Source: Thermoplasmata archaeon | GTDB lineage: Archaea > Thermoplasmatota > Thermoplasmata > Lutacidiplasmatales > UBA184 | Reading direction: 5' to 3' | Assembly (NCBI GenBank): GCA_035297105.1 | Contig: DATGZO010000006.1 | Location: 5,415-69,414, forward strand | Length of the DNA stretch: 64,000 nt | Shown: piece after piece, positions 1 through 64,000 of the stretch | Numbering within the stretch: the first letter of the stretch is position 1 | How the letters are laid out: each line of letters opens with the position of its first letter | Made by a program: the position numbers and the translations under genes | The notes under the pieces: model-generated | What the model was told of the DNA's origin: nothing | The model's database searches: none | Seen by the model: only the letters and a program-made list of their open reading frames with translations

Positions 1-1
1 G

Positions 2-388
2 AAGTTCGTCGAGGCCGCCAAGGCGAGCGGCGCGTCGAGCGCACGCATCGTCCGGAAGCACATCATTCCGAACTCGGTCTACCCGGTGTTCGTCCAGATG
101 TCCCTCGACGTGGGGTCCATCCCACTGACGCTGGGAGCGCTGGTCTTTCTCGGGTTCACTACGATCTTCCCTTCGAACACGTTCCCGGAATGGGGCTCCC
201 TATCGGCCCTCTCGGTCAACCCGCACGTGCTCCAGGCGATTCTGGTCAACGGCGAACTGGGCATTCCGGTCTACGTCCCGTGGTGGATGATCCTCTTCCC
301 GGGTCTCATGCTCTTCCTGTACGCGCTCAGCGTCAACTTCCTGTCCGACGGGCTGCGCGATGCACTGGACCCACGCCTGAGGCGGTAG
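2..388 (+). CDS. ABC transporter permease, DppC/OppC family (C-terminal fragment; N-terminus is upstream of the window)
   Basis: Frame-2 translation from the window edge gives ...IIPNSVYPVFVQMSLDVGSIPLTLGALVFLGF...WWMILFPGLMLFLYALSVNFLSDGLRDALDPRLRR. This matches the conserved last TM segments and the GDGLRDALDPR tail of peptide/nickel ABC permeases. Stop TAG at 386-388. Confidence 0.75.
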   Translation, partial: KFVEAAKASGASSARIVRKHIIPNSVYPVFVQMSLDVGSIPLTLGALVFLGFTTIFPSNTFPEWGSLSALSVNPHVLQAILVNGELGIPVYVPWWMILFPGLMLFLYALSVNFLSDGLRDALDPRLRR

Positions 389-481
389 ACGGCGTTCTTC
401 GTCGGAACCGAAGGCGCATAGACCCACCTTGCCGGTCGGCGGCCGACCGACCAGGGGCTGGGTGCAATGGCGGTTGCACCC

Positions 482-2395
482 CTACGGGTCGAACTCGCGC
501 TTCCGGACCCGTTCCACGATGTGAGAACGAAGCTCGGCTCGGGACAGGGTGCGCGTGTCCTTCGTCCCCCGTACGCGAAGGGCCACCGTCCCATCGGCGG
601 TCTCCTTGTCGCCGAGCACCAGGACGTACGGGATCCGTTCCACCTCGGCCGTTCGGACGCGCTTGGAAAGCGACTCCTCGGTTCCGGCGACCTGTACCCG
701 GATCCCGTCCGCCGCCAGCTCTTGAGCCAGTCCCGAGGCCGCCTCGGCTTGGCGCTCCGTCACCGGAAGGATGCGCGCCTGGACCGCGGCGAGCCAGGGA
801 GGGAGTCGTCCTCCGGTGTGCTCCAAGAGGACTCCCAGGAACCTCTCGAACGACCCCAGGATGACCCGGTGGATGACCACGGGCGTGTGGAGCTGGCCGT
901 CCGGGCCCTGGAACTTGAGGCCGAACCGCTCGGGGATCTGGTAATCGAGCTGGATGGTGCCCGTCTGCCACGGACGTCCGAGGCTGTCCCGGATGTGGAT
1001 ATCGATCTTCGGACCGTAGAACGCACCCTCGCCCGGTGAGACCCGGTACTCGATACCGGATCCGCGCAGGATCTTCTCCAGGATCGCCTCGGCCCGGTCC
1101 CAGGTCTCCTTCTCGCCGAGGAACTGGGCGGGGCGCGTGGAGAGCTCGTAGCTCCATTTCAGGTGGAACGTCGAGAACGCCCGGGCGATCCAAGCGAGCA
1201 GGGTCTGGATCTCCGGCTCGATCTGGTCCTCCGTCACGAAGAGGTGGGCGTCGTCCTGGATGAACTCGCGCACGCGGGTCAAGCCGTGGAGCGTGCCGCT
1301 CGCCTCGAGACGGTGAAGCGGCGCGAACTCGGCCAGGCGGAGCGGTAGCTCGCGATAGCTCCGGGCCCGGGACTTGAAGATCAGCATCGAGCCGGGGCAG
1401 TTCATCGGCTTCCAGCCGAACTTGCGATCGTCGGCCTCGGTGAGGAACATGTTCTCCCGGTAGTGTTCCCAGTGACCGCTGGTCTCGTAGACGGACTGGG
1501 CCCACAGGAGCGGGGTCCGGATCTCGGAGTAGCCCGCGTCCTTCAGGTGCTCCCGCACGAATCGCTCCAGCTCCTGGAGGACGATGACCCCGTTCGGGAG
1601 CATCGCCGGGAACCCGGGGGCTTCCTCAAAGAAGGTGAACAACTCGAGCTTCTGCCCAAGCGAGCGGTGGTCTCTCGCCTCGGCTTCGGAACGGAGCTTG
1701 AGGTATTCCTTCAATCCGGCTTCGGTCGGGAACCCGACGCCCCGGATCCGCTGCAGCGTGACGGTCGCCTCAGGCTTGTCGGGGGTGATGGCGGAGAAGC
1801 CGAGGATGTGGACCCCGGCGAGCCAGCCGGTATCCGGCACATGCGGTCCTCGGCAGAGGTCGACGAACGTGCCGGTCTCGTAGTAGGAGACCGGCTCTCC
1901 CGGCGGGATGTCGCGGATGTACCGGAGCTTGTGGGGGTTCGCGGAGAACAGCCGTTCGGCTTCCTCACAAGTGACCTCCCGCCGTTGGAACGGCTCCTTG
2001 GCGTGGGCGCTCCGGCGCACCCCGGTCCGGACGGCATCGAGGTCCGCGGGAGTCAGCGGCCGGACGTCGAAGTCGTAGTAAAATCCCTCGTCGGTCGGTG
2101 GCCCCACGGTGGGGAGGGCTTCGGGGATCGTCTCCACGAGCGCCTTGGCCACGAGGTGCGCGGCCGAGTGTTGGAGGATCTCGCGTCCCGCCCGGTCATC
2201 GAAGGAGAGCGGGGCCACGTGGGCCGACGCCGTGAGCGGGCTCGAGAGGTCGGCCGGCCGACCGTCGACGAGTCCAGCGAGGCACAGCGTCGAGCCCGGG
2301 GCGTCCCACTGACGGAGGGCATCCCCCACGGTCGTGCCGCGAGCCACGTCGAGGGCACGACCGTTCGGGAAGGTCAGATGGATCTCGTCCGCCAC
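482..2395 (-). CDS. thrS: threonyl-tRNA synthetase (class II; TGS plus bacterial-type editing domain with HxxxH and CRGPH motifs)
   Basis: The ORF 482..2482 contains the TGS domain, editing-domain motifs HSAAHLV and CRGPH, and a class II core (...FFEEAPGFPAMLPNGVIVLQELERFVREHLKDAGYSEIRTPLLWAQSVYETSGHWEHYRENMF...). The first 29 aa of the ORF are Arg/Ser-rich low complexity. The start is probably GTG at 2395 (VADEIHLTF...), preceded by GGAGAG. Confidence 0.88.
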   Translation of the reverse strand: MADEIHLTFPNGRALDVARGTTVGDALRQWDAPGSTLCLAGLVDGRPADLSSPLTASAHVAPLSFDDRAGREILQHSAAHLVAKALVETIPEALPTVGPPTDEGFYYDFDVRPLTPADLDAVRTGVRRSAHAKEPFQRREVTCEEAERLFSANPHKLRYIRDIPPGEPVSYYETGTFVDLCRGPHVPDTGWLAGVHILGFSAITPDKPEATVTLQRIRGVGFPTEAGLKEYLKLRSEAEARDHRSLGQKLELFTFFEEAPGFPAMLPNGVIVLQELERFVREHLKDAGYSEIRTPLLWAQSVYETSGHWEHYRENMFLTEADDRKFGWKPMNCPGSMLIFKSRARSYRELPLRLAEFAPLHRLEASGTLHGLTRVREFIQDDAHLFVTEDQIEPEIQTLLAWIARAFSTFHLKWSYELSTRPAQFLGEKETWDRAEAILEKILRGSGIEYRVSPGEGAFYGPKIDIHIRDSLGRPWQTGTIQLDYQIPERFGLKFQGPDGQLHTPVVIHRVILGSFERFLGVLLEHTGGRLPPWLAAVQARILPVTERQAEAASGLAQELAADGIRVQVAGTEESLSKRVRTAEVERIPYVLVLGDKETADGTVALRVRGTKDTRTLSRAELRSHIVERVRKREFDP

Positions 2396-2594
2396 GGTTC
2401 TCTCCGAGGAACGGCGACCGCTCCCCCTTCTAAAAGGCTTGGCTGACCGCGAGGGCGAGCGGGGACGGCGGGGCCGGCCCAAGAGAGCGCGGAGGCTAAC
2501 GCCCGCGCGTATCCGCCGTCGTTCCGACCTCGGGCCGTACCGATCCGTGTCGTGCGCTCAGCTCGCCCATTCACTCATCACCGTTCAGCTGGTT

Positions 2595-3287
2595 CTAGTC
2601 TTCATCATCGCGCGGCGACACGGTTGGGGAATCGGAAGGAGGATTGTCGACCGGAAAGACGAGGTCCTCGAGCACGCGGTCGAGGTGGAAGATGCCGCCC
2701 GCGGCCCCCACTTCGGTGAGGCGTGTCTGTTGGGTCACGTCGAACGTGCCGTCGACCCACGTGGGTCCGCCGGCGGCCAGCGAGCGGATCAGGATCCAGT
2801 CGGGGTCCTGCTCGCGCGGGGAGACGATCACATCCGTGATGCCGATGCTGCGCGCGAACTGGACGAGAGTGGGAGCGTCGGTCTTGTCCGGCTGGGTCCG
2901 GGCCGTCTGCACCCGACCCTCCACGAGCTCGACCTCGAACGCCCAATCCGTGGAGAGCTTCCACGCGCGCTTCAACTCGACCGAACTGCGCAGGTACGAG
3001 CTCGAGAGCACGGCCCGCTGCGCGCCCGCGACGAGGATGTCGATGGCCGCATCCGCGGTGGCCACCCCGGAATCCACCCAGAGGTCCATGTCACGGGAGA
3101 GCTCCTGGACGTACTCCAGTTGAGGAACACCCCGCTCGATTCCGTCGAGGTCCACGAGGTACAATCGCTCGAAGTCCGGCTCCAAGCGGTCGACCACATC
3201 GAACGGGTCCAGGGCGGGCCCCGAGCGCGTGTGGACCCGCACCGGACCCTTCGGGCCCGGCAGGCATACCTGCCCTCTGCGGAGCAT
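2595..3287 (-). CDS. HisA/HisF-family TIM-barrel protein (ProFAR isomerase-like)
   Basis: The translation includes ...DPFDVVDRLEPDFERLYLVDLDGIERGVPQLEYVQELSRDMDLWVDSGVATADAAIDILVAGAQRAVLSS..., which is typical of the HisA family (LxVVDLDGA...). The ORF extends to 3536 but its first ~80 aa are low complexity, so the internal Met at 3287 is taken as the start. Confidence 0.55.
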   Translation of the reverse strand: MLRRGQVCLPGPKGPVRVHTRSGPALDPFDVVDRLEPDFERLYLVDLDGIERGVPQLEYVQELSRDMDLWVDSGVATADAAIDILVAGAQRAVLSSSYLRSSVELKRAWKLSTDWAFEVELVEGRVQTARTQPDKTDAPTLVQFARSIGITDVIVSPREQDPDWILIRSLAAGGPTWVDGTFDVTQQTRLTEVGAAGGIFHLDRVLEDLVFPVDNPPSDSPTVSPRDDED

Positions 3288-3396
3288 CAGGCACGGGATC
3301 AGGAGAGGGGCCGAGGGAGAGGCCTCCGCCCCGCTGGAGGCGGCTCGAGCCGACGTCGGGGATCCGTTCGCCACGGGCAACAGACCTCGCGGGGGG

Positions 3397-5466
3397 TTAT
3401 CCTGTTTGGCGGTCCCGACCCGGGCGCTTTTCCCCCGGCGGGAGATGGCCCTTTCGCCAGGAGGTAGAGGGCAGCTGACGGTGGTCCGAGTCGGCAACGG
3501 CTGGCCGCTGAGGAAAGTCCCCTCTCCGGGAAACACGGGGTCGGGTCGGAGCCCGACGGGCGAGAGTCCGAGCTCCGGAGCAGAAACGACACAGCCCGAC
3601 GGTACGGTGATGGTGGTGCACCGGAGGTTCCGTCGGGATATGATGAAACGGCCGCCTCCCCGGGAGCAAGCCCTGACTGACGGGGTGAGGAGTTTCCCTG
3701 ACCGTCGAGGAGAGCGCGGAGTCGAATGTTGCCTGAAACGGAAAGGGGCTTACTACTGCCACCTGGCCGCACCGGCGAGAAATCGCCGGTGCGTTACCCG
3801 CGCCCCACCGTCGCGCGAACCCTGATCGGCGTCCGAGCGATCTCACTCCGGGTAGGGCCAGCCCGACCGTCCCCTGGACCAGAGGCGCGACGCGATCGCC
3901 CGAGACGGATACGGCGGTCGCGTGGAACGGCGACCCCGATAGCCAATGCCGTGAGTTCTGGGAAATCAACCCGCGGTCGAGAGCGAGGGCCAAGCCGACG
4001 TTCGAGAGAATTGCAAGGCTCATCGGCGGGACCGTAAGGTTCGTGGGTCCGCCCGGTCCCCACGTCAGGTTGGTCGGACTCGCCGACGGCCCGTTCCAAA
4101 CGAAGATCGAGGCGTTCGCCACGTTGGGGAGGGCCTTCGCGAGATCGAGGCTGAATGTGTAGCTCGAGTTGATGTTCAGGAGGATCAAGTTCGTGAGCGC
4201 GCCGGCCGACGGGCCACCCACCGCGGCGAGCAGGCCGCTCGCGGGCGAGTTCACTCCCATGGGAGCGGCGAAGGCGCCGACGCGCTGGGCCAAATCCGCG
4301 TACGCGAAGTAGGCCGGGGACGGCGCCCCGGTGTCGGTGAACCAGGAGCCGGGAGTGTCGCTCTCGAGATTGTAGTAGTCCGCGGATGTGAGGTCGAGCG
4401 GGAGAGTTTGGAGGATCTCCGCCGACACGTACGTCGCCAGGTAACCCCCTGCGATCTCGTCCCCCTGGGGAACGAGCGTTCCGCTTCCGAGCTCGTCGGC
4501 GAGCACGCTCAGCCGGCACGTCGGGCATGCCCCTTGGAGCTCGGACAGCGTCGAGTTCACCCGGTTGGGGAGCGCGGACCCTCCCTGGAGCGAGGCGAAC
4601 CAAATCGCCGGCGGTTCCGGGCCATTGATCGTGCCGGCGGGATAGACGTGGATCGCGATTCCTGAAAGGTTGGGGCCGTTCGTCGCTACGTCGTCGGTGA
4701 TCCACGTGGATTGGGAGCCGCCGGCCCCGACTCCCCCGATTCCGAGGATGGGTGTGGAGGGGTCGACCGTGCGGATCGCCGAGACGTACGACCGGACGAG
4801 TTTAGCGAACCCGACGGGGGTCGTCCCGATGTCCTGGCTCGAGTTCCAGGACGGCCACGGAACCCCGAAATGCGTCCACATCAGGGGCTCGTTCCCGATT
4901 TCCCAGTACGTCGGCGTGAAGTGGAGGTTCTGGATCGAGTAGCTTACGATCGCCGCCGCGAGCGAGGAGTTGTTGACCTCGGCTGGCAGGGTGACGATCG
5001 ATTCGCAATGCACCCAGCCGCACCATGCTACGAACTCCGGATAGGTCGTGGCGGGGGAGACCGCGGTCCCGTTCGCATTGTAGATGACGCCCTGATCCGA
5101 ATCTCCCAAGGGGTCGAAACGGTCTCCGAGGGCCCCCCCGGGCCAACGCACCATGCGGGCGCCTGTCGAGTTGATGGCGGCGGCATTCGCCGAGGTCAGG
5201 GTCTGGTCTGCCCGAAGGTCCACTCCGAGACGCCCTGCGGTCAGCGGAACGGGGGAAGCGGTAAGCGCCGTCAGGTTCGCATTTGCGGGCGGGCCGGGAG
5301 GCACGACACCGGGCGGGGACGGCGTGGGGCTCGGAGCCGGGTGGGGGGGGAATTCCACCAGAACGTAGACTCCGACGCCGGTGATCAGGAGGACGAAGCA
5401 GAGCGCGATCGCGACGGTGGTTCGGTCCCACCCCGTGGGGGGTGGGGGTTCTCTCTTCCGCGACAA
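3397..5466 (-). CDS. membrane-anchored secreted glycoside hydrolase, clan GH-A-like (TIM barrel with YWEIGNEP catalytic motif)
   Basis: N-terminal TM/signal anchor (TVAIALCFVLLITGVGVYVLV), then a Pro-rich linker. The catalytic domain has ...VRWPGGALGDRFD...YWEIGNEP... (acid/base Glu in the NEP motif as in GH5/GH30/GH39) and many N-x-S/T sequons. The protein-like sequence ends near aa ~540 (about nt 3850). The last ~145 aa of the ORF are low complexity and run antisense to the putative rnpB. Confidence 0.6.
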   Translation of the reverse strand: MSRKREPPPPTGWDRTTVAIALCFVLLITGVGVYVLVEFPPHPAPSPTPSPPGVVPPGPPANANLTALTASPVPLTAGRLGVDLRADQTLTSANAAAINSTGARMVRWPGGALGDRFDPLGDSDQGVIYNANGTAVSPATTYPEFVAWCGWVHCESIVTLPAEVNNSSLAAAIVSYSIQNLHFTPTYWEIGNEPLMWTHFGVPWPSWNSSQDIGTTPVGFAKLVRSYVSAIRTVDPSTPILGIGGVGAGGSQSTWITDDVATNGPNLSGIAIHVYPAGTINGPEPPAIWFASLQGGSALPNRVNSTLSELQGACPTCRLSVLADELGSGTLVPQGDEIAGGYLATYVSAEILQTLPLDLTSADYYNLESDTPGSWFTDTGAPSPAYFAYADLAQRVGAFAAPMGVNSPASGLLAAVGGPSAGALTNLILLNINSSYTFSLDLAKALPNVANASIFVWNGPSASPTNLTWGPGGPTNLTVPPMSLAILSNVGLALALDRGLISQNSRHWLSGSPFHATAVSVSGDRVAPLVQGTVGLALPGVRSLGRRSGFARRWGAGNAPAISRRCGQVAVVSPFPFQATFDSALSSTVRETPHPVSQGLLPGRRPFHHIPTEPPVHHHHRTVGLCRFCSGARTLARRAPTRPRVSRRGDFPQRPAVADSDHRQLPSTSWRKGHLPPGEKRPGRDRQTG
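3456..3768 (+). ncRNA. rnpB: probable RNase P RNA (type A-like)
   Basis: A GAGGAAAGUCCCC motif at ~3511-3523 is the universal 5' strand of P4. A matching 3' strand ACGGAAAGGGGCUUAC sits at ~3738-3753, and GGGGCU pairs with AG(U)CCCC with the conserved bulged U (a covariant form of the E. coli CCGG/CCGG P4). Putative P1 pairs GCCAGG...GGCAG (3456-3475) with CUGCC.CCUGGC (3756-3767). A short P3-like hairpin GUCGGCaacgGCUGGC lies between P1 and P4. The total of ~313 nt is typical for archaeal RNase P RNA. No covariance model could be run, so the ends are approximate. Confidence 0.5.
3770..3791 (+). other. perfect 9-bp hairpin with GAAA tetraloop (CACCGGCGA-gaaa-TCGCCGGTG) directly after the putative rnpB 3' end
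   Basis: Inverted repeat read directly from the sequence. It could be a 3' processing or termination structure for rnpB, or an independent stable stem. Confidence 0.4.
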
Positions 5467-5509
5467 CCCAGTGGGTCCCTTCCTCTCCCAGCCCGACTAC
5501 CGTTGGGGC

Positions 5510-6484
5510 CTAAGACCCTCCGGGCCCTCGGTATGGGAGGTCCCCCGAAGCCGAGTGGCTCGGCTCGGAGGTGGCGGGAGGAGACCGAAGAGGCGGCGGA
5601 CGGAAGTGGGCCCGCCCGATCCCATAGATGGCCACCAAGACCAACACAACTCCCAGTCCCTGAAGGAGCGAGAGACGTTCCCCCAGCAGGAGGGCCGAAG
5701 CGGTCAAGGCGACCACCGGGACGAGGAAGAGGTAGGCGCTGATCTGGGCCGCCGGGGTGCGGTCGAGGAGCGTGAACCAGATCGCATAGCCCACCGCGGT
5801 CCCCGCCAGGCCGAGCCAAAGGGCGGCGGCGACCACATCCAGGGTCGGAGCCGGGAACGACGTGGGGGTCAGGAGCACGGAAGCGAGGAGGAGGCCGGAG
5901 AATCCCCCGGCGAGCTGATAGACGCTGGCCGACAGGATCTCGGGGGTCCGGAACCGACGTTGGAAGAGGACCGTCCCGAGAGCCCAGCTCACGGACGCCG
6001 CCCCGAGCTCGAGCAACGGGAGGACCGAGACGCCGCCGCCCGTGAGGGACCAGAATTGGGCGATGAGAGCGACTCCCACGAACCCGACCCCGATGGACGC
6101 CCACGCTCCGGCGCTGAGGGGCCGACCGAGGACGGGAGCGGAAAGGAGGGCGACCCAGAGCGGGAAGGTGTAGATCATGACCGAGGCAATGCCCGGCGGA
6201 ACCGAGCGGGCCGCCACGAACCACAGCCCGAAGAACAGCGTGGTGTTGGGGAGGCCGAGGAGCAAGGCATCTCGTTTCGCGCGCCGATCGAATGCTCCCC
6301 AACCGCGGGCCGCGGTGACGAGCACGACCATTCCGCCGAGCCCTATCCCGCTGCGGAGGGTCGCCAGCCAGAGGGGTCCCGAGCCGGTCAGTCCGAGACT
6401 GACAAAGAGGTAGTTCAGCCCCCAGATCGACACGAGGACTGCGAGCAGCGGCCAGGTCGCTTCCGACCAGGGTCGTGGGTTCAC
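5510..6484 (-). CDS. EamA/DMT-family transporter (10-TM drug/metabolite exporter)
   Basis: Two EamA-like halves with characteristic hydrophobic helices (...VLVSIWGLNYLFVSLGL..., ...ISAYLFLVPVVALTASALLLGERLS...). Confidence 0.75.
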   Translation of the reverse strand: MNPRPWSEATWPLLAVLVSIWGLNYLFVSLGLTGSGPLWLATLRSGIGLGGMVVLVTAARGWGAFDRRAKRDALLLGLPNTTLFFGLWFVAARSVPPGIASVMIYTFPLWVALLSAPVLGRPLSAGAWASIGVGFVGVALIAQFWSLTGGGVSVLPLLELGAASVSWALGTVLFQRRFRTPEILSASVYQLAGGFSGLLLASVLLTPTSFPAPTLDVVAAALWLGLAGTAVGYAIWFTLLDRTPAAQISAYLFLVPVVALTASALLLGERLSLLQGLGVVLVLVAIYGIGRAHFRPPPLRSPPATSEPSHSASGDLPYRGPGGS

Positions 6485-6602
6485 AAGAAGGGGGGAATCG
6501 TCGCCGACTTAGGCGTTGCCGGGGGATGTGCGCCGCTCAAATGGGAGAATTCAACGCGCGGCCCCTCGAAGTTCTTAAGGCGAAGACCCCCTCTCCCGAC
6601 CG

Positions 6603-7541
6603 ATGTCACTCCGTGGCCGCGACCTGATCTCCATCCGGGACCTGACCAAGGAGGAGATCCTGGCCCTCCTCGCCTCGGCCCGGAAGATGATCCCCTACGC
6701 CGAGGGAAAGCGGGTGATGCACCCGCTCGCCGATCGCATCGTCGCGATGGGTTTCTTCGAGCCTTCGACCCGGACCCGGCTCTCGTTCGAGGCGGCGGTC
6801 CATCGGCTCGGGGGCAACTGCATCACGATCGCCGACGCCGCGGCGAGCTCGATGCGCAAGGGCGAGAGCCTCTCCGACACGATCCGGATGCTCAGTTCCT
6901 ACGCCGATGCCATCGTCCTACGACACCCCAACGAGGGGGCCGCCCAACTGGCCGCCCGGGCGGCCGACGTCCCGATCGTCAACGCGGGGGACGGGGCGGG
7001 CCAACACCCGAGCCAGACCCTACTCGATCTAGCGACCATGCAGGAGGCGTTCGGAACCCTCTCCGGCCTCAAGGTCGTCCTCTTGGGCGACCTGCGATAC
7101 GGGCGCACCGTCCACTCGCTGGCCTATGCGCTCGCGCTGTTCGGGGTCGAGATCGTTCTCTCCTCGCCACCGGAGCTCCGCCTTCCCCAGGAGCTGCGCG
7201 ACGAGCTCGAGCGAACTGGGGCCAAGATGTCGCTCGAACCCGACATGCGGAAGGCCGTCCGCGACGCGGATGTCCTGTACGTCACCCGCATCCAGAAGGA
7301 ACGGTTCGGGGACGAAGGCGAGTACCGCAAGGTGGCGGGCTCCTACCGGATCGACGCCCACATCCTCGCCGACGCGAAGCAGCGGCTCGTGGTCATGCAC
7401 CCCCTCCCGCGGGCGGGGGAAGTGGCCCCCGAGGTCGACCGGACGAGCCACGCGGCCTACTTCCGGCAGGCATTCCTCGGCGTGCCGGTCCGGATGGCCC
7501 TTCTCGATGCGATCCTGGCCGGACCCAAGGGGAAAGAATGA
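6603..7541 (+). CDS. pyrB: aspartate carbamoyltransferase catalytic subunit
   Basis: MSLRGRDLISIRDLTKEEILALL..STRTRLSFE...HPLP. The STRTR and HPxQ/HPLP motifs and the 312-aa length fit PyrB. Confidence 0.93.
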   Translation: MSLRGRDLISIRDLTKEEILALLASARKMIPYAEGKRVMHPLADRIVAMGFFEPSTRTRLSFEAAVHRLGGNCITIADAAASSMRKGESLSDTIRMLSSYADAIVLRHPNEGAAQLAARAADVPIVNAGDGAGQHPSQTLLDLATMQEAFGTLSGLKVVLLGDLRYGRTVHSLAYALALFGVEIVLSSPPELRLPQELRDELERTGAKMSLEPDMRKAVRDADVLYVTRIQKERFGDEGEYRKVAGSYRIDAHILADAKQRLVVMHPLPRAGEVAPEVDRTSHAAYFRQAFLGVPVRMALLDAILAGPKGKE

Positions 7542-8005
7542 CCGCCATGCGCGAGCTCCGCATCGCGGCGATCAAGAACGGGACCGTGATCGACCACATC
7601 GGCAACGGCCTCGCGATCGATGTGCTCCGGATCATCAACGCCCGCGGTCTCGACCGGGACTCGACCGTCTCGGTGGGGATCCACGTGCGGTCCGGGAAGC
7701 TCGGCTGGAAGGACATCGTCAAGGTCGAGAACATGGAGCTCTCCGCCCGGAAGGTCAACGCGATCGCCCTGATCGCGCCCACCGCGACGATCTCCATCAT
7801 CCGGGACTTCAAGGTCCAGGAGAAGCGACCGGTCGACCTGCCCGACACGATCGTCGGGGTCGTGACGTGCCCGAACCCGAGCTGCATCTCGAACCAGGGG
7901 GAGCCGATCGAGAGCGAGTTCCGCGTCACCCGCCGGCGTCCGGTGGTCCTCACGTGCGTCTTCTGCGAGCGCACGATGGACGACTTCCTCGCCCACCTCG
8001 CGTAG
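7538..8005 (+). CDS. pyrI: aspartate carbamoyltransferase regulatory subunit
   Basis: MTAMRELRIAAIKNGTVIDHI...CPNPSCISNQGEPIESEF...VLTCVFCERTM. The Zn-binding CPNPxC...CxxC motif and 155-aa length fit PyrI. Its ATG overlaps the pyrB stop (ATGA). It is the C-terminal end of the otherwise spurious 874-aa ORF 5381..8005. Confidence 0.9.
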   Translation: MTAMRELRIAAIKNGTVIDHIGNGLAIDVLRIINARGLDRDSTVSVGIHVRSGKLGWKDIVKVENMELSARKVNAIALIAPTATISIIRDFKVQEKRPVDLPDTIVGVVTCPNPSCISNQGEPIESEFRVTRRRPVVLTCVFCERTMDDFLAHLA

Positions 8006-8017
8006 GCCCGCCGCCCG

Positions 8018-8641
8018 ATGGTCGACCTCGGGGCCGCCACCGGGTTCGTGGCCGTCTTCGCGATCGTCGGATTCTTCGAACTCTTCGACCGGACCAGTTT
8101 CGCCCTGATCGCCATCGCCTCGCGCGCCCGACCGTTCCCGACGTGGGCGGGCGGGGCGCTCGCGTTCGTCGCTTCGACGGCGATCGCGGTCGTCGTGGGA
8201 GTGGGGTTCACCGATCTGCTCGGACCGGGCCACATCGGCTGGCTCCGGGTCGCGGGAGGGGGAGTGCTGCTCGCGTACGCCGCGTGGGTCTACGTCCAAC
8301 CTGCGGAGGAGGGCGAGCGGCCACGGGGACCGCCCGGCTCCGCGTTCCTGGTCGCGTTCGCGACGATCTTTCTCCTCGAGATGGGAGACACGACCATGAT
8401 CTTCGAGATAGTCTTCATCGCCGACTGGGGATGGCTGGTGGTCCTGGTGGCCGGTGCGTCGGCGCTCGTGACCGTCGCCGCCTGGGACGTCGCGCTCGGC
8501 CGTCGGCTCGGCCTTCGGGTGCAGCCCGAGACGCTCCGCCGGATCGTCGTGGTGGTGCTCACGATCGTCGGAGCCGCGACGATCGCCTACGGGCTAGCGC
8601 CGAGCGCGTTCCCGTCGCTCGGGTTCGCGGCGACGGGCTAG
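8018..8641 (+). CDS. UPF0016/GDT1 (TMEM165)-family cation transporter
   Basis: Two repeats of the signature E-x-G-D-(K/R)-(T/S) (ELFDRTS and EMGDTTM) within 6 predicted TM helices. Length 207 aa. Confidence 0.75.
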   Translation: MVDLGAATGFVAVFAIVGFFELFDRTSFALIAIASRARPFPTWAGGALAFVASTAIAVVVGVGFTDLLGPGHIGWLRVAGGGVLLAYAAWVYVQPAEEGERPRGPPGSAFLVAFATIFLLEMGDTTMIFEIVFIADWGWLVVLVAGASALVTVAAWDVALGRRLGLRVQPETLRRIVVVVLTIVGAATIAYGLAPSAFPSLGFAATG

Positions 8642-10882
8642 CGGCTCCGTCGGGGGCAGCTTGCCTCCACCATGAGCGGACGCGGGCGCCCAGCGCGCCA
8701 GGTCGGGGAGAAGTTCCTTCCACGCCGGCGGGAGCGCGGCGGCGACCTCGGGCACTTCCAGGCGCAGGGCGAGGGGTTCGGCATCCTCGGGCCGTTTCCG
8801 GGCGTACTCCAGGAGAGCGAGTCGCAGGAGGGCCTCGGCCCGGATCCCGGGGAGCCCCGTCGATTCGGTCTCATCGATGAGCGCGAGCCACCGTTCCCGG
8901 GCCGGTTCGCTCAACTCCTCCATCGCGAACTGCCGGCCTTCGACGAGCCACAGGCGCAGGAGAAGAGGGGACGGGGGGAGCAGGTGGAGCGTCTCCGCGA
9001 TCGTGCGCGAGCGCGCGAGCGATTCTTCGACCCCCTTGGTCATCCCCTCGTCCAAGAGACCGGCGACGATCGCCAGGCGATGACCGAGCTCGACGGGCAG
9101 GAGCTTCTGCCGCTGGAGCGCGGTCAGGCTCTTCTCCCGGATCAGGCGACCTTCCGCCGTGTTGCCACGGGATTCCAACAGCCGGGCCTCCAAGTCCTCG
9201 GCGATGTAGTCGAGCTCCCATCGGCGCGCCTTGCCGAGGACGATCCGGGACGCCTTCAGGAATCGGCCCGCGAGCGCTTGTTCCTCGGGGGTCCCATCGA
9301 TCCGGGAGAGACCGACCGCGACGAGCGCGATCGCCTGCATGTGGCCCTCGGGAAGGGTGCGGGCGAGGAGCGCGGCGCGGTGGGATTCGGCCCGGGCCTT
9401 CTCAAAGTTCCGGCGAAGGCTGTGGAACTCCGCGAGCACGGCCTCGATCAACACCTCGATCTCGACGGCCCGATCGTCGTGGGCCCGCTCCGCGAGCTCG
9501 GACAGGGCCGTGATCAGGGCCGGCCGGGGACCGACCCCGCGGAGGATGAGGACGAGCGGTTCGAACCACTCGGCGATGAGGTCGTGGGGGACGTGGGCTT
9601 GGAGCGCCCCGCTCAGTCCGTCGCGAAGCTCTCCCTCCGCTTCGGTCAGTCGGCCCGCCGAGAAGAGCGAGCGCGCGTGAAGGAGCCGAAGTTCCGCTTC
9701 CACTGCGAGCCGTTCGCCGGCCGGCACCGCGCCGGTGCACCCGAGGGCTTCGGAGAGGAGTTCTTCCGCGCTGTCGAACGCGAGGAGCTGGAGCGAGAAC
9801 TCGGCGGCCTCGAGGAGGTTGCGGAGGGCCATCGGGCCGCGGAACCACGCCAGGTAGTGGCGCGCCACCTCGATCCGTCGAGCGAGGTTCGGCTCCGGCG
9901 AGAGGGCGGCCAACGCGTTGGCGATCTCGAGGTGCATTTCCTTGCGCTGCGCCTCGGGAATCAGGTCCGCGGTCAGCGGGACCCAGGGAAGGTGGGGGAT
10001 CGTGACCTTCCCGTCGGTGACCTTGATGAGTCCGACCCCCGACGCGGGGAGCAGCGCGTCCGCGAGTTGCGTGAAGCTGAGCCGAGTCACCCGGGAGAGC
10101 ACCACCTCCCCGACGCCGCCCCCCAACAGGGCCACGTAGCCGGCGATCCGCTGACTGAGCACGGGGAGGTCGTCGAACACCGCCTTCAGCCGATGCGCCT
10201 CGCGGGGGTCCCTCAGCGGCTCTAAGATCCGCACCCAATCGACGTCCCCCCGTCCCAAGAAGGCCTCTTCCCAGGCGATGTAGCCCGGGTTGGTCGAGTC
10301 GAGCGCCATCACGATCAGGAAGGGTCGATAGCGCGCCCGTCGGGAGAGCGTTACGATGAACTCGCGGCTGTCCGCGTCGAACAGGGCCGCGTCGTCGATG
10401 AAGATCACGAACGGCTGGGGGGTGGGCCCGCGGAACCCATCGAGTAACTCGTGCCAGAATCCCTCCGGGTCTCCTTCGTTCGCAGACCGTCCGCGAACCG
10501 GCTGGCCCAGGAAGGAGGAGCGCGGGCGCTCCCCACGGCTCCGCCGGCTCCGGGGGGTTTGCTCCGGAAGGTACGGGATGGGGGCGAGCGGGGGCGCGGG
10601 GACTCCGAGGGGGGAATCGTTGTCGGTGGCCGACTCCTCGTGCGGGGCATCCGCCGCCTCGGGAGATCGCAACCCGTCGAGGGCCCCGAACGGGATGGAT
10701 CGCGACCGATAGCTTCCCCGCAATTGGACGACCCGGGCGTTCCGGTTGGCGAGCAGGCTCCGGAATTCCTCCATCAGTTCGGATTTTCCACTGAGCGGCG
10801 GCCCGGTGACGACGACAGTGCGGCCCGAATTCTCGGCGAGCCCCTCGAGGGCCCGAAGAAACGGGGATGGGAGGGAAGGCAC
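8594..10882 (-). CDS. STAND/AAA+ NTPase with C-terminal TPR-like helical repeat array
   Basis: N-terminal P-loop (VVVTGPPLSGKSELMEEF) and Walker B (FVIFIDDAALF), followed by ~500 aa of Leu/Ala-rich helical repeats. This resembles the AAA_16/NB-ARC-type ATPase plus TPR architecture. Confidence 0.7.
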   Translation of the reverse strand: MPSLPSPFLRALEGLAENSGRTVVVTGPPLSGKSELMEEFRSLLANRNARVVQLRGSYRSRSIPFGALDGLRSPEAADAPHEESATDNDSPLGVPAPPLAPIPYLPEQTPRSRRSRGERPRSSFLGQPVRGRSANEGDPEGFWHELLDGFRGPTPQPFVIFIDDAALFDADSREFIVTLSRRARYRPFLIVMALDSTNPGYIAWEEAFLGRGDVDWVRILEPLRDPREAHRLKAVFDDLPVLSQRIAGYVALLGGGVGEVVLSRVTRLSFTQLADALLPASGVGLIKVTDGKVTIPHLPWVPLTADLIPEAQRKEMHLEIANALAALSPEPNLARRIEVARHYLAWFRGPMALRNLLEAAEFSLQLLAFDSAEELLSEALGCTGAVPAGERLAVEAELRLLHARSLFSAGRLTEAEGELRDGLSGALQAHVPHDLIAEWFEPLVLILRGVGPRPALITALSELAERAHDDRAVEIEVLIEAVLAEFHSLRRNFEKARAESHRAALLARTLPEGHMQAIALVAVGLSRIDGTPEEQALAGRFLKASRIVLGKARRWELDYIAEDLEARLLESRGNTAEGRLIREKSLTALQRQKLLPVELGHRLAIVAGLLDEGMTKGVEESLARSRTIAETLHLLPPSPLLLRLWLVEGRQFAMEELSEPARERWLALIDETESTGLPGIRAEALLRLALLEYARKRPEDAEPLALRLEVPEVAAALPPAWKELLPDLARWAPASAHGGGKLPPTEPLARRREPERRERARR

Positions 10883-10916
10883 CCGGTACCTCGGCCAATC
10901 AACGGACGTCGGGGTT

Positions 10917-12047
10917 ATGATGTTGCCGCGCGGTTTCGAAATCCGGCGCGAGCGTTATTTGAGCCCTCGTGTTGGCGCCCACGTGTCTCCTTCTGTCTCG
11001 GCCCGGCGTCGTGCCTACCTGAAGAAGCCCGTCCGCGCGGTCGATGTGACGAACGGCAGAGGGATCGGGGATCTCGTGGACCAGTTCCGGTCCAGTTCGA
11101 TCCAGGCCCGGAACCTGGGACGCTGCCTCGAGGTGTGGGAGAACGCCCTCACGGACCGAAAGCGCCCTACGATCCTCCTGGGTCTCTCGGGGCCGCTCAT
11201 CGCGGCGGGGCTGAGGAAGGTCCTGCGCGACCTCGTCGACTGGGGCCTCGTGGACGTCGTGGTCACGACGGGCGCGGTGATGTACCAGGACCTCTACCAA
11301 ACCACGGGCGGCCGTCACTGGATGGGGACGCCGACCGCGGACGACGTCCAGCTCCGGGACCTGTACCTCGACCGCATCTACGACACGTACGTCGACGAGC
11401 TCAAGTTCGAGGACACCGACCGCGCCATCGGCAAGATCACCGAGCAGTTCCCCCGACGACCCGCCTCTTCGCGCGAGTTCCTTCAGTTCCTCGGGGAGCG
11501 GTTCGACGACCCCGACTCGATCCTCGCCACCGCCGCACGGCGGGGTGTGCCGGTCTTCTCTCCCGCCTTGATCGACAGTTCGATCGGCATCGGTCTGACG
11601 CTCTACTACCAGAAGAACCGAAAGCGCGCGGACCGGTTCATCCTGGACGCTGTACGGGACAACTATGAGCTCGTGCAGATCCTGTCCCACTCACCCCGCA
11701 CCGCAGTGATCTACATCGGCGGCGGGACCCCGAAGAACTGGATCAACGACGGGATTGTGATGGCGAACTACGCGTTCGGGCGGGAAGGAGAGGGCCACTT
11801 CTACGCGCTGCAGATCACGACGGACGTCCCCCACTGGGGGGGCCTCTCCGGGAGCACACTCGATGAGGCCCAGTCCTGGGGTAAGATCTCCCGTACGGCT
11901 ACGCGAGCGATGGCGCATGTGGAGGCCTCCATCGGACTCCCACTGCTCGCGGGCGCCCTTTGGGACCGCCGAAAAGTCTGGCAACCGCGGACGCGGCTCA
12001 AGTTCCACTGGACCGGGGACGAGGTCAAGATCACGCGGGGAAAGTAG
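10917..12047 (+). CDS. dys: deoxyhypusine synthase
   Basis: ...GLVDVVVTTGAVMYQDLYQ...IYIGGGTPKNWINDGIVMANYAFGREGEGHFYALQITTDVPHWGGLSGSTLDEAQSWGKI... are typical DHS motifs. The ORF begins at 10746, but Met at 10917 is chosen to avoid overlapping the upstream divergent gene. The N-terminus is uncertain. Confidence 0.85.
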   Translation: MMLPRGFEIRRERYLSPRVGAHVSPSVSARRRAYLKKPVRAVDVTNGRGIGDLVDQFRSSSIQARNLGRCLEVWENALTDRKRPTILLGLSGPLIAAGLRKVLRDLVDWGLVDVVVTTGAVMYQDLYQTTGGRHWMGTPTADDVQLRDLYLDRIYDTYVDELKFEDTDRAIGKITEQFPRRPASSREFLQFLGERFDDPDSILATAARRGVPVFSPALIDSSIGIGLTLYYQKNRKRADRFILDAVRDNYELVQILSHSPRTAVIYIGGGTPKNWINDGIVMANYAFGREGEGHFYALQITTDVPHWGGLSGSTLDEAQSWGKISRTATRAMAHVEASIGLPLLAGALWDRRKVWQPRTRLKFHWTGDEVKITRGK

Positions 12048-12391
12048 GACGAGCTCGGGAAATCCCGAAGCGGAGGGTGCCCCGATGACGTTAAGGCCGT
12101 GTGACCCTGTAGCACGGGAGCCCTGCTCCGGCCCACCCAACAGGGCCCCCCGGGCGGGGGCACTATCTCCGTTTTCAGAATTCTGGAATTAGTGCGCATT
12201 TCTACGTGTTCATGCGCACCGTATAACCGACCTTGGAAAGGGGTCCGGATCTTGTGTGCTTAAATACGCCTAAAATCGAGGGCCCATCGGAGGTGAGACC
12301 GCACAATGTACATCCCCGCTCTGCCGCCGGTTCCTCGCGAACAGCTGTAAGTCCGACTTCCCGGGGCGCACCCTCAGGGGTGCGTCCCGAG

Positions 12392-14884
12392 CTACGGCTG
12401 GGCTGGAGATACTTCATCGACAGGCTTGCCGAGCGCTCCACCGGGGGGACTGCTAGGCTGCAAGGCTGCCGTAAGGCCCGGAAATTCATCTCTCAAATTG
12501 GTGTTCAACCAGTCGAGCCCAAGTTCATCGGCCAAAGCCTTAGCCTGCAGGTAATGCTCTGCGGCCCTAGTTTGATCCTTCTTGTAGCTGTACGCTTCGA
12601 CTAGATACGCGTGGCTGACGGCAAGTGAGTCAGAATGAGGCAACCGTCCCAAGATCTCGACACTCCGTTCACAGTGGACGATCGAATCCTGAACCAGTGT
12701 GGGCTCCCCGCCTTGGTCGGCTACATGGAATTCAGTGGATCCGAGGAGACCCAATGTGTGGCCAAGCACCAAGTCGTTTCCAAGCCGCTCGGCGAGGGTG
12801 ATGGCCTGCTTGGCGTAATTCGCCGCGTCGTCCAGATGGCCGGTTTGAATCGCCAGAGCCGAGAGTCCACTCAGCGCGTACGCAAGCTGATTGACGTAGC
12901 CCAAAGACTCTGCTTCTGACCGGATCTGATGCATCTCCCGGCTGGCCTCCTCCATGCGGCCGGTCACGGTGTAGGCCCGGGATCGCACAAGGAGAAGGTT
13001 GAACACGATGTCGACCCTGCCTTCCGCTCGAGCCTCAGGTAGGGCCGCCGCAATCACCTGGAGCGTTTCCTCATGTCGGCCACTGTACAGTTCCGATAGA
13101 CTCGTCCACGCCGCGATGCTCTCGAGAGCCAGGTCCGTTATCCGAGTCCTTCTTGCGTATTCGAACGCGGACTGGTACTGGCGCTCTGCCTCCCGCTTGT
13201 CCCCAGAGGCCTCGGTCAATCGGGCCTGGGTCAGCGAGAAGAACGCCTGAAGTCGTCGGTTGATGGGGCCGAACTTCTTCGCCTTCTCGAACTCGGCGAT
13301 GGCCTCGGGGACCTGCCGCAGACGGATCAAAAGGTCGACGATCGAGAGCAGGCACTGGCACGTGAGGACCGGGTCGTGGTCCGCCTCTTCCATGGCCCGG
13401 CGAAGGGACGCGATCGCCTCCGCGTAGTTGGAGTGCTGCCGCAGGAGCTTGATTTCCGTGTTCAGGGCACGAACTCGGCTCGGACCGCGGGGTAGCACCG
13501 TGGAAAGATGGCGCAGCGCGCTTCGGAGCGCCTCCGAGTATCCGAGACTGAGGAGGACCTTCTCCTGCTGGGTGAGCAGTTGGAGGGCGGCCTTCCACGA
13601 CTCCCCCTCAACTAGGTGGAGGAACCGAAGCCGGACCGAATCCGCCCGGTGACTCCGGGCAAAGTAGGAGGCCAACCGGATGTGGGAAGCCCTTTCCTGG
13701 CTGGGACGGACCTGGTTCAGGATCGCAGCTCGGACCACCTGGAGGATTTCGAGCTGTCCCTGAAGCGTTCGATGGAGGATCCCCATTCGAGTGAGATCCT
13801 GGACCCGGGCCAAGGTGAGCGCCTCGGTCTCCGTCAGGAAGCTCAGGGGAAGCGGCTCGTTGGCGATGGCCAGTGGCAGGATCGCCTCGAACTCGACCTC
13901 CGGGAGGCGCCGGAGGACACCGCTGGGCAGGGCCGAAGCGGGTCCGGAGACCTCGGGGTTGTGCACGGCGAGGTTCAGGAGTAGGGGCGAACCCAGGGTG
14001 GACTGGAAGACGCTCTCGAACCGGTCGGCGAGTCCACCTGCCCGATCGGTCAGATCGTGGGCGGAAGCCCGGTCCAAGCCCCCGACCGTCAGCCGGTAGG
14101 TAGGCACCTGGTCGAGCTCGAAAATGGGGGCCTCTTGCGAGATGAAGTACAGCCGGTGACCACCCCCCCGGATGAGACCCTGGGCGAACTCCTTCAGGAA
14201 CCGCCCGAGCTCGGACCCTGCTAGTTGGGTATCGTCCACGACAGCCACCAGTTGCCGTTCTCCGAGAGCGCGACTCGCAAGATCGGCGACCTCCTTGGGT
14301 GTCGGCGGGCGGGGGAGCTGCGCATAGTACGCCAGCTGCCGGGCTCCCAGCACCTGAAGTGAGTGGGCGAGCGCGCTCACGAAATGGCGAGGGGTGCTCG
14401 CGGGGCGGATGGCGAACCAGAACGGGATCCGTCCCCGGCGCGTCTCGCGGAGGTGTCGACTGACGAGGGCGGTCTTACCCATCCCGGGGGCCCCGTCGAC
14501 GAAGACGGCCGTCCCCAGCCCCCCGCGCACGAAGTCGGCCAGTTGGCTCAATTCCTCCCGCCGGCCCAGGAAAGGGTGGGGGGGTGCCGGGATCTCGCCC
14601 GACAGGATGGGGACTTCCTTCGTTTCCTTCCGGAGTCGGGTCCGGCCCTCCTCCGTCAGGTTGTAGGTGATCTGCTTTCGGACTCCGTCCCGGACGAGCT
14701 TTCTTCGGGCCGTGAGGAGCCCCTCCCCGATCAGGCTGTCGAGCGGGCGGGACATGGAGCACGGGTGGTAGCCCAGGGCCCGGGCGAGCTCCCGTTGACT
14801 GATGCCGAACACCGAATCGTCGGCGGGGGCGTGCGTCTGCACGTAGTCGAGGATCTCGATGGGAAGGTAAGTCTGCCCCGCCAC
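12392..14884 (-). CDS. wHTH - STAND NTPase (AAA_16/NB-ARC-like) - TPR protein
   Basis: N-terminal winged helix (ISQRELARALGYHPCSMSRPLDSLIGEGLLT), P-loop (VFVDGAPGMGKTALV), Walker B (LVAVVDDTQL), and a C-terminal ~450 aa of TPR-like repeats. Confidence 0.72.
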   Translation of the reverse strand: MAGQTYLPIEILDYVQTHAPADDSVFGISQRELARALGYHPCSMSRPLDSLIGEGLLTARRKLVRDGVRKQITYNLTEEGRTRLRKETKEVPILSGEIPAPPHPFLGRREELSQLADFVRGGLGTAVFVDGAPGMGKTALVSRHLRETRRGRIPFWFAIRPASTPRHFVSALAHSLQVLGARQLAYYAQLPRPPTPKEVADLASRALGERQLVAVVDDTQLAGSELGRFLKEFAQGLIRGGGHRLYFISQEAPIFELDQVPTYRLTVGGLDRASAHDLTDRAGGLADRFESVFQSTLGSPLLLNLAVHNPEVSGPASALPSGVLRRLPEVEFEAILPLAIANEPLPLSFLTETEALTLARVQDLTRMGILHRTLQGQLEILQVVRAAILNQVRPSQERASHIRLASYFARSHRADSVRLRFLHLVEGESWKAALQLLTQQEKVLLSLGYSEALRSALRHLSTVLPRGPSRVRALNTEIKLLRQHSNYAEAIASLRRAMEEADHDPVLTCQCLLSIVDLLIRLRQVPEAIAEFEKAKKFGPINRRLQAFFSLTQARLTEASGDKREAERQYQSAFEYARRTRITDLALESIAAWTSLSELYSGRHEETLQVIAAALPEARAEGRVDIVFNLLLVRSRAYTVTGRMEEASREMHQIRSEAESLGYVNQLAYALSGLSALAIQTGHLDDAANYAKQAITLAERLGNDLVLGHTLGLLGSTEFHVADQGGEPTLVQDSIVHCERSVEILGRLPHSDSLAVSHAYLVEAYSYKKDQTRAAEHYLQAKALADELGLDWLNTNLRDEFPGLTAALQPSSPPGGALGKPVDEVSPAQP

Positions 14885-14978
14885 GAATAACTCCGAGCGT
14901 CTCCCCCCTACTTAGAGTTATTTTGTACAAATCAACTCCCGAGCTTTATATCCCGGATTTGCCCAACCAATCATTGCT

Positions 14979-15338
14979 ATGACGCGCTCGCGGGAAAGCG
15001 GTGCCTACCTCGGAGGCATCGGAACGATGCTCGGGGAGACTCGGGCGTGCGACTCCTGTGGGGGCGTTCACGAAAGCCACCCGTTCGGCTTCCAGCACCG
15101 GGACGGACACGAGTGCCCGGCCCTGGTCGAGAAAGACTTCGCGATCGTCAGCCTGCTGGACGGAGAGACCGACCGTCCGGAAACGCTCTCCGATGAGTTC
15201 AGCATCGCCCTCCCCCGCTCGGACCTCCCGGTCGCCTTCGGGGCCGTGCCGATCCCCTCGCCCCGTGACTCCCGATCGCACCAGCGCACCCTGGAAGTCC
15301 CCTGGCTGGCCCCGCCTACCCTGAGCGAGGTGGTCTGA
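14979..15338 (+). CDS. hypothetical Cys/His-rich protein
   Basis: Strong GC3 bias (~85 percent G/C at third positions). It contains ...CDSCGGVHESHPFGFQHRDGHECP... Its stop overlaps the next ORF start (TGATG). Confidence 0.45.
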   Translation: MTRSRESGAYLGGIGTMLGETRACDSCGGVHESHPFGFQHRDGHECPALVEKDFAIVSLLDGETDRPETLSDEFSIALPRSDLPVAFGAVPIPSPRDSRSHQRTLEVPWLAPPTLSEVV

Positions 15339-15553
15339 TGCTGCGAGGCGGACGCGCCCCTCCCTCGGGCACACTGATGGACACGATCCGGGGTCAGCCC
15401 CTGCGGGCCCGGGAATTCCTGCTCGCGGTCGCTCCCCTCCCTCGCGGGGAAGCGTTCCGCATCGGGGGATGGCCTCGCTGGCTCGTTCCCTCGGAGATCT
15501 ACCTCTCTCCCAACATCTCCACCAAGGGGTCGCACCGACGCGAACGTCACTGA
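15338..15553 (+). CDS. hypothetical small protein, translationally coupled to the preceding ORF
   Basis: ATG overlaps the upstream stop by one base (TGATG). GC3 is high. No recognisable family. Confidence 0.3.
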   Translation: MLRGGRAPPSGTLMDTIRGQPLRAREFLLAVAPLPRGEAFRIGGWPRWLVPSEIYLSPNISTKGSHRRERH

Positions 15554-15699
15554 ATCACGATGTTTAGGCTCCGGCGGGATACCCGGTCCCGCCGGAGCCG
15601 GTATTTTTCCCCTCCTCCGAAAAACGAGGACCGGGAGGCGGTTCCTCCGCGCCACAAACGAAAGATACATCCCGCGAGTGGACCATCCGGTACTGGTTC

Positions 15700-15927
15700 A
15701 TGCCTGAAACGAAGTGTGCCGTCTGCGGCGGGCCCCTCGACCACGGGTACTTGACCACCACGAACGGCTCGGGACTCTTCTGGTCCCACGACAAGACCGA
15801 CCTGCGCTTTCGGCCCACCGGACTGGAGGTCCTGGTCCCGACGGGGTTCGGCGGGACCTACTCGGCCAACCTGTCGGGCCTTCGCTGTGCCCACTGCAAG
15901 ACGATCCTCGTCAGCCTCCCCAAGTAG
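15700..15927 (+). CDS. small zinc-ribbon protein (CxxC...CxxC)
   Basis: MPETKCAVCGGPLDHGY...LRCAHCKTILVSLPK has two CxxC pairs ~55 aa apart, in the intergenic gap before pmbA. Confidence 0.5.
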   Translation: MPETKCAVCGGPLDHGYLTTTNGSGLFWSHDKTDLRFRPTGLEVLVPTGFGGTYSANLSGLRCAHCKTILVSLPK

Positions 15928-15933
15928 GGCGTT

Positions 15934-17340
15934 CTAGGCCCCCGCGACGGTCAGCGGCTTCACCAGGATCGTCGGGCCGCTGAAATTCTCGGCCAGGGCG
16001 GCCGTCGAGCCCAGAAGGGCCAGGTTCGTGAGCATCGTCGGGGTTCCCGCCGGCCCCAGAACGACCCCCCCGACGGTTCCGCCTCGGACCGGCTCGGCGA
16101 GCTTCCCGTGCCGGATCCGGTAGCCGATCCGGATCTCCCCCCCGAAGGCACCGGACAGCACGTCCGGGCTCGCCCAGCCGAGCTGTTGGACCCAGATCCC
16201 GTCCCCGGCCGCCTCCACGACCTCGGCGTCCGACCCACCCTCGCCGGGTTCCAGCACGATCGTGGTGGGCCCGATGCCCGGTTCGTGCGCGAACCGCAAC
16301 CAGTCCCGGCGGCCGAACGAGAGGCCACGCTGCCCGTTTCCGGTCGGCGGCACGCCGAACGCCCCCGAGTGGCGGACATCGTAGAGCAGGTCGGCCGCCG
16401 CCCCCGCCCGAACCAGCGGCCGCGTACCGGTCGGGTTCCCCTCGTCGTCCCATGGTGTGGAGTTCGGACCCCACGGGAATCGCCCATCGTCCTGGATCGT
16501 GACCGCGGGGGCCGCGATCGTGCTGCCGGGGGTCGGGGCGATGTCGCGAAGGCGGGAAGCTCCGGAGAAACGGAACCCGACGACCCCGGGGAGGATGGTG
16601 GACGTGGCGACCGCCGGCAGGACGACCGGGAGCTCCCCGCTGGGCGGGGCTTTCGCCCGACGCGCGTCGCGGGCGTACTGGGCCCACATCGGCACTTGAT
16701 CCCCCGCGCGGGCGGGGTCGGCCTTCCGCTCGACCCCATTGACCCAGTACTCTCCCGGGGGCGCGCCCTCGGGGCCCCCGAAGGCCTTGACGGCGACCTC
16801 GAGGTCCATCGAGGTCTCCGCGTACTGGGACCGGAAACCGGCCGAGTTCGCGATCGAGATCTCGGAGAGGGTCGCCCGCACGGACCCGAAGCTGGGGAGG
16901 GCGTCCGTGAGGGGCTCGAACGGGGCGAGCAGCGCGGCCACGTACTCCTCCAGGCGCGGGAGGGGCGAGTCCCACAGTTTCGAATCGAGGATCTCAAGTC
17001 CAGGAGACGTAGCCGCGGAGCTCGGGAGCTCGATCCGCTTCGTGGGAAAGGTCGAGTGACCCGCGACGGCCTCGGCCCCCGCGAGGGCCAGAATGATCCC
17101 CGCCTCAGATGAATCGGTGGAGGCCTGGAACCCGGTACCGGTCTTGTCTTCGTGCAGGCGGAAGACCCGGAGGCCATACCCCTCGACCAGGAGCGGACCG
17201 CGGAGGAACTCGACCACCGCTCCGTTGAAGTGTACCTCGTAGCGCCTCGAGCGCTGGCCGAAGACCTCCCACGGGGCGGGCGTATGCAGCCGGTCCGCCA
17301 CCCGGTAGGCGACCGGGTTGGGGGAGAGCGGCGGCGTCAT
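15934..17340 (-). CDS. pmbA: TldD/PmbA-family metalloprotease, PmbA/TldE-like subunit
   Basis: TldD/PmbA fold with the G-rich C-terminal region (...GGTVGGVVLGPAGTPTMLTNLALLGS...). Met at 17340 overlaps the tldD stop (ATGA). Confidence 0.78.
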   Translation of the reverse strand: MTPPLSPNPVAYRVADRLHTPAPWEVFGQRSRRYEVHFNGAVVEFLRGPLLVEGYGLRVFRLHEDKTGTGFQASTDSSEAGIILALAGAEAVAGHSTFPTKRIELPSSAATSPGLEILDSKLWDSPLPRLEEYVAALLAPFEPLTDALPSFGSVRATLSEISIANSAGFRSQYAETSMDLEVAVKAFGGPEGAPPGEYWVNGVERKADPARAGDQVPMWAQYARDARRAKAPPSGELPVVLPAVATSTILPGVVGFRFSGASRLRDIAPTPGSTIAAPAVTIQDDGRFPWGPNSTPWDDEGNPTGTRPLVRAGAAADLLYDVRHSGAFGVPPTGNGQRGLSFGRRDWLRFAHEPGIGPTTIVLEPGEGGSDAEVVEAAGDGIWVQQLGWASPDVLSGAFGGEIRIGYRIRHGKLAEPVRGGTVGGVVLGPAGTPTMLTNLALLGSTAALAENFSGPTILVKPLTVAGA

Positions 17341-18731
17341 GCCGGCCCCACGACGGCGGTGGAGAGCAGGTAGGCCCCTCCGGTGCCCGCGGGAAGGGTA
17401 TCCGAATGCCCCTTTCCGCATGTGCCCGGATCGATCATGAAGTCCTTGGCGCTGCTGACCCCGCGGATGGCCTCAAGGAAGTCGAGAACGCGACCCGAGA
17501 GGGCCATGGAGCTGACGAGTCCCTTTTGCTCCCCGTTCTGGATCACGTGGCCCTTCTTCACCTTCAGCTGCATCTGCCCGCCCTGCGGGTCCTCGATGCC
17601 CGAGGTAGCACGTTCGAGGAGGATCCCGTTCTTGGCCTCCTTGACCAGCTCCTCGTACTTCCAGTCCCCCGGCTCGACGTACGTGTTCGTCATCCGAACG
17701 AACGGTCGGCTGACGAAGTCCGCGCGGCGCGTGTTGCCGGTGGGCCGGGCGTTTAGGACCGTCGCGGTTTCCCGGTCGTGCAGAGCACCGACGAACCGTC
17801 CCCGGTCGACCAGGACCGTCCGCTGGCCCGGGTTGCCCTCGTCGTCGAAGTAGATCGTCCCCCATCCGCCGGGGTAGGCGCCGTTGTCCACGATCGTGAG
17901 GAAGTCGGGACCGACGGTCTGTCCCAAGAGCGGTTTCAAGTACGAACGGTCGCGGACGAACTGGTCGGCCTCGGTCCCGTGGCCGAACGACTCGTGCGCA
18001 AAGATCCCGGCAACCCCGGGGTCGAGCAGGACGGTCATCGTGCCCGTCGGAGGCGCGCCGGCGGTGAGGAGCTCTCGGGCCGACTCCGCGACCTCCTTGA
18101 CCTTGGCTTCGGTCAGGTAGTCGAGCTGCTCCCGGCCGCCGAGTCCACCCTCCCCCAGAAAATCGAACTCGACCTTGCCGGACTCGATCGCGAGGGGGAC
18201 CACGCTCGACCGTGCCCGGGTGACCCGCTGGTAGCACCGCGCCCCCGCCGTGTTGAGGTAGAGGCGCTCATCGTCCTGCCACCCCATGTTCACGATCGTA
18301 TCCTTGATGGTGGGGACCTCGCTCGCCCACCCGAGGATGTCCCGCGCGAGATGGATCATCCCCTCCATGCCCAGGTCGGAGAGGGGATGAGGCGGATCTG
18401 TCATCCGCTCCGCCACGGTGGTCGAGGAGGGCCCCGGCGGGGGGGTTCGGGCCGGACTCGCCTTCACCGCCCGTTCCACCGACTCCGCCGCCGCGTCGAG
18501 ACCGGCGGCCGTCAGATCGGTGGTGGCTGCCTCGACCCACCTCGTCCCGGCCCACGCGCGCACCGCGGCGCCCCGGAAGAACGGTTGCGAGGACGGGCTG
18601 GTCGACCGGCGGTCGAGCCGCAGGCTCTGGCCCCGCGCACTCTCGGCCATGATGTCCGCGAACGACGCCGCGCGCTCGAGTCGGTGGAGGATGCGGGCGA
18701 GGTCGTTCTCGGAGGCGCGGAGGTCCGGCAT
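17337..18731 (-). CDS. tldD: TldD-family metalloprotease
   Basis: ...HESFGHGTEADQF... (HExxxH-like TldD motif) and the conserved C-terminus ...GTCGKGHSDTLPAGTGGAYLL.... Confidence 0.85.
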   Translation of the reverse strand: MPDLRASENDLARILHRLERAASFADIMAESARGQSLRLDRRSTSPSSQPFFRGAAVRAWAGTRWVEAATTDLTAAGLDAAAESVERAVKASPARTPPPGPSSTTVAERMTDPPHPLSDLGMEGMIHLARDILGWASEVPTIKDTIVNMGWQDDERLYLNTAGARCYQRVTRARSSVVPLAIESGKVEFDFLGEGGLGGREQLDYLTEAKVKEVAESARELLTAGAPPTGTMTVLLDPGVAGIFAHESFGHGTEADQFVRDRSYLKPLLGQTVGPDFLTIVDNGAYPGGWGTIYFDDEGNPGQRTVLVDRGRFVGALHDRETATVLNARPTGNTRRADFVSRPFVRMTNTYVEPGDWKYEELVKEAKNGILLERATSGIEDPQGGQMQLKVKKGHVIQNGEQKGLVSSMALSGRVLDFLEAIRGVSSAKDFMIDPGTCGKGHSDTLPAGTGGAYLLSTAVVGPA

Positions 18732-18853
18732 GGGAGCGTCCCAAGCGAGTACACGCCTTAATCATAGCTCACGACCGGACCTCCGCCGACGCGCGGAGCT
18801 TATGCGAGACGGTGCATGCCCGGTTCCGCCGGCACCTTGCGGTCGGTGGATGC

Positions 18854-19285
18854 ATGAAATCTCCTCCCCGAGACTTTGGGATCTTGGGCTTCGACCACGT
18901 GGACGTCCGGGTCGCCAACCGGGCCAAGCTTTCCCGGTTCCTGGTGGAGCAGATGGGGATGGACGTGATCGGCGAGGGCGGGGACCACGTCTACCTGCTT
19001 TTCGGCGATCAGGTCTTGGGGCTGCACGACGCCAAGGAAGGAGAGAAACCGACGGGACTCGACCACATCGCGCTGCGCGTCAGCGAGTGGACGGGACTCA
19101 AGAGCCGGGTGGCCCGCGCGCGGGTCGCGATCACCGGGGAGAAGGAGCGGGAGGATTCTCGCTCGCTCTACCTGCGGGGGCCCGACGGGATCCGGATCGA
19201 GCTCGTCTGGCGCCCCGACCCCCATGCCCACTCGTGCCGGCACTCGCCCCCGAAGGCGCCGACTCCCGAAGAGTCCGACGAGTAG
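18854..19285 (+). CDS. VOC-family (glyoxalase/bleomycin-resistance/dioxygenase fold) protein
   Basis: FDHVDVRVANRAKLSRFLVEQMGMDVIGE...GLDHIALRVSEW...IRIELV is typical of the paired beta-alpha-beta-beta-beta VOC modules. Confidence 0.6.
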   Translation: MKSPPRDFGILGFDHVDVRVANRAKLSRFLVEQMGMDVIGEGGDHVYLLFGDQVLGLHDAKEGEKPTGLDHIALRVSEWTGLKSRVARARVAITGEKEREDSRSLYLRGPDGIRIELVWRPDPHAHSCRHSPPKAPTPEESDE

Positions 19286-19297
19286 GGTCCTGGGCCG

Positions 19298-20251
19298 CTA
19301 CTTCCGGGCCCGTGCCATCGGCCGGACCAACGACGGGACCGGCGTGAGCCACTTGGCGTACTTCGGCTCCTCGCCTCCGATCGCCTTCTGGAAGACGGCG
19401 AGGATCTCCCTCGTGACCGGTCCGGGGGCACGCGCGCCGATGGGGAAGTGGCTGACCTCCTTGATCGGAGCGATCTCCGCGTACGTCCCCGTGAAGAACG
19501 CCTCGTCCGCGGTCAGGAGCTCGTTGACCGAGAGGAGCTTCTCGATCACCGGGTAGCCCAAGTCGGTCGCCATCTCGATGACGGATTTCCGCGTGATGCC
19601 GAGCAGGATATCCGACTCGAGGCCGGGCGTGTAGAGCTTTCCGTCGCGAACGAGGAAGATGTTCTCCCCGGAGCCCTCCGCCACGTAGCCGGCGTGGTCC
19701 AGGAGGATCGCCTCCTCATACCCGTCCTGTTGGGCGTCAATGCCGGCGAGGTAGCTCGACAGGTAGTTCCCCGACGCCTTCGCGAAGGAGGGGATCGCGT
19801 CGGAACGCGGCTTGCGGAAGGGCGAGATCTTCGCCCGCACGCCAGCCTCCGAGCCCTCGCCGAGGTACTTCTTGGCCGGGATCGCGGCGACCGCGAGCGA
19901 CACCTTCCCCTTCGAGTTCTTGACGCCGAGCGAGGGCTCGCCGCGATAGACGATCGGACGGATGTAGGAGGGAAGGACCTCATTGGCTGCCTGGGTGTCG
20001 ATGATCGCGCGCTCGATCTCCTCGGCGCTGTAGGGGATCTGCATGTGGTACATCTTCGCCGAGGTGATCAACCGGGCGACGTGGTCCGAGAGCCGGAAGA
20101 TCGCCGGCCCTCGCGTCGTCGGGTACGCCCGGATCCCCTCGAAGACCCCGACCCCGTAGTGGAACGTGTGGTTCAGGACGTGGACATGGGCGTCGGCGAA
20201 GTCCACGAGCCGGCCGTCCATCCAGACCTTGCGTCCCACCGCTGCCATCAT
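19298..20251 (-). CDS. ilvE: branched-chain amino acid aminotransferase
   Basis: MMAAVGRKVWMDGRLVDFADAHVHVLNHTFHYGVGVFEGIRAY...EAFFTGTYAEIAPIKEV. This is PLP fold type IV and matches IlvE throughout. Confidence 0.9.
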   Translation of the reverse strand: MMAAVGRKVWMDGRLVDFADAHVHVLNHTFHYGVGVFEGIRAYPTTRGPAIFRLSDHVARLITSAKMYHMQIPYSAEEIERAIIDTQAANEVLPSYIRPIVYRGEPSLGVKNSKGKVSLAVAAIPAKKYLGEGSEAGVRAKISPFRKPRSDAIPSFAKASGNYLSSYLAGIDAQQDGYEEAILLDHAGYVAEGSGENIFLVRDGKLYTPGLESDILLGITRKSVIEMATDLGYPVIEKLLSVNELLTADEAFFTGTYAEIAPIKEVSHFPIGARAPGPVTREILAVFQKAIGGEEPKYAKWLTPVPSLVRPMARARK

Positions 20252-20413
20252 TTGTTAGGACCCGACCGGGAACTCCGTGAGAACCCAATCGGCACTACAT
20301 TAAATCCTTAGACCTGCGCCGAGAGTGGTTGGGGCCATAGGAATAGCAAAATCCCCGTAGGACCTTCCTCGGCCCGCCTCGCCCGGGGGCCGGGACGGGG
20401 GGAGAGGGCGGCG

Positions 20414-21640
20414 GTGTACAGACCACCATCGGGGCTAAAGCCCGAACGCCATATCCCGCACGTGCGTCGTTCTACCCGGATCAACCTCAGCTCGGACGAA
20501 CTGGCTCGACTCCGAGGCTGGGTCGATGACCCCGCGACCCCGGCCCGGGTCCGCGACCGGTCCCGCATCCTGCTCTGGTCGGCCGCCGGTCATTCCGACG
20601 CGGAAATCTCGACCGGACTCGGCAAGGACGTGGCCACGGTCGCGCTGTGGCGACGACGCTTCCTGCTGCATGGACTCTCGGGAGCGCTCCGCGATGCGCC
20701 CCGCCCCGGTCGGAGGCCCAAGCACCGGGACTCCCTCAACGACCGCATCCTCGACGCCACGTTCAACGAAACGCCCCCTCGCGGAGCGCGCTGGAGCACG
20801 CGCGCGCTCGCCCAACGGTTCGGGGTGAGCCACATGGTCGTCCAACGCCTGTGGCAGTCTCAGGGGGTCGGCGCCAAGACCTCGTACCGGATCCCGGATC
20901 GGTTGGCGGGCGCCCAGCTCCCGTTTGTAGACTTGCTGGGGGTTATACTTCAGCCACCAACGCGGGTCGTGATCATCGGCGTGGAGCTCACCGGGGAGTC
21001 GCGAATCGCCCACGTCGAACCGTTGTTCCAGACCTTGCGGACGGAGCTCTCCGGAGGGCATCTTTTCCACTCAGTCCGAGCCGACCCCGAGGACCTGATC
21101 GCGTTGCTCGACGGGTTCCATGAGATTCCGGCCGGTCCGCCGGGACGGCGTTTGCAGCTCGCCAATCTCCTCATCCTCCTCCGAGAAATTGATGAGCGGA
21201 CGAGCGCCACGACCAGGGTCCATCTGCTGGCCGAAGGTCGGGGCGCGGCGAAGGACCCCCGGCTCGCGGCCTGGATGCGCCTCCATCCGCGCTTTGTCCT
21301 GCACAACCTGCCGGTGGGTTCGGAATGGGAACGCGAGGTCGGCCGCTTCGTCCATCAGTGGCAGTCCGTGACACTTCGCACCGGCAGTTTTCAGGGCGTC
21401 TCCGCATTCACCCGGGCCGCAGCGAGGTTCGCGGCCCGTCCTCCCGTCCACCGCGACGGCATGGCATGGAGCATCGGACCGATGCTCGATCGCGCTACGC
21501 AGCTTCATGCGAGCGGATCGGCTGTCCCGCCCCTGCCCAATTCCACGCGGTCCGTGGACGGCACATCGGCTCAACCACCGCCCACGTCAGAGAATTCACG
21601 ACTTAGTGAGAAATTTTCGTTACGAACCGTGGGTCCTTAA
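20414..21640 (+). CDS. IS630-family transposase-like protein with substituted catalytic triad
   Basis: N-terminal paired HTH typical of IS630/Tc1 (...ISTGLGKDVATVALWRRRF...WSTRALAQRFGVSHMVVQRLWQ...). The DDE_3-like region aligns as VIIGVELTG (for VLSVDEK), HLLAEGRG (for ILDNLSAH) and SEWEREVGRF (for SWLNPVERFF). No terminal inverted repeats or TA duplication were found. Confidence 0.55.
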   Translation: MYRPPSGLKPERHIPHVRRSTRINLSSDELARLRGWVDDPATPARVRDRSRILLWSAAGHSDAEISTGLGKDVATVALWRRRFLLHGLSGALRDAPRPGRRPKHRDSLNDRILDATFNETPPRGARWSTRALAQRFGVSHMVVQRLWQSQGVGAKTSYRIPDRLAGAQLPFVDLLGVILQPPTRVVIIGVELTGESRIAHVEPLFQTLRTELSGGHLFHSVRADPEDLIALLDGFHEIPAGPPGRRLQLANLLILLREIDERTSATTRVHLLAEGRGAAKDPRLAAWMRLHPRFVLHNLPVGSEWEREVGRFVHQWQSVTLRTGSFQGVSAFTRAAARFAARPPVHRDGMAWSIGPMLDRATQLHASGSAVPPLPNSTRSVDGTSAQPPPTSENSRLSEKFSLRTVGP

Positions 21641-21709
21641 TAAGCAGAACCCGTCCCCGCATTGCCCCTAGGGGCAGAACCGGGAATCTAAGGAGTGAAG
21701 GAAGGAAGA

Positions 21710-22237
21710 ATGGTAGCAAGAGCATTGTGGACATCTATTTTGGTGGTCGGGCTGTTGGCCGTGGGCGGAATCGGCTTTGCCGCGTTCACCGCGACGTATC
21801 AGGTGAACGTGCAGGGCACCGCCGGCAACCTCTCGATCGCGATCGCGAATTACAACACTCAAGTGAGCAGCTCGTACGTCGGCTGCGTCGGGAGCATTTC
21901 GGGCACCTACCTGAACATCTCGGCGGGACCGTTCGCGCCAGGCGACTGGTGCCAGGTTTACGGGAACATCACGAACACGGGCAACGTGCCCGCGACCGTC
22001 CTCGCCAACTGGCCGCACAGCGGCATCGACGCGTGCTTCGTTTGGAATGTGACGTACCCGACGCACAACCCCAACGTGCCGCCCTCGGGCCACGGCCTCC
22101 TACCGGGCGCGATGGAAAAGTTCCAGTTCGCACTCGGCTTGAACGCGACGGCCGGCAACTCGTGTGAGAACCACGTGGCGACGGTGACGATGGACTTCAC
22201 CGCGACCTCGATGGCTCCGAGCGCGCCGTTCCCGTAG
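21710..22237 (+). CDS. secreted TasA/camelysin-like (SipW-cognate signal) protein, copy 1
   Basis: N-terminus MVARALWTSILVVGLLAVGGIGFAAFTATYQVNVQGTAGNLSIAI resembles the SipW-cognate/TasA-type signal region (GG.T.AAFTD....N.F.AG.L). It is followed by a small beta-rich domain with N-glyc sequons. An SD-like AAGGAG lies upstream. Confidence 0.5.
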   Translation: MVARALWTSILVVGLLAVGGIGFAAFTATYQVNVQGTAGNLSIAIANYNTQVSSSYVGCVGSISGTYLNISAGPFAPGDWCQVYGNITNTGNVPATVLANWPHSGIDACFVWNVTYPTHNPNVPPSGHGLLPGAMEKFQFALGLNATAGNSCENHVATVTMDFTATSMAPSAPFP

Positions 22238-22273
22238 GAAAGAGGCGGTAGCCGGAATCAAGCGGAGAAGAAA

Positions 22274-22789
22274 GTGGTAGCAAAAGCACTGTGGACTTCG
22301 ATCCTGGTCGTCGGACTCCTGGCCGTGGGTGGACTGGGCTTTGCGGCGTTCACCGCAACGTACCAGGTGAACCTCCAGGGCACGGCGGGCAACCTGAGCG
22401 TCGCCTTCGGGGACTCCAACATGATCACGAGCCAGTCGTACGTCGGCTGCTGGGTCTCTGGTGAGGGCAGCAGCTGGCTCAACGTCAGCGCGGGGCCCTT
22501 CGCCCCGGGCGACTGGTGTGAAGTGTTCGGCAATCTCACGAACACGGGGAACGTCCCCGCGACCGTGACGACGTCCGCGACCCTGACCGATCCGGCGGGT
22601 TGTTTCGAGTGGGCTCTCTTGGCCCCGGAGTCGAGCTCTGTCACGGTGGCCCCGGGCGGCACCGTCGCCTTCCAAGGCGCCCTCGAGCTCAACCCCGCCG
22701 ATGGAAACAGCTGCCAGAACACGGTCGGAACTCTGTCGGTCACCTTCACGGCGACCGCCGGCAACGGCAACGAGAACGGGCCCTTCTGA
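22274..22789 (+). CDS. secreted TasA/camelysin-like protein, copy 2 (paralog of 21710..22237)
   Basis: GTG start. VVAKALWTSILVVGLLAVGGLGFAAFTATYQVNLQGTAGNLSVAF... is ~60 percent identical to copy 1 over the N-terminal half. Confidence 0.5.
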   Translation: MVAKALWTSILVVGLLAVGGLGFAAFTATYQVNLQGTAGNLSVAFGDSNMITSQSYVGCWVSGEGSSWLNVSAGPFAPGDWCEVFGNLTNTGNVPATVTTSATLTDPAGCFEWALLAPESSSVTVAPGGTVAFQGALELNPADGNSCQNTVGTLSVTFTATAGNGNENGPF

Positions 22790-22816
22790 GCGTAGGCTCC
22801 GAGTCTCCAGCACGTC

Positions 22817-22841
22817 CAACCCCTTCCTTCCTTTCTTATCC
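22817..22841 (+). terminator. pyrimidine-rich 3' motif CAACCCCTTCCTTCCTTTCTTATCC (shared with two other secreted-protein genes)
   Basis: Near-identical copies follow the stops of 27402..30815 and 30998..35605. Archaeal terminators are pyrimidine/T-rich tracts. Confidence 0.4.
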
Positions 22842-22929
22842 TACGACGGGTAGCGGGACACCTTGACCGGAGCGGCCGTCTCCTCTCGAAGGCCCCGATC
22901 GGTCCTGGCTCCGGGCTCGGACTAGACCG

Positions 22930-24357
22930 ATGATCGACTCCACCGAGGTCACGATCCTCCTCGGGACGATCGTGTTCCTCGCCCTCGTGCCAGCCGCCTT
23001 CCGACACTCCTGGTGGCCCTGGTCGGCCGCCGCCATCACGGTCTTGCTGGCGATGTTATACGACGCGCTCAGCTCCCTCGCAGTGGGCTCGTGGTTCTAC
23101 CTCGGCTATGCGCTCTTCGCCACCGCACCCCTCCTGGTCTTCTTGGTGTACGTTCGGTTCGCCGAGCGCGCGCGCCCGTTCGCCTTCGGACTCACGCTCC
23201 CCCAGGGGCAGACCCGGCGGATGGTCGCGCTCGCCCTCGTCCTCGCCGGCGTGTACTTCGTGCTCACGCTTGAACCGGGCTTTCTCCAGGGATTCACGGT
23301 CCCGGGCCTTCTCGACCCGGAAACGTTCGCGGTCTTCTTCCTCACGACCCCGCTGATCGCACTGGGGCAGGAGGCGGTCTTCCGCGGGTACTTCCTCACG
23401 AAAGTGGCCGGTCGTCATCCGTTCCGGCACGCCCTGTTCGCTTCCTCGGCCCTCTTCGCCGTGGTCTCGTTGAACCCCTTCCTCTTCGCGGAGTTCTCGT
23501 TCATCAGCCAGGTCCCCACGCTCTTCCTGACGGTCGGTACCGGGTTCGTCCTCGGCATCTTCCTCGGCCTCTTCTTTTACAAGGCCCATTGGAGCCTCCT
23601 CGGCCCCTGGGTCTTCCGTTCGGTGGTACTCGGGATCTCGCTCCTCTTCCCGGTCGCGGTCCGGGGCTTGGGGTGGGAGACCGTCTTCGTGCTCGACCTG
23701 ATCGCGCTCACCGCCGTGATCGTGGTCGTGTTCGTCGGCCTGCGGGAGCCCCGGTTCGAGGCCCGCCACTACCTGGACGAACCGCTCCAGCCACGTCGAA
23801 GGACGCTGCTCGCGCGCGCCCGCGCGCGACGGCGGGCGATCCCTCTGGTCGTCGTGCTCGGGGTTGCGGTACTGCTCGTGGCGTTCGCCGGCCCGATCGG
23901 GTCCGTTACCTCCCGGGCGCCGGTTCGTGTTCTCGCCATCGAGACCGGCAGCATGGCGCCGACATTCGATCGGGGGACGCTCGTTCTCATCGAAACGGTG
24001 GGGGGGCCGTCCGACCTCGAGGTAGGGGACATCGTGGCGTACAACGCGCCGTATCTCTCCCCGAACGGACCCGTGGTCCACCGCATCGTCGCCATCCACT
24101 TGAACGGCTCCCAAGAAGTGTTCACGTTCAAGGGAGACGCCAACCCGAGCCCCGACCCACGCCCGGTCGTGTTCAGTCAAGTGGTGGGAAAGGTTGTGAC
24201 CTACGTACCTTACCTGGGCTACCTGGTGCTGAGCCCGGAGCTCTCCGTGTCGATCCTCTTGATGCTGGTCCTCTTCGGATTCTACCGGGGTTCGCCGGAC
24301 GCGACCCCGGTTCGCCGACGGCGACCCGTGTTCCCACTTCGGAGGGAGCGCGCATGA
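22930..24357 (+). CDS. fusion protein: N-terminal CPBP-family intramembrane protease domain plus C-terminal archaeal/ER-type signal peptidase I (SipW-like)
   Basis: The N-terminal ~250 aa are polytopic with LGQEAVFRGYFL (the EExxxR motif of CAAX/CPBP proteases) and HALFASSALFA. C-terminal part: ...IETGSMAPTFDRGTLVLIE...GDIVAYNAP...VVHRIVAI...FKGDANPSPD...VVGKVVTYVPYLG. This has the S26B catalytic Ser (GSM) and His (HRIV) in the archaeal/SipW arrangement. Confidence 0.65.
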   Translation: MIDSTEVTILLGTIVFLALVPAAFRHSWWPWSAAAITVLLAMLYDALSSLAVGSWFYLGYALFATAPLLVFLVYVRFAERARPFAFGLTLPQGQTRRMVALALVLAGVYFVLTLEPGFLQGFTVPGLLDPETFAVFFLTTPLIALGQEAVFRGYFLTKVAGRHPFRHALFASSALFAVVSLNPFLFAEFSFISQVPTLFLTVGTGFVLGIFLGLFFYKAHWSLLGPWVFRSVVLGISLLFPVAVRGLGWETVFVLDLIALTAVIVVVFVGLREPRFEARHYLDEPLQPRRRTLLARARARRRAIPLVVVLGVAVLLVAFAGPIGSVTSRAPVRVLAIETGSMAPTFDRGTLVLIETVGGPSDLEVGDIVAYNAPYLSPNGPVVHRIVAIHLNGSQEVFTFKGDANPSPDPRPVVFSQVVGKVVTYVPYLGYLVLSPELSVSILLMLVLFGFYRGSPDATPVRRRRPVFPLRRERA

Positions 24358-25397
24358 GGTTCGCGGCCCTGCTTCTGGTCGCCCTTTCCCTCCTGCTCGT
24401 GGTCGCGCTGTACGCCGAGGTGAGCATCGATGCGAGCCCCACTCAGACGACGACGTCGGGCACCCTTCTTTCGTTCTCGACCACCACCAACTTCGATTAC
24501 CGGGCGACGCTTCGCCCCAACACCCTCTTCGGCAATGGAACGCTCGGCCCGGGCGGGGGTGCCCTCTACGAGAGTCTCGTCCTTCGGCTCGACCTGACGT
24601 ACTCGTACTGGCTCAACCTGAGCGCGCCGGCGAACGTGACGTGGGGAGCCGGGTTCTCCGTTACCATCGCGGTGCCGGGCCAGTGGACGTACACCCTCAA
24701 CTACAGCAAGCAGGTTCTCCCTCCCGAGGTCTACACCACCTCCGCCCCGTTCCACGACGACACGGAAGTTGCGTTGCCGCCCTTGCTGAGCCTTCTCTCC
24801 ACGTTCCAGAACGAGACGCGGTCCAACCCCTCGAGCTACGACCTCAACTTCACGGCGTACGAGGTGGCGGCCATTCAGTACGACAACCTCCCCGCTCACT
24901 CGGTGACGTACCCGGTCCTGACCTTCACGCTCGCCTCGGGGGAGCTCGTCCCGGGTCCCTTGTTCGCGAGCTCGAACGGCTCGATCCCGACGACCCTCCC
25001 AGTGACCGACTCTTCCCGCTCCACCAGCCTTGACCTCGCCATAGCGGCCTGCGTGATCCTCGCCGCCGGCGTGGGCATCGCGGCGGCCTTCACGCTACGT
25101 CCCCGGAACAAGAAGGTCGACGTCTCGGCCGAGGTCCGCTCGATGACCGCCGCCTACCAGGACGCCATCGCGACCACGTGGACCGCGCCGCGGAAGGAGA
25201 ACGTCGTAGTCATCCGCGACTGGGAGGACCTGATCCACGTGGCGGACATGTTGGGCAAACCGATCCTCCGGTACGTGCTGCGCAAGTACGACCCGCCCCG
25301 GCACTTCTTCTACGTACTCGACGGACAGGTCCAGTACATCTACCTCGTTCCGCGAGAGGGACGGCGGGCCGAGGAAGAGATCGCGGACCTCCCCTAA
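24354..25397 (+). CDS. bitopic membrane protein: signal peptide, N-glycosylated ectodomain, TM, ~100-aa cytoplasmic domain; translationally coupled to the signal-peptidase fusion gene
   Basis: MRFAALLLVALSLLLVVALYA then many N-x-S/T sites. TM segment LDLAIAACVILAAGVGIAAAFTL. The ATG overlaps the upstream stop (ATGA). Confidence 0.55.
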   Translation: MRFAALLLVALSLLLVVALYAEVSIDASPTQTTTSGTLLSFSTTTNFDYRATLRPNTLFGNGTLGPGGGALYESLVLRLDLTYSYWLNLSAPANVTWGAGFSVTIAVPGQWTYTLNYSKQVLPPEVYTTSAPFHDDTEVALPPLLSLLSTFQNETRSNPSSYDLNFTAYEVAAIQYDNLPAHSVTYPVLTFTLASGELVPGPLFASSNGSIPTTLPVTDSSRSTSLDLAIAACVILAAGVGIAAAFTLRPRNKKVDVSAEVRSMTAAYQDAIATTWTAPRKENVVVIRDWEDLIHVADMLGKPILRYVLRKYDPPRHFFYVLDGQVQYIYLVPREGRRAEEEIADLP

Positions 25398-25503
25398 CGG
25401 AGGAGCATGAAGGCGCCACGTAGAATGAAATGCGCTTGGAAGAAATTTTGAGGGAACCCACTAAAATGGATTTGACTCCGGACTTATGTTCCTGCTCGAC
25501 TAA

Positions 25504-26745
25504 ATGGTTGCCAGGTCAATCGTTACACCCCCTCTACCAGTTTCGCGCCAAACCCTCCGAATCCGCCACACGGTTCTGAGTTCACCGTCGCATCCTTTTG
25601 AATTCTGGGCGTCATCGGGACGCTCACACCGCGACTGGCTGACGATAGTGCTGGCCGTTGGGATTGTCTTGTTTGTGAGTGTGTCAACCGCCGGAAATTG
25701 GGGCCACCAACTCCAACCTAAGAACGTTTGGGCTTCTCAGATGGGTCAAACGAACGCGGCGGTCAGTCCGAGTCTTTGCGGACCCCCGTGTCCGTATAGT
25801 TCGCTTCAACTCGTCTTGCCGCCCGCTCCGGTCACTGGCTATCTTGCGAACATCAAATTCAATGGTACCATCTACACTCAGGACACTATTCTGAACGTGT
25901 TGCCCGGTACCTATCCGGTTTCTTTCGTGAGCCTGTATTCAAGCAATCCTGGAGCTGCCTTCCTTAACTGGACCGTAGTGAGTGGTTCCGTCGGTAGCAC
26001 TACGTCCTCTTCCACCACCTTTACCATCCTTAGCGGCGGGCTTTCCCCGATCCTCACCCTGAACGTGTTTCTCGTGACCTCTGTCTGGGCGGGGTATGCC
26101 GTGGCGGGGCACGCTGGTACAGTAACGCAGGTCGCCGGTTCGTGGGTTCAGCCTACGATGGGATGCAACCTAACCAAGAGCAGCAAGTCGGGGGTCCAGT
26201 TCTCGACATGGGTGGGGTTGGATGGTCTGTGGTCGACGAACCCGTACATTGAACAGATTGGGACGGAAGCGGTGTGTTCTCCGGGCGGTGCAACTTCCTA
26301 TGGGGCCTGGTACGAATTCGGTAATGGAGTTTACCCAGGTTCGGTCGCCATTACAACCATCACGCCCCATCCAGCCGACGTATTCTCGGGAACGGTCGTA
26401 TATAATTCCGCGACCTCCAATTTCACGATGAGCCTAACGGACCTCACCACGCTGGCGAGCTTCTCGATCACCCAGCCCTGGTCCTCCGCTACCGAATCAT
26501 CCGCGGAATGTATTCTCGAGCAAACGCAACCTTACTTGGCGAGTGAGTTCTGGTTCGTGGGCCAAGCCGGTTTCGGAAGTATGCACACCGGGGTCACCAA
26601 CACTTGCGATGCATCTGTCCGCTCCGCTCTTTCTCCATTCAGCTCTTTCAACTACCTTACCGTCGAGTTCTATTCGGGTACGTCGCATCAGCAACTTTAC
26701 CCCACCCAGCTCGTAGGTGGAAGTTTCAATGTCAACCACGGCTGA
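25504..26745 (+). CDS. peptidase family G1 (eqolisin / scytalidoglutamic peptidase-like) acid endopeptidase, membrane-anchored precursor
   Basis: G1 signature blocks: FSTWVGLDG, catalytic Gln in IEQIG, YGAWYEF, and catalytic Glu in SAECILEQ (compare fsaWvGiDG / lvQtG / aWyEw / sAEwIvE). TM anchor DWLTIVLAVGIVLFVSV. The gene and its flanks are lower in G+C than surrounding DNA. Confidence 0.8.
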   Translation: MVARSIVTPPLPVSRQTLRIRHTVLSSPSHPFEFWASSGRSHRDWLTIVLAVGIVLFVSVSTAGNWGHQLQPKNVWASQMGQTNAAVSPSLCGPPCPYSSLQLVLPPAPVTGYLANIKFNGTIYTQDTILNVLPGTYPVSFVSLYSSNPGAAFLNWTVVSGSVGSTTSSSTTFTILSGGLSPILTLNVFLVTSVWAGYAVAGHAGTVTQVAGSWVQPTMGCNLTKSSKSGVQFSTWVGLDGLWSTNPYIEQIGTEAVCSPGGATSYGAWYEFGNGVYPGSVAITTITPHPADVFSGTVVYNSATSNFTMSLTDLTTLASFSITQPWSSATESSAECILEQTQPYLASEFWFVGQAGFGSMHTGVTNTCDASVRSALSPFSSFNYLTVEFYSGTSHQQLYPTQLVGGSFNVNHG

Positions 26746-27365
26746 AGGATTCCTATCGAATACGTGAGTCGGTGGATTTCGAATTCCCACATCGACTGAC
26801 GCGTGCCGAGGCCATACCCCCCACATCTATCGGGCTACCAGCCTTGAGACATCAAGGCACAGCGTGATCCTTACCGCTCGAGAGGCCAACCCGGGATTGT
26901 GCCGCCCCGACCTCGCCCTGATTCCGCGGCGCTCGCGACTGTTGAGAGTGCGGAGGGGAGTGTCCCCTCCGCCCCCTTGTGGAGGGGATCGGTCCCAGGT
27001 TTCGGATCGACGGATTGGAATCGATTGACGCAAAGTAGGCACCTCGTAACTTCGTTGGCCGGCTATCACCCCACTTTGGTGTGGTCTTCTGGCGTGGCGT
27101 TTTGCTTGGGGACGCCGGCCCTCCCCCTCGAAGGAACGGGGAAAGACCTTCACGACTTTCAGGTTCAGGCCCGCGAAAAAGCCCAGACCGCGCCGGTCCG
27201 GCGAGCGATCCAGGCGGCAGGTCGGTTCGACCGGATCTCACCGAAGCGCAGACGATGAGCCCCTGACGCATCCACGTCCACGGAGGCGAGGTGGGAAATC
27301 GGGCGGCTCTAGAAGGTCTTGCGAATTGAGGGAAACTTGTTTGCAGAATTTGTGGTGCGGACGGT

Positions 27366-27378
27366 TGTTAAATAGGGT
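27366..27378 (+). promoter_or_regulatory. TATA-like box (GTTGTTAAATAGG) ~25 nt upstream of the ATG at 27402; implies a leaderless or very short-leader mRNA
   Basis: An AT-rich octamer in otherwise GC-rich DNA at the canonical archaeal -26 spacing relative to the start codon. Confidence 0.4.
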
Positions 27379-27401
27379 GCGAGATTCGCGCGTGCCGGAA
27401 T

Positions 27402-30400
27402 ATGGCCGACCGTCGAGCAGTTCTGCTGGGCACCGCCTTGGTGACTTTGATCATGGTCCTGTCTGCGATGGGACTCCTCCTCGTGGTGGCTCCGCCCGCG
27501 GGCGCCCACTCGACGGCCGTGTCCGTCGTCACAACGGGTGCGCCCGCGCGGATGGCGGCGGGCGGGACTTCGAGCCCTCCGACATCGGCGGGCCCGGCCA
27601 GCCGACTCAATGTGCCGGCGACCTCGACGACCCTGAGCCCTCTCGCTGAGAAGGTGCTCACCTCGGCCCATGCCCAAGGCATTCCGAACCGGGACGTCTT
27701 CGTTCCCCGTGCCGGAGCCACTCCCGCCCAGGAGGCTCGTGCCGGGGCCCAGGGCCACGTGACCCCGTTGTACGGCCAGTACTCCCCGGCCCCAATTGGG
27801 CTCGCCGATTACGGTCTCTCCGCGAACACGAACGGCAACGGGAGCATCGTCCCCTCGATCCTCAACACCTCGGCTCTCCTTGCGACGTTCGCCCCGAACG
27901 CCACCGGCGTTCTCGCGGCCTACCCCTTCGACAGCTCGCCAGACGCCTACGGCGTACAATTGAACGCCGTGAGCACGGCGATCAACCTGTTCGGAAACTC
28001 CAGCTACTCGTTCTGGACGCAGAACGTCGCCGAGTTCTACCCGACCTCGGGGACGCTCTACCTCGTCACCAATGTCTGGAACTTCTCCGGAGCATCCATC
28101 TCGGGCAACGCATTCTACACCACGGGGACGCTGGGGACCGACAACTCGGCGTCCTACGGGTCGGCCGGATTCTACTACTCCGAGTACATCGTCACCGGTC
28201 TCTCGTATCCGTTCACCCTGAATTTGTACATGAACAGCACGCTGAACTCGACTCGGAACATGGTCACGTTCTCCGTCGGGATCAACGACCCAAGCAACCC
28301 CGGCGTGTCAGGCGGTTACCCCTACGACTACGTCGTGTTCAACTCGTCCGCGGCGGTCCAGTCGAACTACGAGGCGAACGGCTTCACGTACAACGCCCTT
28401 GGCCTGACCAACGACTTCGAGGTCATCCTCGGAGGGCCGGGCGGCGGCGCCACCTCGGACCTGTTCGATGCGGACGCCAACCTCTCCCTCCAGTACTGGA
28501 ACGCCAGCGCGGGCTCCTACGAAGAAGTCCCGACGGCGTTCTCGTATGGCGGCGAGACGGGGGAGACGGTCACCGGCGCCAACGTGGCCTGGGCGATCAA
28601 CTCCACGGGTTCTCCCTACGGGGTCGTCACGACAGGGCCTGGCATCCTGGAAGGACTGTGGAACGCCACGGGCGCCCAGGGCGCCTACCCGGTCACCCTC
28701 GACATCACTCCATCGAACGCGTTCTACTTCGTAGCGCCGAACTGGACGAGCAACTTCACGTATGAAGGGGACCCGTACTGGGCGCCGCAGGAGTTGAACG
28801 GCGGGGTCTTCTACCTCGCTCCCGGGAACTACAACATCAGCATCCTACTGAGCGACTACGACCCGGTGTACACGAATTTCATCGTGACGTCGGCCGGTGT
28901 GACCATCACCATGACCCTGACGGCCGACGCGTCGATGGGCATCTACGCCCCCTTATACTTCTGGAACAACAATCAGTTCGCCGCGTTGTCTAGCAGTGGA
29001 TCCGGCACTCCCTCGAGCCCGTGGCAGATCGACAACACTCAGACGCTGGCGTTCCCCTCGGTGTTCGGTCTGTTCAATGACTACACGTTCCCCGTGTTCA
29101 CGGGCGTGTTCATCTGGGGCACGACCGACTCCGTGGTCCTGAACGACATGCCCGCGCTGACGACTGGGTCGCCCTACATCAACTTCCCGGCCACGAACGA
29201 CCTCGGGTACATCTTCTACTACGCGTCGAACATCGCGCTCGTCAACTCCACCCAGATCAGCGGATGGTTCACGACGAACGTGGCCTCCGGGATCGGGTAC
29301 GGGTTCATTGGGAACTATTACGCGACGTTCAGCGTCCTCGAGTGGGAGTCGACCGGAATGCTGTTCTCGGGCGACACCTTCCAGGTCCAGGCGGGCGGCA
29401 TCTACGCCGCCGACGGGACCTCGAACACGTTCTGGGGCAACACGTTCGAGGATGTCGCGATCCCGACGTTCGCGGCGTGCGCGACGTTCCACATCTGCGC
29501 CGAGAACCTGAGCCTCGGCCTCCAGCTCGCCGAGGGCGGCGACACGGTCTACAACAACGCGTTCAACCTGCCGGACCCCGCGTCGGAACCGCCGTTCGAC
29601 CTGTACACGGGCTCTGAAGTGCTCTGGACCAACACCTGGAACATCACCCCGACCCCCGCTGCGACCGTCAACTACGCGGCCGGCTGGCCGGACTTTCCCC
29701 TGACTGGGACGATCATCGGCAACGCGACCCAGGGCGGCAACTACTGGTCGAATTACGGTAACAGCGCCAACCCCACCGGCATGCTCCCGTACAACAACAG
29801 CCAGCCGACGGGCGCACCCTACGGGCAGATCTACAATGGGGGCGACTACTACCCGCTGGTCTACACCTACTACGCGGTCACCTTCACCGAGTCGGGCCTC
29901 ACGGCCGGTACCATGTGGACGGTCACGCTGAACAGCGTGGCCCAACACTCGTCGGGAACGACCATCGTGTTCAACGAGATCAACGGCGTGTGGCCCTTCA
30001 CCGTCTCGCTCGTGAGCGGCTACCACGCGCCCGTCCCCGCCACCGGGTCGATCACGGTGAACGGTGCGGCGACCGGACAGACGGTCACCTTCACGGCGAT
30101 CGCCCCGCCCCCGACGTATACCGCGACGTTCACGGAGACCGGGCTGGCGGCCTCGACCAATTGGTCGGTGACGTTCAACTCGGTCGTGTACTATTCGACG
30201 ACCGGTACCATTAGCATCTCGGGACTGGCGAACAATACGTACCCGTGGACCCTCAGGGCCCAGACCGGCTTCACGGCGAACCAGACCACCGGCAACGTGG
30301 TGATCGCGGGCGCGGACGTGGCGACCTTCATCGGGTTCACGGCCGTGACCCCGGCGACCTACACGGTGACGTTCACCGAGACGGGCCTCCCGTCGGGAGC

Positions 30401-30815
30401 CAGCTGGACCGTGACGCTCGCGGGCACTCCGAGTACCCAGACGACGGCGTCCATCACGTTCTCGGGTCTCGTGAACAACACCTATGCCTACACCCTCGGA
30501 GCCGTGACGGGCTACACGTCCTCGGTCACCTCGAGCTCGGTGATCGTGGCCGGTGCCTCCAAGACCGTGGGCGTGACGTTCACCGCGTCGAGCAGCCCCC
30601 CGCCGTCCGGCTCGGGTAGCAGCAGCGGCCTGTCCACGCTGGACTGGATCATCATCGGCGTCGTGATCGCGGTCATCATCATCGCCCTGATCATCGCGCT
30701 CGCCATGCGCGGCCGGTCGGGCGGCGGTGGGTCGAACACCGGAAGTTCCCCGAAGGAAGAGTCGGGGGACAGCTCGAACATGGACGACGGCTCGTCCGGC
30801 GGGGGCTCTGCGTAG
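27402..30815 (+). CDS. large N-glycosylated surface protein: signal peptide, thermopsin (peptidase A5)-like N-domain, four tandem ~85-aa Ig-like repeats, Ser/Pro linker, C-terminal TM anchor
   Basis: MADRRAVLLGTALVTLIMVLSAMGLLLVVAPPAGA signal. The N-domain (...PIGLADYGL...FWTQNVAEFYP...) resembles archaeal thermopsin-family proteases, but this assignment is from memory of the family. Repeats are of the type YTVTFTETGLPSGASWTVTLAGTPS...ITFSGLVNNTYAYTLGAVTGYTS. The C-terminus is ...SSGLSTLDWIIIGVVIAVIIIALIIALAMRGRSGGGG.... Confidence 0.6.
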   Translation: MADRRAVLLGTALVTLIMVLSAMGLLLVVAPPAGAHSTAVSVVTTGAPARMAAGGTSSPPTSAGPASRLNVPATSTTLSPLAEKVLTSAHAQGIPNRDVFVPRAGATPAQEARAGAQGHVTPLYGQYSPAPIGLADYGLSANTNGNGSIVPSILNTSALLATFAPNATGVLAAYPFDSSPDAYGVQLNAVSTAINLFGNSSYSFWTQNVAEFYPTSGTLYLVTNVWNFSGASISGNAFYTTGTLGTDNSASYGSAGFYYSEYIVTGLSYPFTLNLYMNSTLNSTRNMVTFSVGINDPSNPGVSGGYPYDYVVFNSSAAVQSNYEANGFTYNALGLTNDFEVILGGPGGGATSDLFDADANLSLQYWNASAGSYEEVPTAFSYGGETGETVTGANVAWAINSTGSPYGVVTTGPGILEGLWNATGAQGAYPVTLDITPSNAFYFVAPNWTSNFTYEGDPYWAPQELNGGVFYLAPGNYNISILLSDYDPVYTNFIVTSAGVTITMTLTADASMGIYAPLYFWNNNQFAALSSSGSGTPSSPWQIDNTQTLAFPSVFGLFNDYTFPVFTGVFIWGTTDSVVLNDMPALTTGSPYINFPATNDLGYIFYYASNIALVNSTQISGWFTTNVASGIGYGFIGNYYATFSVLEWESTGMLFSGDTFQVQAGGIYAADGTSNTFWGNTFEDVAIPTFAACATFHICAENLSLGLQLAEGGDTVYNNAFNLPDPASEPPFDLYTGSEVLWTNTWNITPTPAATVNYAAGWPDFPLTGTIIGNATQGGNYWSNYGNSANPTGMLPYNNSQPTGAPYGQIYNGGDYYPLVYTYYAVTFTESGLTAGTMWTVTLNSVAQHSSGTTIVFNEINGVWPFTVSLVSGYHAPVPATGSITVNGAATGQTVTFTAIAPPPTYTATFTETGLAASTNWSVTFNSVVYYSTTGTISISGLANNTYPWTLRAQTGFTANQTTGNVVIAGADVATFIGFTAVTPATYTVTFTETGLPSGASWTVTLAGTPSTQTTASITFSGLVNNTYAYTLGAVTGYTSSVTSSSVIVAGASKTVGVTFTASSSPPPSGSGSSSGLSTLDWIIIGVVIAVIIIALIIALAMRGRSGGGGSNTGSSPKEESGDSSNMDDGSSGGGSA

Positions 30816-30836
30816 GGGTTCCGGCGAACCCAGGGC

Positions 30837-30862
30837 CAACCCTTTCCTTCCTTTCTCCTTCG
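30837..30862 (+). terminator. pyrimidine-rich 3' motif CCAACCCTTTCCTTCCTTTCTCCTTC
   Basis: It lies 22 nt after the stop of 27402..30815 and is shared with 22817..22841 and 35627..35650. Confidence 0.4.
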
Positions 30863-30965
30863 GTTCATCCGACCGGGCGACGGCCCTCTCAGGCCACCGG
30901 GCCACGGGCCGGCACCGGGGAAGAGCGGCGCGCGGATTCTGCAGGAATCGCCGAGGTCACGAGAC

Positions 30966-30973
30966 TTAAGTAG
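30966..30973 (+). promoter_or_regulatory. TATA-like box (CTTAAGTA) ~25 nt upstream of the ATG at 30998
   Basis: Same spacing as for the paralogous upstream gene. Confidence 0.35.
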
Positions 30974-30997
30974 CGAGCCCCGTTCGCAACGGTGAAC

Positions 30998-33900
30998 ATG
31001 GCCGACCGTCGAGCCGTACTGCTGGGCGCCGCTCTCGTAACCGTCCTCATGGTCCTCTCTTCGATGGGGCTCCTTTCGGGTCTTGCCGGAGCCACGGGCT
31101 CTCACCCGGCTACGGCGGCCACCGTTAGCGCCACCACGACCGTCTCGAGTTCGGTCGCCCCCGCACGGATCCCGGGCGGCTCGACCGGGTTCGGAGGCGG
31201 ACACTTCCTCCCGACCCCGACCGCCGCGAACGCCCCCACAACGACCCGGGCCGCCCCGTCCGTGGGTTCGGTCTCCCCGGTCGTCGCCAAAGTGGAGAGT
31301 CAGATCGCCAACCACCAGATCAATCCGTCGAGCGTCTTCCTCCCGAGCGCCTTCACCCACACCGGCGCCGCCCCAGCGTCGGGGATCTCTCCCACGTACC
31401 CCGGCACGCCGGCGCCAATGGGCCTCGCCGACCTCGGGGTCGGCGCGGGGGGCAATTACGAATACAACACGACCAGTTTCGCCTCATTCCTGACCCTCAA
31501 CAACTTCACCGACTACAACCCCGGTTATGCCGGGTGGGACGCCCCGCCGAACTACATGACGTTCCAGCTCAACACGGTCACGGTCAACGTCTCCTACCCC
31601 GGCGGTACGCACGGGGTCTTCTGGATCCAGAACGTCGCGCACTTCAACGGGACCGACCTCCAGTTCGAGAACAACATCTGGAACATGACCGCCGCCGGGG
31701 TCGGGCTCAATGCGGGAACTCTCGCGCCCGGATACCAGGGAACCCTCGTTGCCGGCGAATTCTACTACACGTACGGACCGCTCTTCCAGGTCCATTACCC
31801 TTTTTCGCTCAACCTGTACAACAACATCTCGACCGCCGGCGGCGTGCCAAGCGTCTACTTCAACTACACGATCACCAACGCGACCCTCGGCGGGTTCACC
31901 CAGAATTGGTCGGCGTACTACGACCACGTCACGTTCAACGGCAACCTGGTCTCGGGCGCTCCCCCCGAGTTCGAAGTGAACGGGTACAACTACAATCCCG
32001 CCGGCCTCCTCTGGGACGCCGAGCTCATCTTCGGCGGGAACGGGGGCGGCGCCAACGCGGTCATCACTCAGCTGAACGGTTCGGCCAACCTCGAGTCTTG
32101 GAACAACGTCACGAAGCAGTACACGAACGTCTCGTCCGCGTACGACTACGGTGAGGACACCGGCGAGACGGCCGTGGGCGTCGCGAGCTACTACCTCGGA
32201 ACCACCGAATACCTGAGCCAAGGTCCCTCGATCCTGTACGGGCTCTGGAACACGGCCAACTCCTCCTTCGGCCCGGCGGCCCTACCCGGCTGGATCTCCG
32301 TCACCTACGGCACGACCGTGAACTACGCGTTCAGCTTCTTCGAAACCGAGGACAATTACTACACCGCGGGCGACAACTGGAGCTACGCTCCCACGGACCT
32401 CGCCGGTATCGGGGTGACCCGACTCCCCCCTGTCTGGTCGAACAACGAGTACGACTTCGCCGCTTGGGCGGACGGATACGACCCGGTGAGCCCGCTCATC
32501 GTCGGGGGCAACACGACGGTAGAAGTCCTTCTCAACAGCGACCCGAGTGTGTTTAACGCCCCGGTCTACCTCAGCTCCGACGCGCAGGCGAGCAGCTTCG
32601 GATTCGCGGGGATCTACGGGGTCTCCTGGACGAGCATCTCCGGCGTCAGCAATCTTTCCATCAATGACAGTAAGGCGGCTATCGCTCCGGCGTTCCTCCA
32701 ACTGAACGATTTCCGGTTCGCCACGTTCTTCCTGGCCGCCGTGGATAACCTCACCACGTCGGTCTACCTCAACGGATTCCTCCAGGACCCCACAACTTTC
32801 AACTACAGCTTCTACGCGCACACCCTCCATCTCCCCGGTTGGACCCAGGGTTACTACTTCAACTACGGCTCGGGAATCTACACCGTCACCAACACGACCA
32901 TCACCGGTAACGCGGATGTTGAGTTCTGGAGCACGCTGTACAGCAGTGCCTCCAACATCGTGACGTCCGGCGACTCGTTCGGAGTCGACGTCCTCCAGGG
33001 GAACTACACGGAGTTCGACAACATCACGAGCGAGACCGGCGCCAACGCGATCGGCGTGATGAACTCCTACGAGGTCTTCGGGTACGATCTTTCGTCCAAC
33101 GGGACGGACGTGAACGCGGTGCCGAGCTGGGCGGCGTACCTGTTCGCCAGCCAGGACGTCTACCTGTTCACGACCACTACGACCAACGGCGCGCTCGGCA
33201 TTTACAGCGACCAAATCGAAAGCTTCTACTACGTAGGACTGACCGCCACCAACGCCTACGCGGCCCTGGAACTTCTGGACACCGGCTTCGGCGAGGTCAC
33301 CGACCTCCTCGTCAATCACTCCTACGGCGTCTACGCCGACCTCTACGGGTACGTCGACTTCTACAACTGGACGTTCACGAACGGCTCCTCGGGGGGCAAC
33401 CTGTTGGACGGCGTCGGCGGGGAATACGTGTACGGCCTCAACGTCGTGGACTCGAGTGGGCTATACCTGGAAGGGATCACGGGCCTGCTCGCCCACTTCA
33501 TCAACGCCTCGGGCCCCTCGAGCTACGGGATCGAAGCGTCAACGACCAACTACTCCTCCTTCTACAATGTGACCGCGGTCAACAACGCCGAAGGGGTCGT
33601 CGTCGAAGGGGGGCAGAACGTTTCGGCCGCGAACATTACCTCCCGCCTCGGTTCCTTCGGATTCGGGATCCTCGGCGCCCAGAATGTCACGGTCGCGAAC
33701 GTGACCGTCTCCGACGGCGCGGCGGGTGCGCTCGTGGAGAGCAGCGAGAACGTCACGGTCGCCAACGTCACCGTCTCGGGCGTGGGCGTCGGGGTCGGCG
33801 TGATCGCGGACGAGTACGTCCTGGTCGACAACGTCAACTCGACGGCGGCCACCCCCGGGCCGGAGTACTTCTCGACCACCCAGATCCGCAGCGCCCCCAA

Positions 33901-35605
33901 CGCGGCGGTCGCTTCCATCCACAATGAATACGCGGAGATCCTGCACGTTTCCGCGTACAACGCGGGTTTCGCCCTCGAGGACAACGGCTCGAACGAATTG
34001 CTCGCCGTGAACATCACGTCCTGGTATGCCCAAGTCGGTGTCCAGTTCAACGGGACGGTGAATGCCACCGTCGCGGAGGCGTTCCTGTTCGGGAGCGGCA
34101 TTGGTGTGGTGTTCCAGAACACGACGAACGTGGATCTCGAGGCGAGCACCTTGGAAGCTTCCGCCAGCTACGGGGTCTCGGTCGAGAACGGCAGCGAGAT
34201 CTTCGTTACCGCGAACAACTTCGTCGCCAACAACGGCGCCAGTACCAACGAGCACTTCGACATGTACATCTTGCAAGCCGCGTCCGTGGGGGCGACCTTC
34301 GTGTACTTCGACGTGTCGGGCGTCGGTAACTACTGGTCGGACTGGAACCCTGCAGGCGGATCCTATATCATCGCGTCCGGCGTGACCGACGGAAACCCCA
34401 GCGGGTACTTCATCACCAACTGGCTCGAATTCATGGAAACGGGTCTCCCCGCCTACACGACGTGGGGATTCACGCTGGACACGATCACCTACACGACCAG
34501 CGCTCCTCTCGTGTTCATCCCGAGCTGGTCGCTCGGGGACCCGAACCTCGGGTACGTGGTGGACCCCCCGGTGGGGTACACCCCGACCCCCGCCTCCGGG
34601 ACCGTCCCCTACACGGGGGTCAACACGACCGTGACGATCGCCTTCGCGGCTATCCCGTACACCGTGACGTTCGACGAATCGGGACTCGCGAGCGGGACTT
34701 CCTGGTCGGTTACGTTCGACGGAACGCCCCAGTCGGGGACGGGCAGTTCGATCGTATTCTCGAACGTCATCGTCGGAACCTACGCGTATACGATCGCCCC
34801 CGTACCCGGCTACACCGCCCTACCCACCAGTGGCTCGGTCACGCTGGCAGGATCGGACAAGACGGTCGATGCGGCGTTCACCGTGGTCACGTACGCGGTC
34901 ACCTTCACGGAGAGCGGGCTCGCGCCCGGTACCTCCTGGTCGGTCACGCTCGGATCGCAGACCACCCCCTCGACCACGAATACGATCCAGTTCGGCGAGC
35001 CGAATGAGACGTACACCTACACGATCGCCGCGGTGGCGGGCTACACCGCCAACGTGACCCACGGTTCGATAACGGTCCAGGGTCAGGCGAAGTCGGTATC
35101 GATCGCGTTCACCGCAGTGACCCCCGTGACCTACTCGGTGACCTTCTCCGAGACGGGACTCGCGACGGGATTGACCTGGTCGGTGACCTTCGCCGGGACC
35201 CCGAAGTCGGCGGCCGCCGGAGCGACCATCACCTTCGCGGGCCTCGCGAACAACACGTACTCCTACACGGTCGGAGCCGTCACGGGCTACACGTCGTCGG
35301 TCACCTCGAACTCGGTGATCGTGGCCGGCAACTCCCCGTCCGTGACCGTGACGTTCAGTGCGACAAGTAGTCCGCCACCGCCCGCCTCCTCCGGGAGCAG
35401 TGGCGGCCTGTCCACACTGGACTGGGCGATCATCGGCATCGTGATCGCGCTCCTCATCGTGGGAATGCTGGTGGCCCTGATGCGGCGCGGTCGGGGCGGA
35501 GCGGCTACGACCCCTGCCGCGGCCACGAACCCGCCACCCCCCAAGCCCTGGGACGAGGGAAGCGCGGGCCAATCCCCCCCGGACCCATCGGAAGGGACCC
35601 CCTAG
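30998..35605 (+). CDS. giant N-glycosylated surface protein (paralog of 27402..30815): thermopsin-like N-domain, parallel beta-helix repeat region, five tandem Ig-like repeats, TM anchor
   Basis: MADRRAVLLGAALVTVLMVLSSMGLL (the ORF track starts at GTG 30992; the ATG at 30998 matches the paralog). The N-domain has ...PAPMGLADLGV... Right-handed beta-helix-like repeats (NVTVANVTVSDGAAGALVESSENVTVANVTVSGVGVG). Five repeats of the form VTFTESGLAPGTSWSVTLGS...YTYTIAAVAGYTA. The C-terminus ...GGLSTLDWAIIGIVIALLIVGMLVALMRRGRGG... has a DNA-level 3' end ~85 percent identical to the paralog. Confidence 0.6.
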   Translation: MADRRAVLLGAALVTVLMVLSSMGLLSGLAGATGSHPATAATVSATTTVSSSVAPARIPGGSTGFGGGHFLPTPTAANAPTTTRAAPSVGSVSPVVAKVESQIANHQINPSSVFLPSAFTHTGAAPASGISPTYPGTPAPMGLADLGVGAGGNYEYNTTSFASFLTLNNFTDYNPGYAGWDAPPNYMTFQLNTVTVNVSYPGGTHGVFWIQNVAHFNGTDLQFENNIWNMTAAGVGLNAGTLAPGYQGTLVAGEFYYTYGPLFQVHYPFSLNLYNNISTAGGVPSVYFNYTITNATLGGFTQNWSAYYDHVTFNGNLVSGAPPEFEVNGYNYNPAGLLWDAELIFGGNGGGANAVITQLNGSANLESWNNVTKQYTNVSSAYDYGEDTGETAVGVASYYLGTTEYLSQGPSILYGLWNTANSSFGPAALPGWISVTYGTTVNYAFSFFETEDNYYTAGDNWSYAPTDLAGIGVTRLPPVWSNNEYDFAAWADGYDPVSPLIVGGNTTVEVLLNSDPSVFNAPVYLSSDAQASSFGFAGIYGVSWTSISGVSNLSINDSKAAIAPAFLQLNDFRFATFFLAAVDNLTTSVYLNGFLQDPTTFNYSFYAHTLHLPGWTQGYYFNYGSGIYTVTNTTITGNADVEFWSTLYSSASNIVTSGDSFGVDVLQGNYTEFDNITSETGANAIGVMNSYEVFGYDLSSNGTDVNAVPSWAAYLFASQDVYLFTTTTTNGALGIYSDQIESFYYVGLTATNAYAALELLDTGFGEVTDLLVNHSYGVYADLYGYVDFYNWTFTNGSSGGNLLDGVGGEYVYGLNVVDSSGLYLEGITGLLAHFINASGPSSYGIEASTTNYSSFYNVTAVNNAEGVVVEGGQNVSAANITSRLGSFGFGILGAQNVTVANVTVSDGAAGALVESSENVTVANVTVSGVGVGVGVIADEYVLVDNVNSTAATPGPEYFSTTQIRSAPNAAVASIHNEYAEILHVSAYNAGFALEDNGSNELLAVNITSWYAQVGVQFNGTVNATVAEAFLFGSGIGVVFQNTTNVDLEASTLEASASYGVSVENGSEIFVTANNFVANNGASTNEHFDMYILQAASVGATFVYFDVSGVGNYWSDWNPAGGSYIIASGVTDGNPSGYFITNWLEFMETGLPAYTTWGFTLDTITYTTSAPLVFIPSWSLGDPNLGYVVDPPVGYTPTPASGTVPYTGVNTTVTIAFAAIPYTVTFDESGLASGTSWSVTFDGTPQSGTGSSIVFSNVIVGTYAYTIAPVPGYTALPTSGSVTLAGSDKTVDAAFTVVTYAVTFTESGLAPGTSWSVTLGSQTTPSTTNTIQFGEPNETYTYTIAAVAGYTANVTHGSITVQGQAKSVSIAFTAVTPVTYSVTFSETGLATGLTWSVTFAGTPKSAAAGATITFAGLANNTYSYTVGAVTGYTSSVTSNSVIVAGNSPSVTVTFSATSSPPPPASSGSSGGLSTLDWAIIGIVIALLIVGMLVALMRRGRGGAATTPAAATNPPPPKPWDEGSAGQSPPDPSEGTP

Positions 35606-35626
35606 TACGACCGAGGGCGGCCGGGA

Positions 35627-35650
35627 CCAACCCTTTCTTTTCGTCTTTCC
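35627..35650 (+). terminator. pyrimidine-rich 3' motif CCAACCCTTTCTTTTCGTCTTTCC
   Basis: Third copy of the shared downstream element. Confidence 0.4.
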
Positions 35651-35785
35651 TGGCTTCGCTGGCGGTTGAAAGCCACGAGGGGCCGGAACACCACCCGCCG
35701 TGGATGGAATGCCCCCCCGCCTCAACAAAGAATCCAGGGGCGAGGGTTCGGAGGACGCACCCCCGCCCCGGAGGGGAGATTTCGG

Positions 35786-36070
35786 TCAGCAGGCGCCGCG
35801 TTCGACTACCTCTTCGCAGTGCGAGGCGGGCGTGACCTTGAGCGTCCCCATCTGGCCGAACGGGGCGAAGTAGTCGCGCACTTTCTTCTCGTTCTCTGCC
35901 TCCACGATCAGGTAGAGGTGGTGGCCGCCATTGGCGACTGCGTCGCCGTGGACCCGGATGCCGGCCTGGCCCGCGCTATGGATGATGGCCAGAAGGCCAG
36001 CCGCCATCTGCGGGTTCTGGGCGGGGCAGCGTTCGCCGGGGTGGGTATGCTCTGCGATGAAGAGCGCCAT
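35786..36070 (-). CDS. small conserved-looking hypothetical protein (possible metal-binding: HTHP..C..H..H..HC)
   Basis: MALFIAEHTHPGERCP...HHLYLIVEAENEKKVRDYFAPFGQMGTLKVTPASHCEEV is protein-like and compositionally balanced. The overlapping 150-aa plus-strand ORF is Arg/Gly-rich and judged spurious. Confidence 0.45.
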   Translation of the reverse strand: MALFIAEHTHPGERCPAQNPQMAAGLLAIIHSAGQAGIRVHGDAVANGGHHLYLIVEAENEKKVRDYFAPFGQMGTLKVTPASHCEEVVERGAC

Positions 36071-36157
36071 GGGCGAGCGTCAAAAAGGGGTGGGATAAGA
36101 GGGTCGAGTTGGGCGTAAATTCCGCCCACCTCCGACGGATTTCGACTCGGGCCGCCC

Positions 36158-36997
36158 CTACGCCCGACCCGGTGACCCCCGATGGTCAGCCGGTCGCCCT
36201 CGGGAGGGGTCCTCGAGCGTGCCGGAAAGTACCGTCACGGCCTCCCCTGAGATCGCGATCCGTCGACCCTCCACGCGGACCCGAAACATTCCCCCTCGTG
36301 GGGAGGCCTGATACCCCGTTACCTCGGATCGGCCCAACCGGGTGGCCCAGAAGGGTCCGAGGATGCACTGGATCGACCCGGTCACCGAATCCTCCGGGAC
36401 GCCGTAGTTGGGAGCGAAGAAGCGACAGAGGTAGTGGTACTCCTTCCGGTCCGAGAGGGCGGTCACCACGACGCCGCGGCAGGGGATCCGCGCGAGGGCG
36501 TCGTAGTCCGGGACGAGCTTCCGCAGCTTCGCCGCCGACGCGACTTGGACCAGGTAATCGAACCGGGCGCGGCCCACAAAGGAGAACGGGAGTGGGATTC
36601 CCTTCTGAAGTCCGGCGGGGGCCCGAACCGGCCGCACCGGGTCCGCGGGGAAGTTCAACTCGAGACCTGTCCCGGTTCGTCGGACCCGCAGCTCCCCGCT
36701 CTGGGTGGCGAAGCGCGCGGTCTCGTCGGGACCCAGGAAGCCCCGTTCGAACAGGACGTGGGCCGCCGCCAGGGTGGCGTGGCCACACAGTTCCACCTCG
36801 ACGGTCGGACTGAACCACCGGAGCCGGTACGTCTCGCCCTGTCGGTAGAGGAAGGCGGTCTCCGCGTGCTTCATCTCGGCCGCCACCGACTGCATCCAAG
36901 CCCGGGGTGCGGGGCCGTTGAGGAGGCACACTCCCGCCGGATTCCCCCGGAAGGGTCGGGCGGTGAAGGCGTCGACCACGAAGATGGGCACCGGCAT
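36158..36997 (-). CDS. PhzF-family (phenazine biosynthesis-like) epimerase/isomerase
   Basis: MPVPIFVVDAFTARPFRGNPAGVCLL...WFSPTVEVELCGHATLAAAHVL...EDSVTGS matches PhzF/DAP-epimerase-like fold signatures. Confidence 0.8.
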   Translation of the reverse strand: MPVPIFVVDAFTARPFRGNPAGVCLLNGPAPRAWMQSVAAEMKHAETAFLYRQGETYRLRWFSPTVEVELCGHATLAAAHVLFERGFLGPDETARFATQSGELRVRRTGTGLELNFPADPVRPVRAPAGLQKGIPLPFSFVGRARFDYLVQVASAAKLRKLVPDYDALARIPCRGVVVTALSDRKEYHYLCRFFAPNYGVPEDSVTGSIQCILGPFWATRLGRSEVTGYQASPRGGMFRVRVEGRRIAISGEAVTVLSGTLEDPSRGRPADHRGSPGRA

Positions 36998-37077
36998 GCC
37001 GACCCGAATCGCCGGGGTCTCTTATCACAGGAGGGTCCCGCGAGGGGATCCGGCCCTCCCCCGACTACGACCCGGGC

Positions 37078-37464
37078 TCACTTTGCCGTTCGTTCCTTCC
37101 CTCCCCAGGCCCAAACGGCCAGCCCCGCTACGACCGATGCAACCAGGATGCCGGCCACGATAGGTGCCAGCGCGGCGACTTCGAAGGCCCCAACCGGGGA
37201 GGAGGGGCTGGGGGTGAACGTCACGTTGAACTCGGCGACCGACCGGGGCTCCGGTGGCGATCGGGCCCCGCCCGGAGAGTGAGGGGCTCCGAGCACCTGG
37301 GGAAAAGCGGGGCGACTCAACCCCGACCTGCTTCCGAGGGTGCCGGACAAGAGGAGCACAACCAAGCTAAGGATCAACGCGACGGCGCCCCCGCGTGCCC
37401 GCCAAGGTATCCGCCAATACCCCCCAACGGTACCGCAAGAGAACGGATTAGGGGGAAGCAACAC
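37078..37464 (-). CDS. small bitopic membrane protein resembling a stand-alone copy of the surface-protein C-terminal anchor module
   Basis: It fills the divergent gap between phzF and the SRPBCC gene. ...NVTFTPSPSSPVGAFEVAALAPIVAGILVASVVAGLAVWAWGGKERTAK mimics the S/P-linker, TM and basic tail of the large surface proteins. It may be a gene remnant. Confidence 0.35.
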   Translation of the reverse strand: MLLPPNPFSCGTVGGYWRIPWRARGGAVALILSLVVLLLSGTLGSRSGLSRPAFPQVLGAPHSPGGARSPPEPRSVAEFNVTFTPSPSSPVGAFEVAALAPIVAGILVASVVAGLAVWAWGGKERTAK

Positions 37465-37506
37465 GCATTTGACCCTCCGCGGAGGTCTGTCACTCGGACA
37501 AGAACC

Positions 37507-37953
37507 ATGGTCGAGTACCAGGACGAGGGTGTATTCCCCGCTCCGCCGGATCAGGTATGGCGCCTGCTACAGGCCCACTTGGACCCGGCTCGGATCACGG
37601 CGATCCACCCTCTCGTCAAGTCCCATGCCGTGGTCCGCCAGGAAGGGGACGTCACCACGGTTCGTCGGATGATCGACGTGCGGGGGAAGCTCCTCCCTTC
37701 CGAATGGAAGGTGACCAGTCGCCCGCCCGAAATGAGCCGATGGGACATCGTGAGCAGCGAGGGCCCGTGGGCGGCCGGAAGTTGGATCGAAAACCACTAT
37801 TCGGAGGCCTCGGGCGGCACCCGGATCGTGACCCGGGGCGACGTGAAGGTGAAGGTTTTGCCCTTCATCCTTCCCCAGCGCCCGGTGATCCGAAGGATCT
37901 TCTCGGACATCGATCGCGAGGACGTGGCCTACCTCCCCCGACTGCGTCCCTAA
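37507..37953 (+). CDS. SRPBCC (START/Bet v1/polyketide-cyclase-like) domain protein
   Basis: MVEYQDEGVFPAPPDQVWRLLQAHLDPARITAIHPLVKSHAVV... is the typical SRPBCC N-terminus. Length 149 aa. Confidence 0.6.
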   Translation: MVEYQDEGVFPAPPDQVWRLLQAHLDPARITAIHPLVKSHAVVRQEGDVTTVRRMIDVRGKLLPSEWKVTSRPPEMSRWDIVSSEGPWAAGSWIENHYSEASGGTRIVTRGDVKVKVLPFILPQRPVIRRIFSDIDREDVAYLPRLRP

Positions 37954-37990
37954 ACACCCCGGACGACCGGTGGGCCGGTCTCCACACGGG

Positions 37991-38632
37991 TTATCCTATA
38001 GAGCGGGACCTGCCAGCCGGATCCGTCGGCCGGCCGGTAGTGAGAAGTTTCTGAAGCAGGTGTCGTTGGACGATCCAGGAGGAGCGGACCGGCCGGACCA
38101 CCCAGGGATGACGGACTTGGAGCGCCGTCCAACGTTCGGGGACGACCCGGAGGGACGGGCGGCGTCGAAAGGGAAGCCTTCGCTTTGGGTAGGTGATCAG
38201 GGCAACCCCTCCGGGCCGAAGGATCCGCCACGCCTCATCGAGGGCCCCTTCCTTGTCGACCATGCAGCAGATCACGAGCGAGAGTAAGACCCGGTCAACG
38301 GAATCCGATGGGATGTTCGGAACCTGGGCGGCCGATCCGACCCGGAACTCGACCTGGCCGGCCCCTCCGACCCTGCGCTGGGCCAAGGCGAGGTTCTCCG
38401 AATCGATGTCGACGGCATAGAGGTGGCCGCCGGCCCCGATGCGGCGGAGGATCTCCGGGTCGAAGTAGCCGACCCCCGCCCCCAGGTCGGCCACGGTCTC
38501 CCCGGGACGGGGATCCAGTAGGGTGACCTCGCGAGAAGGAGGGGCAAAGCGGCGTCGAAGCGGGTTCTCCAACGCCCGGGGGTAGCACATGCGGTCCTCG
38601 GCCGCCATTGGAAGGGTCGTTCCGGTCGCCAT
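37991..38632 (-). CDS. class I SAM-dependent methyltransferase
   Basis: Motif I VADLGAGVGYF, then DAVDIDSENLALAQRRV and LRPGGVALIT (motifs post-I/II/III). Confidence 0.65.
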   Translation of the reverse strand: MATGTTLPMAAEDRMCYPRALENPLRRRFAPPSREVTLLDPRPGETVADLGAGVGYFDPEILRRIGAGGHLYAVDIDSENLALAQRRVGGAGQVEFRVGSAAQVPNIPSDSVDRVLLSLVICCMVDKEGALDEAWRILRPGGVALITYPKRRLPFRRRPSLRVVPERWTALQVRHPWVVRPVRSSWIVQRHLLQKLLTTGRPTDPAGRSRSIG

Positions 38633-38728
38633 GCTTGCCTCCGGGAGCCCCGGAACCGTCGGGGCCACATCACCCTGCCCCGCCGGTGTCGGGACACGGT
38701 GCAGGGCGTCGGGCCGCTCGGCAGGCTA

Positions 38729-39703
38729 ATGAGGGCGGCTCTCTCGGACAGGGACGGGCGCGATCCGTTGCGAGCACTGGTCACCGGGGGCACCGGTTTT
38801 CTCGGGAGCTACATGTCGACCCACCTGGCCAGTCAGGGGACCGAGGTGACGGCCACCTACCTTCCCCGCGTCACTCCCAAGGGTCCGGCCCCCCTTGGGG
38901 GTATCCGTTTGGTCCCTCTCGACGTCACCGACCGCCTCCAAGTCGAGCGGACGGTCGCCGAGTCGAAACCGGACGTGGTCTACCACTTTGCCGGCCAGGC
39001 CTACGTCATCCCTTCGTGGGAGGACCCCCTGGGGACCTACGCTACGAATCTGACCGGTACCCTGCACCTCCTGGAGGAGCTACGCCATCACTTTCCTCGC
39101 ACCCGGTTCGCGTTCGCGGGCAGCGGCACGGAATACGGGGACCCCCCCATCGTGCCCACGCCCGAGGACTCCCCGCTCCTACCCACCAGTCCGTATGCGT
39201 CCAGCAAGGCGGCGGCCGACCTGCTCTGCTACCAGTACTTCCGCAGCTTCGAGATCCCGGTCTTCCGGTACCGGATCTTCGGCACGACGGGCCCGGGAAA
39301 AAAGGGGGACTCTACGAACGATTTCGCGAGCCAGATCGCGGCCATCGAGGAAGGGCCCTCTCCCCGAGTACTGAGGGTGGGAAACCTCGACCGACGCCGG
39401 GACATCCAGGATGTCCGGGACGCCATCCGGGCCATGGTAACGGTGGTGGAGAAGGGCACGCCCGGGGAGGCCTACAACATCGCGAGCGGGGTCCCGCGGC
39501 TGGTCCGCCAGAATCTCGAGACCCTCCTCACGTTCGCCCGGAACCCGATCACGGTGGAGTCCGCACCGGAGAAGATCCGCCGCGTGGACGAACCGGTCCA
39601 CCTGGCCGACATCTCCCGGTTGACGGCGCTCGGGTGGGCCCCTTCGATCCCGTTCGAGCAAACGCTCAGGGATATCCTCGAGAGCTGGCGGGCGGCCCGC
39701 TGA
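38729..39703 (+). CDS. NAD-dependent epimerase/dehydratase (extended SDR; UDP-glucose 4-epimerase / GDP-mannose 4,6-dehydratase-like)
   Basis: ALVTGGTGFLGSYM (Rossmann GxxGxxG) and the catalytic YxxxK in PYASSKAAAD. Confidence 0.85.
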   Translation: MRAALSDRDGRDPLRALVTGGTGFLGSYMSTHLASQGTEVTATYLPRVTPKGPAPLGGIRLVPLDVTDRLQVERTVAESKPDVVYHFAGQAYVIPSWEDPLGTYATNLTGTLHLLEELRHHFPRTRFAFAGSGTEYGDPPIVPTPEDSPLLPTSPYASSKAAADLLCYQYFRSFEIPVFRYRIFGTTGPGKKGDSTNDFASQIAAIEEGPSPRVLRVGNLDRRRDIQDVRDAIRAMVTVVEKGTPGEAYNIASGVPRLVRQNLETLLTFARNPITVESAPEKIRRVDEPVHLADISRLTALGWAPSIPFEQTLRDILESWRAAR

Positions 39704-39803
39704 ACCGGCCCCCGTGAGGCGATGGCCCGGCGCGGATGCGGCGACCGGGAGAAGGGTTAGTCGGAGCTAGGGGCGGCAGGAAGAGGTTCGCGTGACTTGC
39801 TCC

Positions 39804-42131
39804 TTACGCCGCGGGAGGCGGAGGGGGTGGCGGGCCGCCCGCTCCGGGAGGCGGGCCGGAGGCCGCGGCGGGGGGCGGGAGGCCGGCGGCGGAGGGTTTC
39901 TTCCGCCGCAGGAGGAGCAAGGCGCCCACGACCACGATGACCACGATTACCCCCAGCAGGAGGTAGAGACCCGTCCCGGACGTGAGGGAGAACCCCGCCG
40001 AGGAATTAGGACTTGCCACGGTCACGGAGGCCTGGGCCGTCGACTTGACCCCAAAGGAGTCCGTGACGGTGACACTCACGGTGAACGTGCCCGCTTTCGA
40101 GAACGCATGGCTCGGAGCCGCTCCGGTGCCGGTGTTCCCATCCCCGAAGTTCCACGCGTACGTGGTATAGGGTGGATCCCCGTTGCTGACGGTGACCGAG
40201 AACGCGACGTTCGTCCCGGCCGGGGAATTCATCGGGAACGCCGTGACTTGGGATGCGGTGAGGAGGGGGAGCACATGCACCGTGACCGTCGTCGTGTTCG
40301 TGATCCCGTCCGAATCGGTGACGTTCAGCCGAACTGGGTAGCTACCGGCCGTGGAGAACGTGTGGTGGGTCGATGCTCCGGTCCCCGTGCTGCTGTCTCC
40401 GAAGTTCCAAGTGTAGGTAGAATAAGTCCCACTTCCGCCCGTGGCCGAGCCGCTGAACGATAGCGGGAGTCCAACTTCGGACGTGGTGACGTTGGCGGAG
40501 GCGTGCACCACCAGGGTCGGAACCACCGTAATGTTGGCGTAGACGTACTCTATTCCCCACACCCAGTCGTCGACGTACGCTACGACCGGGTAGGTCCCCG
40601 GATGCGCCTCCTTGAACGCCGCAGGGCCGAAGGCCCAGGCCGTGGTGAAGTTGATTCCGTAGCGGTCGGAGCTGAGAATCGGGGTGCCGTTGACCGACAC
40701 ATCCGCCGCCGCCCACGGGCCGGATCCGGTGCCCACCTGTACGCTGACGTTGATACTGATTAGGCTGCCCACGTCCGTGGGGTTGTGGACGATCGATAGG
40801 GTCAGATTGGGCGCGGCCTCGAAGGTGTACGAGCTGATGCTGATCGCGATAGCGCCGTTAAGCCCCCCGAACAGAACCGGTGCGATATCGGTGCTGTTGG
40901 CGGCCATCTCACCTTCGCAAATGGCTTGGTCCGGCAACGACCCGGCGTAGTAGAGGTAGCTCGGGAGCCACGTTCCGCCCTGGAACTGCCACGAGTCGCC
41001 GTAGACCGCGATCGAGCTCGAGTTGAACCCACCGTACAGCACGATCGCGCCGATCTGGCCATCCCAGGTCATCTGGCCGTAGGCACGGCCCAAGGGGTAG
41101 TACCCGCATACACTCGTGAGGGAGTCGCACCCGACCGAAGTTGCGGTGAGATTATTCCAGGTCGTGCCGGAAAGTTCGAACGTGTAGTTCGTGTCGGTCT
41201 GGCCATCGTATCCGCCGAAGAGGAGGAGCGCGTGGTCGGCGGCGTCGTACGCGAGCGACTCGCCAGCGACAGCCCAATTGAGGCCTCCCGGGCCAAGGGC
41301 TGCGCTACCCCAAGTGGCGGTGAGTTCCCACGTTGTCGTCCAACGACTCCCGCAGGTAGTCGGGAACGAGCAGCCGTCCACGTACACGAGCGCGTGAAGG
41401 GCGGGGTCCCATGCCATGGCTCCGTCGAAGGCCGGAACGCTACCGGTCGTAGCGGTGAGGTTGTACCAACCGGTCGAGTTGAATAGCCAAGTTCCGACGC
41501 TCGCACCCGTGGCATTGTATCCACCCGCCGAGATGACTCCGCCGAAAGCCGGGTCGTAATCCATGGATTGGGCTTCGAGGGGTCCCGGTGATGTGGGGAA
41601 ACTCGCGGTCACGTTAGTCCAGGAGATGCCTTCGTAAATCCAGGTGCTACCTGCCGGGCATTGGGTCGGGGTGCATCCCCCGTAGTACACCAGCGCCCCC
41701 GTCCCGTACAGGGGATCGTAGGCGACCGCGCCCTGGTAGCCCCCACCCATGGATCCCATGTTCGAGGTCTCATTGGTCCAGGAAGGCTGGAGGGTGGCGA
41801 CTAGAGGTCTCGCCGCAGGGAGACCCGTCCCCGTCATCGTCCCGGCTTGATGAAGTGAGGGAGAGCCCCCGAGGGCGCCGCTGGAGCACGTGGCCGATCC
41901 AGGTGCCTCGGTTTGGCAGGCCATCGAGGTGCCGTGAGTAGGGCCCTGCCCTTGGTCCAGTGCGGTGATCCCGCTCGTCCACAACTGCGAGGTCGCCGGC
42001 GCGACGGCTGTGGAAGAGGACGCCGAGACGGCGCCGCCATTCGTCGGGATTAGTGCGAGGGCCGGGGAGGCCGCCATCACCAAAGAGATCGCAATTACGG
42101 CCAGCCAAGACGCCATACGCCGGGAGGACAT
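39804..42131 (-). CDS. secreted surface protein: Kelch/galactose-oxidase-like beta-propeller, two PKD domains, TM anchor and a Pro-rich cytoplasmic tail
   Basis: Signal MASWLAVIAISLVMAASPALA. Repeated ...YGG...W... propeller blades. Two PKD motifs (YTWNFGDSSTGTG and YAWNFGDGNTGTG). TM LLLGVIVVIVVVGALLLL, then PPPPPPPAA. Confidence 0.75.
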   Translation of the reverse strand: MSSRRMASWLAVIAISLVMAASPALALIPTNGGAVSASSSTAVAPATSQLWTSGITALDQGQGPTHGTSMACQTEAPGSATCSSGALGGSPSLHQAGTMTGTGLPAARPLVATLQPSWTNETSNMGSMGGGYQGAVAYDPLYGTGALVYYGGCTPTQCPAGSTWIYEGISWTNVTASFPTSPGPLEAQSMDYDPAFGGVISAGGYNATGASVGTWLFNSTGWYNLTATTGSVPAFDGAMAWDPALHALVYVDGCSFPTTCGSRWTTTWELTATWGSAALGPGGLNWAVAGESLAYDAADHALLLFGGYDGQTDTNYTFELSGTTWNNLTATSVGCDSLTSVCGYYPLGRAYGQMTWDGQIGAIVLYGGFNSSSIAVYGDSWQFQGGTWLPSYLYYAGSLPDQAICEGEMAANSTDIAPVLFGGLNGAIAISISSYTFEAAPNLTLSIVHNPTDVGSLISINVSVQVGTGSGPWAAADVSVNGTPILSSDRYGINFTTAWAFGPAAFKEAHPGTYPVVAYVDDWVWGIEYVYANITVVPTLVVHASANVTTSEVGLPLSFSGSATGGSGTYSTYTWNFGDSSTGTGASTHHTFSTAGSYPVRLNVTDSDGITNTTTVTVHVLPLLTASQVTAFPMNSPAGTNVAFSVTVSNGDPPYTTYAWNFGDGNTGTGAAPSHAFSKAGTFTVSVTVTDSFGVKSTAQASVTVASPNSSAGFSLTSGTGLYLLLGVIVVIVVVGALLLLRRKKPSAAGLPPPAAASGPPPGAGGPPPPPPPAA

Positions 42132-42375
42132 GCGATTATCACGTAAGTCGTAGTATTTCTGACCACCGTCCGGGGGGGGCCCTTCCTCGAGGGCCCCGGG
42201 ACGGCAGCTAGGAGGGAATCGGTGGGCGCGGCCGGTCCTCCTCCGCTCCTGCCAAGAGCTGTCAGGCTTGGGGGAACACGGGGGGAAGGGGAGGATAGTT
42301 TTCGTTGAACTGCAAAGCCGAATCGCAACGGTTCAATGATTCGATCTAAGGAGAGAAAGTGAACCTGTAATAGAT

Positions 42376-42384
42376 ATTCATATG
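42376..42384 (+). promoter_or_regulatory. ATTCATATG motif, copy 1, inside an AT-rich hairpin-dense non-coding stretch
   Basis: The same 9-mer occurs at 43613..43621, immediately upstream of the vapB start. The two copies bracket the low-G+C vapBC islet. Confidence 0.3.
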
Positions 42385-42985
42385 CACATACATATGCATA
42401 TCACTACTTCCGCACCTACCGGGCGATGGCAAGTGGTCGCAAGTCGGCCTCCTGGACCTCGACTGCACCCAGAGGGTGGGGGCAACTTGGTCCGGGCACG
42501 GGGAGGGGATCAGAATCTCCGATCGGGCTAAGAATGGCTCACCCATACCTATGATTCTACAAGTAAGTGAGAGCCATTACTCAGGATGCGTATAGGAGTA
42601 ATTGCCGAGAGACTGGGCGCCCGAACCCGCAGATCCTTCCGGCTTGGCCCGCCCGAACCCCGCCTCAGATCCAGGCCCTGGCAGGGGGCCAACTGCGCCG
42701 TATAACTCATGTTATACGCCCTCACCTCAGAGAACCCTTGAGGCCCCCAGGGGCTCGAGCACAGGCAGACTATCCCTAATGCAGACTGAGTAATGCTTAC
42801 AACGTAATTATAGTCTCATACACTCGGAATACAGGAGAATAGCGGGTTTGGTGGGTTTGGCCCGAAAACCCCACCCCCCGGCCAAAGATCGCGGATCCGA
42901 AGGCGGGACCCACTGGTCGGAGACCGACGGGACCTCCTGTTTACACCTGTACGATTTGACAGCCAGCCAAGTAATGTAACTACCA

Positions 42986-43393
42986 TTACTTTGAATGTTT
43001 AACCCCTACACGGGTGACTTTGAACCGCCATTTGCCGGTGGCAGCGGGTCGTACGGGGGTAAACAGCTCGTCACACCCGTTCGCCTCGAGGGCTCCCCAC
43101 TCGGCCAGACGCCATAGCTCCTCGAAGGAAGGGTTCCCCGAGGCCCGACGGGCCGCCTCGGCGATCGCGCGGGCGTCAATGGGCAGGACGGTGAGTTTTC
43201 GGCGGAGACGGTCGACCGCGGTCCGGCGGGCGACCTGGGCCTTGGACGGAGAGCGCCGCGCGAGAACGGAGAGTTCGAGCATGGCCCGTTCGGTGGTGGC
43301 CACTTCCACCCCCCTTAGGCGGCGCAACAGTTCTCGGGAACCGGGATCCGCCTCGAGAACCCCTCGGAGGGCCCCTGCATCGAGGGCCTTCAC
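42986..43393 (-). CDS. vapC: probable PIN-domain toxin
   Basis: It lies downstream of and overlaps a small RHH-like gene. ...LDAGALRGVLEADPGSRELLRRL...TTERAMLEL... fits PIN N-terminal acidic patterning. The start is assigned to the GTG at 43393 adjacent to the vapB stop. Assignment is based on gene context. Confidence 0.45.
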   Translation of the reverse strand: MKALDAGALRGVLEADPGSRELLRRLRGVEVATTERAMLELSVLARRSPSKAQVARRTAVDRLRRKLTVLPIDARAIAEAARRASGNPSFEELWRLAEWGALEANGCDELFTPVRPAATGKWRFKVTRVGVKHSK

Positions 43394-43602
43394 GGCGTGC
43401 CCCTCCGGGACGGAACCGAACTCCCTGGAGCGAGGCCCGCCCGGCGGCGCTTCTCGGGAGCCCAGGCGCCCCAAAGCTCCTCGAGCCCCTCCCGCTGATC
43501 GAGCAACCTACGGAAGAGCACCGTAAAGCTCTCCCCGGTTCGTTTTTCTCGCACTAGCGCGTCGTATACCGCCTTCTGCACGGCGATATTTCGGGACGAC
43601 AT
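43390..43602 (-). CDS. vapB: probable VapB-type antitoxin (small DNA-binding protein)
   Basis: MSSRNIAVQKAVYDALVREKRTGESFTVLFRRLLDQ... is typical of archaeal VapB/RHH-like antitoxins. It is 70 aa and lies immediately upstream of the PIN gene. Confidence 0.5.
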   Translation of the reverse strand: MSSRNIAVQKAVYDALVREKRTGESFTVLFRRLLDQREGLEELWGAWAPEKRRRAGLAPGSSVPSRRGTP

Positions 43603-43625
43603 ACATACTCATATTCATATGTAGT
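43603..43625 (-). promoter_or_regulatory. AT-rich TATA-like promoter/operator of vapBC (TACATATGAATATGAGTATGT directly abutting the ATG; leaderless)
   Basis: Read directly from the sequence. It includes the palindromic CATATG and ATTCATATG copy 2. Confidence 0.4.
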
Positions 43626-43818
43626 ACTAGAAGACTGGGCCCGAAACGCGGCGACGAAACGAAGCGACCGGACCCGCCACAGGTACCCAGTTTGATCGCG
43701 CCCTGCCTCCCCGAGGAGGAGCGCAGACCCCCCTCGGGACGGTCCACTTGGAAACGGGAGGAGACGGAAGGGGGCGCCGTACGCAAGCCATTTCCCTGCG
43801 ACCCCATCCGGGCACCTC

Positions 43819-45228
43819 GTGGAGCCCGAACGGCCCCGGCTCGTGATGATCGGGCTCGACTCGATGTCCCCGGCCCTCCTCGAACGCTTCCGAGACCGGA
43901 CCCCCCGGCTTCAGGCGCTCTTGAGGCAGTCCACCCAGGCCACTCTCGTCAGTTGTGACCCTCCGATCACGGTGCCTGCCTGGGCCGTCATGTGTTCCGG
44001 AGCCGATCCGGGGATGCTCGGACTGTATGGGTTCCGTCACCGAAGGCCCGGCAGCTACGACCGGACGTACATCCCTGCCTCTTCGACCGCGCAACGCCCG
44101 ATGATCTGGGATGCTCTTTCGAGGGCCGGCCGGCGCGTGGCCGTCCTCGGGATGCCTCCGGGGTACCCCCCGCCTTCCGTCAACGGCGTCTACGTCTCGG
44201 ATTTCCTGACACCGGACGGGGTCACGGACTGGGCCAATCCGTCGTCCCTCGTGCCCGAGCTGGCCCAGGTCGCCGGAGGAGGGTTCTTTGACGTCGCCTT
44301 TCGAATCGATGACCGGCTGGCCGTGGCGCGGGACCTCTTCGAAATGACTCGACGCCGATGGAAGGTCGCTCGCCACGTCTGGCGGAAAGAGCCGTGGGAC
44401 CTCTTCGCGATCCATGAGATTGGCCCGGACCGGGTCCATCACGCGTTCTGGAAGTACTTCGACCAGTCCCATCCACGCTTCGCACACGATGCCAAGCTGA
44501 GCGGGGTCGCCGGAGACTTCTACGCCCTGCTTGACGAGGAAATCGGCCAATTCCTTGACCTCGTCGGCCCGGATGTCCCAGTCCTGGTCGCCTCGGACCA
44601 CGGCAGCCAGGCGATGGAAGGGTGCTTCTGCATCAACGAATGGCTGATCGACAAGGGCTTGCTCCGTCTCAAGAGACCCCCCGCCCGAACTGGAACCCCC
44701 CTCGAAGAGGCTTGGGTGGACTGGGGGAAGACCCAGGTTTGGGCCGCGGGCGGCTATTACGCACGATTCTTCCTCAACCTTAAGGGCCGAGAACCCCAGG
44801 GCATCGTGGCACCGAAAGACCAGGCGGCCCTCACCGAGCGACTCCGCTCGGAGCTTAACCAAGTCAAGAAGGAGGACGGAACCCCCCTCGGAGTGCGGCT
44901 CTTCTCTCCTTCCGAGGTCTATGAAGAGGTCCGGGGGGACCCGCCGGACCTGATGGCCTACTTCGGCGACCTCCGGTGGCGATCGGCCGGGACGGTGGGC
45001 CACGGCCGCTGGTTCACGACTGAAAACGACACGGGACCGGACGATGCGGTCCACTCGTTCGAGGGGATCTTCGCCTACCGGGACCCCCATGACCCGAGGG
45101 GTCGCCAACTCCCGCCCCAACGGATCCGCTCCGTGGGGGCCACGCTCTACTCGCACTTCGGCCTGCCGGTTCCGGGGTTCGTTCGCGGAGAGCCCATCAT
45201 TCTGGGCCCCGCCCGGCGCCACCGATGA
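43819..45228 (+). CDS. alkaline-phosphatase-superfamily nucleotide pyrophosphatase/phosphodiesterase (type I phosphodiesterase-like)
   Basis: GTG start. LVMIGLDSMSP...TVPAWAVMCSGADPG...LVASDHGS. The metal-ligand D/T/H motifs are characteristic of the NPP/AlkP fold. Confidence 0.75.
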   Translation: MEPERPRLVMIGLDSMSPALLERFRDRTPRLQALLRQSTQATLVSCDPPITVPAWAVMCSGADPGMLGLYGFRHRRPGSYDRTYIPASSTAQRPMIWDALSRAGRRVAVLGMPPGYPPPSVNGVYVSDFLTPDGVTDWANPSSLVPELAQVAGGGFFDVAFRIDDRLAVARDLFEMTRRRWKVARHVWRKEPWDLFAIHEIGPDRVHHAFWKYFDQSHPRFAHDAKLSGVAGDFYALLDEEIGQFLDLVGPDVPVLVASDHGSQAMEGCFCINEWLIDKGLLRLKRPPARTGTPLEEAWVDWGKTQVWAAGGYYARFFLNLKGREPQGIVAPKDQAALTERLRSELNQVKKEDGTPLGVRLFSPSEVYEEVRGDPPDLMAYFGDLRWRSAGTVGHGRWFTTENDTGPDDAVHSFEGIFAYRDPHDPRGRQLPPQRIRSVGATLYSHFGLPVPGFVRGEPIILGPARRHR

Positions 45229-45278
45229 GTATTTGACCCCCTTCCCGGCCTATTGTTGCCGTTTACGGGTCGATTTTC

Positions 45279-46286
45279 ATGGTTATCTCCGCAAGTATTG
45301 CACCCACCAAGTCAAAAGGGACCTTTTTCCCGGCGGAGTCCCCGAAGGTCCAACGACCCCGAACCACCTCCGTCACCCATCTTCTGGACCGTCTGCAGCA
45401 CGTCACCGCCGAGGAGATCTCGGACCTCGCCTCGTACATCGACATTGCCAAGATCGGCTGGGGGCTTCCGCTCCTGCTTCCGAAAGAACGCCTGAAGGCC
45501 CGGGTTCATCTCTATCAGAAAGAGGGCATCGAGGTCTCCACCGGCGGGACCCTCCTCGAGTACGCGGTCGCCCAGAACCGGGTCCCCGCCTTCCTCGACG
45601 AGGCGCGGGTGATCGGGTTCGACCTCATCGAGATCTCGAGCGGCATCCTGGAGCTGTCGGCGACCCAGATCGCCCGTCTCGCCGATGCGGTCCGGGACCG
45701 AGGGCTGCCGTACCTCATCGAGGTCGGAAAGAAGGACCCCCAGCACCAGCTCTCCCTCAAGGAGACCATCAACCAGATCGGCCACGCCCGCACCCTCGGC
45801 CCCCGGAAGGTCATCGTCGAGAGCCGCGAATCAGGACGCGGGGTCGGCATCTACGACAGCGACGGTGCGATCAAGTGGGACTGGGTCCGCTCGATCCTCG
45901 CCGAGCACCCCCGCGAGGAGCTGATCTTCGAGGCCCCCCTGGAGAGCCAGCAGATCCAGCTGCTCCGGGAACTGGGGGGAGACGTGAACCTCGGCAACGT
46001 CGCGCTCGCCTCGGTCGCCCCCCTGGCCTCCGAGCGCATGGGGCTCCGAGGGGAGACGTTCGGCACGATTCGCACCTCCCGCCCCGTCAAGGGCCCGCCG
46101 GCAGCCAAGTTCCTCTACTTCCTCCTCGAAAGTTACCGGGGTCTGGACCAGTCGCAGCTGGCCCAAATGTCTCGACTGCCGCGACGGACGGTACAGAGCG
46201 CCCTCGAATCCCTCCGCCAGCAGGGACTGGTCCAGGAGTCGATCTCGCTCCAGGATTCGCGCCGGCGCGAGTACCGGCTCACGTAG
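45279..46286 (+). CDS. (2R)-phospho-3-sulfolactate synthase (ComA)-like TIM-barrel domain fused to a C-terminal winged-helix domain
   Basis: ...YIDIAKIGWGLPLLLPKERLKARVHLYQKEGIEVSTGGTLLEYA...GFDLIEISSG... matches the ComA family. The C-terminal ~70 aa (FLYFLLESYRGLDQSQLAQMSRLPRRTVQSALESLRQQGLVQ) are MarR/wHTH-like. Confidence 0.6.
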   Translation: MVISASIAPTKSKGTFFPAESPKVQRPRTTSVTHLLDRLQHVTAEEISDLASYIDIAKIGWGLPLLLPKERLKARVHLYQKEGIEVSTGGTLLEYAVAQNRVPAFLDEARVIGFDLIEISSGILELSATQIARLADAVRDRGLPYLIEVGKKDPQHQLSLKETINQIGHARTLGPRKVIVESRESGRGVGIYDSDGAIKWDWVRSILAEHPREELIFEAPLESQQIQLLRELGGDVNLGNVALASVAPLASERMGLRGETFGTIRTSRPVKGPPAAKFLYFLLESYRGLDQSQLAQMSRLPRRTVQSALESLRQQGLVQESISLQDSRRREYRLT

Positions 46287-46350
46287 GGCCGCCGCAGCCC
46301 TCCCCTACTGAGGGAAAGGAGGCAACTACCATCGAGGGGTTACGGTGAGC

Positions 46351-47295
46351 ATGAACGCTTCCCCCAATCCGTCCATGGAGGGCCGTGTCGTCGTGATCAC
46401 AGGTGGAACATCCGGGATCGGTCTCGAGACCGCCCGGGGAGTCGCCGCCCGAGGGGCCCACGTCGTCCTGGTCGGGCGCGGTGACCCCCGGGTGCAGCAG
46501 GTAGCGACGGAAGTTGCTCGGTCGTCCGGGAATCCCCACGTGGAGGGTCTCCCCGTCACGGACCTCGCGCTCCGGTCGGAGTGGATGCGGGTCGGCCAGG
46601 AGCTCCTCCGACGGTACCCGGCCATTCATGTGCTCGTGAACAACGCTGGGGCGTACATCGCACATCGGGAAACGACGTCGGAAGGCATCGAGAGGACCTT
46701 CGCCCTGAATGTTCTGGCCCCGCTGGGGCTCACTACGCTCTTGGCCAACCGGATGCGAACCTCGCCTCCCGCCCGGATCATCAATGTCGCTTCCGCCGCG
46801 CACGTCCGTGAGTCCGTCCACCTGGAGGACCTCCAGGGAACCGGGTCGTACCACGGGTTTCGCGCCTACGGTCGCTCCAAGCTGGAGCTGGTCCTGCTGA
46901 CCCGGGAACTCGCCCGTCGGCTCGCCGGCACGGGAGTCACGGTGAATTCCTTGCACCCGGGTTTCATCCGCTCGGGATTCGGTCGGAACAACGGAGGCGG
47001 GATCGCCCTCACGATCCGGTTCTTCGCCCTGATCGCGGGCCGGAGCGCTCGGACGGGAGCCCGCACCCCAATCCACTTGGCGTGCGATCCGGACGTAGCG
47101 GGAATCACGGGGGAGTACTTCTCCGGTGGCCGAGTGGTCTCCACCTCGCGGGCAGGGCGTGACATGGCGATGGCACGCCGGCTCTACGAGGTGTGTGTTC
47201 CGCTGGTGGGCCTGCCGCCCGTCCCAGAACCGCCCGGGCCCGTCGTGAGTCCCCCCTCGGCGGCCCTGGCGAATCGGGCGTTCGCGACCGAGTAA
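46351..47295 (+). CDS. short-chain dehydrogenase/reductase (retinol-dehydrogenase-like SDR)
   Basis: VVVITGGTSGIGLETA (TGxxxGxG), NNAG, and the catalytic YxxSK in YGRSKL. The ORF track starts at GTG 46345; the first ATG is 46351. Confidence 0.85.
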   Translation: MNASPNPSMEGRVVVITGGTSGIGLETARGVAARGAHVVLVGRGDPRVQQVATEVARSSGNPHVEGLPVTDLALRSEWMRVGQELLRRYPAIHVLVNNAGAYIAHRETTSEGIERTFALNVLAPLGLTTLLANRMRTSPPARIINVASAAHVRESVHLEDLQGTGSYHGFRAYGRSKLELVLLTRELARRLAGTGVTVNSLHPGFIRSGFGRNNGGGIALTIRFFALIAGRSARTGARTPIHLACDPDVAGITGEYFSGGRVVSTSRAGRDMAMARRLYEVCVPLVGLPPVPEPPGPVVSPPSAALANRAFATE

Positions 47296-47302
47296 CGCCT
47301 TC

Positions 47303-48319
47303 CTAACGCGGGGGGGCCCTTCGGGCGAGCTGCGCTGCCCCGATCATCGCCGCGTCCTCGGCAAACCGGGCGCGGACGACCCGCGCGCCGGCGGCCGGGG
47401 GTTGGCAGCGGTACCGAACGGCCCGTTCGACCGCCGGGACCCAATCGGGCATCCCGGCGACCAGCCCTCCGCTCATCACCAGAAGGGAGGGGTTGAACGC
47501 GTTGACCACACTCACGGCTCCGTCCGTGAGATACTGTTCGGTCTCGGCCACCAGACGGACGGCCAGAGGGTCCCCGGCCCGGAACTCCTGGAAGACCGTG
47601 TGGGCCGTGATCTGTTCGATCGTGCCCGCGCGTCGAACGAGGGCCGCCCCTCCGCTCGGGTCGGCCTCGACCTCGAGCCGGGCTCGCTCGCCGATCGCCC
47701 AACCTCCCACGTAGGCCTCGAAGCACCCGGCGTTCGGGCAGTGGCATCGACGCCCGCCGGAAACGATCGTGATGTGACCCACCTCGCCCGCGGCATGGGT
47801 TCCTCCCTCCACGAGGACGCCCCCCAGGACCGCGGATCCGCCGATGCCCGTCCCCAGGGCGAGGCAGAAGAGGTCGGATGTGCCCACCCCGGCCCCGAAC
47901 TGCCATTCCGCGTAGGTGGCGGCCCGGGCATCGTTCACGACGGCGACCGGGGTTCCGAGCTCGTGGGCGATGCGGGGCCCGAGCGGGACGTTCCTCCATC
48001 CCAGGTTCGGCGCGTGGATCACCATGCCGGATGGAGGATCGACCTGCGCGGCCACGGCGACCCCCACCGCGAGCGGGGGTTCCGAGGCCCAGTCGAGACA
48101 CGTTCGCGCGGCCCTCAGGACGGCCGAGATGACCCCGTCCGGCCCGTCGTTGGCGTGCAGGTGCCGCCCGCTGTGGTGGATGACCTCGCCGTGCGCGTTG
48201 ACGAGGCCGCTGACGACCTTGGTCGCTCCGAGGTCGATCCCGAGCGTGAGGTCCGCCGTTCGTGCGACGGACGGTTCGCTACTCTTCGGGGATCTGGCCC
48301 GCGTGCTCCGACTCGGCAT
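47303..48319 (-). CDS. ROK-family sugar kinase (glucokinase-like)
   Basis: LTLGIDLGATKV (N-terminal ATPase motif) and the ROK zinc motif CHCPNAGCFEAY. Confidence 0.85.
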   Translation of the reverse strand: MPSRSTRARSPKSSEPSVARTADLTLGIDLGATKVVSGLVNAHGEVIHHSGRHLHANDGPDGVISAVLRAARTCLDWASEPPLAVGVAVAAQVDPPSGMVIHAPNLGWRNVPLGPRIAHELGTPVAVVNDARAATYAEWQFGAGVGTSDLFCLALGTGIGGSAVLGGVLVEGGTHAAGEVGHITIVSGGRRCHCPNAGCFEAYVGGWAIGERARLEVEADPSGGAALVRRAGTIEQITAHTVFQEFRAGDPLAVRLVAETEQYLTDGAVSVVNAFNPSLLVMSGGLVAGMPDWVPAVERAVRYRCQPPAAGARVVRARFAEDAAMIGAAQLARRAPPR

Positions 48320-50144
48320 ACTTGTGGACCACGTCGACGTACGTCGAGTGCGACCAGGTCAATGGGGTCGCGCTCTTGGGCTCTCCGGTGGTCCGGTCGA
48401 GCTGCTCGGGAAGCAGCTCGGTGGGGGTACCGTGCTGCGCCACCCACTCGATCAGCTCCCGGCACCGGTTCCGGTCGCCGAGCCGGAGGCGCGCCTCGGC
48501 GAGCCAGAGCGTCGCGATGATCCAGGGATTCTCGTTCCCGTAGTAGAGGTCCCCCTCATACCGAGCCAGCCCTCCCACTCCGGGACACCAGAGACGGGCC
48601 TCGATCCCGTCGACCGTGGACCGGGCTCGCGGGTCGTTCCAAGGAAGCAACCCGAGCTTGAGCGCGAGCAGGACCGAGGCGTCGAGCCGGTCGTCCCGGG
48701 GAGTGATCGACCGGAGGAACCGGCCGCGATCCGAGTCCCAGAGATGGCGGAGCGCCGCCGTCCGGATCTCCTCGCTCGCCCGGCGCCACGCTCCGGGGTC
48801 CTTGCCGATCTCCGAGGCGATCCGGGCGGCCCGCTCGAGCGCGTGGGCCACCGCCGACGTGGAGTACGTGTGGATCCCGAGCCGTTCCTCCCACAGGTCG
48901 AAGCTGGGGGCGGGCAGGTGGGTGACCGGGTCCCGGAACCCTTCCAGGAAGGCGGCGGCCCCCTTCACCAGCGGCCAGAGGTCGACGAGGACGTCGGGGT
49001 CGGCGCCCCGCTTGAAGTGGTGCCAGACGGCGGCGATGACCGAAGCGGTCTGGTCGATCTGGAGGAACGGCGGCGGGTGCCAGGTGCTGCCGATGGCGCC
49101 GTCCGGGAAGTGACGGTGGAAGAACGACCCGTCGGCACTCTGGCAGGCCTTGGCAAAATCGAGGAACCGGGCGGCGTTCTCGTAGAGCCCCGCCTCGTCC
49201 ATCGCTTTCGAGACGTACCCCCCGTCGCGCCACCAGCAGTAGTTGTACGTGTCCCCGGCCGCGACCAGGGATCGGGTGTCGGGGGAGGCGATGATCGCAC
49301 CGTTCGCTCCGGTGCAGTGTCGAAGGAGGATCACGCTCTGTCGGTAGACGTCCTTCGCGCGCTCGCTCAGGTCGCGCGGTGGGTTGGGGAGCCGGCGCTT
49401 GGTCCAGGTCTCCCAGAACCGCTCGGACTCGAGTACGAACCGGGCCGAGCCTCCGTTCCGGACGTAGTCCCGGACCTGGTGGACCGCCGGCAAGGACCGC
49501 CCGGCGACCAGGAAGAGCCGGAGCTCCGTGTCCGTATCCGGACGCGCCTCGACGTCCCATTCCATCACGCTGTCCGCCGCCCCGTGGGCCACGGCCCGGC
49601 CCTCGAGCCGCCCGTCCTCCGCATCGACGTACGTTCCGCGGAGCCCCTTCAGCGTGTGCTCGCCGCAGACGGCCCGGGTGTACGCGGGGTCGCTGAAGAA
49701 CTCGAAAAAGTACCCCCGCTTGTAATGGACAAGGGAGGGGATCGACGGGTCGACGTACGCGGTGTCCTGGTACATCGACTCCGCGATCTGGAACGCGTGG
49801 TAGGCGAAGAGCCGTAGCGACCGGGCCGGGTCGGCCCGGATCCGGTACACCCGGGCGATGAGGTCGTGGTTCGGGTGCACGTGGTCCCGGATGCCGAGCG
49901 AGATCCCGTGCCCCTTCCACGTCGACTCGGGAAGGTGCCCGGCTCCGTACGGGGCCTGGGTGATTTCGTAGCCGTTGCCACGGCGCAGCCATCCGAAGCG
50001 GGAGGCCCCGACGTCGAACACGCCGACCCGGGCCTCCCGGAGCTGTTGGAACTGGCCGGGATAGGGGTAGAAGAGTTCGTTCCAGTCCCCATGTTCGTTG
50101 ACCGTCAGGAGGACGCGGCCGTTCCCGGTCAGGCCCGTGATCAT
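48279..50144 (-). CDS. glycoside hydrolase family 15 (archaeal-type glucoamylase / glucodextranase-like)
   Basis: (alpha/alpha)6-barrel GH15 signatures: ...YNYCWWRDGGYV..., ...LWEER... and the conserved C-terminal region. Confidence 0.85.
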   Translation of the reverse strand: MITGLTGNGRVLLTVNEHGDWNELFYPYPGQFQQLREARVGVFDVGASRFGWLRRGNGYEITQAPYGAGHLPESTWKGHGISLGIRDHVHPNHDLIARVYRIRADPARSLRLFAYHAFQIAESMYQDTAYVDPSIPSLVHYKRGYFFEFFSDPAYTRAVCGEHTLKGLRGTYVDAEDGRLEGRAVAHGAADSVMEWDVEARPDTDTELRLFLVAGRSLPAVHQVRDYVRNGGSARFVLESERFWETWTKRRLPNPPRDLSERAKDVYRQSVILLRHCTGANGAIIASPDTRSLVAAGDTYNYCWWRDGGYVSKAMDEAGLYENAARFLDFAKACQSADGSFFHRHFPDGAIGSTWHPPPFLQIDQTASVIAAVWHHFKRGADPDVLVDLWPLVKGAAAFLEGFRDPVTHLPAPSFDLWEERLGIHTYSTSAVAHALERAARIASEIGKDPGAWRRASEEIRTAALRHLWDSDRGRFLRSITPRDDRLDASVLLALKLGLLPWNDPRARSTVDGIEARLWCPGVGGLARYEGDLYYGNENPWIIATLWLAEARLRLGDRNRCRELIEWVAQHGTPTELLPEQLDRTTGEPKSATPLTWSHSTYVDVVHKYAESEHAGQIPEE

Positions 50145-50265
50145 GAACCGTCCCGGGCCATTGCGGGCGCGCGGCGAACCCCACCGTTCATGGTCGGGGA
50201 AGGACGGGGCCGCGGGCTCGTATAACCCCTCGGTTACAATGGCCGCGTCGCGGCCGGGGTGCGGG

Positions 50266-51459
50266 TCACTTCAGGATGGGCACGCCCAGCCGTTCGAGGG
50301 CTCTCCGACGCAGGTCGGTGAGGGCGTTCATGTAGTTCGCGTAGGCGTCGTATGGGCTGTCGTAGCTCGAGAAGTACTCGTGGACACCCTGGTCCGCGCC
50401 GTGGCCGCCGACGTACATGTAGTAGAAGTGGTCGGAGGTGAGGAGCTTTCGCCAGTCCGTGAGAATGGCGGGGTCGTTGGCCCGACGGGCGACCAGGCCG
50501 ACCTTCTTCGCCGCCTCGAAGGCCGAACGCTGCAGGTCGTTGCCCAGCCAGGCCCCCAGATCCCGGTTCTGGTCGGCCCAGCTCATCGTGTAGGGGACGC
50601 TGAGGGGACCCCGGGGGACTCCCTGGATCGCCTCGTCGACCGTGGCCCATCCCAAGTGCGGGTGCTGGGCCACCTTGTCGGGGAGAGCGCTCAGGAAGTC
50701 CAGGATCCCCGTGCGGGCCGAGTGGTGCTCCCCGAACGTCTCGAAGTCCATGAACAGCCCGACCAGCTCGCCCGGAGTGGAGGCGATCCAATCCGCGTAC
50801 TTCTCCGCAGTGAGGGGGTATTCGGACCAGCCGGTCGAGGAGAACCGGAACCCGACGTCGTCGCTCAGCGGGTAGTGACGGAGCAGCAGCATCACGGTCG
50901 GCGCGGGCGCAGCGCAGTACCGCATCGTGGCCGGTTCGCCCTGGAGGGCGCCCTCCCAGCCTTCCGCCAGCATCCCGTGGAACCGCTCGCTTTCCGCGAA
51001 CCGGGCCAGGTCGTCGGAGTAGGCGAGCTCCGTCATCCGGAGCACCTTCGGGTTCGCGCCGAACTCGCTGTGGAGCATCGCCCGGTGCATCTCGACCTCC
51101 TCATGGAGCTCGGGCGGAGGGAGGAGGAAGGCGAGGGAGTGGTAGTACGTCTCCGCGACCAGCGCGACCTGGCCGGTACGGTAGAGCTCGCGGACGCGGT
51201 CGAGCACCTCGGGGGCCGCGAGACGGGCCTGCTCCAGGAACGTGCCCGTGATGGAGAGGCTCACCCGGAACTCGGACCGCTCCCGCGCCGACCGGATGAG
51301 CCGGTCGAGCGTCGGAATGTAGCAACGGTCCGCGATGCCCCGGAAGATCGCGAGATTGCGTTCGACGTCAAAGTACGAGCGGCCCGAGCCCAGGTCGAGG
51401 TAGCGGAATCGGGCCAGCCGCCAGGGCTGGTGCATGTGCAGGTAGAGGACGATCTTCAC
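50266..51459 (-). CDS. glycoside hydrolase family 57 (alpha-amylase / 4-alpha-glucanotransferase-like)
   Basis: VLYLHMHQPW (GH57 signature), ...GHHSARTG... region. The start is taken as the GTG at 51459 (VKIVLYLH...); the ORF extends to the ATG at 51546. Confidence 0.85.
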   Translation of the reverse strand: MKIVLYLHMHQPWRLARFRYLDLGSGRSYFDVERNLAIFRGIADRCYIPTLDRLIRSARERSEFRVSLSITGTFLEQARLAAPEVLDRVRELYRTGQVALVAETYYHSLAFLLPPPELHEEVEMHRAMLHSEFGANPKVLRMTELAYSDDLARFAESERFHGMLAEGWEGALQGEPATMRYCAAPAPTVMLLLRHYPLSDDVGFRFSSTGWSEYPLTAEKYADWIASTPGELVGLFMDFETFGEHHSARTGILDFLSALPDKVAQHPHLGWATVDEAIQGVPRGPLSVPYTMSWADQNRDLGAWLGNDLQRSAFEAAKKVGLVARRANDPAILTDWRKLLTSDHFYYMYVGGHGADQGVHEYFSSYDSPYDAYANYMNALTDLRRRALERLGVPILK

Positions 51460-52595
51460 CGCCGGCCCGCCACGTTCATCGCCTCGAGATAGACCGACAC
51501 CGTCTCCCGAGCGCGCTCGGACCATCCCTCTCGGAGCGCTTCCCACTGCCCCTGCTCACCCATGGCGCGGCTCAGGGTCGGGTACTCCAGCAGTTCCGCG
51601 ATCCGGCTCGCGAACTCCTCGACGTCCCAGAAGTCGACGTGGAAGATGCCCTGGGAGATCTCCGCGACCCCGCTCGTCTTGGAGACGATCGTCGGCACTC
51701 CGGCGGCCATCGCCTCCAGCGCGGCGATGCCGAACGGCTCGACGACCGAGGGAAGGACAAAGACCGAAGCACCGGAGAGGAGAATCTCCCGCTCCTCCTC
51801 GGAGACCCGTCCCAAGAACATCACCCGGTCCCCGATCCCGAGGGCGGCGGTCAGGTGGAGGAGCCGGGAGTACTCCGACCCCTCGCCGGCGATCACGAAC
51901 AGGACGTCCGGGAAAACCGGCACGACCCGAGCGGCCGCCCGCAGGAAGGTGTCGACGCCCTTCATCGCCGCGAGCCTACCGACGAAGAGCACGACGCGGC
52001 GATGCGGGTCGATGTTCGCCAGTCGGTCGCTCGGCCGCACTGCGTTGTAGATCACGCGGATGCGGCCCGGGTCCGCGTGATAGCGGTCGATCAGCTGCTG
52101 CCGGAGGTGTCGGCTCACGGCGATCACCCGCGTCGCGGCGTCGATGCCCCGCTGTTCGCGGTCCAGGATGTGGCCCCACGGGTTCCCGAGCGAGCGGTCG
52201 TATTCGGTCGAATGGACGGTCATGACGAGCGGGCGGCCCATCCGGTGGGCGAGACCGTTCCCCCCCTCGGTCCCGAACCAGTCGTGGACGTGGATGACGT
52301 CAACGTTCCCGAGGTCCGAAAGGTTGGCGACCCAGGTGTTGTACCCGTCCGTCGCGTTCCAGAACGGGCTTCCGGGAACGTTGCCCGCCCAGTACGCGGG
52401 CGGAAACTCGCTCGGCTTTCCCCCCTCGGGAGAGCCGGGGTATCGGATCGTCACCCCCTCGACGGGGGTGAACGGGCCGGTGAAGGGCGTCAGGAAGGTG
52501 ATGCGATGGCCGAGCCTCGTGAGCTCCTTGGCGAGTTCGTAGCAGTGGACCCCGAGGCCGCCCGTGTGATGCGGCGGCCACTCCCAACCCACCAT
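51456..52595 (-). CDS. glgA: glycogen/starch synthase-like GT-B glycosyltransferase (archaeal GlgA-like)
   Basis: IVMVGWEWPPHHTGGLGVHCYELAKELTRLGHRITFLTPF... is the archaeal glycogen synthase N-terminal signature. C-terminal GT1/GT4 motifs (E..FGIA..EAMA.G.P). The ORF continues 5' to 52910 through a basic low-complexity stretch. The N-terminus is uncertain. Confidence 0.78.
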   Translation of the reverse strand: MVGWEWPPHHTGGLGVHCYELAKELTRLGHRITFLTPFTGPFTPVEGVTIRYPGSPEGGKPSEFPPAYWAGNVPGSPFWNATDGYNTWVANLSDLGNVDVIHVHDWFGTEGGNGLAHRMGRPLVMTVHSTEYDRSLGNPWGHILDREQRGIDAATRVIAVSRHLRQQLIDRYHADPGRIRVIYNAVRPSDRLANIDPHRRVVLFVGRLAAMKGVDTFLRAAARVVPVFPDVLFVIAGEGSEYSRLLHLTAALGIGDRVMFLGRVSEEEREILLSGASVFVLPSVVEPFGIAALEAMAAGVPTIVSKTSGVAEISQGIFHVDFWDVEEFASRIAELLEYPTLSRAMGEQGQWEALREGWSERARETVSVYLEAMNVAGRR

Positions 52596-52931
52596 GACGA
52601 TGTGGAGGGGTCGAGGGGCGGTGAGCAGTCGGACCCGGGAGGGAACCCGGGACGGGCGAGGGAGCGGCAACGGGTTCGTGGCGAGCTCATCGATCCCTCC
52701 CCCGGGGACGGCGGCGGGGGTCGCCCTTCGGACCTCGGGTTTCGTGCGGCCGCTAGCCCGCCGGCCCTTGCGCCTCTTTCGGGCCGGCGGCGGGCTCCGA
52801 CGAGCCGAGTGGTGCACCTCCGAGGAGGAACGGGTTGGGGTCTTGCGCTTCACGACGGGTCGCCCATCAAACTGGGGCACTTGAACCCGCCGCCTGCGGA
52901 TCGTGCCCACGTACGGGGCGGCGAGGGAGCG

Positions 52932-53660
52932 TCAGAACCCGGCGAGCAGTTCTTCGATCGCGGCGCGAGGCGAGGAGGCGCGGGTGACCGCGCTCGCCAC
53001 CAGGATCCCACGGGCGCCGAGCTCGAGGGCGACCGCCACGTCCCGACGGTGATGGACGCCGGCCCCGCAGAGGACCGCGGTGGTCGGGGAGATGGCGGCC
53101 ACAGCCCTTACGGTGCCCGACACGACCTCGGGACGGGCGGTGGAGACCGCTCGGTCCCCGCCGATCAGCTCGGGGGGCTCGACGGCGAGGTAGGCGGGAT
53201 GGGTCCGGGCGAGCCGCCGGGCGGCCTGCTGGTCCCGGGCGCAGACGACGGCGACGAGACCGAGCCGGTGGAGTCGGGTGACCGTCTCGCGGGTCTCGGC
53301 CGGTGACAAGGGATGCTCCGAGTGGTTGACGAGGCTCCCCTTTCCGCCCGCCGCCGCCACCGACTCGGGTGGGACGAACCCCGTGTGGGCCCCCGTGGCG
53401 ACCGAGTCCACGTGCTGGGCCAGGACCGGGATTCGGAGGGAGCTCGCCAGTCGTCCCAGGTCGGGCGTGGCGGGGGCGACCGCGACGGGGACATCCGCCG
53501 CGCGACCCAACTCTTCCAGGAAGCGTCCGACGCGTTCGGCCCCAGGACCCAGGGCGGAGGGGTAGGCTTTGAGGTTCACCAGGAGCAAAGGCCGCCCCAG
53601 GGGGGCGGAATCAGTGCGGCGCGACGGCACGGGTCCGCTTCGGGCGCGAACAGATGGCAT
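52932..53660 (-). CDS. tpiA: triose-phosphate isomerase, archaeal short type
   Basis: ...LLLVNLKAYPSALG... (compare archaeal INFKTY) and ...LVNHSEH...GLVAVVCA.... At ~225-243 aa this is the short archaeal form, not the ~250-aa bacterial one. The ORF N-terminal extension to 53897 is low complexity, and the start may be further internal. Confidence 0.83.
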   Translation of the reverse strand: MPSVRARSGPVPSRRTDSAPLGRPLLLVNLKAYPSALGPGAERVGRFLEELGRAADVPVAVAPATPDLGRLASSLRIPVLAQHVDSVATGAHTGFVPPESVAAAGGKGSLVNHSEHPLSPAETRETVTRLHRLGLVAVVCARDQQAARRLARTHPAYLAVEPPELIGGDRAVSTARPEVVSGTVRAVAAISPTTAVLCGAGVHHRRDVAVALELGARGILVASAVTRASSPRAAIEELLAGF

Positions 53661-53820
53661 ACTCGTCGCCGTCGAAGAAGACCTCCCGGTCCGGGTGCTT
53701 CCGCTGGAGCTCGGAGATGCGGGTGAGGACGTCCTCGAGGGTGGTCGATTCGTCATTCGGGTCGATCCGTACGTGCACGGTCTTCTCGGGGTGGTCGTGT
53801 CCACGACCCGTATCGACCAT
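53611..53820 (-). CDS. hypothetical 69-aa protein overlapping the annotated tpiA 5' end
   Basis: MVDTGRGHDHPEKTVHVRIDPNDESTTLEDVLTRISELQRKHPDREVFFDGDEYAIC... is protein-like and acidic. A TATA-like CCTTATAGC lies ~40 nt upstream. If tpiA starts at an internal codon, the overlap disappears. Confidence 0.35.
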   Translation of the reverse strand: MVDTGRGHDHPEKTVHVRIDPNDESTTLEDVLTRISELQRKHPDREVFFDGDEYAICSRPKRTRAVAPH

Positions 53821-54020
53821 CGCGCACCGAGGGAGCCGGAAGCGGCGGGGGGGCTATAAGGGTTCGACAAGCACCAGGAGTCGTAAAACCCGCCCACCCC
53901 GCGGGGCCGGAAGGGAACGGCGAAGCCATTCGCGTGGGTCCGAAAACCAATGGAGGAACCGGTTCCCGGGCCGAGGGCAAACGTTCCGGCCCGCGGCCGG
54001 GAAGGGGTTGGAGAGGTCGC

Positions 54021-56129
54021 CTACTCCTGCTCGCCGAACCGCTTGATATCTTCGGGAACGTCCTTGGTCACGACCGGGGCGGCTCCCTGGACCTGGACCC
54101 GCACCTTCTCGACGATGTCGGGGTTGGCCAGCGTTGTTACGTCGCCGATGGCCATCCGGTTCGAGATGCTGGCGAGTACCCGCCGCATGATCTTCCCCGA
54201 GCGGGTCTTCGGCATGTCGGGGACGACGTAGACGTTCTTCGGCCGCGCGATCTTCCCGATGATGTCCTCCACGGCCTTCACGACCTTCTTGGAGACCTCT
54301 TCCGCCTGGCCCTCGTGCCCCGGCTTCAGCGAGATGTAGAGGTCGGGGACCCGGCCGCGGGTCTCGTCTGCCACGGGCACGACCGCGGCCTCGGCGACCT
54401 CGGACACCGTGAGGATCGCCGATTCGATCTCCTTCGTCCCGAGCCGGTGGCCCGCGACATTGATCACGTCGTCGACGCGGCCCAGGATGCGGAAGTAGCC
54501 GTCGGGGGATTGGGTCGCTCCGTCTCCGGCGAAGTAGGGCCAGTCCCGCCAGTCCGTGCTCTTGGGATCCTTGTTGTACTTTGCGTAGTAGGTCTTCACG
54601 AAGCGATCCGGGTCGCCCCAGATCGTCTGGAAGATCCCGGGCCATGGGTTGCGGATGCAGATGTTTCCCGCGATGCCCGAGCCCCGCTTGACCTCCTGAC
54701 CGTTCTCGTCGTAGAGCACCGGGTGAACCCCCAGCACCGGCGGACCCGCGCTTCCCGGTTTCATCGGGTCGAGGCCGGGGATCGTCGAACAGAGGAAGCC
54801 CCCGTTCTCGGTCTGCCACCAGGTGTCGACGATTACCGCGGAGCCCTTTCCGACGACCTCATAGTACCAGCGCCAGACCGCTGGCTCGATCGGTTCCCCG
54901 ACGGTCGTCATGTGCTTGAACTTGTAGTGGTACTTCTTCGGCTCGTCGGGTCCGGCCTTCCGTAGCATCCGGATCGAGGTCGGGGCCGTGTGGAAGATGT
55001 TCACCCCGAGCCGTTCCGCGATGCGCCACACCCGACCCGCGTCGGGAAAGGTCGGCACCCCCTCGTACATTACGCTCGTGGCCGCCAGCGCGAGCGGACC
55101 GTACACGATGTAGGAGTGGCCGGTGATCCACCCGATGTCGGCCATGCACCAGTAGACGTCGGTCGGGTGGATGTCCTGGTAGTACTTCGCCGTCCCCGTG
55201 ACGTAGGCGAGGTAGCCGCCGGTGCTGTGTTGGCAGCCCTTCGGCTTCCCCGTGGTCCCGCTCGTGTACATCAGGAACAGCGGGGCCTCGGCGGGCATCG
55301 AAACGGGCTCGATGCGGTGTCCCCGGTACTTCTTCAGGAGGTCGTTCACGACGAAGTCCCGTCCCTCGACGTACGGCGACTTGGTGGAGTTCTTGCCCGG
55401 GTAACGCTGCCAGACGAGCACCTTCTCGACCTTGTGCCCGTTCTCCTCTGACGTCTTGAGCGCGATGTCGGCCTGGAGTTTGTGGTCGCTGAGGGTGCCG
55501 TTGCGGTAGTACCCGTCCATGTAGATCAGGAGCCGGCTCTGCGAGTCCGCGGCCCGCGAGCCGCACGCCTGGCCCGAGAACCCTCCGAAGACGACCGAGT
55601 GGATCACTCCGAGCCGGGCGCAAGCGAGCATGGTGACCGGCAGCTCGACGCACATCGGCATGTGCACCGTGACCCGGTCGCCGGCCTTCAGGCCGCAGTG
55701 GTCGCGCAGGACCGCGGCCATCTCGTTGACCCGTGTGTAGAGCTCCTGATAGGTGACCGTGACGACCGGCTCGTCCTCCGGCTCGGGGACGTAGATCAGA
55801 GCCGCCTTGTTCCGGTACTTCGCGAGGTGTCGGTCGATGCAGTTGTAGCTGACATTGAGCCGCCCGCCGACGAACCACTTCCAGAACGGAGCGTGGCTCG
55901 TGTCGAGCGTCGTCGTCCAGTACTTGTCCCAGCTCAGGAGGTCCCCGTACTCCTTGAAACAGTCAGGGAACTTGTCGATCGTGAACCGATCCCGGAAGGA
56001 CGGGTCGGTCAGGTTCGCCTGACCCACGAACGACGGCGGAGGTACGATGTGTTCCTCCTCTCCCCAATGGACCGCGATCTGGGCTTCACTGGTCTCGGTC
56101 GCCTCTTCCCGTATCGTCTTGGTTGCCAT
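54021..56129 (-). CDS. acs: acetyl-CoA synthetase (AMP-forming)
   Basis: It matches Acs along its full length: ...YTSGTTGKPKG..., ...WWQTE..., ...RSGKIMRR.... Confidence 0.93.
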   Translation of the reverse strand: MATKTIREEATETSEAQIAVHWGEEEHIVPPPSFVGQANLTDPSFRDRFTIDKFPDCFKEYGDLLSWDKYWTTTLDTSHAPFWKWFVGGRLNVSYNCIDRHLAKYRNKAALIYVPEPEDEPVVTVTYQELYTRVNEMAAVLRDHCGLKAGDRVTVHMPMCVELPVTMLACARLGVIHSVVFGGFSGQACGSRAADSQSRLLIYMDGYYRNGTLSDHKLQADIALKTSEENGHKVEKVLVWQRYPGKNSTKSPYVEGRDFVVNDLLKKYRGHRIEPVSMPAEAPLFLMYTSGTTGKPKGCQHSTGGYLAYVTGTAKYYQDIHPTDVYWCMADIGWITGHSYIVYGPLALAATSVMYEGVPTFPDAGRVWRIAERLGVNIFHTAPTSIRMLRKAGPDEPKKYHYKFKHMTTVGEPIEPAVWRWYYEVVGKGSAVIVDTWWQTENGGFLCSTIPGLDPMKPGSAGPPVLGVHPVLYDENGQEVKRGSGIAGNICIRNPWPGIFQTIWGDPDRFVKTYYAKYNKDPKSTDWRDWPYFAGDGATQSPDGYFRILGRVDDVINVAGHRLGTKEIESAILTVSEVAEAAVVPVADETRGRVPDLYISLKPGHEGQAEEVSKKVVKAVEDIIGKIARPKNVYVVPDMPKTRSGKIMRRVLASISNRMAIGDVTTLANPDIVEKVRVQVQGAAPVVTKDVPEDIKRFGEQE

Positions 56130-56254
56130 CGGTTCCTCGCCCCTCCCCGGGTCGACCGGACCGTATCTGCCGGGCTCCCCGGAAGGGTAGCCGTTCCATC
56201 GCGGTGAGATATTAAAGCGTGCGTAACCCTAGCTCGGCACCCGGCCCGTCCTCG

Positions 56255-56992
56255 TCAACCGCTGCCCGTGGGAACCGCGGTCGGAGCGTACGTTGGGATC
56301 CGAACCAGGTGGATACCGGCCACGAGGGACCAGAGCAGGACGGGTGCCACAATCAACCGTTCCATCCCCCCCACCCCCAATCCGGAGTACGTCCCGTTGA
56401 GGAAGAGCACGAGCGCGATCAGGTCGACCAGGCCCGACACCATCGTGAAGGTGCGGAAGCCGTCCCAGCGCGTGTCCCGGAACATCGCGAACCCGAGGAC
56501 GATGAGGGCGAGACCCCCACCGGCGAAAGCGAGGAGGGCCGAGAGGGAGTGGATCGTGATGTTGACATCCTCCGGGGAGAGGCCGACGCCAATCGAGCCC
56601 AAGCCGGCGAGGGCGAGCAGCCCGAGCCCGATCCTGCGGGACTTGCGGGGCCGAAAGCCCGTCCGGATGAGGAGGACGGCGAGAACGATGAGGATCCCCA
56701 TGACGATGATCCCGACGTTGAACACGTCGTGCCACGGTGAGCAGGCGTAGTGGCCGCCGAACGAGCCGGTGCCACCGAAGACTCCGCAGTTCACGGCGCC
56801 GAGGTCGGAGATGTAGTTCTTGCTCAAGCTGTACGAAGAACCGTAACCGATCTGGGTCACGATCATCGCGACCAGGAACTCGACCGACGCCAGAATCAGT
56901 AGGAGGGCACCGTGATGCACCGAGCGATGTACCAGGGGACCATACCGTTCGCGAGGAAGCCGCGGGGTCGCGGCCTCGTCGGCGCCGGCCAT
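56255..56992 (-). CDS. DUF998-family polytopic membrane protein
   Basis: Six hydrophobic helices and a Gly-rich loop (GGTGSFGGHYACSPWHDVFN), as in DUF998 proteins. Confidence 0.6.
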   Translation of the reverse strand: MAGADEAATPRLPRERYGPLVHRSVHHGALLLILASVEFLVAMIVTQIGYGSSYSLSKNYISDLGAVNCGVFGGTGSFGGHYACSPWHDVFNVGIIVMGILIVLAVLLIRTGFRPRKSRRIGLGLLALAGLGSIGVGLSPEDVNITIHSLSALLAFAGGGLALIVLGFAMFRDTRWDGFRTFTMVSGLVDLIALVLFLNGTYSGLGVGGMERLIVAPVLLWSLVAGIHLVRIPTYAPTAVPTGSG

Positions 56993-56999
56993 GAGATCT

Positions 57000-57143
57000 C
57001 TACTCCTCGCGCGCGTTCCGTTGGTACGAGGCGTCGCTCGCCCGCTTCAGGCGAGCTCCGTCGCGGTCGCAGGTCGGACGTGCGCTCGGGGGGACGTCGA
57101 TGACGTAGCCCCCGCCGCACTTGGGACATTCATAGTACGGCAT
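57000..57143 (-). CDS. 47-aa zinc-ribbon mini-protein (not in the supplied ORF track because it is under 60 aa)
   Basis: ATG..TAG ORF read directly: MPYYECPKCGGGYVIDVPPSARPTCDRDGARLKRASDASYQRNAREE. It has a CPKCG knuckle plus a second Cys at position 25. It ends 8 nt before the DUF998 gene start on the same strand. Confidence 0.4.
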   Translation of the reverse strand: MPYYECPKCGGGYVIDVPPSARPTCDRDGARLKRASDASYQRNAREE

Positions 57144-57412
57144 GTCGACAACCCTGCCCGGCCGAGCGCAGGTCCGCTATAAAGGGGTCACGATACAGCC
57201 GTAGGGGGCCGACCATCGAGGAAAGGAAGGTTCGCCCGGCCCGCACGGCCTCTTCCGGGAGAGGCGGGGGGCGTCGCGCTCCTGCGCCCCGAGGAGCACG
57301 GGCCACGCCCGCCGGATCGACGGAGGAAGATCCCCGGACCCGGTTCCAGCGCCTCGACGAGTATCGGGTATCCCGTGAGTGGGAGCGCTACGAGGGCACC
57401 GCGCAGCGACGA

Positions 57413-58165
57413 TTGTTCCGGGAGCTACGGGCCCGATTCCTGGACCGACATGCTGCCTCCGATGGATGGGTCCTGGACCTGGGGTCGGGTCCGGGCCGAT
57501 TCTTATCGCATATCGGTCGACCCGGGACACGCCGCGTGGCCCTCGACCTTTCCGTGGAGATGCTGCGACGCGTGGAACGGCAGGGCCGGACTCCGCCCGA
57601 ACTAGTCCGGGGAGACGGAGTCAGTCCGCCTTTCCGGCCGGGCGCCTTCGGCGAGGTGGTGGTGTTGGGGAACGCCCTCGGGTTTGCGGGGAGCGAATCG
57701 GACCGTCTCTTGGTCGCGGCCGGCGACCTCGTCGGCCCCGGGGGGTCGCTGATCCTCGAGATCGTGGCGGGAGCTGGGGAGAGGGCACGGTACCTGTGTC
57801 GGCTTCCGGCTAGCAGCCTCGGGCGACTCTTCCGGGTCCCGACACCAGCCCTCGTGGCCCGGGTTGACCGCGAGGGTTTCGCCCTCGATCCCCCCCGGAA
57901 GTCCGATCCCGGCACCTTCCGGAGGTACATTCCGGATGAACTCAAGGAAATGATGACTCGGAGAGGTTGGTGGATCGAGGAGACAATGGCGGTCGCCCCC
58001 GCCTTGGGCGGAGACCGGGAGAGACTCGAGGGGGTCGCACCCGACCCGCTCGCGTGGGCCCATCTTCTCGAGTTGGAGGAGAGCGTAGGTCACCGGGAGG
58101 AGCGAACCCGAAGGGCCGCGGCCGTTCTGGTCGCCGTTCGCCGCCCGGCGCTCGGGAGCGCATGA
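57413..58165 (+). CDS. class I SAM-dependent methyltransferase
   Basis: Motif I VLDLGSGPGRF, then ALDLSVEMLRR and GPGGSLILEI. TTG start according to the ORF track. Confidence 0.65.
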   Translation: MFRELRARFLDRHAASDGWVLDLGSGPGRFLSHIGRPGTRRVALDLSVEMLRRVERQGRTPPELVRGDGVSPPFRPGAFGEVVVLGNALGFAGSESDRLLVAAGDLVGPGGSLILEIVAGAGERARYLCRLPASSLGRLFRVPTPALVARVDREGFALDPPRKSDPGTFRRYIPDELKEMMTRRGWWIEETMAVAPALGGDRERLEGVAPDPLAWAHLLELEESVGHREERTRRAAAVLVAVRRPALGSA

Positions 58166-58206
58166 TTAAGTAACTTGGGTCGCCCATCTTCTCAGTAACT
58201 GAGTTA

Positions 58207-60984
58207 ATGGCGAAGGTTACCCCCGCCACGACCGCGACGGACGCCGATCCCCCTTCCAAGGGCGGAACCGCTGCCGCCTCGTCCACCAAGACCACGAAGC
58301 CGAAGGGTCCCGCACCGACCTCACGATCGGTCACGGTCCCCCAACCCGAGGACATGGAACATGCGAAGGAGGATGCCCTCCTCCAGCTCCGTATCGGCCG
58401 TTCCGCCCACCTCTATGCGGTCCTGATCTCGGCCGCCCTCGCTCTCGACGGGATCCTGGTCCTGCTGCTCGACCCGACCCTCCCCCAGCTACCGGCTTCC
58501 GCCTCCGGACTCGTCGCGCTGAACGACAGCATCTTCCTCTTGATCCCGATCGCCGCCGGAGTAACGATCGCGGCCATCGCTCTAGTTACGAAGTGGGAGG
58601 CCTACCAGCTGTGGCCGTGGGAGCTCCACTTCTCAATGACGGTCGGGGCCGTCGGCTTGAACGGCCTCATCGCGGTGGTCTACGCCACGCGCCTCGCCGG
58701 TGTCGGACCGTTCGCCCACCTGGCCCTGGTCCCCTGGTTCTATCCGGTGACCCTCGTCGGGATCAGCGTAGCGTTTCTCGGACTCGCGCTCACCTGGACC
58801 AAGTGGTCGGTACATCAGTGGACGAGCACGCTGTGCGCCGTCCTGCCGATCGCGAGCGCGGCGTTCCTGTTCGTGGCGACTCCGAGTGGAGCGTCGGGGG
58901 CGGCCGGACTCGCGATCAGCCTCTTCCTCTCCGCCATCCTCTACCAGACCTCGGGTTCCTTCCTCCACCTCATCTCTTCCGGTACGCGGCCCCACGAGCG
59001 GGAACTGATCACCTCCGGTCAGAGCCGGATGTTCCGCCTCGCCGACGAGGTCCGCGGCAAGGAGGAGAGCCTCCACTTCCGGGAAGCCGCGATCCTGAAG
59101 CGCGAGTCGGACGCTGAGAACGCCGAGGCGTCGATCGCCCGGCAGAACGATTCCCTGAAGGAGGGTCGCCAACAGCTCGACGACCTCGAGCTCGATTACC
59201 GGAAGCGGTCGGACGATCTGATCGACCGGGAACGGACTTGGGCCGGCAGGCTCGCCGAGATGGATGCCCGGACCCGACTCACGGAGGATAAGGGCAAGGC
59301 GATCGAGCTCCGGGAACAGGAGGTCGGGCGACTCGTCCCCCAGGTCTCGGCTCGCGAGCAACGGCTGGTCGAGCGCGAGGCGGAGCAGACCCGGCGCGAC
59401 GTCGAGATCACGCAGCGCGCCCAGGAACTCGAGCGACGTTTCGGCACGCTACCCGAAATGGAAGCGCGCCTCGAAGCCCGTCGCAAGGACCTGGACCAGA
59501 AGACCGCGGAACTGTTGCGACGCGAAGGAGAGGTCGTCTCGCTGGAGACCGCGTCCAAGAACGGGCTGAAGGCTCCGACCAGCGCGCAGGCCGACCTGAC
59601 CACGCGCGAGATCAAGCTCCAGCAGTTCAAGGCGGTGCTCGACGAGGCGAACGTCGCGCTCGGTCGCCGCTCCCGCGAGACCACCGACAAGGCGAATCAG
59701 GTGCAGGATGCGCAGAAGAAGCTCGCCGACCGCGAGGGGGCGCTCGCCGCCCGCGAGGCGACCTTGAAACAGCGCGAGGCGGAGCTCGATCAGATCCGCC
59801 AGGCGGCGGAGGACCGACGCGCCCAGTACGATAGTGCCTCGAAGGATTACACGGGACGGGTGGACGAGCTGGGCCGCCAGCAGGCGGAGACCGCGCAAAA
59901 GGCCGCGGACCTCGACCGTACCCTCAAGACCCTATCGGATCGAGAAGCCGTACTGGCCGCCCGGGAACAACGGATGACCTCCGACCGCTCCAGCCTCGAG
60001 CAGCGGGAGCAGATCCTGACGTCCCGCGAGCGGCGGCTGGACGCCAACGAGGCCGAAGCCGGTCTCCGTCGTGCCGCGCTCTCCCAGACCAGCAACCTCT
60101 CCATGGCCGGCATGGCCGCCGTCGCGGCGGCGGGCCGGCTCGACGACACGTCGCGCTCGTCCGCCCGCTCGCGCGCGACCGACTCGACGACGGTTACCGA
60201 CCTCGCCGGGGAGACCGGTGGGGGAGCGAGCGAGACCCTACGGGCGGGAACGCCCCACACCGACGTGCAACGACTCCCCACGGGAATCCCCCGGTTGGAC
60301 GACCTCCTGGTGGGAGGCCTGCCCGCGAAAGCCCACATCGTCCTCCTCGGGGATGCCTTCGTCGGGAAGGAGATCGTCCTCTACTCCTTCATCGCCGAAG
60401 GACTGAAGCGGGGCGAGCCGGCCCTCCTCGTGACCGGGTCCCGGTCGCCGGAGGAGGTCGCCGCCAGCCTCGGGGTCGTTCTCCCCCAATTCAAGGACTA
60501 CGAGCAGCTCGGCCTCGTCACCTGGATCGATGCGTCCGGCTCGACGGCCCCCGCGACGCCCCATCGACTGAGGGCGACGGGGCCGGAGGACCGGGCCGGG
60601 ATCCTCACGAACCTCGTGAAGGCCTCGAAGGGATTCGAGGACGTCCACCAGACCCCGTTCCGGGTCGGGTTCCTGGGTCTCTCGGCCGTCCTCGCGGGGG
60701 GCGACGCGCGGACCGGGCTCTCCTTCCTCCAGAACGCGGTCGGGATCCTGAAGATCCGCGACGCGCTCGCGATGTACTCCCTCGAAGGGGGGGCGATCTC
60801 GGACGCCCAGGTCGAGGCCCTCCTCAGCCGGATGGACGGCGCAATCCTCTTCCGCCAGGACCGGGACAAGACCTTCCTGTCGGTCAAGGGGCTGGGTGAA
60901 GTCCAGACCCATGACTGGGTCGAGTGCCGGGCGACGAACCGCGCGCTGATCATCGGGTCCTTCGCACTCGAACGGATCCGCTGA
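58207..60984 (+). CDS. polytopic membrane protein with ~400-aa coiled coil and a C-terminal KaiC/RecA-like domain carrying a degenerate Walker A
   Basis: The N-terminal ~250 aa contain about 7 TM helices. Residues ~270-600 are heptad-rich with Glu/Arg/Leu/Ala (...LEARRKDLDQKTAELLRREGE...). The C-terminus has TGIPRLDDLLVGGLPAKAHIVLLGDAFVGKEIVLYSFIAEGLKRGEPALLVTG, with KaiC-like GIPxLD and a P-loop G-x4-GKE in place of GK[ST]. Confidence 0.6.
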   Translation: MAKVTPATTATDADPPSKGGTAAASSTKTTKPKGPAPTSRSVTVPQPEDMEHAKEDALLQLRIGRSAHLYAVLISAALALDGILVLLLDPTLPQLPASASGLVALNDSIFLLIPIAAGVTIAAIALVTKWEAYQLWPWELHFSMTVGAVGLNGLIAVVYATRLAGVGPFAHLALVPWFYPVTLVGISVAFLGLALTWTKWSVHQWTSTLCAVLPIASAAFLFVATPSGASGAAGLAISLFLSAILYQTSGSFLHLISSGTRPHERELITSGQSRMFRLADEVRGKEESLHFREAAILKRESDAENAEASIARQNDSLKEGRQQLDDLELDYRKRSDDLIDRERTWAGRLAEMDARTRLTEDKGKAIELREQEVGRLVPQVSAREQRLVEREAEQTRRDVEITQRAQELERRFGTLPEMEARLEARRKDLDQKTAELLRREGEVVSLETASKNGLKAPTSAQADLTTREIKLQQFKAVLDEANVALGRRSRETTDKANQVQDAQKKLADREGALAAREATLKQREAELDQIRQAAEDRRAQYDSASKDYTGRVDELGRQQAETAQKAADLDRTLKTLSDREAVLAAREQRMTSDRSSLEQREQILTSRERRLDANEAEAGLRRAALSQTSNLSMAGMAAVAAAGRLDDTSRSSARSRATDSTTVTDLAGETGGGASETLRAGTPHTDVQRLPTGIPRLDDLLVGGLPAKAHIVLLGDAFVGKEIVLYSFIAEGLKRGEPALLVTGSRSPEEVAASLGVVLPQFKDYEQLGLVTWIDASGSTAPATPHRLRATGPEDRAGILTNLVKASKGFEDVHQTPFRVGFLGLSAVLAGGDARTGLSFLQNAVGILKIRDALAMYSLEGGAISDAQVEALLSRMDGAILFRQDRDKTFLSVKGLGEVQTHDWVECRATNRALIIGSFALERIR

Positions 60985-62018
60985 CGCGGGGTCGTGCTAC
61001 GGGGCTTTCCGACCGACAGAAGGCGTTCCTTCTCGTACTCTTTGCTCCCCTCTTCGCGGAGATGGTGAGCGGCTCCACCCCTCCGCTCGCGTTCGTGTTC
61101 CCGTGGGTCCTCGGGATCTTCATGATGATCTACGGGGCCAGCGCGCTCCTGATCCGGGAGGCGACGATCCGGTGGAAGACCGGCCCGGCGGGGGTCATCT
61201 CCCTCGGCCTCGCGTTCGGGATCCTCAACGAAGGGATGGCGGCTCACTCCCTCTTCAACCCCTCTTGGCCCGACCTCGGCCGCCTCGCCGGGTTCGGGTA
61301 CTACGGCGGCGTGAACTGGATCTGGACCGAGTGGATAGTCCCGTTCCACGCCGTCTGGAGCATGGCGTTCCCGATCCTGCTCGTCCGGCAATTCTGGCCC
61401 GACATCCGGGACCGCCCCCTCGTGTCACTCCGGTGGTTGGCCCTCGTAGTCCCGATTCCGTTCCTCGGCGCCGCGATCACGACGGCCTGGTTCATCGGGT
61501 ACCCGCCGACCCTCGTCGAATGGATGGGGATGGGTGGCGCACTCCTCCTCCTCGTCTTCCTCACCTACCATTACGTACCTCGCCTTCGGAGCTGGCGTCC
61601 CCTCGGGAACTACGTCCCTACCCCTCGAACGGCGGCCGTGGTCGGGGTGCTGTTCTTCCTTGTCGGTCAGGTCGGGATCTTCTCGACCGCGGGGCTGGGG
61701 CTGAGCGCGGCGGTCGTGTTCCTCCTGGTCGTCCTCCTGTTCGGGGCGTTCGCCCTCTTCGGCACGGCCTTCCGCGACGATCGTTCGGGGGAGCGCGCCC
61801 GCTTCGCGTGGACGATCGGGGGCACCGGTTTCTACGTCGCCCTCTCGCCGTTCTCGGAGTTCTTCCTGGGGAGGGCCGGCCTGGTCCCCATCGACGTGGC
61901 GTTCCTCGCCTTCGTCGTCTGGCTCTACCGCCAGCGCGCCGCGGGACCGGAGGGGCTCGCCGGGGTTCCACCGGCCGGCGCGACGGGCGAGCCGGGCGCC
62001 CCGGTGGGCTCGACGTAA
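60924..62018 (+). CDS. polytopic integral membrane protein of unknown function
   Basis: 8-9 hydrophobic helices. The true start is probably internal (GTG at ~60957 or ATG at 61062), because 60924 overlaps the upstream gene by 60 nt. Confidence 0.5.
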   Translation: MPGDEPRADHRVLRTRTDPLTRGRATGLSDRQKAFLLVLFAPLFAEMVSGSTPPLAFVFPWVLGIFMMIYGASALLIREATIRWKTGPAGVISLGLAFGILNEGMAAHSLFNPSWPDLGRLAGFGYYGGVNWIWTEWIVPFHAVWSMAFPILLVRQFWPDIRDRPLVSLRWLALVVPIPFLGAAITTAWFIGYPPTLVEWMGMGGALLLLVFLTYHYVPRLRSWRPLGNYVPTPRTAAVVGVLFFLVGQVGIFSTAGLGLSAAVVFLLVVLLFGAFALFGTAFRDDRSGERARFAWTIGGTGFYVALSPFSEFFLGRAGLVPIDVAFLAFVVWLYRQRAAGPEGLAGVPPAGATGEPGAPVGST

Positions 62019-63010
62019 TCGCGCCGGTCCGCGAGGTACCGGGGCGTTTCGCCGGCGAAGAACCGCCGCACGTTCTCCACAGCCATCCTCAGGCTGTACT
62101 CCTCCGCCCCCGGGACCGCGCCGGCGGAATGCGGCGTCCCTACGAAGTTCGGCAGGTGGGTCCAGGGAAATCGCTGGCCGAGGGTGCCGGCTTGGTAGTC
62201 CTCGTCCCACCAGACGTCGAGCGCGACCCGGAACGTGGGATGAGCGGACAGATGCTGGAAGAGGGCTGCCTCGTCGACCGTACCTGCCCGACCCACGTTG
62301 ACGTAGATCGCGGTCAAGCGCATGCGGGCGAGTTGGTCCGCACCGATCGAGGCCCGGGTCGCCCGCGTCAGAGGGCGGACGTCAAAGACCACGTCCGCGT
62401 CGGCCAGCGCCTCCTCCAGCCGGTGGGCCGGGTATACCGCGTCGAGCTCCGGTGCCATTCGGCCGTTCCGGTTCAGCCCGACCCGACGCACGCCGAATCC
62501 CGCGAGGCGGCGTGCGATCTCGGTACCGATCGCGCCGTACCCAAGGATGAGGGCGGTCGTTCCCACGAGCGAGATCGCCGGCGGCGGGGGCCGAAGGCGA
62601 CCCTCCGCGACCATCCGGTCGCTCGTCCGAAGGGAACGAGCTGCGGCGAGCGCGAGGGCCACGGCGTGTTCGGCCACGAAGGGAGCGAATCCCCCCACGT
62701 TCCCTGCGATGCGGACGCTCTCGGGGAATCGCTCGAACGGGAAACCGTCGAGACCCGTGTAGGCCCGTTGGACAAAGGCGAGCTTCGGTGTGGTCTCGGC
62801 CCGGAAATCGCCGAGCTCCCGTTCCACCGACCCGACGAGGAGGGCCTCGACTGACGCGAGGTCGGCCCCCTCGGTTTCTGCGGCAAAGCGCCAAGGAACC
62901 TCCGGGAGGAATGCGTCCACGGTCGATGCGACCGAATCCCTCCGGCGCAGGGCCACGAGGAGCCGAGGCGGGGACCGATCCATGGCGAACCCAAGTCCCC
63001 CGGGGTTCAT
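61925..63010 (-). CDS. D-isomer-specific 2-hydroxyacid dehydrogenase (NAD-binding)
   Basis: Rossmann motif GYGAIGTEIARRLAGFGVR and the catalytic region ...NVGRAGTVDEAALFQHL.......PHSAG. The ORF extends to 63463 through low complexity; Met at 63010 gives a typical ~360-aa protein. Confidence 0.8.
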   Translation of the reverse strand: MNPGGLGFAMDRSPPRLLVALRRRDSVASTVDAFLPEVPWRFAAETEGADLASVEALLVGSVERELGDFRAETTPKLAFVQRAYTGLDGFPFERFPESVRIAGNVGGFAPFVAEHAVALALAAARSLRTSDRMVAEGRLRPPPPAISLVGTTALILGYGAIGTEIARRLAGFGVRRVGLNRNGRMAPELDAVYPAHRLEEALADADVVFDVRPLTRATRASIGADQLARMRLTAIYVNVGRAGTVDEAALFQHLSAHPTFRVALDVWWDEDYQAGTLGQRFPWTHLPNFVGTPHSAGAVPGAEEYSLRMAVENVRRFFAGETPRYLADRRDYVEPTGAPGSPVAPAGGTPASPSGPAARWR

Positions 63011-63042
63011 CTCCCTCTCCCCTGCCGGCGCAGGAGGAGGGG

Positions 63043-64000
63043 TCAATGGTGCGCCGGCGGGGCCGCGGAGGGGGACGTCATCTCGATCGCTGCCTCGACG
63101 GTGTGCGCCGCCTTTTCCGCGAAGGCGCGCGCTTCCTCCGTCGTCTTCCCTCGGGCGACCGCGACGCCGAGTCGACGGTCCGGGTACGCCTCGGGCTTGC
63201 CGAAGAGGAAGATCCGGACGCCGGACGGCGCGAGCGCGGTCGAAAGTCCCCCGTACGAGGGCGCCCACCCCGAGGACGAGGCGAGGATCACGTGCGCGGC
63301 GGCGGGAGTGGTCGGCTCCGGGCCCGTGTACGGGAGCCCCAGGATCGCCCGGGCGTGCAGCGCGAACTCGCTGTTCCATTGGCTGCCCAGCGTGACCAGA
63401 CCGGTATCGTGAGGGCGAGGAGAGACCTCGCTGAAGTAGACCGTCCCGCCCTTCACGAAGCATTCCACCCCGAAGATACCGACCCCGCCCAGCTGGTCGG
63501 TCACGGCCGTCGCGGTCGACTCGAGCCCGCGGGCCACGTCGGGGGGGAAGACCTCGGGCTGCCAGCTCTCATGGTAGAGCGTGCCGGGCCGAAGATGGGC
63601 GACCGGCTCCATGACCGACGTCACGACCCGACCCTCCGGGTTGTAGTGGCGGAGGGTGAGCATCGTCACTTCCCGGTCGAAGGGGATGAACTCCTCGACC
63701 ATCACCCGGGCATTTCGAACTCGGCCGTGCTCGCTAGCCTCGAGGTAGGCGGCCTCGACGGCGCCCGCATCCCGTACGACCGACATCCCGTGCCCGGAGC
63801 TCGACATCACTGCCTTGAAGACGCACGGCACGCCCAGGTCGCGAACGGCCTGCTGCGCCTCGGCGACGCTCCCGACCATCGCGAAGGCGCTCGCCTTGAC
63901 GTGGGCCTTCTCGGTCGCCAGTCGGCGGATCCGTTCCCGGTCCATCGTGGCCCTCGTCGACTCGGCCCGGGGGATGACCGTCCAGCCCTCCTCTTCGAGT
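63043..64000 (-). CDS. purT: ATP-grasp formate-dependent phosphoribosylglycinamide formyltransferase-like protein, C-terminal part (N-terminus beyond the window end)
   Basis: ...GVPCVFKAVMSSSGHGMSVV...EEFIPFDREVTMLTLRHY...SEFALHARAILGLPY...IFLFGKPEAYPDRRLGVAVARG...EEARAFAEKA matches PurT/PurK ATP-grasp C-terminal blocks. The frame continues past nt 64000. Confidence 0.72.
   Translation of the reverse strand, partial: LEEEGWTVIPRAESTRATMDRERIRRLATEKAHVKASAFAMVGSVAEAQQAVRDLGVPCVFKAVMSSSGHGMSVVRDAGAVEAAYLEASEHGRVRNARVMVEEFIPFDREVTMLTLRHYNPEGRVVTSVMEPVAHLRPGTLYHESWQPEVFPPDVARGLESTATAVTDQLGGVGIFGVECFVKGGTVYFSEVSPRPHDTGLVTLGSQWNSEFALHARAILGLPYTGPEPTTPAAAHVILASSSGWAPSYGGLSTALAPSGVRIFLFGKPEAYPDRRLGVAVARGKTTEEARAFAEKAAHTVEAAIEMTSPSAAPPAHH

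Follow-up and report, generated by a model that had tools for sequence, protein, structure and literature searches.

Archaeal type A RNase P RNAs are exemplified by those of Methanothermobacter, Pyrococcus, and Haloferax. In a separate field, the archaeal elements that use a tyrosine recombinase to integrate into the 3′ ends of tRNA and tmRNA genes have been reviewed (PMC8371274); the RNase P RNA gene is not mentioned as an integration target in that review, and our search of a paper library for such a target found no report.

The window analyzed here, a stretch of 64,000 nucleotides from a peat Thermoplasmata archaeon, contains on its plus strand (3456-3767) what is, by its sequence, the single-copy catalytic RNA gene of the archaeal (type A) RNase P. 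On the minus strand, an open reading frame (ORF) of 689 aa (3397-5466) spans the entire RNase P RNA in the antisense direction, as the initial annotation had described. The results below indicate that the RNase P RNA gene is very probably genuine and that the overlap is an open-frame artefact of composition and a lost stop codon, rather than a protein domain encoded antisense to the ribozyme. The features of the RNA gene and its flanks are as follows.

3426-3433, plus strand: T-rich, TATA-like putative promoter element (GCTTTTCC), preceding the 5′ end of the RNase P RNA by about 25-30 nt
3456-3767, plus strand: RNase P RNA, archaeal type A (Rfam match at 3459-3764, with P1 lengthened by GCC/GGC)
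3510-3522, plus strand: CR-I, the P4 5′ strand, GAGGAAAGTCCCC (sequence reading and alignment to the RF00373 consensus)
3738-3753, plus strand: CR-V, the P4 3′ strand, ACGGAAAGGGGCTTAC (sequence reading and alignment to the RF00373 consensus)
3768-3793, plus strand: GAAA-capped hairpin of 11 bp, immediately following the RNase P RNA on its 3′ side (covariation across the genus)

A cmscan search yielded a match to RNaseP_arch (RF00373) at 3459-3764 (+) with 197 bits, compared to a gathering score of 84 (E = 4e-57); the match covers the whole model (positions 1-288 of 288), and the genome-wide scan gave the same result. The universal P4 strands (CR-I GAGGAAAGUCC and CR-V ...GGGGCUUAC) are present, together with the terminal P1 helix closing the 5′ and 3′ ends, in which 3459-3475 pairs with about 3750-3764. 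In addition, GCC at 3456-3458 can pair with GGC at 3765-3767, and with this extension of P1 the RNA most likely occupies 3456-3767. The initial annotation had proposed a probable RNase P RNA antisense to the 3′ part of the ORF, with both P4 strands, a P1-like terminal helix, a small P3-like hairpin, and a GAAA-tetraloop stem just after the RNA; each of these sequence features was found, the GCC/GGC pairing extends P1 to the limits it had claimed (3456-3768), and the covariance model it had recommended gave a strong, full-length match.

The genome to which the window belongs (94% complete) contains this one match and no second copy. Among the 31 genomes of the genus, 21 exceeded the RF00373 cut-off (7 of the 9 that are at least 90% complete, the window's own genome included), and the RNA was full-length, with 173-201 bits, in 19 of the 20 other genomes with a match. 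The window's genome also encodes the RNase P proteins Rpp21 (45.3 bits) and Rpp29 (29.3 bits), both above their cut-offs. Pop5 (PF01900) and Rpp30 (PF01876) were not found in it by the Pfam models, the latter of which also misses a Sulfolobus control.

Contigs from two peat RNA libraries of one study span 3467-3769 and, being assembled, do not prove transcription and are uninformative on strand, true ends, and expression level; one of them enters the Illumina adapter after 3767, the end of the extended P1. The regions 3200-3458 and 3792-4300 were almost bare, except for one contig of 2.4x depth at 3840-3995, and we did not take the absence of cover in these assembled contigs as evidence of silence. 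The full-length 197-bit match, the sole copy, the orthologs in the genus, the Rpp21 and Rpp29 genes, and the RNA-library contigs together support the assignment as RNase P RNA.

Archaeal TATA boxes have a known position upstream of the start, and because the position of GCTTTTCC agrees with it, this element is a candidate promoter by analogy. Each of the 20 genus genomes shown has an A/T-containing hexamer at an equal distance upstream of the RNase P RNA, in flanks that are otherwise G+C-rich.

The hairpin at 3768-3793 is retained across the genus. In an alignment of 19 genus sequences, 94.7% of cells were paired and 7 of the 11 pairs change on both sides, compared to 27-47% pairing for slid controls, and the covariation score was reached in 0 of 500 shuffles. 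The block 3743-3799 (57 nt) is 100% identical to that of a related genome, G010, whereas the adjoining DNA is 79-82% identical. An RNA contig of a relative contains its own GAAA hairpin, followed by adapter, and TTA or TAA directly follows the hairpin in about half of the genus trailers. The hairpin would be part of the 3′ trailer of the primary transcript, in which it probably functions in the formation or protection of the 3′ end.

The minus strand is divided as follows.

3928-5466, minus strand: glycoside hydrolase (GH)-like gene, conserved part (aa 1-513), predicted to comprise an N-terminal membrane helix, a clan GH-A barrel, and a beta-sandwich (46 homologs, AF2, Foldseek)
3797-3927, minus strand: C-terminal tail without conservation (aa 514-556), with G+C of 0.77/0.65/0.77 at codon positions 1/2/3
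3796-3794, minus strand: stop codon (TAA) of the G010 ortholog, which in the window is in frame +2 with respect to the ORF (frame-by-frame translation of both genomes)
3397-3796, minus strand: run-on (aa 557-689), formally continuing the ORF across the hairpin, the RNase P RNA in antisense, and the promoter, with G+C of 0.71/0.62/0.65 at codon positions 1/2/3

For the conserved part, 46 homologs were found, mostly 520-580 aa in length and covering at most 73% of the query. The sequence RWPGG, E193 in GNEP, HVYP, and E325 in VDE are invariant in the family (E193 and E325 in 39 sequences), as is a Cys pair, C314/C317. From the motifs, E193 and E325 are the putative catalytic glutamates (acid/base in NEP and nucleophile, respectively). 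The AF2 model exhibited a pLDDT of 87.2 and a pTM of 0.83, with the last strand at aa 483-488 and pLDDT below 50 from aa 497. The top Foldseek matches of this model were GH51 and GH79 enzymes (E = 8e-17 to 1e-14, TM 0.53-0.70), which share a (beta/alpha)8 barrel and a C-terminal beta-sandwich. At the sequence level, the ORF matched 0 Pfam and 0 NCBIfam families, and so no GH51 or GH79 sequence family; phmmer against the PDB gave a best E of 0.54, and the family profile matched a GH51 enzyme over 49 residues only (E = 0.0045). The "GH" label of the initial annotation thus holds for the predicted fold, without Pfam or NCBIfam support, and the ORF is supported at the fold level as a real clan GH-A glycosidase-like gene with a GH51/GH79-like fold. 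The G+C content at codon positions 1/2/3 over aa 1-513 is 0.60/0.55/0.83. Metagenome-contig loci related to this gene are 50% identical or less, and RNase P motifs were found in 0 of 72 of them.

The conservation of the GH-like protein stops at ...VPPMSLAILSNVG, and its conserved, folded part extends no further than about aa 490-513; beyond about aa 513, no conservation was found in any homolog. The low-complexity tail noted initially therefore exists, with the domain ending at about aa 490-513 instead of ~540 and the tail amounting to about 176-200 aa instead of ~145, and the suggested comparison with homologs showed that they do not align into it. An unconserved tail is common to the family (median 66 aa, 50-115 aa in every member), in which a disordered tail of any sequence may have a role. 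In the window, aa 514-556 are probably translated but unconstrained.

The ortholog in G010, the sole syntenic ortholog examined and hence the one that defines the usual stop, ends at a TAA directly beside the conserved hairpin. The window keeps this TAA out of frame, so that the ORF formally continues across the hairpin and all of the RNase P RNA in antisense. From the SNVG codons to the TAA, the distance is 197 nt in the window versus 207 nt in G010. The first ~40 residues of the G010 tail align to the ORF frame of the window (z = 5.2), and the final 35 fit none of the frames (z < 2). The two genomes do not align over the ~90 nt preceding the TAA (3883-3797), and the frame change is not assignable to one indel. 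A likeness in frame +2 ("IAREP/IARTP"), considered as a trace of the frame change, was not significant and was rejected.

The run-on has no homologs outside its own 90% cluster, is absent from the G010 ortholog, and ends at a TAA within a conserved GGTTATCC motif. The third-position G+C signal of the ORF is gone after about 3960. In each of the 20 genus genomes examined, at least one stop-free antisense frame crosses the RNase P RNA from end to end, indicating that the open frame here is no more than chance would give. One of these genomes, G012, has a stop-free frame of 612 codons through its RNase P RNA, beside a real MscS-like gene. This frame of more than 600 codons was considered as a second gene with a lost stop and rejected, as it is a shadow frame of the MscS-like gene, which ends 400 nt earlier.

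These observations suggest the following course of events. A membrane-anchored, clan GH-A glycosidase-like enzyme gene converges on the RNase P RNA gene, with a functional part extending to about residue 490-513, followed by a fast-evolving, unconstrained tail. Length changes in the tail (197 versus 207 nt) would have shifted the TAA out of frame in the lineage of the window, and in DNA of ~68% G+C, with its few stop codons, the frame would have stayed open for 133 more codons, crossing the hairpin, the RNase P RNA in antisense, and the promoter region. Because the run-on is in frame with a real gene, gene callers report one 689-aa protein. The frame is genuinely open and some translation into the antisense stretch may occur; any such translation would be limited by the 3′ end of the GH mRNA.

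The initial annotation had posed two alternatives, a translated antisense tail or a frameshift near the true 3′ end of the gene, and it is the latter, a frame problem, that is supported, with the TAA of the G010 ortholog present but out of frame in the window. That the 689-aa protein is made as written, as an enzyme with a functional, Arg/Gly/His/Pro-rich C-terminal extension antisense to the RNase P RNA, is very unlikely. No stop interrupts the frame between 5466 and 3397, it is reproduced in independent contigs, and the one low-depth RNA-library contig lies within its 3′ part. However, the homologs end their alignment by about aa 513, the closest ortholog stops before the hairpin, and the extension lacks third-position G+C periodicity; stop-free antisense frames over the RNase P RNA are universal in the genus, and the sequence of the extension is already constrained by the RNA on the opposite strand.

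An error in sequencing or assembly, such as the homopolymer miscount near 3850-3900 suspected initially, would make the TAA at 3796-3794 the true stop, a reading consistent with the complete identity to G010 of the TAA and its surrounding 57 nt, where the TAA is in frame, and with the C and G runs in 3840-3880. This reading is very unlikely: over 3689-4300, Logan contigs from two other samples, of two studies, match the window with 0 differences and 0 gaps, and the long ORF is among the gene calls of 9 JGI contigs, a one-residue variant included, which together argue against an isolated assembly error. It is unlikely, too, that the GH-like gene is decaying in this lineage as an incipient pseudogene, the lost stop being one symptom. 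At least five other paralog matches exist in the genome, the gene is absent from this position in another relative (G103), and its usual stop is lost; nevertheless, the conserved 513 aa are intact, with all invariant residues, a strong third-position G+C bias, and a confidently predicted fold.

One further feature overlaps the 3′-terminal part of the RNase P RNA.

3743-3769, plus strand: candidate unoccupied attachment site (attB core), consisting of the 3′-terminal 25 nt of the RNase P RNA and 2 further nt (direct repeat in G010)

The identical 27 nt occur as a direct repeat flanking a 4,227-bp, integrase-bearing insert in G010 and as one copy in the window's genome, and the window is collinear with G010 on either side of the site, without the insert. 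Inserts at the 3′ end of the RNase P RNA were found in G010, G096, G058, and G076, with PF00589 tyrosine recombinases scoring 39, 64.6, 66.1, and 73 bits, respectively (cut-off 27.1), that are 34-44% identical to one another. The bounding direct repeats are 25-44 nt in length, each corresponding to the RNase P 3′ end of that genome, and lie 4,160-5,162 bp apart. The att core had no match in the IMG/VR viral contigs. A 398-aa ORF of the G010 insert was not accepted as a primase (PriCT_1, 19.9 bits versus a cut-off of 21.1, without a clear third-position G+C signal). We tentatively propose, as a reading that is plausible rather than probable, that the RNase P RNA 3′ end (3743-3769) and the hairpin serve as the attachment site of an undescribed family of 4-5 kb integrase elements in peat Thermoplasmata, which restore the 3′ end of the RNA and carry a replacement hairpin. 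If this is true, RNase P RNA would join the tRNA and tmRNA genes as another class of stable-RNA integration target, and the trailer hairpin would be needed for RNase P RNA expression.

The overlap with the RNase P RNA is ordinary, and the attachment site is a modest novelty. Public gene calls list the enzyme as a 689-aa (or 570-aa) protein, about a quarter of which is translated antisense ribozyme; over-called proteins of this kind contaminate protein databases and can conceal an essential RNA gene. In very G+C-rich archaeal metagenome-assembled genomes, an open frame over a structured RNA is uninformative, and the stop of the ortholog and the third-position G+C decide. The trailer hairpin and the recurrent integrase elements bear on how the 3′ end of archaeal RNase P RNA is made and on the openness of conserved RNA genes to mobile elements.

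Compared with the type A RNAs of RF00373, the window RNA matches the full model, with P1-P4 and CR-I/CR-V, is single-copy, and is accompanied by Rpp21 and Rpp29 genes, whereas its P3 has a 21-nt insertion where the consensus has 4 nt, and the covarying, GAAA-capped hairpin that abuts the 3′ end of P1 throughout the genus lies outside the Rfam model. The GH-like protein resembles the GH51 alpha-L-arabinofuranosidases (PDB 2y2w, 2vrk, and 6d25) and the GH79 beta-glucuronidases/heparanases (PDB 3vny and 5bwi) in its predicted barrel and sandwich (E about 1e-16, TM 0.6-0.7), the RWPGG and NEP motifs, and two invariant glutamates. It differs from them in its identity of only 12-17%, the lack of a Pfam or NCBIfam match, the N-terminal membrane helix, the Cys pair C314/C317, and the unconserved C-terminal tail. 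Like the shadow or over-extended ORFs of high-G+C genomes, the run-on is stop-free, carries no coding signal, and overlaps a real gene on the opposite strand, as is true of all the relatives; unlike ordinary shadow ORFs, it is joined in frame to a real gene whose usual stop is lost. Finally, as with the elements that target tRNA and tmRNA genes, the PF00589 integrase of the relatives adjoins a 25-44-nt repeat of a stable-RNA 3′ end, the gene is restored, and a sister genome retains the empty site, whereas the target in the relatives is the RNase P RNA gene, of which the window holds the empty site only.

The RNase P RNA in the window is genuine. When the entire window was searched with cmscan against Rfam 15, RF00373 (RNaseP_arch) matched the plus strand at 3459-3764 with 197 bits (E 4e-57; gathering score, 84), covering model positions 1-288 of 288, and was the single strong Rfam match. 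This strong, full-length match bears out the RNase P RNA that the initial annotation had proposed at 3456-3768. The sequences proposed as the two strands of P4 were found where they had been placed. In addition, GCC at 3456-3458 is able to pair with GGC at 3765-3767, and P1 therefore reaches the limits given in the initial annotation. The features concerned are as follows.

2555-2612, minus strand: candidate C/D-box sRNA
2598-3290, minus strand: His_biosynth-like ORF, divergent from the RNase P RNA gene
3395-3409: motif GGTTATCCTGTTTGG, between the His_biosynth-like and RNase P RNA genes
3397-5466, minus strand: GH-like (glycoside hydrolase-like) ORF, 689 aa, TTG start
3510-3522, plus strand: 5' strand of P4, GAGGAAAGTCCCC
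3738-3753, plus strand: 3' strand of P4, ACGGAAAGGGGCTTAC
3743-3769: core, the attachment sequence at the 3' end of the RNase P RNA
3768-3793: trailer hairpin, directly after the RNase P RNA

No second copy of the RNase P RNA was found in a search of the whole genome (1.87 Mb, 94% complete). Among the genus genomes, 21 of 31 contain a match above the cut-off, and the match is full length, with 173-201 bits, in 19 of the 20 other than the genome of the window. Genes for Rpp21 and Rpp29 were also found in this genome. Pop5 (PF01900) and Rpp30 (PF01876) were undetected by the Pfam models in the 94% complete assembly, a result of little weight given that a control archaeon is likewise missed by the Rpp30 model; divergence of the two proteins, or gaps in the assembly at their genes, may account for it.

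The window stretch recurs in many metagenome runs from peat and soil, and 3467-3769 is covered by contigs from two peat RNA libraries of one study. One RNA-library contig, identical to the window, spans 3706-3767 and then enters Illumina adapter, a junction that coincides with the end of the extended P1. An RNA contig of a co-occurring relative runs past the RNase P RNA into its own GAAA-loop hairpin, and then into adapter. As assembled sequences, these contigs indicate that the RNA libraries contain the stretch; they do not give its strand, its level or its true ends.

On the other side of the RNase P RNA gene, the His_biosynth-like ORF has a weak match to PF00977 (40.5 bits), far below the HisA equivalog cut-offs. 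The motif GGTTATCCTGTTTGG, which recurs in several genus genomes, may be its promoter. The candidate sRNA (Rfam snoPyro_CD, 45.1 bits; gathering score, 45) has clear C, D', C' and D boxes and a terminal stem, and begins 15-18 nt ahead of the stop of this ORF.

The GH-like ORF is a genuinely open frame, for which the initial annotation offered either a translated antisense tail or a frameshift near the 3' end of the gene. The window and G010, a relative carrying a syntenic ortholog, are collinear on either side (79% and 82% identity), with G010 carrying 4.25 kb more between the RNase P RNA and GH-like genes. The G010 ortholog is 74% identical and its terminal TAA abuts the hairpin; the 57-nt block spanning window 3743-3799 is found unchanged (100% identity) in G010, where it directly follows the ortholog. 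The same TAA is present in the window at 3796-3794 (minus strand) but out of frame with the ORF (frame +2), which supports the second alternative, a frame problem near the 3' end. The SNVG codons and the TAA are separated by 197 nt in the window versus 207 nt in G010. In the G010 tail, alignment to the frame of the window is confined to the first ~40 residues, and no single indel can be named because the last ~90 nt are unalignable. Beyond the missed TAA, the frame remains open for 133 further codons, crossing the hairpin, the antisense of the whole RNase P RNA and the promoter region of the RNA, and terminates at a TAA within the conserved GGTTATCC motif.

An assembly error, such as the suspected homopolymer error, is unlikely to lie behind the long ORF. 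Logan contigs from two other samples of two studies, neither of them marked as the origin of the window, agree with it over 3727-4300 and 3689-4300 without a single mismatch or gap, and the 689-aa protein is called on five JGI contigs and 570-aa versions on four more, one being a one-residue variant. As for translation of the run-on, the G+C contents at codon positions 1/2/3 were 0.60/0.55/0.83 in the conserved domain, 0.77/0.65/0.77 in the tail (3927-3799) and 0.70/0.60/0.66 in the stretch antisense to the RNase P RNA. Decisive for its coding status is the genus-wide control, in which at least one stop-free antisense frame extends over the entire RNase P RNA in all 20 genomes examined. In one of these relatives, G012, a 612-codon stop-free frame across the RNA merely shadows an MscS-like gene whose own end comes 400 nt earlier. 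By our own arithmetic, a random frame at ~68% G+C is expected to contain about one stop per 46 codons. The finding is correct and ordinary: the RNase P RNA is genuine, and the called ORF of a neighboring gene overshoots it because the stop was lost in stop-poor DNA.

In the relative G103 (L040; G103:C36, about 2030-3325), ~1.3 kb of unrelated DNA occupies the place of the GH-like gene 3' of the RNase P RNA, so the genus is not uniform in this flank.

Two features deserve a closer look: the trailer hairpin and the integrase-bearing elements at the 3' end of the RNA. The hairpin stem comprises 11 bp closed by a GAAA loop. In the aligned trailers of 19 genus genomes, 94.7% of the cells are paired, versus 27-47% with the partner slid, and both sides change in 7 of the 11 pairs. 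The covariation score was 0.547 versus 0.142 in shuffles, and was reached by none of 500 shuffles. The location of the hairpin in the 3' trailer and its presence in the RNA contig of a relative suggest that it acts in 3'-end formation or in protection of the precursor. In about half of the genus genomes (trailers L017, L021, L026, L027, L028, L030, L032, L034 and L019), the first hairpin is immediately followed by another, longer one whose 3' arm contains a T-run. The element-borne trailer of G010 is of this type, which may mark former integrations.

The additional DNA in G010 includes an insert of 4,227 bp, flanked by a 27-nt direct repeat corresponding to the core, which comprises the final 25 nt of the RNase P RNA and 2 further nt. 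One of the repeats has a tyrosine recombinase gene (PF00589; cut-off, 27.1 bits) beside it, and G010 retains an intact RNase P RNA followed by an element-borne hairpin. A degenerate core search matched 80 genus genomes, 9 of which hold at least two copies.

Core copies in relatives (genome; stretch; distance between copies; PF00589 score)
G010; L038:5390-9616; 4,254 bp; 39 bits
G076; L041:2399-7516; 5,162 bp; 73 bits
G058; L042:860-5796; 4,962 bp; 66.1 bits
G096; L043:824-4955; 4,160 bp; 64.6 bits
G134; L044:722-2172; 1,479 bp; no integrase
G119; L045:873-1798; 959 bp; no integrase
G057, G102, G155; copies on separate contigs

The four integrase-bearing inserts measure 4.1-5.1 kb, with repeats of 25-44 nt of the RNase P RNA 3' end, and the integrases of G076, G058 and G096 are 34-44% identical to that of G010. 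G010 and G076 carry the integrase at opposite insert ends, and that of G076 is split over two frames. The G+C content is below both flanks in five of the six inserts. The short inserts of G134 and G119 (0.9-1.5 kb) could represent either remnants or miniature elements. In the window the core occurs once and no insert is present, and the site is therefore empty. The one relative of these integrases in the genome of the window (34% identity) is distant and lies on another contig (G000:C1:122114-122806, minus strand). A limited literature search, which is not proof of novelty, found no report of integration into the RNase P RNA gene, and a review of archaeal tyrosine recombinases (PMC8371274) makes no mention of RNase P.

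Two of the genomes, G019 and G109, are flagged as unpublished, and no conclusion rests on either: G019 contributes one of the 19 hairpin rows, one of the 20 antisense-frame controls, and to the GH-like copy, RNase P RNA and core counts, and G109 was counted once, in the core search.

Homologs of the GH-like ORF come from Thermoplasmata MAGs and from peat and soil metagenomes. Most are 520-580 aa in length, and none covers more than 73% of the query. Conservation ends at ...VPPMSLAILSNVG, at about residue 513, with an unconserved tail beyond it in every homolog; the tail after the last strand has a median of 66 aa in homologs versus 200 aa in the window. The family is multi-copy (G000:C16, G000:C19; G007:C2), with 6 matches in the genome of the window, G000, and 13 in the genome G007; some copies sit in open frames of 1000-2000 codons, and some database homologs are PKD-domain fusions. 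AlphaFold2 modeled residues 1-513 with confidence (pLDDT 87.2, pTM 0.83), giving an N-terminal helix, a last strand at 483-488, and pLDDT below 50 from residue 497. The label "glycoside hydrolase" in the initial annotation finds no counterpart at the level of sequence family, as the ORF has no Pfam or NCBIfam match; fold and motifs do support it. The nearest Foldseek structures are GH51 arabinofuranosidases and GH79 glucuronidases/heparanases (E ~1e-16, TM 0.6-0.7, 12-17% identity), and the invariant residues include RWPGG, E193 (GNEP), HVYP and E325 (VDE). Thus, while not a sequence-level member of either GH51 or GH79, the window protein shares their fold and motifs.

Follow-up and report, generated by a model that had tools for sequence, protein, structure and literature searches.

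The two large ATPase genes that bracket a deoxyhypusine synthase gene in the 64,000-nucleotide stretch of Thermoplasmata DNA analysed here (the window) raise the question of what such proteins sense and what they control. Protein A (762 aa; 8594..10882, minus strand) and protein B (830 aa; 12392..14884, minus strand) are intact open reading frames with coding-type GC3 (0.85 and 0.77, respectively), and they flank dys (354 aa; 10983..12047, plus strand). An earlier note, made from the sequence alone, had described this arrangement correctly. It had read the pair as separately acquired STAND-class NTPases with long TPR-like arrays, acting as signal-transducing regulators or in antiviral defence.

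The class assignment was borne out. Both proteins are intact ATPases of the STAND class, PH0952-like and equipped with sensor arrays of the TPR type. When the NTPase motifs were scored across 40 homologues of each protein, Walker A (G-x-P-G-M-G-K-T in B, G-P-P-x-S-G-K-S in A) and Walker B (V-x-D-D in B, I-[ED]-D in A) were invariant. Models (pLDDT ~81) and full-length Foldseek alignment to PDB 6mfv, which is PH0952 from Pyrococcus horikoshii and the best PDB match of both, place in each protein a three-part NOD, then an arm and finally a repeat sensor. A and B are indeed not close paralogs: BLASTP aligned the P-loop region only (E 0.059), and profile-profile comparison gave 40% probability (E 3e-4), collinear along the NOD. 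The HD GxP motif is present in B, as an invariant G-S-P aligned to G-H-P of PH0952, and not in A, where G-Y-V aligns. By alignment only, B is missing both the sensor-1 Arg (I-T-T-R of PH0952 aligns to V-S-Q-x, with Q250 invariant) and the WHD His (L-Q-V stands opposite V-H-D, and Q382 is conserved to at least 90%). In the same alignments A keeps the WHD His (I-P-H, H297 invariant) and reads A-L-D at the sensor-1 site, and the distant clade of B homologues described below retains T-Q-R, with the WHD His likewise missing. Thus, the nucleotide switch of B may work differently from that of canonical STANDs.

Protein A has the layout NBD-HD-WHD-arm-TPR-like solenoid. It matches Pfam AAA_16 at 41.7 bits (cut-off 32.6; E 2e-10), and its AlphaFold model (pLDDT 80.9, pTM 0.81) has an all-alpha solenoid from residue ~300 to 730; the model matched TPR proteins in Foldseek, and Pfam gave zero TPR matches. 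The top Foldseek PDB match is 6mfv (E 4e-7), and the A profile found no PDB relative by sequence, so the likeness to PH0952 is one of fold only. A also differs from PH0952 in having neither the wHTH nor the GxP motif, and in an 80-residue insert within the NBD (residues 57-136), which is Arg-rich, conserved and predicted to be disordered. No DNA-binding or enzymatic domain was matched in Pfam or NCBIfam. Homologues of A (>100 full-length, of constant length, 57-91% identity) were found in Thermoplasmata only; A is absent from 2 of 46 loci of the order and from 8 of 9 distant loci, and at distant locus L087 an A-like partner lies head-to-head with the B-like gene. A is probably an accessory STAND that lacks an effector domain, and it may serve as a second sensor or hetero-oligomer partner.

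Protein B is mapped as wHTH 1-90, NBD ~104-270, HD ~285-325, WHD ~329-391, arm ~394-500 and TPR ~500-808. AAA_16 (39.0 bits; cut-off 32.6) and TPR_12 lie above the Pfam cut-offs, accompanied by sub-threshold matches to MarR_2/IclR/Crp wHTH and TPR_MalT. In the AlphaFold model (pLDDT 81.6), residues 7-88 are arranged alpha-beta-alpha-alpha-beta-beta-alpha, a winged helix, and the wHTH profile matched PadR/MarR structures at E 0.01-0.03. The best profile match in the PDB is 6mfv (E 1.1e-14, profile positions 103-548, aligned collinearly by HMM with residues 13-442), which is also the best Foldseek match (E 3e-17, 725 columns). PH0952 has the domain order of B (winged helix, NBD, HD, WHD, arm, TPR sensor) at an identity of only ~14%, and differs at the sensor-1 and WHD sites noted above (TTR and VHD against SQx and LQV). 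PH0952 is an archaeal predicted transcription factor, and its structural study reports no inducer, regulon, operator or linked micro-ORF (PMC6468293). On profiles and model, B is a predicted transcription factor of the PH0952 type, a DNA-binding signalling switch. Its homologues (>100 full-length, of constant length, 57-91% identity) are again confined to Thermoplasmata. The regulator branch of the earlier reading therefore holds for B, in a form other than those named: the OmpR-type winged helix (Trans_reg_C) and BTAD that precede the NB-ARC in the SARP/AfsR layout were not matched in Pfam at E up to 1, and of the MalT-type layout GerE/LuxR was not matched and TPR_MalT reached 26.9 bits, where the cut-off is 45. 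No characterised regulator emerged as an orthologue, since the closest relative, PH0952, has no reported regulon or inducer.

Both genes lie in a near-invariant gene order, TldD-PmbA-small ORFs-B-dys-A-GDT1-pyrI-pyrB, across ~80 Thermoplasmata species (UBA184/Lutacidiplasmatales). The next gene after B is dys in 54/54 loci, and after dys it is A in 44/46; A is followed by GDT1-pyrI-pyrB in 41/41, and TldD-PmbA precedes B in 45/51 loci. Separate acquisition is contradicted by homologues that are all from Thermoplasmata and by a gene order frozen in ~80 species-level genomes; this record shows A and B to be vertically inherited, single-locus core genes that belong to an order of soil archaea and sit within a frozen block of housekeeping genes.

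Within this block, a candidate operator for the wHTH of B was identified by locus alignment as an 18-bp palindrome at 14918..14935. The consensus of the order is TTATTTTGTACAAAATAA, and the copy in the window, read on the B strand, is TTGATTTGTACAAAATAA, with 2 mismatches. The AT-rich palindrome is invariant and its flanks diverge; its core, TTTGTACAAA, occurs exactly once per 22-kb locus in 72/83 loci and lies 45-60 bp upstream of B in every case. It sits between the TATA-like box of B (TCTAAGTA; 14909..14916, minus strand, 25 nt from the GTG start), where CTAAGTA is conserved at a fixed distance from the B start in ~70 loci, and that of a divergent operon (CTTTATAT; 14944..14951, plus strand, 27 nt from the ATG).

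The divergent operon is described as three small proteins. The product of sORF1 (119 aa; 14979..15338, plus strand; 72 loci) has a conserved N-terminus, MxRxxESGAYLGGIGTML, a CxxCG..H..CP motif and the C-terminal tail VPWLxPPDLxEVL. That of sORF2 (71 aa; 15338..15553, plus strand), whose start overlaps the sORF1 stop (TGATG), has the conserved motif LLLAVAPPP..GWPxWLxP, and neither protein has a Pfam family. After sORF2, alignment and RNAalifold delineated an element (15555..15608, plus strand) made of the conserved TCACGATG, a hairpin and a T-run, in which the hairpin (15567-15599) has a 14-bp GC stem and a conserved loop core ACCCGG; RNAalifold gave 14 pairs, 6 with compensatory changes. This element looks like the terminator of the sORF1-sORF2 operon. 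Of the conserved small genes that separate B from PmbA, the last encodes a DUF6487 zinc-ribbon protein (75 aa; 15700..15927, plus strand; Pfam PF20097, E 3e-7) and is kept in all inspected loci.

At the other end of B, locus alignments revealed a convergent micro-ORF of 14 codons, MYIPALPPVPREQL (12306..12350, plus strand), with 41 nt between its stop and that of B. Every locus in which sequence continues past B has it (72/72). Codon-position entropy is 0.77/0.59/1.38, and synonymous differences amount to 39% in frame, compared with 14% and 10% out of frame. As judged from these alignments, the micro-ORF has a coding signature. It is unannotated, and it illustrates well how a gene of 14 codons can be conserved and yet be called by no annotation pipeline. 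The peptide consensus is Y-x-P-x-x-P-P-x-P-[RH]-[ED]-Q-L. A promoter and ribosome-binding site (12258..12295, plus strand) were located in a 23-locus alignment, comprising a TATA-like element, GCTTAAATACG (12258-12268; TTAAATA conserved), and a perfect, invariant Shine-Dalgarno sequence, GGAGGTG (12289-12295), which is the sole copy in the window that leads to a start codon and a short ORF (<30 codons). The sORF1 tail and the micropeptide share a register, PP(-8,-7), E/D(-3) and L(-1), or PP-x3-[ED]-x-L-COOH.

The same association recurs outside the order. A convergent Pro-rich micro-ORF and a similar AT-rich inverted repeat accompany 9/9 assessable distant wHTH-STAND-TPR homologues, whose other neighbours are unrelated; a metagenome scan for further loci of this clade returned 2, one of them usable. 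The distant micro-ORFs (9/9 assessable) have the form (M)DP[TN]xPPxx[WF]P, with the Shine-Dalgarno sequence GGAGGTG and the inverted repeat adjacent, and the repeat, ATTTT[CG]..[CG]AAAAT, adjoins a promoter. At locus L092 one palindrome (ATTTTTGCGCAAAAT and a copy with 1-2 mismatches) precedes the regulator gene as well as the micro-ORF. In the order of the window the palindrome is at the B and sORF1 promoters, and a comparable inverted repeat is found at the micro-ORF promoter in a subset only. The micro-ORF is absent from an 896-aa relative with a different N-terminus.

Thus, from sequence and by analogy, B, the palindrome and the micro-ORF, together with the divergent operon, probably constitute an archaeal receptor-micropeptide cassette based on a STAND protein. 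In the mechanism proposed for it, B would rest closed, nucleotide-bound and monomeric. The micropeptide would bind the TPR groove of B, and the C-terminal tail of sORF1 may bind there too, or in its place. Binding would free the autoinhibition by arm and sensor, upon which the NOD would open and oligomerise, and the winged helices would then occupy the palindrome, activating the divergent small-protein operon and autoregulating B. In the distant clade, an operator at the micropeptide promoter would imply feedback on the peptide itself. A bolder and more tentative proposal, to which we give appreciable but minority weight, is that wHTH-STAND-TPR regulators of the PH0952 type and their convergent, leaderless micro-ORFs make up an archaeal peptide-receptor signalling cassette, with the Pro-rich peptide (10-16 residues) as the inducer that opens the STAND switch. 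The peptide might act wholly inside the cell. When five peptide positions were scanned for mutual information with the columns of B, the values did not exceed those of the controls (A, TldD, PmbA, pyrB and dys), and phylogeny dominates.

The proposed logic has counterparts in bacteria. In the RopB-LCP, RRNPP, Rgg-SHP and ComRS systems of Firmicutes, as proposed for the B cassette, an HTH and TPR cytoplasmic receptor adjoins a very small signal ORF, and the promoters that drive the peptide gene or the targets in RRNPP-type systems have inverted-repeat operators, as they may here. The LCPs are leaderless and unprocessed, made as mature peptides of 8-10 aa, and are read by an HTH-TPR receptor (PMC10518010). 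However, RRNPP receptors comprise HTH and TPR only, whereas in B the DNA-binding domain is a winged helix, and a STAND ATPase module separates it from the TPR array. LCP and SHP signals are hydrophobic, whereas the B-linked peptides are Pro-rich and polar and, unlike in the Firmicutes RRNPP systems, the hosts are archaeal and the orientation is always convergent. NprR and Rap gave generic TPR matches to B only (E 0.002-0.4); by its sequence B is not a member of the RRNPP family (Rap/NprR/PlcR/PrgX/Rgg), and the resemblance is in logic only. MalT of E. coli and the LAL proteins are STAND activators in which a TPR-like sensor binds a small inducer, the NOD opens and ATP-dependent multimerisation occurs on repeated DNA sites. 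B differs from MalT, which binds DNA through a C-terminal LuxR-type HTH and has maltotriose as its inducer.

The micro-ORF could instead act in cis, through a ribosome pause on PP or Pro-stop that is sensitive to hypusinated aIF5A and modulates convergent transcription or the 3' end of the regulator mRNA, in which case the cassette would sense the state of translation or hypusination. Ribosomes stall at PP motifs and at endings in Pro-stop, and eIF5A/EF-P relieve the stall. All peptides contain a core of PP or PxP, the distant-clade peptides mostly end in Pro-stop (WP*, FP*, SP*), the micro-ORF is always convergent at 5-170 nt from the regulator stop, and dys, whose product makes the aIF5A modification, is a direct neighbour in this order. 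However, the distant cassettes have no nearby dys, the whole peptide is conserved, including the non-Pro C-terminus REQL, the micro-ORF strand has no downstream gene to regulate, and an operator at the micro-ORF promoter suits a regulated product at least equally well; we consider action in cis unlikely. A further explanation is that A and/or B regulate the immediate neighbours dys, pyrBI or TldD/PmbA, with the micro-ORF an unrelated tiny gene. The adjacency of these genes is conserved order-wide, and A and dys are divergent across a gap of ~100 bp. The ~15 kb block is collinear throughout, though, so that adjacency is little informative, and the distant homologues retain the micro-ORF and none of dys, pyrBI or TldD/PmbA. 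Alignment of the A-dys gap found TATA-like and SD-like elements only, among them the TATA of dys itself, and no copy of the palindrome. This explanation is regarded as improbable. The dys assignment rests on Pfam DS (E 1.3e-82) and NCBIfam deoxyhypusine synthase (E 3e-96, below the equivalog cut-off), with the conserved start at the GTG at 10983 and not at the ORF start at 10746. Since dys is not adjacent to the distant B homologues and the A-dys gap is promoter-like only, a functional link to dys was rejected, and dys is probably a bystander of frozen synteny.

The antiviral branch of the earlier reading would make A and B a STAND pair, Avs/NLR-like or sensor and helper, with TPR arrays that detect viral proteins. 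Avs proteins and B both have a TPR-like sensor behind a STAND NOD, Foldseek ranks Avs3 (8dgc) second for B (E 5e-8), and two unlike STANDs are adjacent, as in paired NLRs. In addition, the IS630-like gene that had been noted within 30 kb corresponds to an ORF with an IS630-type N-terminal HTH (20414-21640), ~5.5 kb from B. The Avs3 match, however, has a TM of 0.18 and an rmsd of 32 Å, and thus reflects generic NOD/TPR similarity only. Avs proteins have N-terminal nucleases or other effectors, reside in variable defence islands and sense terminase or portal, none of which is seen in A or B. PADLOC gave no match (best E 0.002-0.015, to unrelated models), and the effector-domain search that the earlier note had suggested found no nuclease, protease, TIR or other effector in Pfam and NCBIfam, the extra domain of B being the wHTH. 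Antiviral STAND sensors tend toward more variability, whereas these sensors are conserved over their full length (~70% mean column identity) and hold a fixed housekeeping-block position in ~80 species. Such housekeeping synteny, as opposed to a variable defence island, is what the note itself had said would count against its proposal. On PADLOC, domain content and synteny the defence reading was rejected, and we regard it as highly improbable; in mining for defence islands, a protein should not be taken as antiviral from its STAND-plus-TPR architecture alone.

If B and its micropeptide do form a receptor-ligand cassette, the linked micropeptide and the 18-bp candidate operator could reveal the signal and target of the whole PH0952-type subfamily. 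A peptide ligand would join STAND/NLR-type ATPase switches with RRNPP/LCP-type peptide receptors, and B would be the first peptide-ligand STAND transcription factor. To our knowledge, peptide-based signalling is not established in archaea, which would make the cassette a candidate for it, possibly cell-to-cell. No paper tying archaeal STAND-TPR regulators to micropeptides was found in the open-access literature.

In the intergenic gaps, Rfam gave two sub-threshold chance matches only, both inside coding regions, and ARAGORN gave zero tRNA. Upstream of the micro-ORF promoter, an alignment of 61 loci delimited a further conserved block of ~55 nt (12176..12228). It was considered as a structured RNA and rejected, a consensus fold being absent on either strand in these loci. 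The block contains a co-varying short inverted repeat, followed by ATGCGCAT and then ATGCGSRCSGTATAWC.

As judged from sequence comparison, the locus around B, the 830-aa wHTH-STAND-TPR protein, constitutes a conserved regulator-operator-micropeptide cassette, in which the operator role is a candidate one. The window is 66% G+C and archaeal in gene content (thermopsins, ThrRS, pyrBI, dys, ComA). B (12392-14884) and the 762-aa STAND-type ATPase A (8594-10882) are both minus-strand ORFs with coding-type GC3, found at the coordinates assigned in the earlier note. The deoxyhypusine synthase gene (dys), which the note places between them, is on the opposite strand (Pfam DS, E 1e-82); its conserved start is a GTG at 10983, ~100 bp from the A start. 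Both proteins exceed the Pfam cut-off for AAA_16, and B also does so for TPR_12, with sub-threshold matches to MarR/IclR-type winged-helix and TPR_MalT families. The NTPase motifs were correctly read as intact: neither Walker A nor Walker B varies in 40 homologues each of A and B. The two are likewise not close paralogs: BLASTP aligned only the P-loop (E 0.059), and profile-profile comparison gave a collinear but weak NOD alignment (40% probability, E 3e-4).

Confident AlphaFold models were obtained from family alignments, B reaching a mean pLDDT of 81.6 and A one of 80.9. The best PDB match in Foldseek was 6MFV for both, at E 3e-17 over 725 columns with B and at E 4e-7 with A. The structure is that of PH0952, a TPR-sensor STAND ATPase from Pyrococcus horikoshii, and the B profile also reached this protein by sequence (E 1e-14); the A profile found no solved relative by sequence. 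PH0952 is a predicted transcription factor from a clade placed between MalT and APAF1, and comprises an N-terminal ArsR-like winged helix, NBD (102-262), HD, WHD, arm and TPR sensor (PMC6468293). The domain order of B is identical, with the wHTH at residues 7-88 of the model showing weak similarity to PadR and MarR structures. In A, the P-loop comes first, and neither a DNA-binding nor an enzymatic domain is present. In alignments, A and B each deviate differently from the canonical STAND motifs. GxP is retained in B, as G-S-P, and B differs from PH0952 at sensor-1 (T-T-R to S-Q-x) and in the WHD (V-H-D to L-Q-V); A keeps the WHD His (I-P-H) and reads G-Y-V at the GxP position. A also carries 80 residues between Walker A and Walker B (residues 57-136; 10475-10714) that are predicted to be disordered (pLDDT 26-51), yet are strongly conserved and Arg-rich (…RSRRSRGERPRTSFLGQPVRGRSANEGDP…), the second half being an almost invariant, Arg-rich PRSRRSRGERPRTSFLGQPVRGRSANEGDP. 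Initiator-type AAA+ and STAND proteins have the ISM helix at approximately this site, so the insert may serve as a motif for binding nucleic acid or a partner. A and B are additions to an already known archaeal STAND family, and the finding as first written is ordinary.

More than 100 full-length homologues were found for each protein, with constant length and 57-91% identity; all named ones belong to Thermoplasmata archaea, and many lie on common contigs. When relatives of B were collected at one genome per species, 122 were returned and 80 loci kept, including UBA184, 'Candidatus Lutacidiplasmatales' and 'Ca. Lutacidiplasma silvani'. The order in these loci is aminotransferase IV, glyoxalase, TldD, PmbA, small ORFs, B, dys, A, GDT1, pyrI, pyrB and EamA: the step from B to dys is kept in 54/54 loci with room, from dys to A in 44/46, and from A to GDT1-pyrI-pyrB in 41/41; TldD-PmbA lies ahead of B in 45/51. 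Identity ranges from 47 to 86% for B and from 35 to 91% for A, and the sensors of both are conserved over their full length (mean column identity ~70%). This near-frozen gene order, together with full-length conservation, shows that the A/B block is vertically inherited within a housekeeping block and is not a defence island. The earlier note had raised a defence role and had itself named conserved housekeeping synteny as evidence against it; such synteny is what was found. PADLOC returned nothing better than E 0.002, and the defence reading was mistaken.

The 345-bp gap between the dys and B stops contains a ~90-nt stretch that BLASTN finds conserved even where B is only ~50% identical. In alignment, this stretch consists of a TATA-like TTAAATA, an invariant GGAGGTG, and an ATG followed by 13 codons and a stop. 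This unannotated micro-ORF (12306-12350, plus strand) encodes MYIPALPPVPREQL and converges on B, its stop lying 41 nt from the B stop codon. A relaxed scan recovered it in 56/72 loci with sequence after B, and inspection by eye of the remaining 16 revealed N-terminally extended or variant forms, bringing the count to 72/72. GGAGGTG-to-ATG spacing is 7-11 nt in 51 regex-matched copies. The 47 distinct DNA versions encode the consensus [YFW]-x-P-x-[VL]-P-P-[VLIM]-P-[RHQT]-[ED]-Q-L, with codon-position entropy of 0.77/0.59/1.38, and synonymous changes make up 39% of pairwise codon differences in frame vs 14% and 10% in the other frames. Within the 64-kb window, it is the only case of GGAGGTG plus a start plus a short ORF. 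This uniqueness, the codon signature and the presence in every assessable locus together argue that the micro-ORF is a real gene. A further element of ~55 nt (12176-12228), conserved in 61 loci, lies upstream of its promoter; it begins with a short inverted repeat, the two arms of which co-vary (CAGAATTCTG, CAGGAAACTATTCCTG, TAAGAAATCTTA, TGAGAAACCTCA) and continues with ATGCGCAT and ATGCGGGCGGTATATC. No consensus RNA fold was found for it across the 61 loci, and it may be the binding region of another factor or a second promoter. The gap from the dys stop to the micro-ORF reaches ~1 kb in some genomes; the one such locus inspected (L009) holds a 220-aa ORF there (12711-13373, minus strand).

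Remote homologues place the micro-ORF outside this gene order. In an exhaustive profile search, B had 3,741 relatives, with E below 1e-30 for 102; the next-closest group comprises 750-790-aa wHTH-AAA_16-TPR proteins, and farther relatives are 850-1,060-aa archaeal STAND-TPR proteins with other N-termini, e.g., DUF835. Of ten loci taken from the wHTH group, nine extend past the regulator stop. These loci stand in neighbourhoods unrelated to that of the window and mostly to one another, flanking genes being partly common only to the closely related pairs L084/L089 and L085/L088; dys, TldD and pyrBI are absent. A convergent micro-ORF lies 38-126 nt past the regulator stop in 9/9 assessable loci, with GGAGGTG as Shine-Dalgarno sequence and a spacer of 5-7 nt. 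They encode MDPNPGSSWP, MDPNPGGSWP, MDPTEPPSLFP, MDPTEPPNSWP, MDPTEPPSAFP, MDPTVPPDAWP, MSGPDDPTIPPSGWP, MDPTFPPGGSPPY and MFDPNEPPSGSP. Upstream of each is an AT-rich inverted repeat (e.g., AAATTTTTCAGTGAAAAATTT-GGGTTAAATCC, AATTTTTTCGAAAAAATC, GATTCTCCACGGAAAATC), in several loci directly at a clear TATA box, and its half-site ATTTT[CG] is similar to the ATTTTG of the window. In L092, the palindrome ATTTTTGCGCAAAAT stands upstream of the regulator gene and a near-identical copy with 1-2 mismatches at the micro-ORF promoter. No micro-ORF accompanies an 896-aa relative whose N-terminus is different; there, a gene lies 8 nt past the stop. Because the micro-ORF is kept in distant loci that lack dys, it is linked to B and not to dys; and its recurrence with the inverted repeat in unrelated neighbourhoods indicates that regulator, convergent Pro-rich micro-ORF and AT-rich inverted repeat are conserved as a unit.

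The candidate operator lies in the ~95-bp region between B and a divergent small ORF, which was aligned for ~70 loci. An 18-bp perfect palindrome, TTATTTTGTACAAAATAA, is fixed there while the surrounding sequence drifts; the window copy (14918-14935) has two mismatches to it. A single copy of the core, TTTGTACAAA, is present per 22-kb locus in 72/83 loci, always 45-60 bp upstream of B, and the B upstream site is its sole copy in the window. A TATA-like TCTAAGTA, 25 nt from the B start, abuts the palindrome, and a second (TTTAAGTA/CTTTATAT), 27 nt from the divergent operon start, is ~10 nt from it. A dimeric winged-helix protein on the palindrome would cover the BRE side of the B promoter and sit at approximately -45 to -50 of the divergent promoter. 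We infer that this protein is B.

The divergent operon is kept throughout the order. Its first product, sORF1 (103-130 aa), starts with MxRxxESGAYLGGIGTML, contains a CxxCG…H…CP motif and ends in the conserved C-terminal tail VPWLxPPDLxEVL (15297-15338; …VPWLAPPTLSEVV). The second, sORF2 (66-88 aa), overlaps the sORF1 stop; neither matched a Pfam family, and a DUF6487 zinc-ribbon protein is last in the series. After sORF2 (15555-15608, plus strand) come an invariant TCACGATG, a 14-bp GC hairpin and a T-run. The hairpin keeps the loop core ACCCGG and shows compensatory changes in six pairs (17 loci), so that its conservation looks to be beyond the need of a plain terminator. Counted from the C-terminus, the sORF1 tail and the micropeptide (YLPxLPPVPREQL) have PP at -8/-7, E/D at -3 and L at -1 in common across 72 sORF1 and 71 micropeptide sequences. 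Given this resemblance, which is in keeping with the receptor model proposed below, the micropeptide could mimic or compete with the sORF1 tail.

A receptor-micropeptide cassette is proposed, with B as receptor and the micropeptide as ligand. B would be closed at rest, as TPR-sensor STANDs are described to be (PMC6468293); the micropeptide would enter its TPR groove, the NOD would open and multimerise, and the winged helices on the palindrome would control both B and the divergent small-protein operon. For the distant clade, an operator at the peptide's own promoter would feed back on the signal. A mutual-information scan for peptide-receptor co-variation performed no better than with control proteins. 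The closest functional precedent is RopB-LCP, in which a 24-bp ORF yields a mature, leaderless 8-aa peptide that is read by an HTH-TPR receptor (PMC10518010). The B cassette is not a member of that family, since its receptor comes from an archaeon and includes a STAND module. With such a cassette, the question of what induces PH0952-type regulators would become open to direct test.

A probably has an accessory role: it is inherited together with B in 44/46 loci, evolves faster than B, and is lost in the two most divergent loci, where B and the micro-ORF are still present. An A-like partner stands beside a distant B-like gene in 1/9 loci (L087), where the regulator (3632-5881, minus strand) is head-to-head with a 749-aa protein (6001-8274, plus strand; A-profile E 6e-10) whose P-loop, GPGGIGRG, is degenerate, without Lys-Ser/Thr. 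From co-occurrence, a role for A as second sensor or hetero-oligomer partner is plausible. As for dys, no link to the cassette is seen beyond frozen synteny. The 3' end of A overlaps by 48 nt (8594-8641) that of the convergent GDT1-family transporter gene (8018-8641, plus strand), an arrangement also seen in other loci (e.g., L001, L002).

Elsewhere in the window, a 689-aa ORF (3397-5466, minus strand) has coding-like GC3 (0.79) and matches no Pfam family; in mechanical ORF calls, its 3' end overlaps the start region of the adjoining His_biosynth-type ORF. ComA (45279-46286, plus strand; phosphosulfolactate synthase, E 1e-65) has an apparent C-terminal fusion to a TrmB/MarR-type winged helix (residues 278-328). 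Two very large thermopsin-domain proteins of 1137 and 1537 aa are encoded in tandem at 27402-35605 (plus strand), the larger of which also contains NosD/beta-helix repeats.

Follow-up and report, generated by a model that had tools for sequence, protein, structure and literature searches.

An abpX-type candidate module for TasA-superfamily surface fibres or matrix in a Thermoplasmata archaeon

The closest described counterparts of the locus examined here are the abpX loci of Pyrodictium abyssi (AbpX; PDB 9sj2, 9rhp) and of relatives in Thermoproteota, Bacillota and Chloroflexota, which combine AbpX-like minor subunits, a ten-TM signal peptidase I (SPase I) and a DUF5305 protein, and whose AbpX subunit polymerises via donor-strand complementation (bioRxiv 10.64898/2026.01.04.697558). 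The tafi cluster of Haloarcula hispanica, with related clusters in Thermococcus and Archaeoglobus, encodes 2-3 subunits of 150-200 aa, the S26 peptidase TafD, the DUF5305 protein TafG and often a regulator, and deletion of tafD blocks TafA processing and fimbriae (PMC11821415; PMC12337348); the Thermococcales tafi-like subunits are DUF1102 proteins. The tapA-sipW-tasA operon of Bacillus subtilis and the ABP operon of Pyrobaculum calidifontis, encoding AbpA and the TapA-like AbpB (PMC9245690; PDB 7ueg), are further points of reference.

The locus comes from an uncultured soil or peat archaeon of the Thermoplasmata and was analysed within a window (i.e. the whole stretch of DNA under study) of 64,000 nucleotides. 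As an earlier sequence-only reading had proposed, four co-oriented genes, A to D, lie on the + strand between positions 21710 and 25397 (Table 1). A is separated from B by 36 nt and B from C by 140 nt, and the ATG of D overlaps the stop codon of the peptidase gene C by 4 nt (ATGA), an overlap also kept in loci L005-L007. We consider it probable that A-D constitute a self-contained module for an extracellular TasA-superfamily fibre or matrix, with an abpX-type architecture. The HTH_23/HTH_32 protein is encoded directly upstream of A in the same orientation, an arrangement repeated by its homologues in loci L008-L012, L014 and L016; within this clade it probably belongs to the module as an accessory component, and it is a candidate regulator. 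The region around the TTAATAA patch has 66% G+C and few AT-rich patches, and the patch is a possible, if speculative, archaeal TATA box; promoter prediction with a tool that covers sigma-70 promoters only found none. Equally speculatively, the pyrimidine tract between B and C may be a partial terminator or attenuator that separates the subunit genes from the peptidase genes.

Table 1. Positions of the genes, domains and sequence elements of the locus, numbered from the first nucleotide of the window.
Feature	Position	Strand	Description
Candidate regulator (HTH_23/HTH_32 protein)	20414..21640	+	408 aa; Pfam families from identical locus L001
TTAATAA AT-rich patch	21637..21643	+	~67 nt 5' of ATG of A; sequence inspection
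Gene A	21710..22237	+	175 aa; AbpX-like TasA-superfamily subunit paralogue; GTG at 21695 as alternative start
Donor strand of mature A (predicted, N-terminal)	21782..21823	+	AFTATYQVNVQGTA; aligns to AbpX mature donor strand Q1-I12
Gene B	22274..22789	+	171 aa; GTG start; AbpX-like TasA-superfamily subunit paralogue
Donor strand of mature B (predicted, N-terminal)	22346..22387	+	AFTATYQVNLQGTA; AbpX alignment; disordered in monomer AF2 model
Pyrimidine tract	22820..22841	+	CCCCTTCCTTCCTTTCTTATCC; inside 140-nt B-C spacer; sequence inspection
Gene C, whole	22930..24357	+	475 aa; CPBP-fold::signal peptidase I fusion
C N-terminal domain (residues 1-285)	22930..23784	+	Rce1/CPBP fold, 8-9 TM, without canonical catalytic histidines
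C C-terminal domain (residues about 300-454)	23827..24291	+	ER/archaeal-type signal peptidase I; TM anchor on each side
Gene D	24354..25397	+	347 aa; DUF5305; candidate signal-peptidase accessory protein

A and B are, as proposed, secreted paralogues of about 170 aa, with 59% identity (E = 1e-62), and A matches the family HMM with E = 7.8e-52; related MAGs keep an A-type orthologue group beside a B-type group. Their first 42 residues are identical at 38 of 42 positions despite 17 synonymous codon differences, which points to purifying selection on the N-termini rather than to recent gene conversion. In both proteins residues 1-24 are predicted as a signal peptide, with cleavage in A placed between G-F-A and A-F, and of the eight columns that are nearly invariant in the broad family, four map to the signal peptide and the region of cleavage. 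A carries five N-x-S/T sequons and B three, and each protein has four Cys. Neither protein matched any Pfam or NCBIfam model, and both lie below the thresholds of Peptidase_M73/TasA (PF12389) and of the SipW-cognate signal model TIGR04088; among 82 relatives PF12389 is matched by 14, TIGR04088 by five and the TasA models likewise by five. The SipW-cognate/TasA signal class assigned to A and B by the sequence-only reading is thus borne out for some family members, with A and B themselves sub-threshold. The AF2 model of B is a nine-strand beta-sandwich with a mean pLDDT of 78, in which residues 20-35 have pLDDT <50, leaving the predicted donor segment unstructured, as is also reported for AbpX monomers (bioRxiv 10.64898/2026.01.04.697558).

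Profile searches against the PDB place A and B in the TasA superfamily, with AbpX (9sj2_C) matched at E = 2.5e-6 by the close-family and 2.2e-12 by the broad-family profile, and TasA (5of1, 8aur) only weakly by the latter (E about 5e-3, in the P-G-D...N-x-G region); no significant match to AbpA was found in these searches. The TasA-type assignment therefore holds at the level of the superfamily, the nearest characterised relative being AbpX rather than TasA or AbpA. The broad-family alignment begins at residue 1 of mature AbpX and sets A1-F2 on AbpX Q1-W2. A and B have the same size as AbpX and, like it, carry a signal peptide that can be cleaved off, behind which comes an amphipathic N-terminal segment with an aromatic residue at position 2. 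This position is aromatic in 72 of 76 relatives, and along the family segment hydrophobic or small residues occupy positions 2, 6, 8, 12 and 14, and polar ones positions 3, 5, 7, 9, 11 and 13. On the strength of this alignment, A and B may polymerise into fibres through donor-strand complementation between subunits. The placement of the observed mature N-terminus of AbpX downstream of the hydrophobic helix also argues against A and B being type IV pilin-like proteins that retain this helix after processing by a prepilin peptidase. Such a reading could draw on the short basic N-terminus that precedes the hydrophobic helix, and on the R-G-L-M-like sequence of some relatives; however, the MVAK/R-ALW sequence found here departs from the class III cleavage motif (FlaFind pattern), the locus contains no PilB/PilC-type genes, and a dedicated SPase I is conserved, leaving this the least credible of the alternatives considered.

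The two families differ in residues linked to calcium. Donor-strand position 4 is acidic in AbpX, but Ala in A and B and Ser/Ala/Thr in the family; Asp18 of AbpX is Ser18 in A and B, inside an N-L-S sequon; and Asp plus Glu make up 3-7% of A and B, compared with a reported value of about 15% for AbpX (12.4% in part of its sequence). In addition, A and B have four conserved Cys where AbpX has two, one of which aligns with a Cys of A/B. Because the acidic calcium-site signature is absent, A and B are not AbpX sensu stricto, and their assembly is probably not calcium-triggered, the four conserved Cys and the N-glycosylation sequons being present instead.

The missing signature is also one of the points in favour of the view that A and B do not polymerise and are secreted or surface beta-sandwich proteins, for example envelope or adhesin-like glycoproteins that the peptidase matures without any fibre being formed. 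Generic Ig-like domains rank first in fold searches with the subunits, giant surface proteins contain the core domain in repeated tandem copies, so that the fold itself is not fibre-specific, and none of the Thermoplasmata loci has, within ~6 kb, a tip or anchor subunit that bears this signal motif, the tip protein of abpX loci being absent from the present one. Against this stand the residue-by-residue alignment of the N-terminal extension to the experimentally defined AbpX donor strand, the retention of the aromatic clamp and amphipathic alternation in ~76 divergent relatives, the position of the extension outside the folded core of the monomer model, and a locus composition equal to that of published fibre loci. 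We therefore regard the absence of a fibre as unlikely, although it is the strongest of the competing explanations.

The C-terminal half of C is, as had been proposed, an archaeal/ER-type signal peptidase I. C matches Pfam Peptidase_S26 and the archaeal signal peptidase I model TIGR02228 of NCBIfam (88.1 bits against a cut-off of 51.85), and contains the motifs GSMAPT (340-345), HRIV (384-387) and KGDANP (401-406). It aligns with human SEC11A (7p2p; E = 3.7e-23) with the Ser/His/Asp motifs in register, and Foldseek retrieves SEC11C/A with the C-terminal domain. The Ser/His dyad is present on this alignment, and all of 46 homologues have S341, H384, D403 and D409, giving the catalytic set S341, H384 and D403/D409. 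Full-length homologues of C (~90 clusters, 430-478 aa) all come from Thermoplasmata. C scores 60 bits against the SipW equivalog model, whose cut-off is 190. With the eukaryotic signal peptidase complex (SEC11A/C, SPCS1-3; 7p2p, 7p2q) the system shares the catalytic motifs and the arrangement of membrane accessory modules around a catalytic subunit, but homology to SPCS proteins was detected for neither the CPBP-fold domain of C nor DUF5305, and the system of C is dedicated to few substrates.

CPBP proteases carry the motifs EExxxR, FxxxH and HxxxN. The N-terminal domain of C matches the Pfam Rce1-like family at residues 132-230 (24.3 bits; cut-off 22.4) and superposes on Rce1 (4cad; Foldseek TMt 0.60, prob 1.0), with a weaker match to the non-catalytic APH-1. 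Within this domain no His is conserved in >=80% of the 46 homologues, in which the motif-2 and motif-3 histidine and Asn positions are occupied by S/A/T, R and L; EExxxR has Gln in place of its first Glu in 35 of 46, several homologues losing both Glu and Arg; these motifs were mapped from Pfam coordinates and inspection rather than by structural superposition. Together with the above-threshold Pfam match and the Rce1 fold, the fair conservation of a motif-1-like Q-E-x-x-F-R-G-Y (E148 in 35 of 46, R152 in 34 of 46) might suggest an active intramembrane protease that degrades signal peptides or further processes A and B, but given the missing histidines and degenerate first motif we judge this improbable, and the domain is probably non-catalytic. 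The earlier description of C as a CPBP protease fusion is accordingly right about the fold, and probably overstated as regards a protease. In the library searched, no paper names CPBP together with SipW, and the main text of the abpX preprint does not identify the extra peptidase TM helices as a CPBP fold.

CPBP/Abi proteins frequently act in bacteriocin immunity, and a bacteriocin or toxin module, in which A and B would be antimicrobial, the CPBP/Abi-like domain would confer immunity and the peptidase would remove a leader, is a further conceivable reading. A weak lactococcin-972 match (E = 0.014) points the same way, but it occurs in only one of 82 members, the match to AbpX is far stronger and spans the full length, and the pairing of DUF5305 with SPase is typical of fibre loci; we consider this explanation very improbable.

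D scores 30.2 bits against DUF5305 (threshold 29) and aligns over its full length with the DUF5305 protein of L006 (E = 2e-20). Its predicted layout comprises a TM segment at residues 3-21, an ectodomain, a second TM segment at 228-246 and a cytoplasmic domain, with seven N-x-S/T sequons between the two hydrophobic segments. These sequons agree with its earlier description as a bitopic N-glycosylated membrane protein, of which the bitopic part holds only if segment 3-21 is cleaved.

The arrangement of these genes is not due to chance. In 38 of 40 Thermoplasmata loci the fused peptidase is accompanied by a DUF5305-like gene and by 1-6 genes of the A/B type, and loci of other lineages (L050, L062, L069, L070, L074 and L083) have the same three parts. 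A subunit cluster, a dedicated S26 peptidase and DUF5305 are common to tafi loci, in which the signals are of the Tat type and the peptidase TafD, with four TM, bears another extra domain, whereas here the signal is Sec-type and the N-domain has a CPBP fold. The locus shares with tapA-sipW-tasA a secreted beta-sandwich subunit, a SipW-class signal peptide (GG-x-x-x-A, cut before AF) and an operon-encoded, dedicated signal peptidase of the ER (Ser/His) type; it differs in the absence of a TapA-like gene, in the CPBP-fold domain and DUF5305 partner of its peptidase, and in mature subunits of ~150 aa as compared with ~230 aa for TasA. The ABP operon, unlike this locus, lacks a dedicated signal peptidase, and its AbpB has no counterpart here. 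The likeness to tapA-sipW-tasA and bundling-pilus loci seen by the sequence-only reading thus extends to a TasA-type module, the closest match being an abpX-type locus, and it is this match, in subunits, ten-TM SPase I and DUF5305, that supports the reading as a whole. Paralogous subunits, a many-TM peptidase and a coupled partner have by now been described as characteristic of abpX and tafi loci, so that the novelty is smaller than assumed.

In the mechanism that we propose, A and B would be exported by Sec, and the peptidase domain of C (Ser341/His384/Asp403), acting together with the translationally coupled D within a membrane complex, would cut their unusually conserved signal peptides after G-F-A. 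This would expose an 18-residue N-terminal extension (AFTATYQVNxQGTAGNLS), whose amphipathic first ~14 residues would slot, as a donor strand, into the beta-sandwich of a neighbouring subunit, giving chaperone-free homo- or hetero-polymers of A and B on the cell surface, possibly with a role in biofilm or matrix. The CPBP-fold domain of C would most likely serve as a scaffold or in substrate docking, rather than as a second protease. Systems of this kind have been described only in 2025-2026, and Thermoplasmata are unmentioned in the main text of the abpX preprint (bioRxiv 10.64898/2026.01.04.697558); the present locus would accordingly represent a calcium-site-free variant in a lineage new to that account.

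The four-gene unit that the sequence-only reading of this DNA had proposed as a TasA-type fibre module is present on ORF translation as four co-oriented ORFs at window positions 21695-25397 of the + strand, here termed A and B (putative small secreted subunits), C (a fusion of a CPBP-fold domain with signal peptidase I) and D (a DUF5305 partner). An in-frame GTG at 21695 offers an alternative start for A, but is less likely because the homologous M-V-A-K opens B. Inspection of the sequence (window G+C 62-71%) identifies Shine-Dalgarno-like purine-rich stretches ahead of A, B and D, and the genes are probably co-transcribed. The membrane-partner ATG had been read as overlapping the peptidase stop codon, which it does; the overlap recurs in three homologous loci (L005-L007). 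The pyrimidine tract between the subunit and peptidase genes may act as a leaky terminator, giving a high ratio of subunit to peptidase expression. A scan for sigma-70 promoters and terminators was uninformative, the models not being suited to an archaeon, and a tRNA search found no tRNA genes. Exact copies of C also lie on metagenome contigs of 29-146 kb, and the contig occurs in peat and soil samples (JGI 3300027905, 3300009522, 3300010379).

Features of the fibre module and its neighbourhood (window coordinates; L001 is an identical locus)
Feature	Position	Strand	Length	Remarks
AAA_16 + TPR (STAND/MalT-like) protein	12392-14884	-	830 aa	upstream; Pfam from L001
TldD/PmbA protease pair	15934-17340 and 17337-18731	-		overlapping; upstream; Pfam from L001
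HTH_23/HTH_32 protein	20414-21640	+	408 aa	directly upstream of module; Pfam from L001
A	21710-22237	+	175 aa	
B	22274-22789	+	171 aa	GTG start
Pyrimidine tract CCCCTTCCTTCCTTTCTTATCC	22820-22841			within 140-nt spacer, subunit genes to peptidase gene; sequence inspection
C	22930-24357	+	475 aa	
D	24354-25397	+	347 aa	ATG overlaps TGA of C as ATGA
Acid-protease-type run	25504-26745, 27402-30815, 30992-35605	+		secreted or membrane-anchored; Pfam from L001

Synteny supports the grouping of these genes: of 40 Thermoplasmata loci, 38 combine the fused peptidase with a DUF5305-like gene and between one and six genes of the A/B type, and the remaining two are contigs that break off. Gene order is not fixed, the subunits lying upstream of the peptidase in the window and downstream in loci L006 and L007. 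Four to six A/B-like paralogues stand beside one peptidase/DUF5305 pair in L015 (JASHYB010000120.1) and L024, a possible sign of subunit sets that form heteropolymers or can be switched. A motif search of the window and the 40 loci found no further substrate and no larger protein with the A/B-type signal/donor motif that could be a tip or anchor subunit. HTH_23/HTH_32 domains are often found in transposases; the 408-aa protein, however, keeps its position and orientation upstream of the module in nearer relatives (peptidase 45-85% identical to C), and this conservation across species favours a dedicated regulator over a mobile element. Directly 3' of the module lies a protein of the Peptidase_A4 (G1/eqolisin-like) type that has a TM segment at its N-terminus, followed by two surface proteins of giant size (1137 and about 1537 aa) with thermopsin domains and many N-x-S/T sequons, the 1137-aa protein having a C-terminal TM segment on translation as well; of the 40 Thermoplasmata loci, 12 or more have thermopsin-like ORFs close to the module, either as linked genes or simply as abundant paralogues. 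The TldD/PmbA pair and the AAA_16 + TPR protein appear to bear no relation to the module.

A and B, previously proposed to be paralogues, share 59% identity (E = 1e-62). As single queries neither had a relevant match in Pfam, NCBIfam or PDB, so that their relationships were visible through family profiles only. A word-indexed search recovered homologues in 34 clusters, each either unnamed or derived from Thermoplasmata MAGs, and an exhaustive profile search yielded 1,185 representatives at 50% identity in metagenomes, mostly of 160-200 aa and laid out as A and B. A close-family profile matched AbpX, the fibre protein of Pyrodictium abyssi (PDB 9sj2, 9rhp), at E = 2.5e-6, and an 82-member profile matched AbpX (9sj2_C) at E = 2.2e-12 and TasA (5of1/8aur) at E of about 5e-3. 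The earlier TasA-type reading of the pair is favoured by these profile matches and by relatives among the 82 that match Pfam PF12389 Peptidase_M73/TasA (14), the SipW-cognate signal peptide model TIGR04088 (five) and a TasA model (five), whereas A and B themselves have no match to PF12389 or TIGR04088 at E <= 1. The AF2 model of B, built on a 30-sequence alignment, is a nine-strand beta-sandwich (mean pLDDT 78). We file A and B as TasA-superfamily proteins with AbpX nearest, and not as AbpX sensu stricto because they lack its defining calcium-responsive features. The case for their being fibre subunits rests on sequence profiles, donor-strand alignment and gene context, and a reading of them as type IV pilins is given low weight. 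The core of the family, a P-G-D...N-x-G beta-sandwich, is also found as 5-12 tandem copies within giant proteins of 600-4500 aa (P0175, P0203, P0219, P0242, P0257 and P0263), suggesting a common domain origin for fibre subunits and repeat-type surface proteins.

In both A and B a signal peptide is followed by an amphipathic N-terminal extension that aligns to the AbpX donor strand. This alignment opens at AbpX mature residue 1 (QWSETLSLSATI...), with A-F-T-A-T-Y-Q-V-N-L-Q-G as the counterpart at the present locus. The predicted cut therefore falls directly behind G-F-A, where positions -3 and -1 hold small residues. TasA is cleaved between ...TWA and AFND, with the same spacing as at the predicted A/B site. 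Within the AbpX donor strand, W2, L6, L8, A10 and I12 fill the groove of the neighbouring subunit and E4 is a calcium ligand (Sleutel et al., bioRxiv 10.64898/2026.01.04.697558). The aromatic residue at position 2 is retained as F2 in A and B and as F/W/Y in 72 of 76 relatives; positions 6, 8, 12 and 14 are hydrophobic or small in the family, and the odd positions are Thr/Ser/Asn. Since the B model opens its first strand at residue 43 of the precursor and pLDDT drops below 50 over residues 20-35, the predicted donor strand lies outside the modelled monomer fold, as it does in AbpX monomers (bioRxiv 10.64898/2026.01.04.697558). Of the eight columns that hardly vary across the broad family, half belong to the signal peptide or cleavage site, and 38 of the first 42 residues are common to A and B in spite of 17 synonymous codon differences, a combination that indicates selection at the peptide level; such conservation would follow if a dedicated peptidase recognises the signal peptide and the donor strand is interchangeable. 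Gene conversion as the source of the near-identical N-termini was rejected, 17 of the 42 codons differing synonymously.

It is in the calcium site and composition that A and B depart from the calcium-responsive AbpX clade, with which they share the aromatic position 2 and the parts of the locus. The acidic residue at donor-strand position 4 is replaced by A4 in A and B, and by S/A/T in 70 of 76 relatives (D in 2 of 76). AbpX D18 aligns to S18 of the A/B sequon N16-L17-S18, and the AbpX D46-E52 loop (D46, D48, E52) to a shorter non-acidic loop, both as placed by the profile alignment. Asp and Glu together make up 3.3% of A and 6.8% of B (family median about 5%), against about 15% given for AbpX in the preprint (bioRxiv 10.64898/2026.01.04.697558) and 12.4% in the partial AbpX stretch examined; the AbpX-like clade is defined as acid-rich (about 15% Asp/Glu) with a pI of about 4, and A and B fall outside it, their low pI values (5.2 and 4.05, respectively) being due solely to the near absence of Lys and Arg. 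Four Cys are conserved, being present in 28 of 29 close and 51 of 76 distant relatives, and A and B contain five and three N-x-S/T sequons, respectively.

The C-terminal part of C had been identified as an archaeal/ER-type signal peptidase I, and this is upheld by TIGR02228 (S26B; 88.1 bits, cut-off 51.85). Against the Bacillus SipW equivalog NF046067 C scores 60.3 bits (cut-off 190), and by its sequence it is of the same peptidase type as SipW, not a SipW orthologue. The family profile matches human SEC11A (E = 3.7e-23), with GSM-P, VHR and KGD-N aligned to GSMEP, VHRV and KGDNN. S341, H384, D403 and D409 are invariant across 46 homologues, confirming the Ser/His dyad, and the predicted catalytic set is Ser/His(/Asp) rather than Ser/Lys.

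The N-terminal part of C (residues 1-285) comprises 8-9 TM helices, which the sequence-only reading took for a CPBP protease. The fold part of that claim holds: the domain scores marginally against the Rce1-like family PF02517 (24.3 bits, gathering threshold 22.4), and the AF2 model of C (mean pLDDT 82) matches Methanococcus Rce1 (4cad) in Foldseek (TMt 0.60, probability 1.0), with a weaker superposition on APH-1. The protease part probably does not. The catalytic motifs of CPBP proteins are EExxxR, FxxxH and HxxxN/D; when these were mapped onto C from Pfam coordinates and by inspection, EExxxR read QExxxR in most homologues (Q147 in 35 of 46) and was lost in some, the His position of FxxxH was S/A/T in the family, and the His and Asn positions of HxxxN were R230 and L234. 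No His in residues 1-285 is conserved in at least 80% of the 46 homologues. We infer that the N-domain is a non-catalytic scaffold.

Homologues covering the whole fusion turned up in Thermoplasmata only. In Desulfurococcales and other Thermoproteota, and likewise in Moorellaceae and other Bacillota, long peptidases (380-430 aa) have A/B-like and DUF5305-like neighbours; they evidently correspond to what the AbpX preprint calls 'ten-TM' SPases. They match neither an HMM of the Thermoplasmata N-domain nor the Pfam Rce1 domain; profile-profile comparison (hhalign), through which the link is drawn, aligns their N-extensions to the Thermoplasmata N-domain with 82.6% probability (E = 1e-5), E...R motif included. 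On this evidence the 'ten-TM' peptidases found in abpX loci (Thermoproteota, Firmicutes) may carry the same divergent CPBP-fold module. The preprint text nowhere names CPBP or CAAX (bioRxiv 10.64898/2026.01.04.697558), and a literature search found no paper with both CPBP and SipW. Peptidases of ~378 aa with a ~250-aa multi-TM N-extension and an adjacent DUF5305-like gene also occur in gut/host-associated bacteria (L045, L046, L048, L051 and L087, from Bacteroidaceae-labelled, Clostridia, Bacilli, Saccharibacteria and Lachnospiraceae MAGs); because an A/B-like gene is detectable in only some of these loci, the pair may serve other substrates there.

D scores just above the gathering threshold of DUF5305 (PF17231; 30.2 bits, threshold 29) and can be aligned from end to end with a clear DUF5305 protein (E = 2e-20). 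Hydropathy gives a hydrophobic segment (3-21), an ectodomain of ~205 aa with seven sequons, a TM helix (228-246) and ~100 cytoplasmic residues, a layout that agrees with the one the preprint gives for DUF5305 (bioRxiv 10.64898/2026.01.04.697558). SPase::DUF5305 fusions occur among the homologues (P0125, P0131) and in the literature (bioRxiv 10.64898/2026.01.04.697558; PMC11821415; PMC12337348), and D is a candidate SPase accessory protein.

The postulated pathway would begin with export of A and B by Sec and cleavage of the precursors by a putative C/D complex, after which A and/or B would polymerise through their donor strands, with no chaperone, into a surface fibre that would be glycosylated, disulfide-stabilised and calcium-independent. 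The sequence-only interpretation was essentially right, and a reading of the module as a bacteriocin/immunity system carries low weight. The same parts, i.e. subunit paralogues, a many-TM SPase I and DUF5305, make up abpX loci (bioRxiv 10.64898/2026.01.04.697558). The tafi (Tat-fimbriae) loci of Haloarcula hispanica also resemble the module, and deletion of their dedicated peptidase abolishes subunit processing and fimbriae (PMC11821415; PMC12337348). In contrast, the operon for the bundling pili of Pyrobaculum calidifontis has no dedicated peptidase (PMC9245690), and tapA-sipW-tasA has TapA and lacks the DUF5305 protein present here. The architecture is of a kind known since 2025-2026 and not a new kind of system; its novelty lies in the lineage, in a Cys-rich class of subunits free of the calcium site and in the assignment of the extra membrane domain of the peptidase to a degenerate Rce1/CPBP fold. 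A bolder proposal, which we consider unlikely, gives C and D a role beyond cleavage, as a dedicated archaeal signal-peptidase complex of several modules: the dead Rce1-fold domain would be the docking site for the unusually conserved signal peptide of the subunits, much as APH-1 scaffolds gamma-secretase, the exposed donor strand would be passed to the growing fibre, and the complex would supply the membrane assembly and anchoring platform otherwise missing from these tip-less, chaperone-less loci.

TasA-superfamily donor-strand fibres are emerging as a common scaffold of bacterial and archaeal biofilms, of which few have been studied, and the locus described here brings uncultured Thermoplasmata of soil and peat within the range of the abpX-type system. 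A subunit class unable to use the AbpX calcium trigger raises the question of whether assembly is controlled instead by disulfides, glycans or pH. The so far unexplained extra TM helices of the dedicated peptidase can now be identified with a degenerate Rce1/CPBP fold, an identity that makes a prokaryotic, substrate-dedicated signal peptidase complex a directly testable idea.
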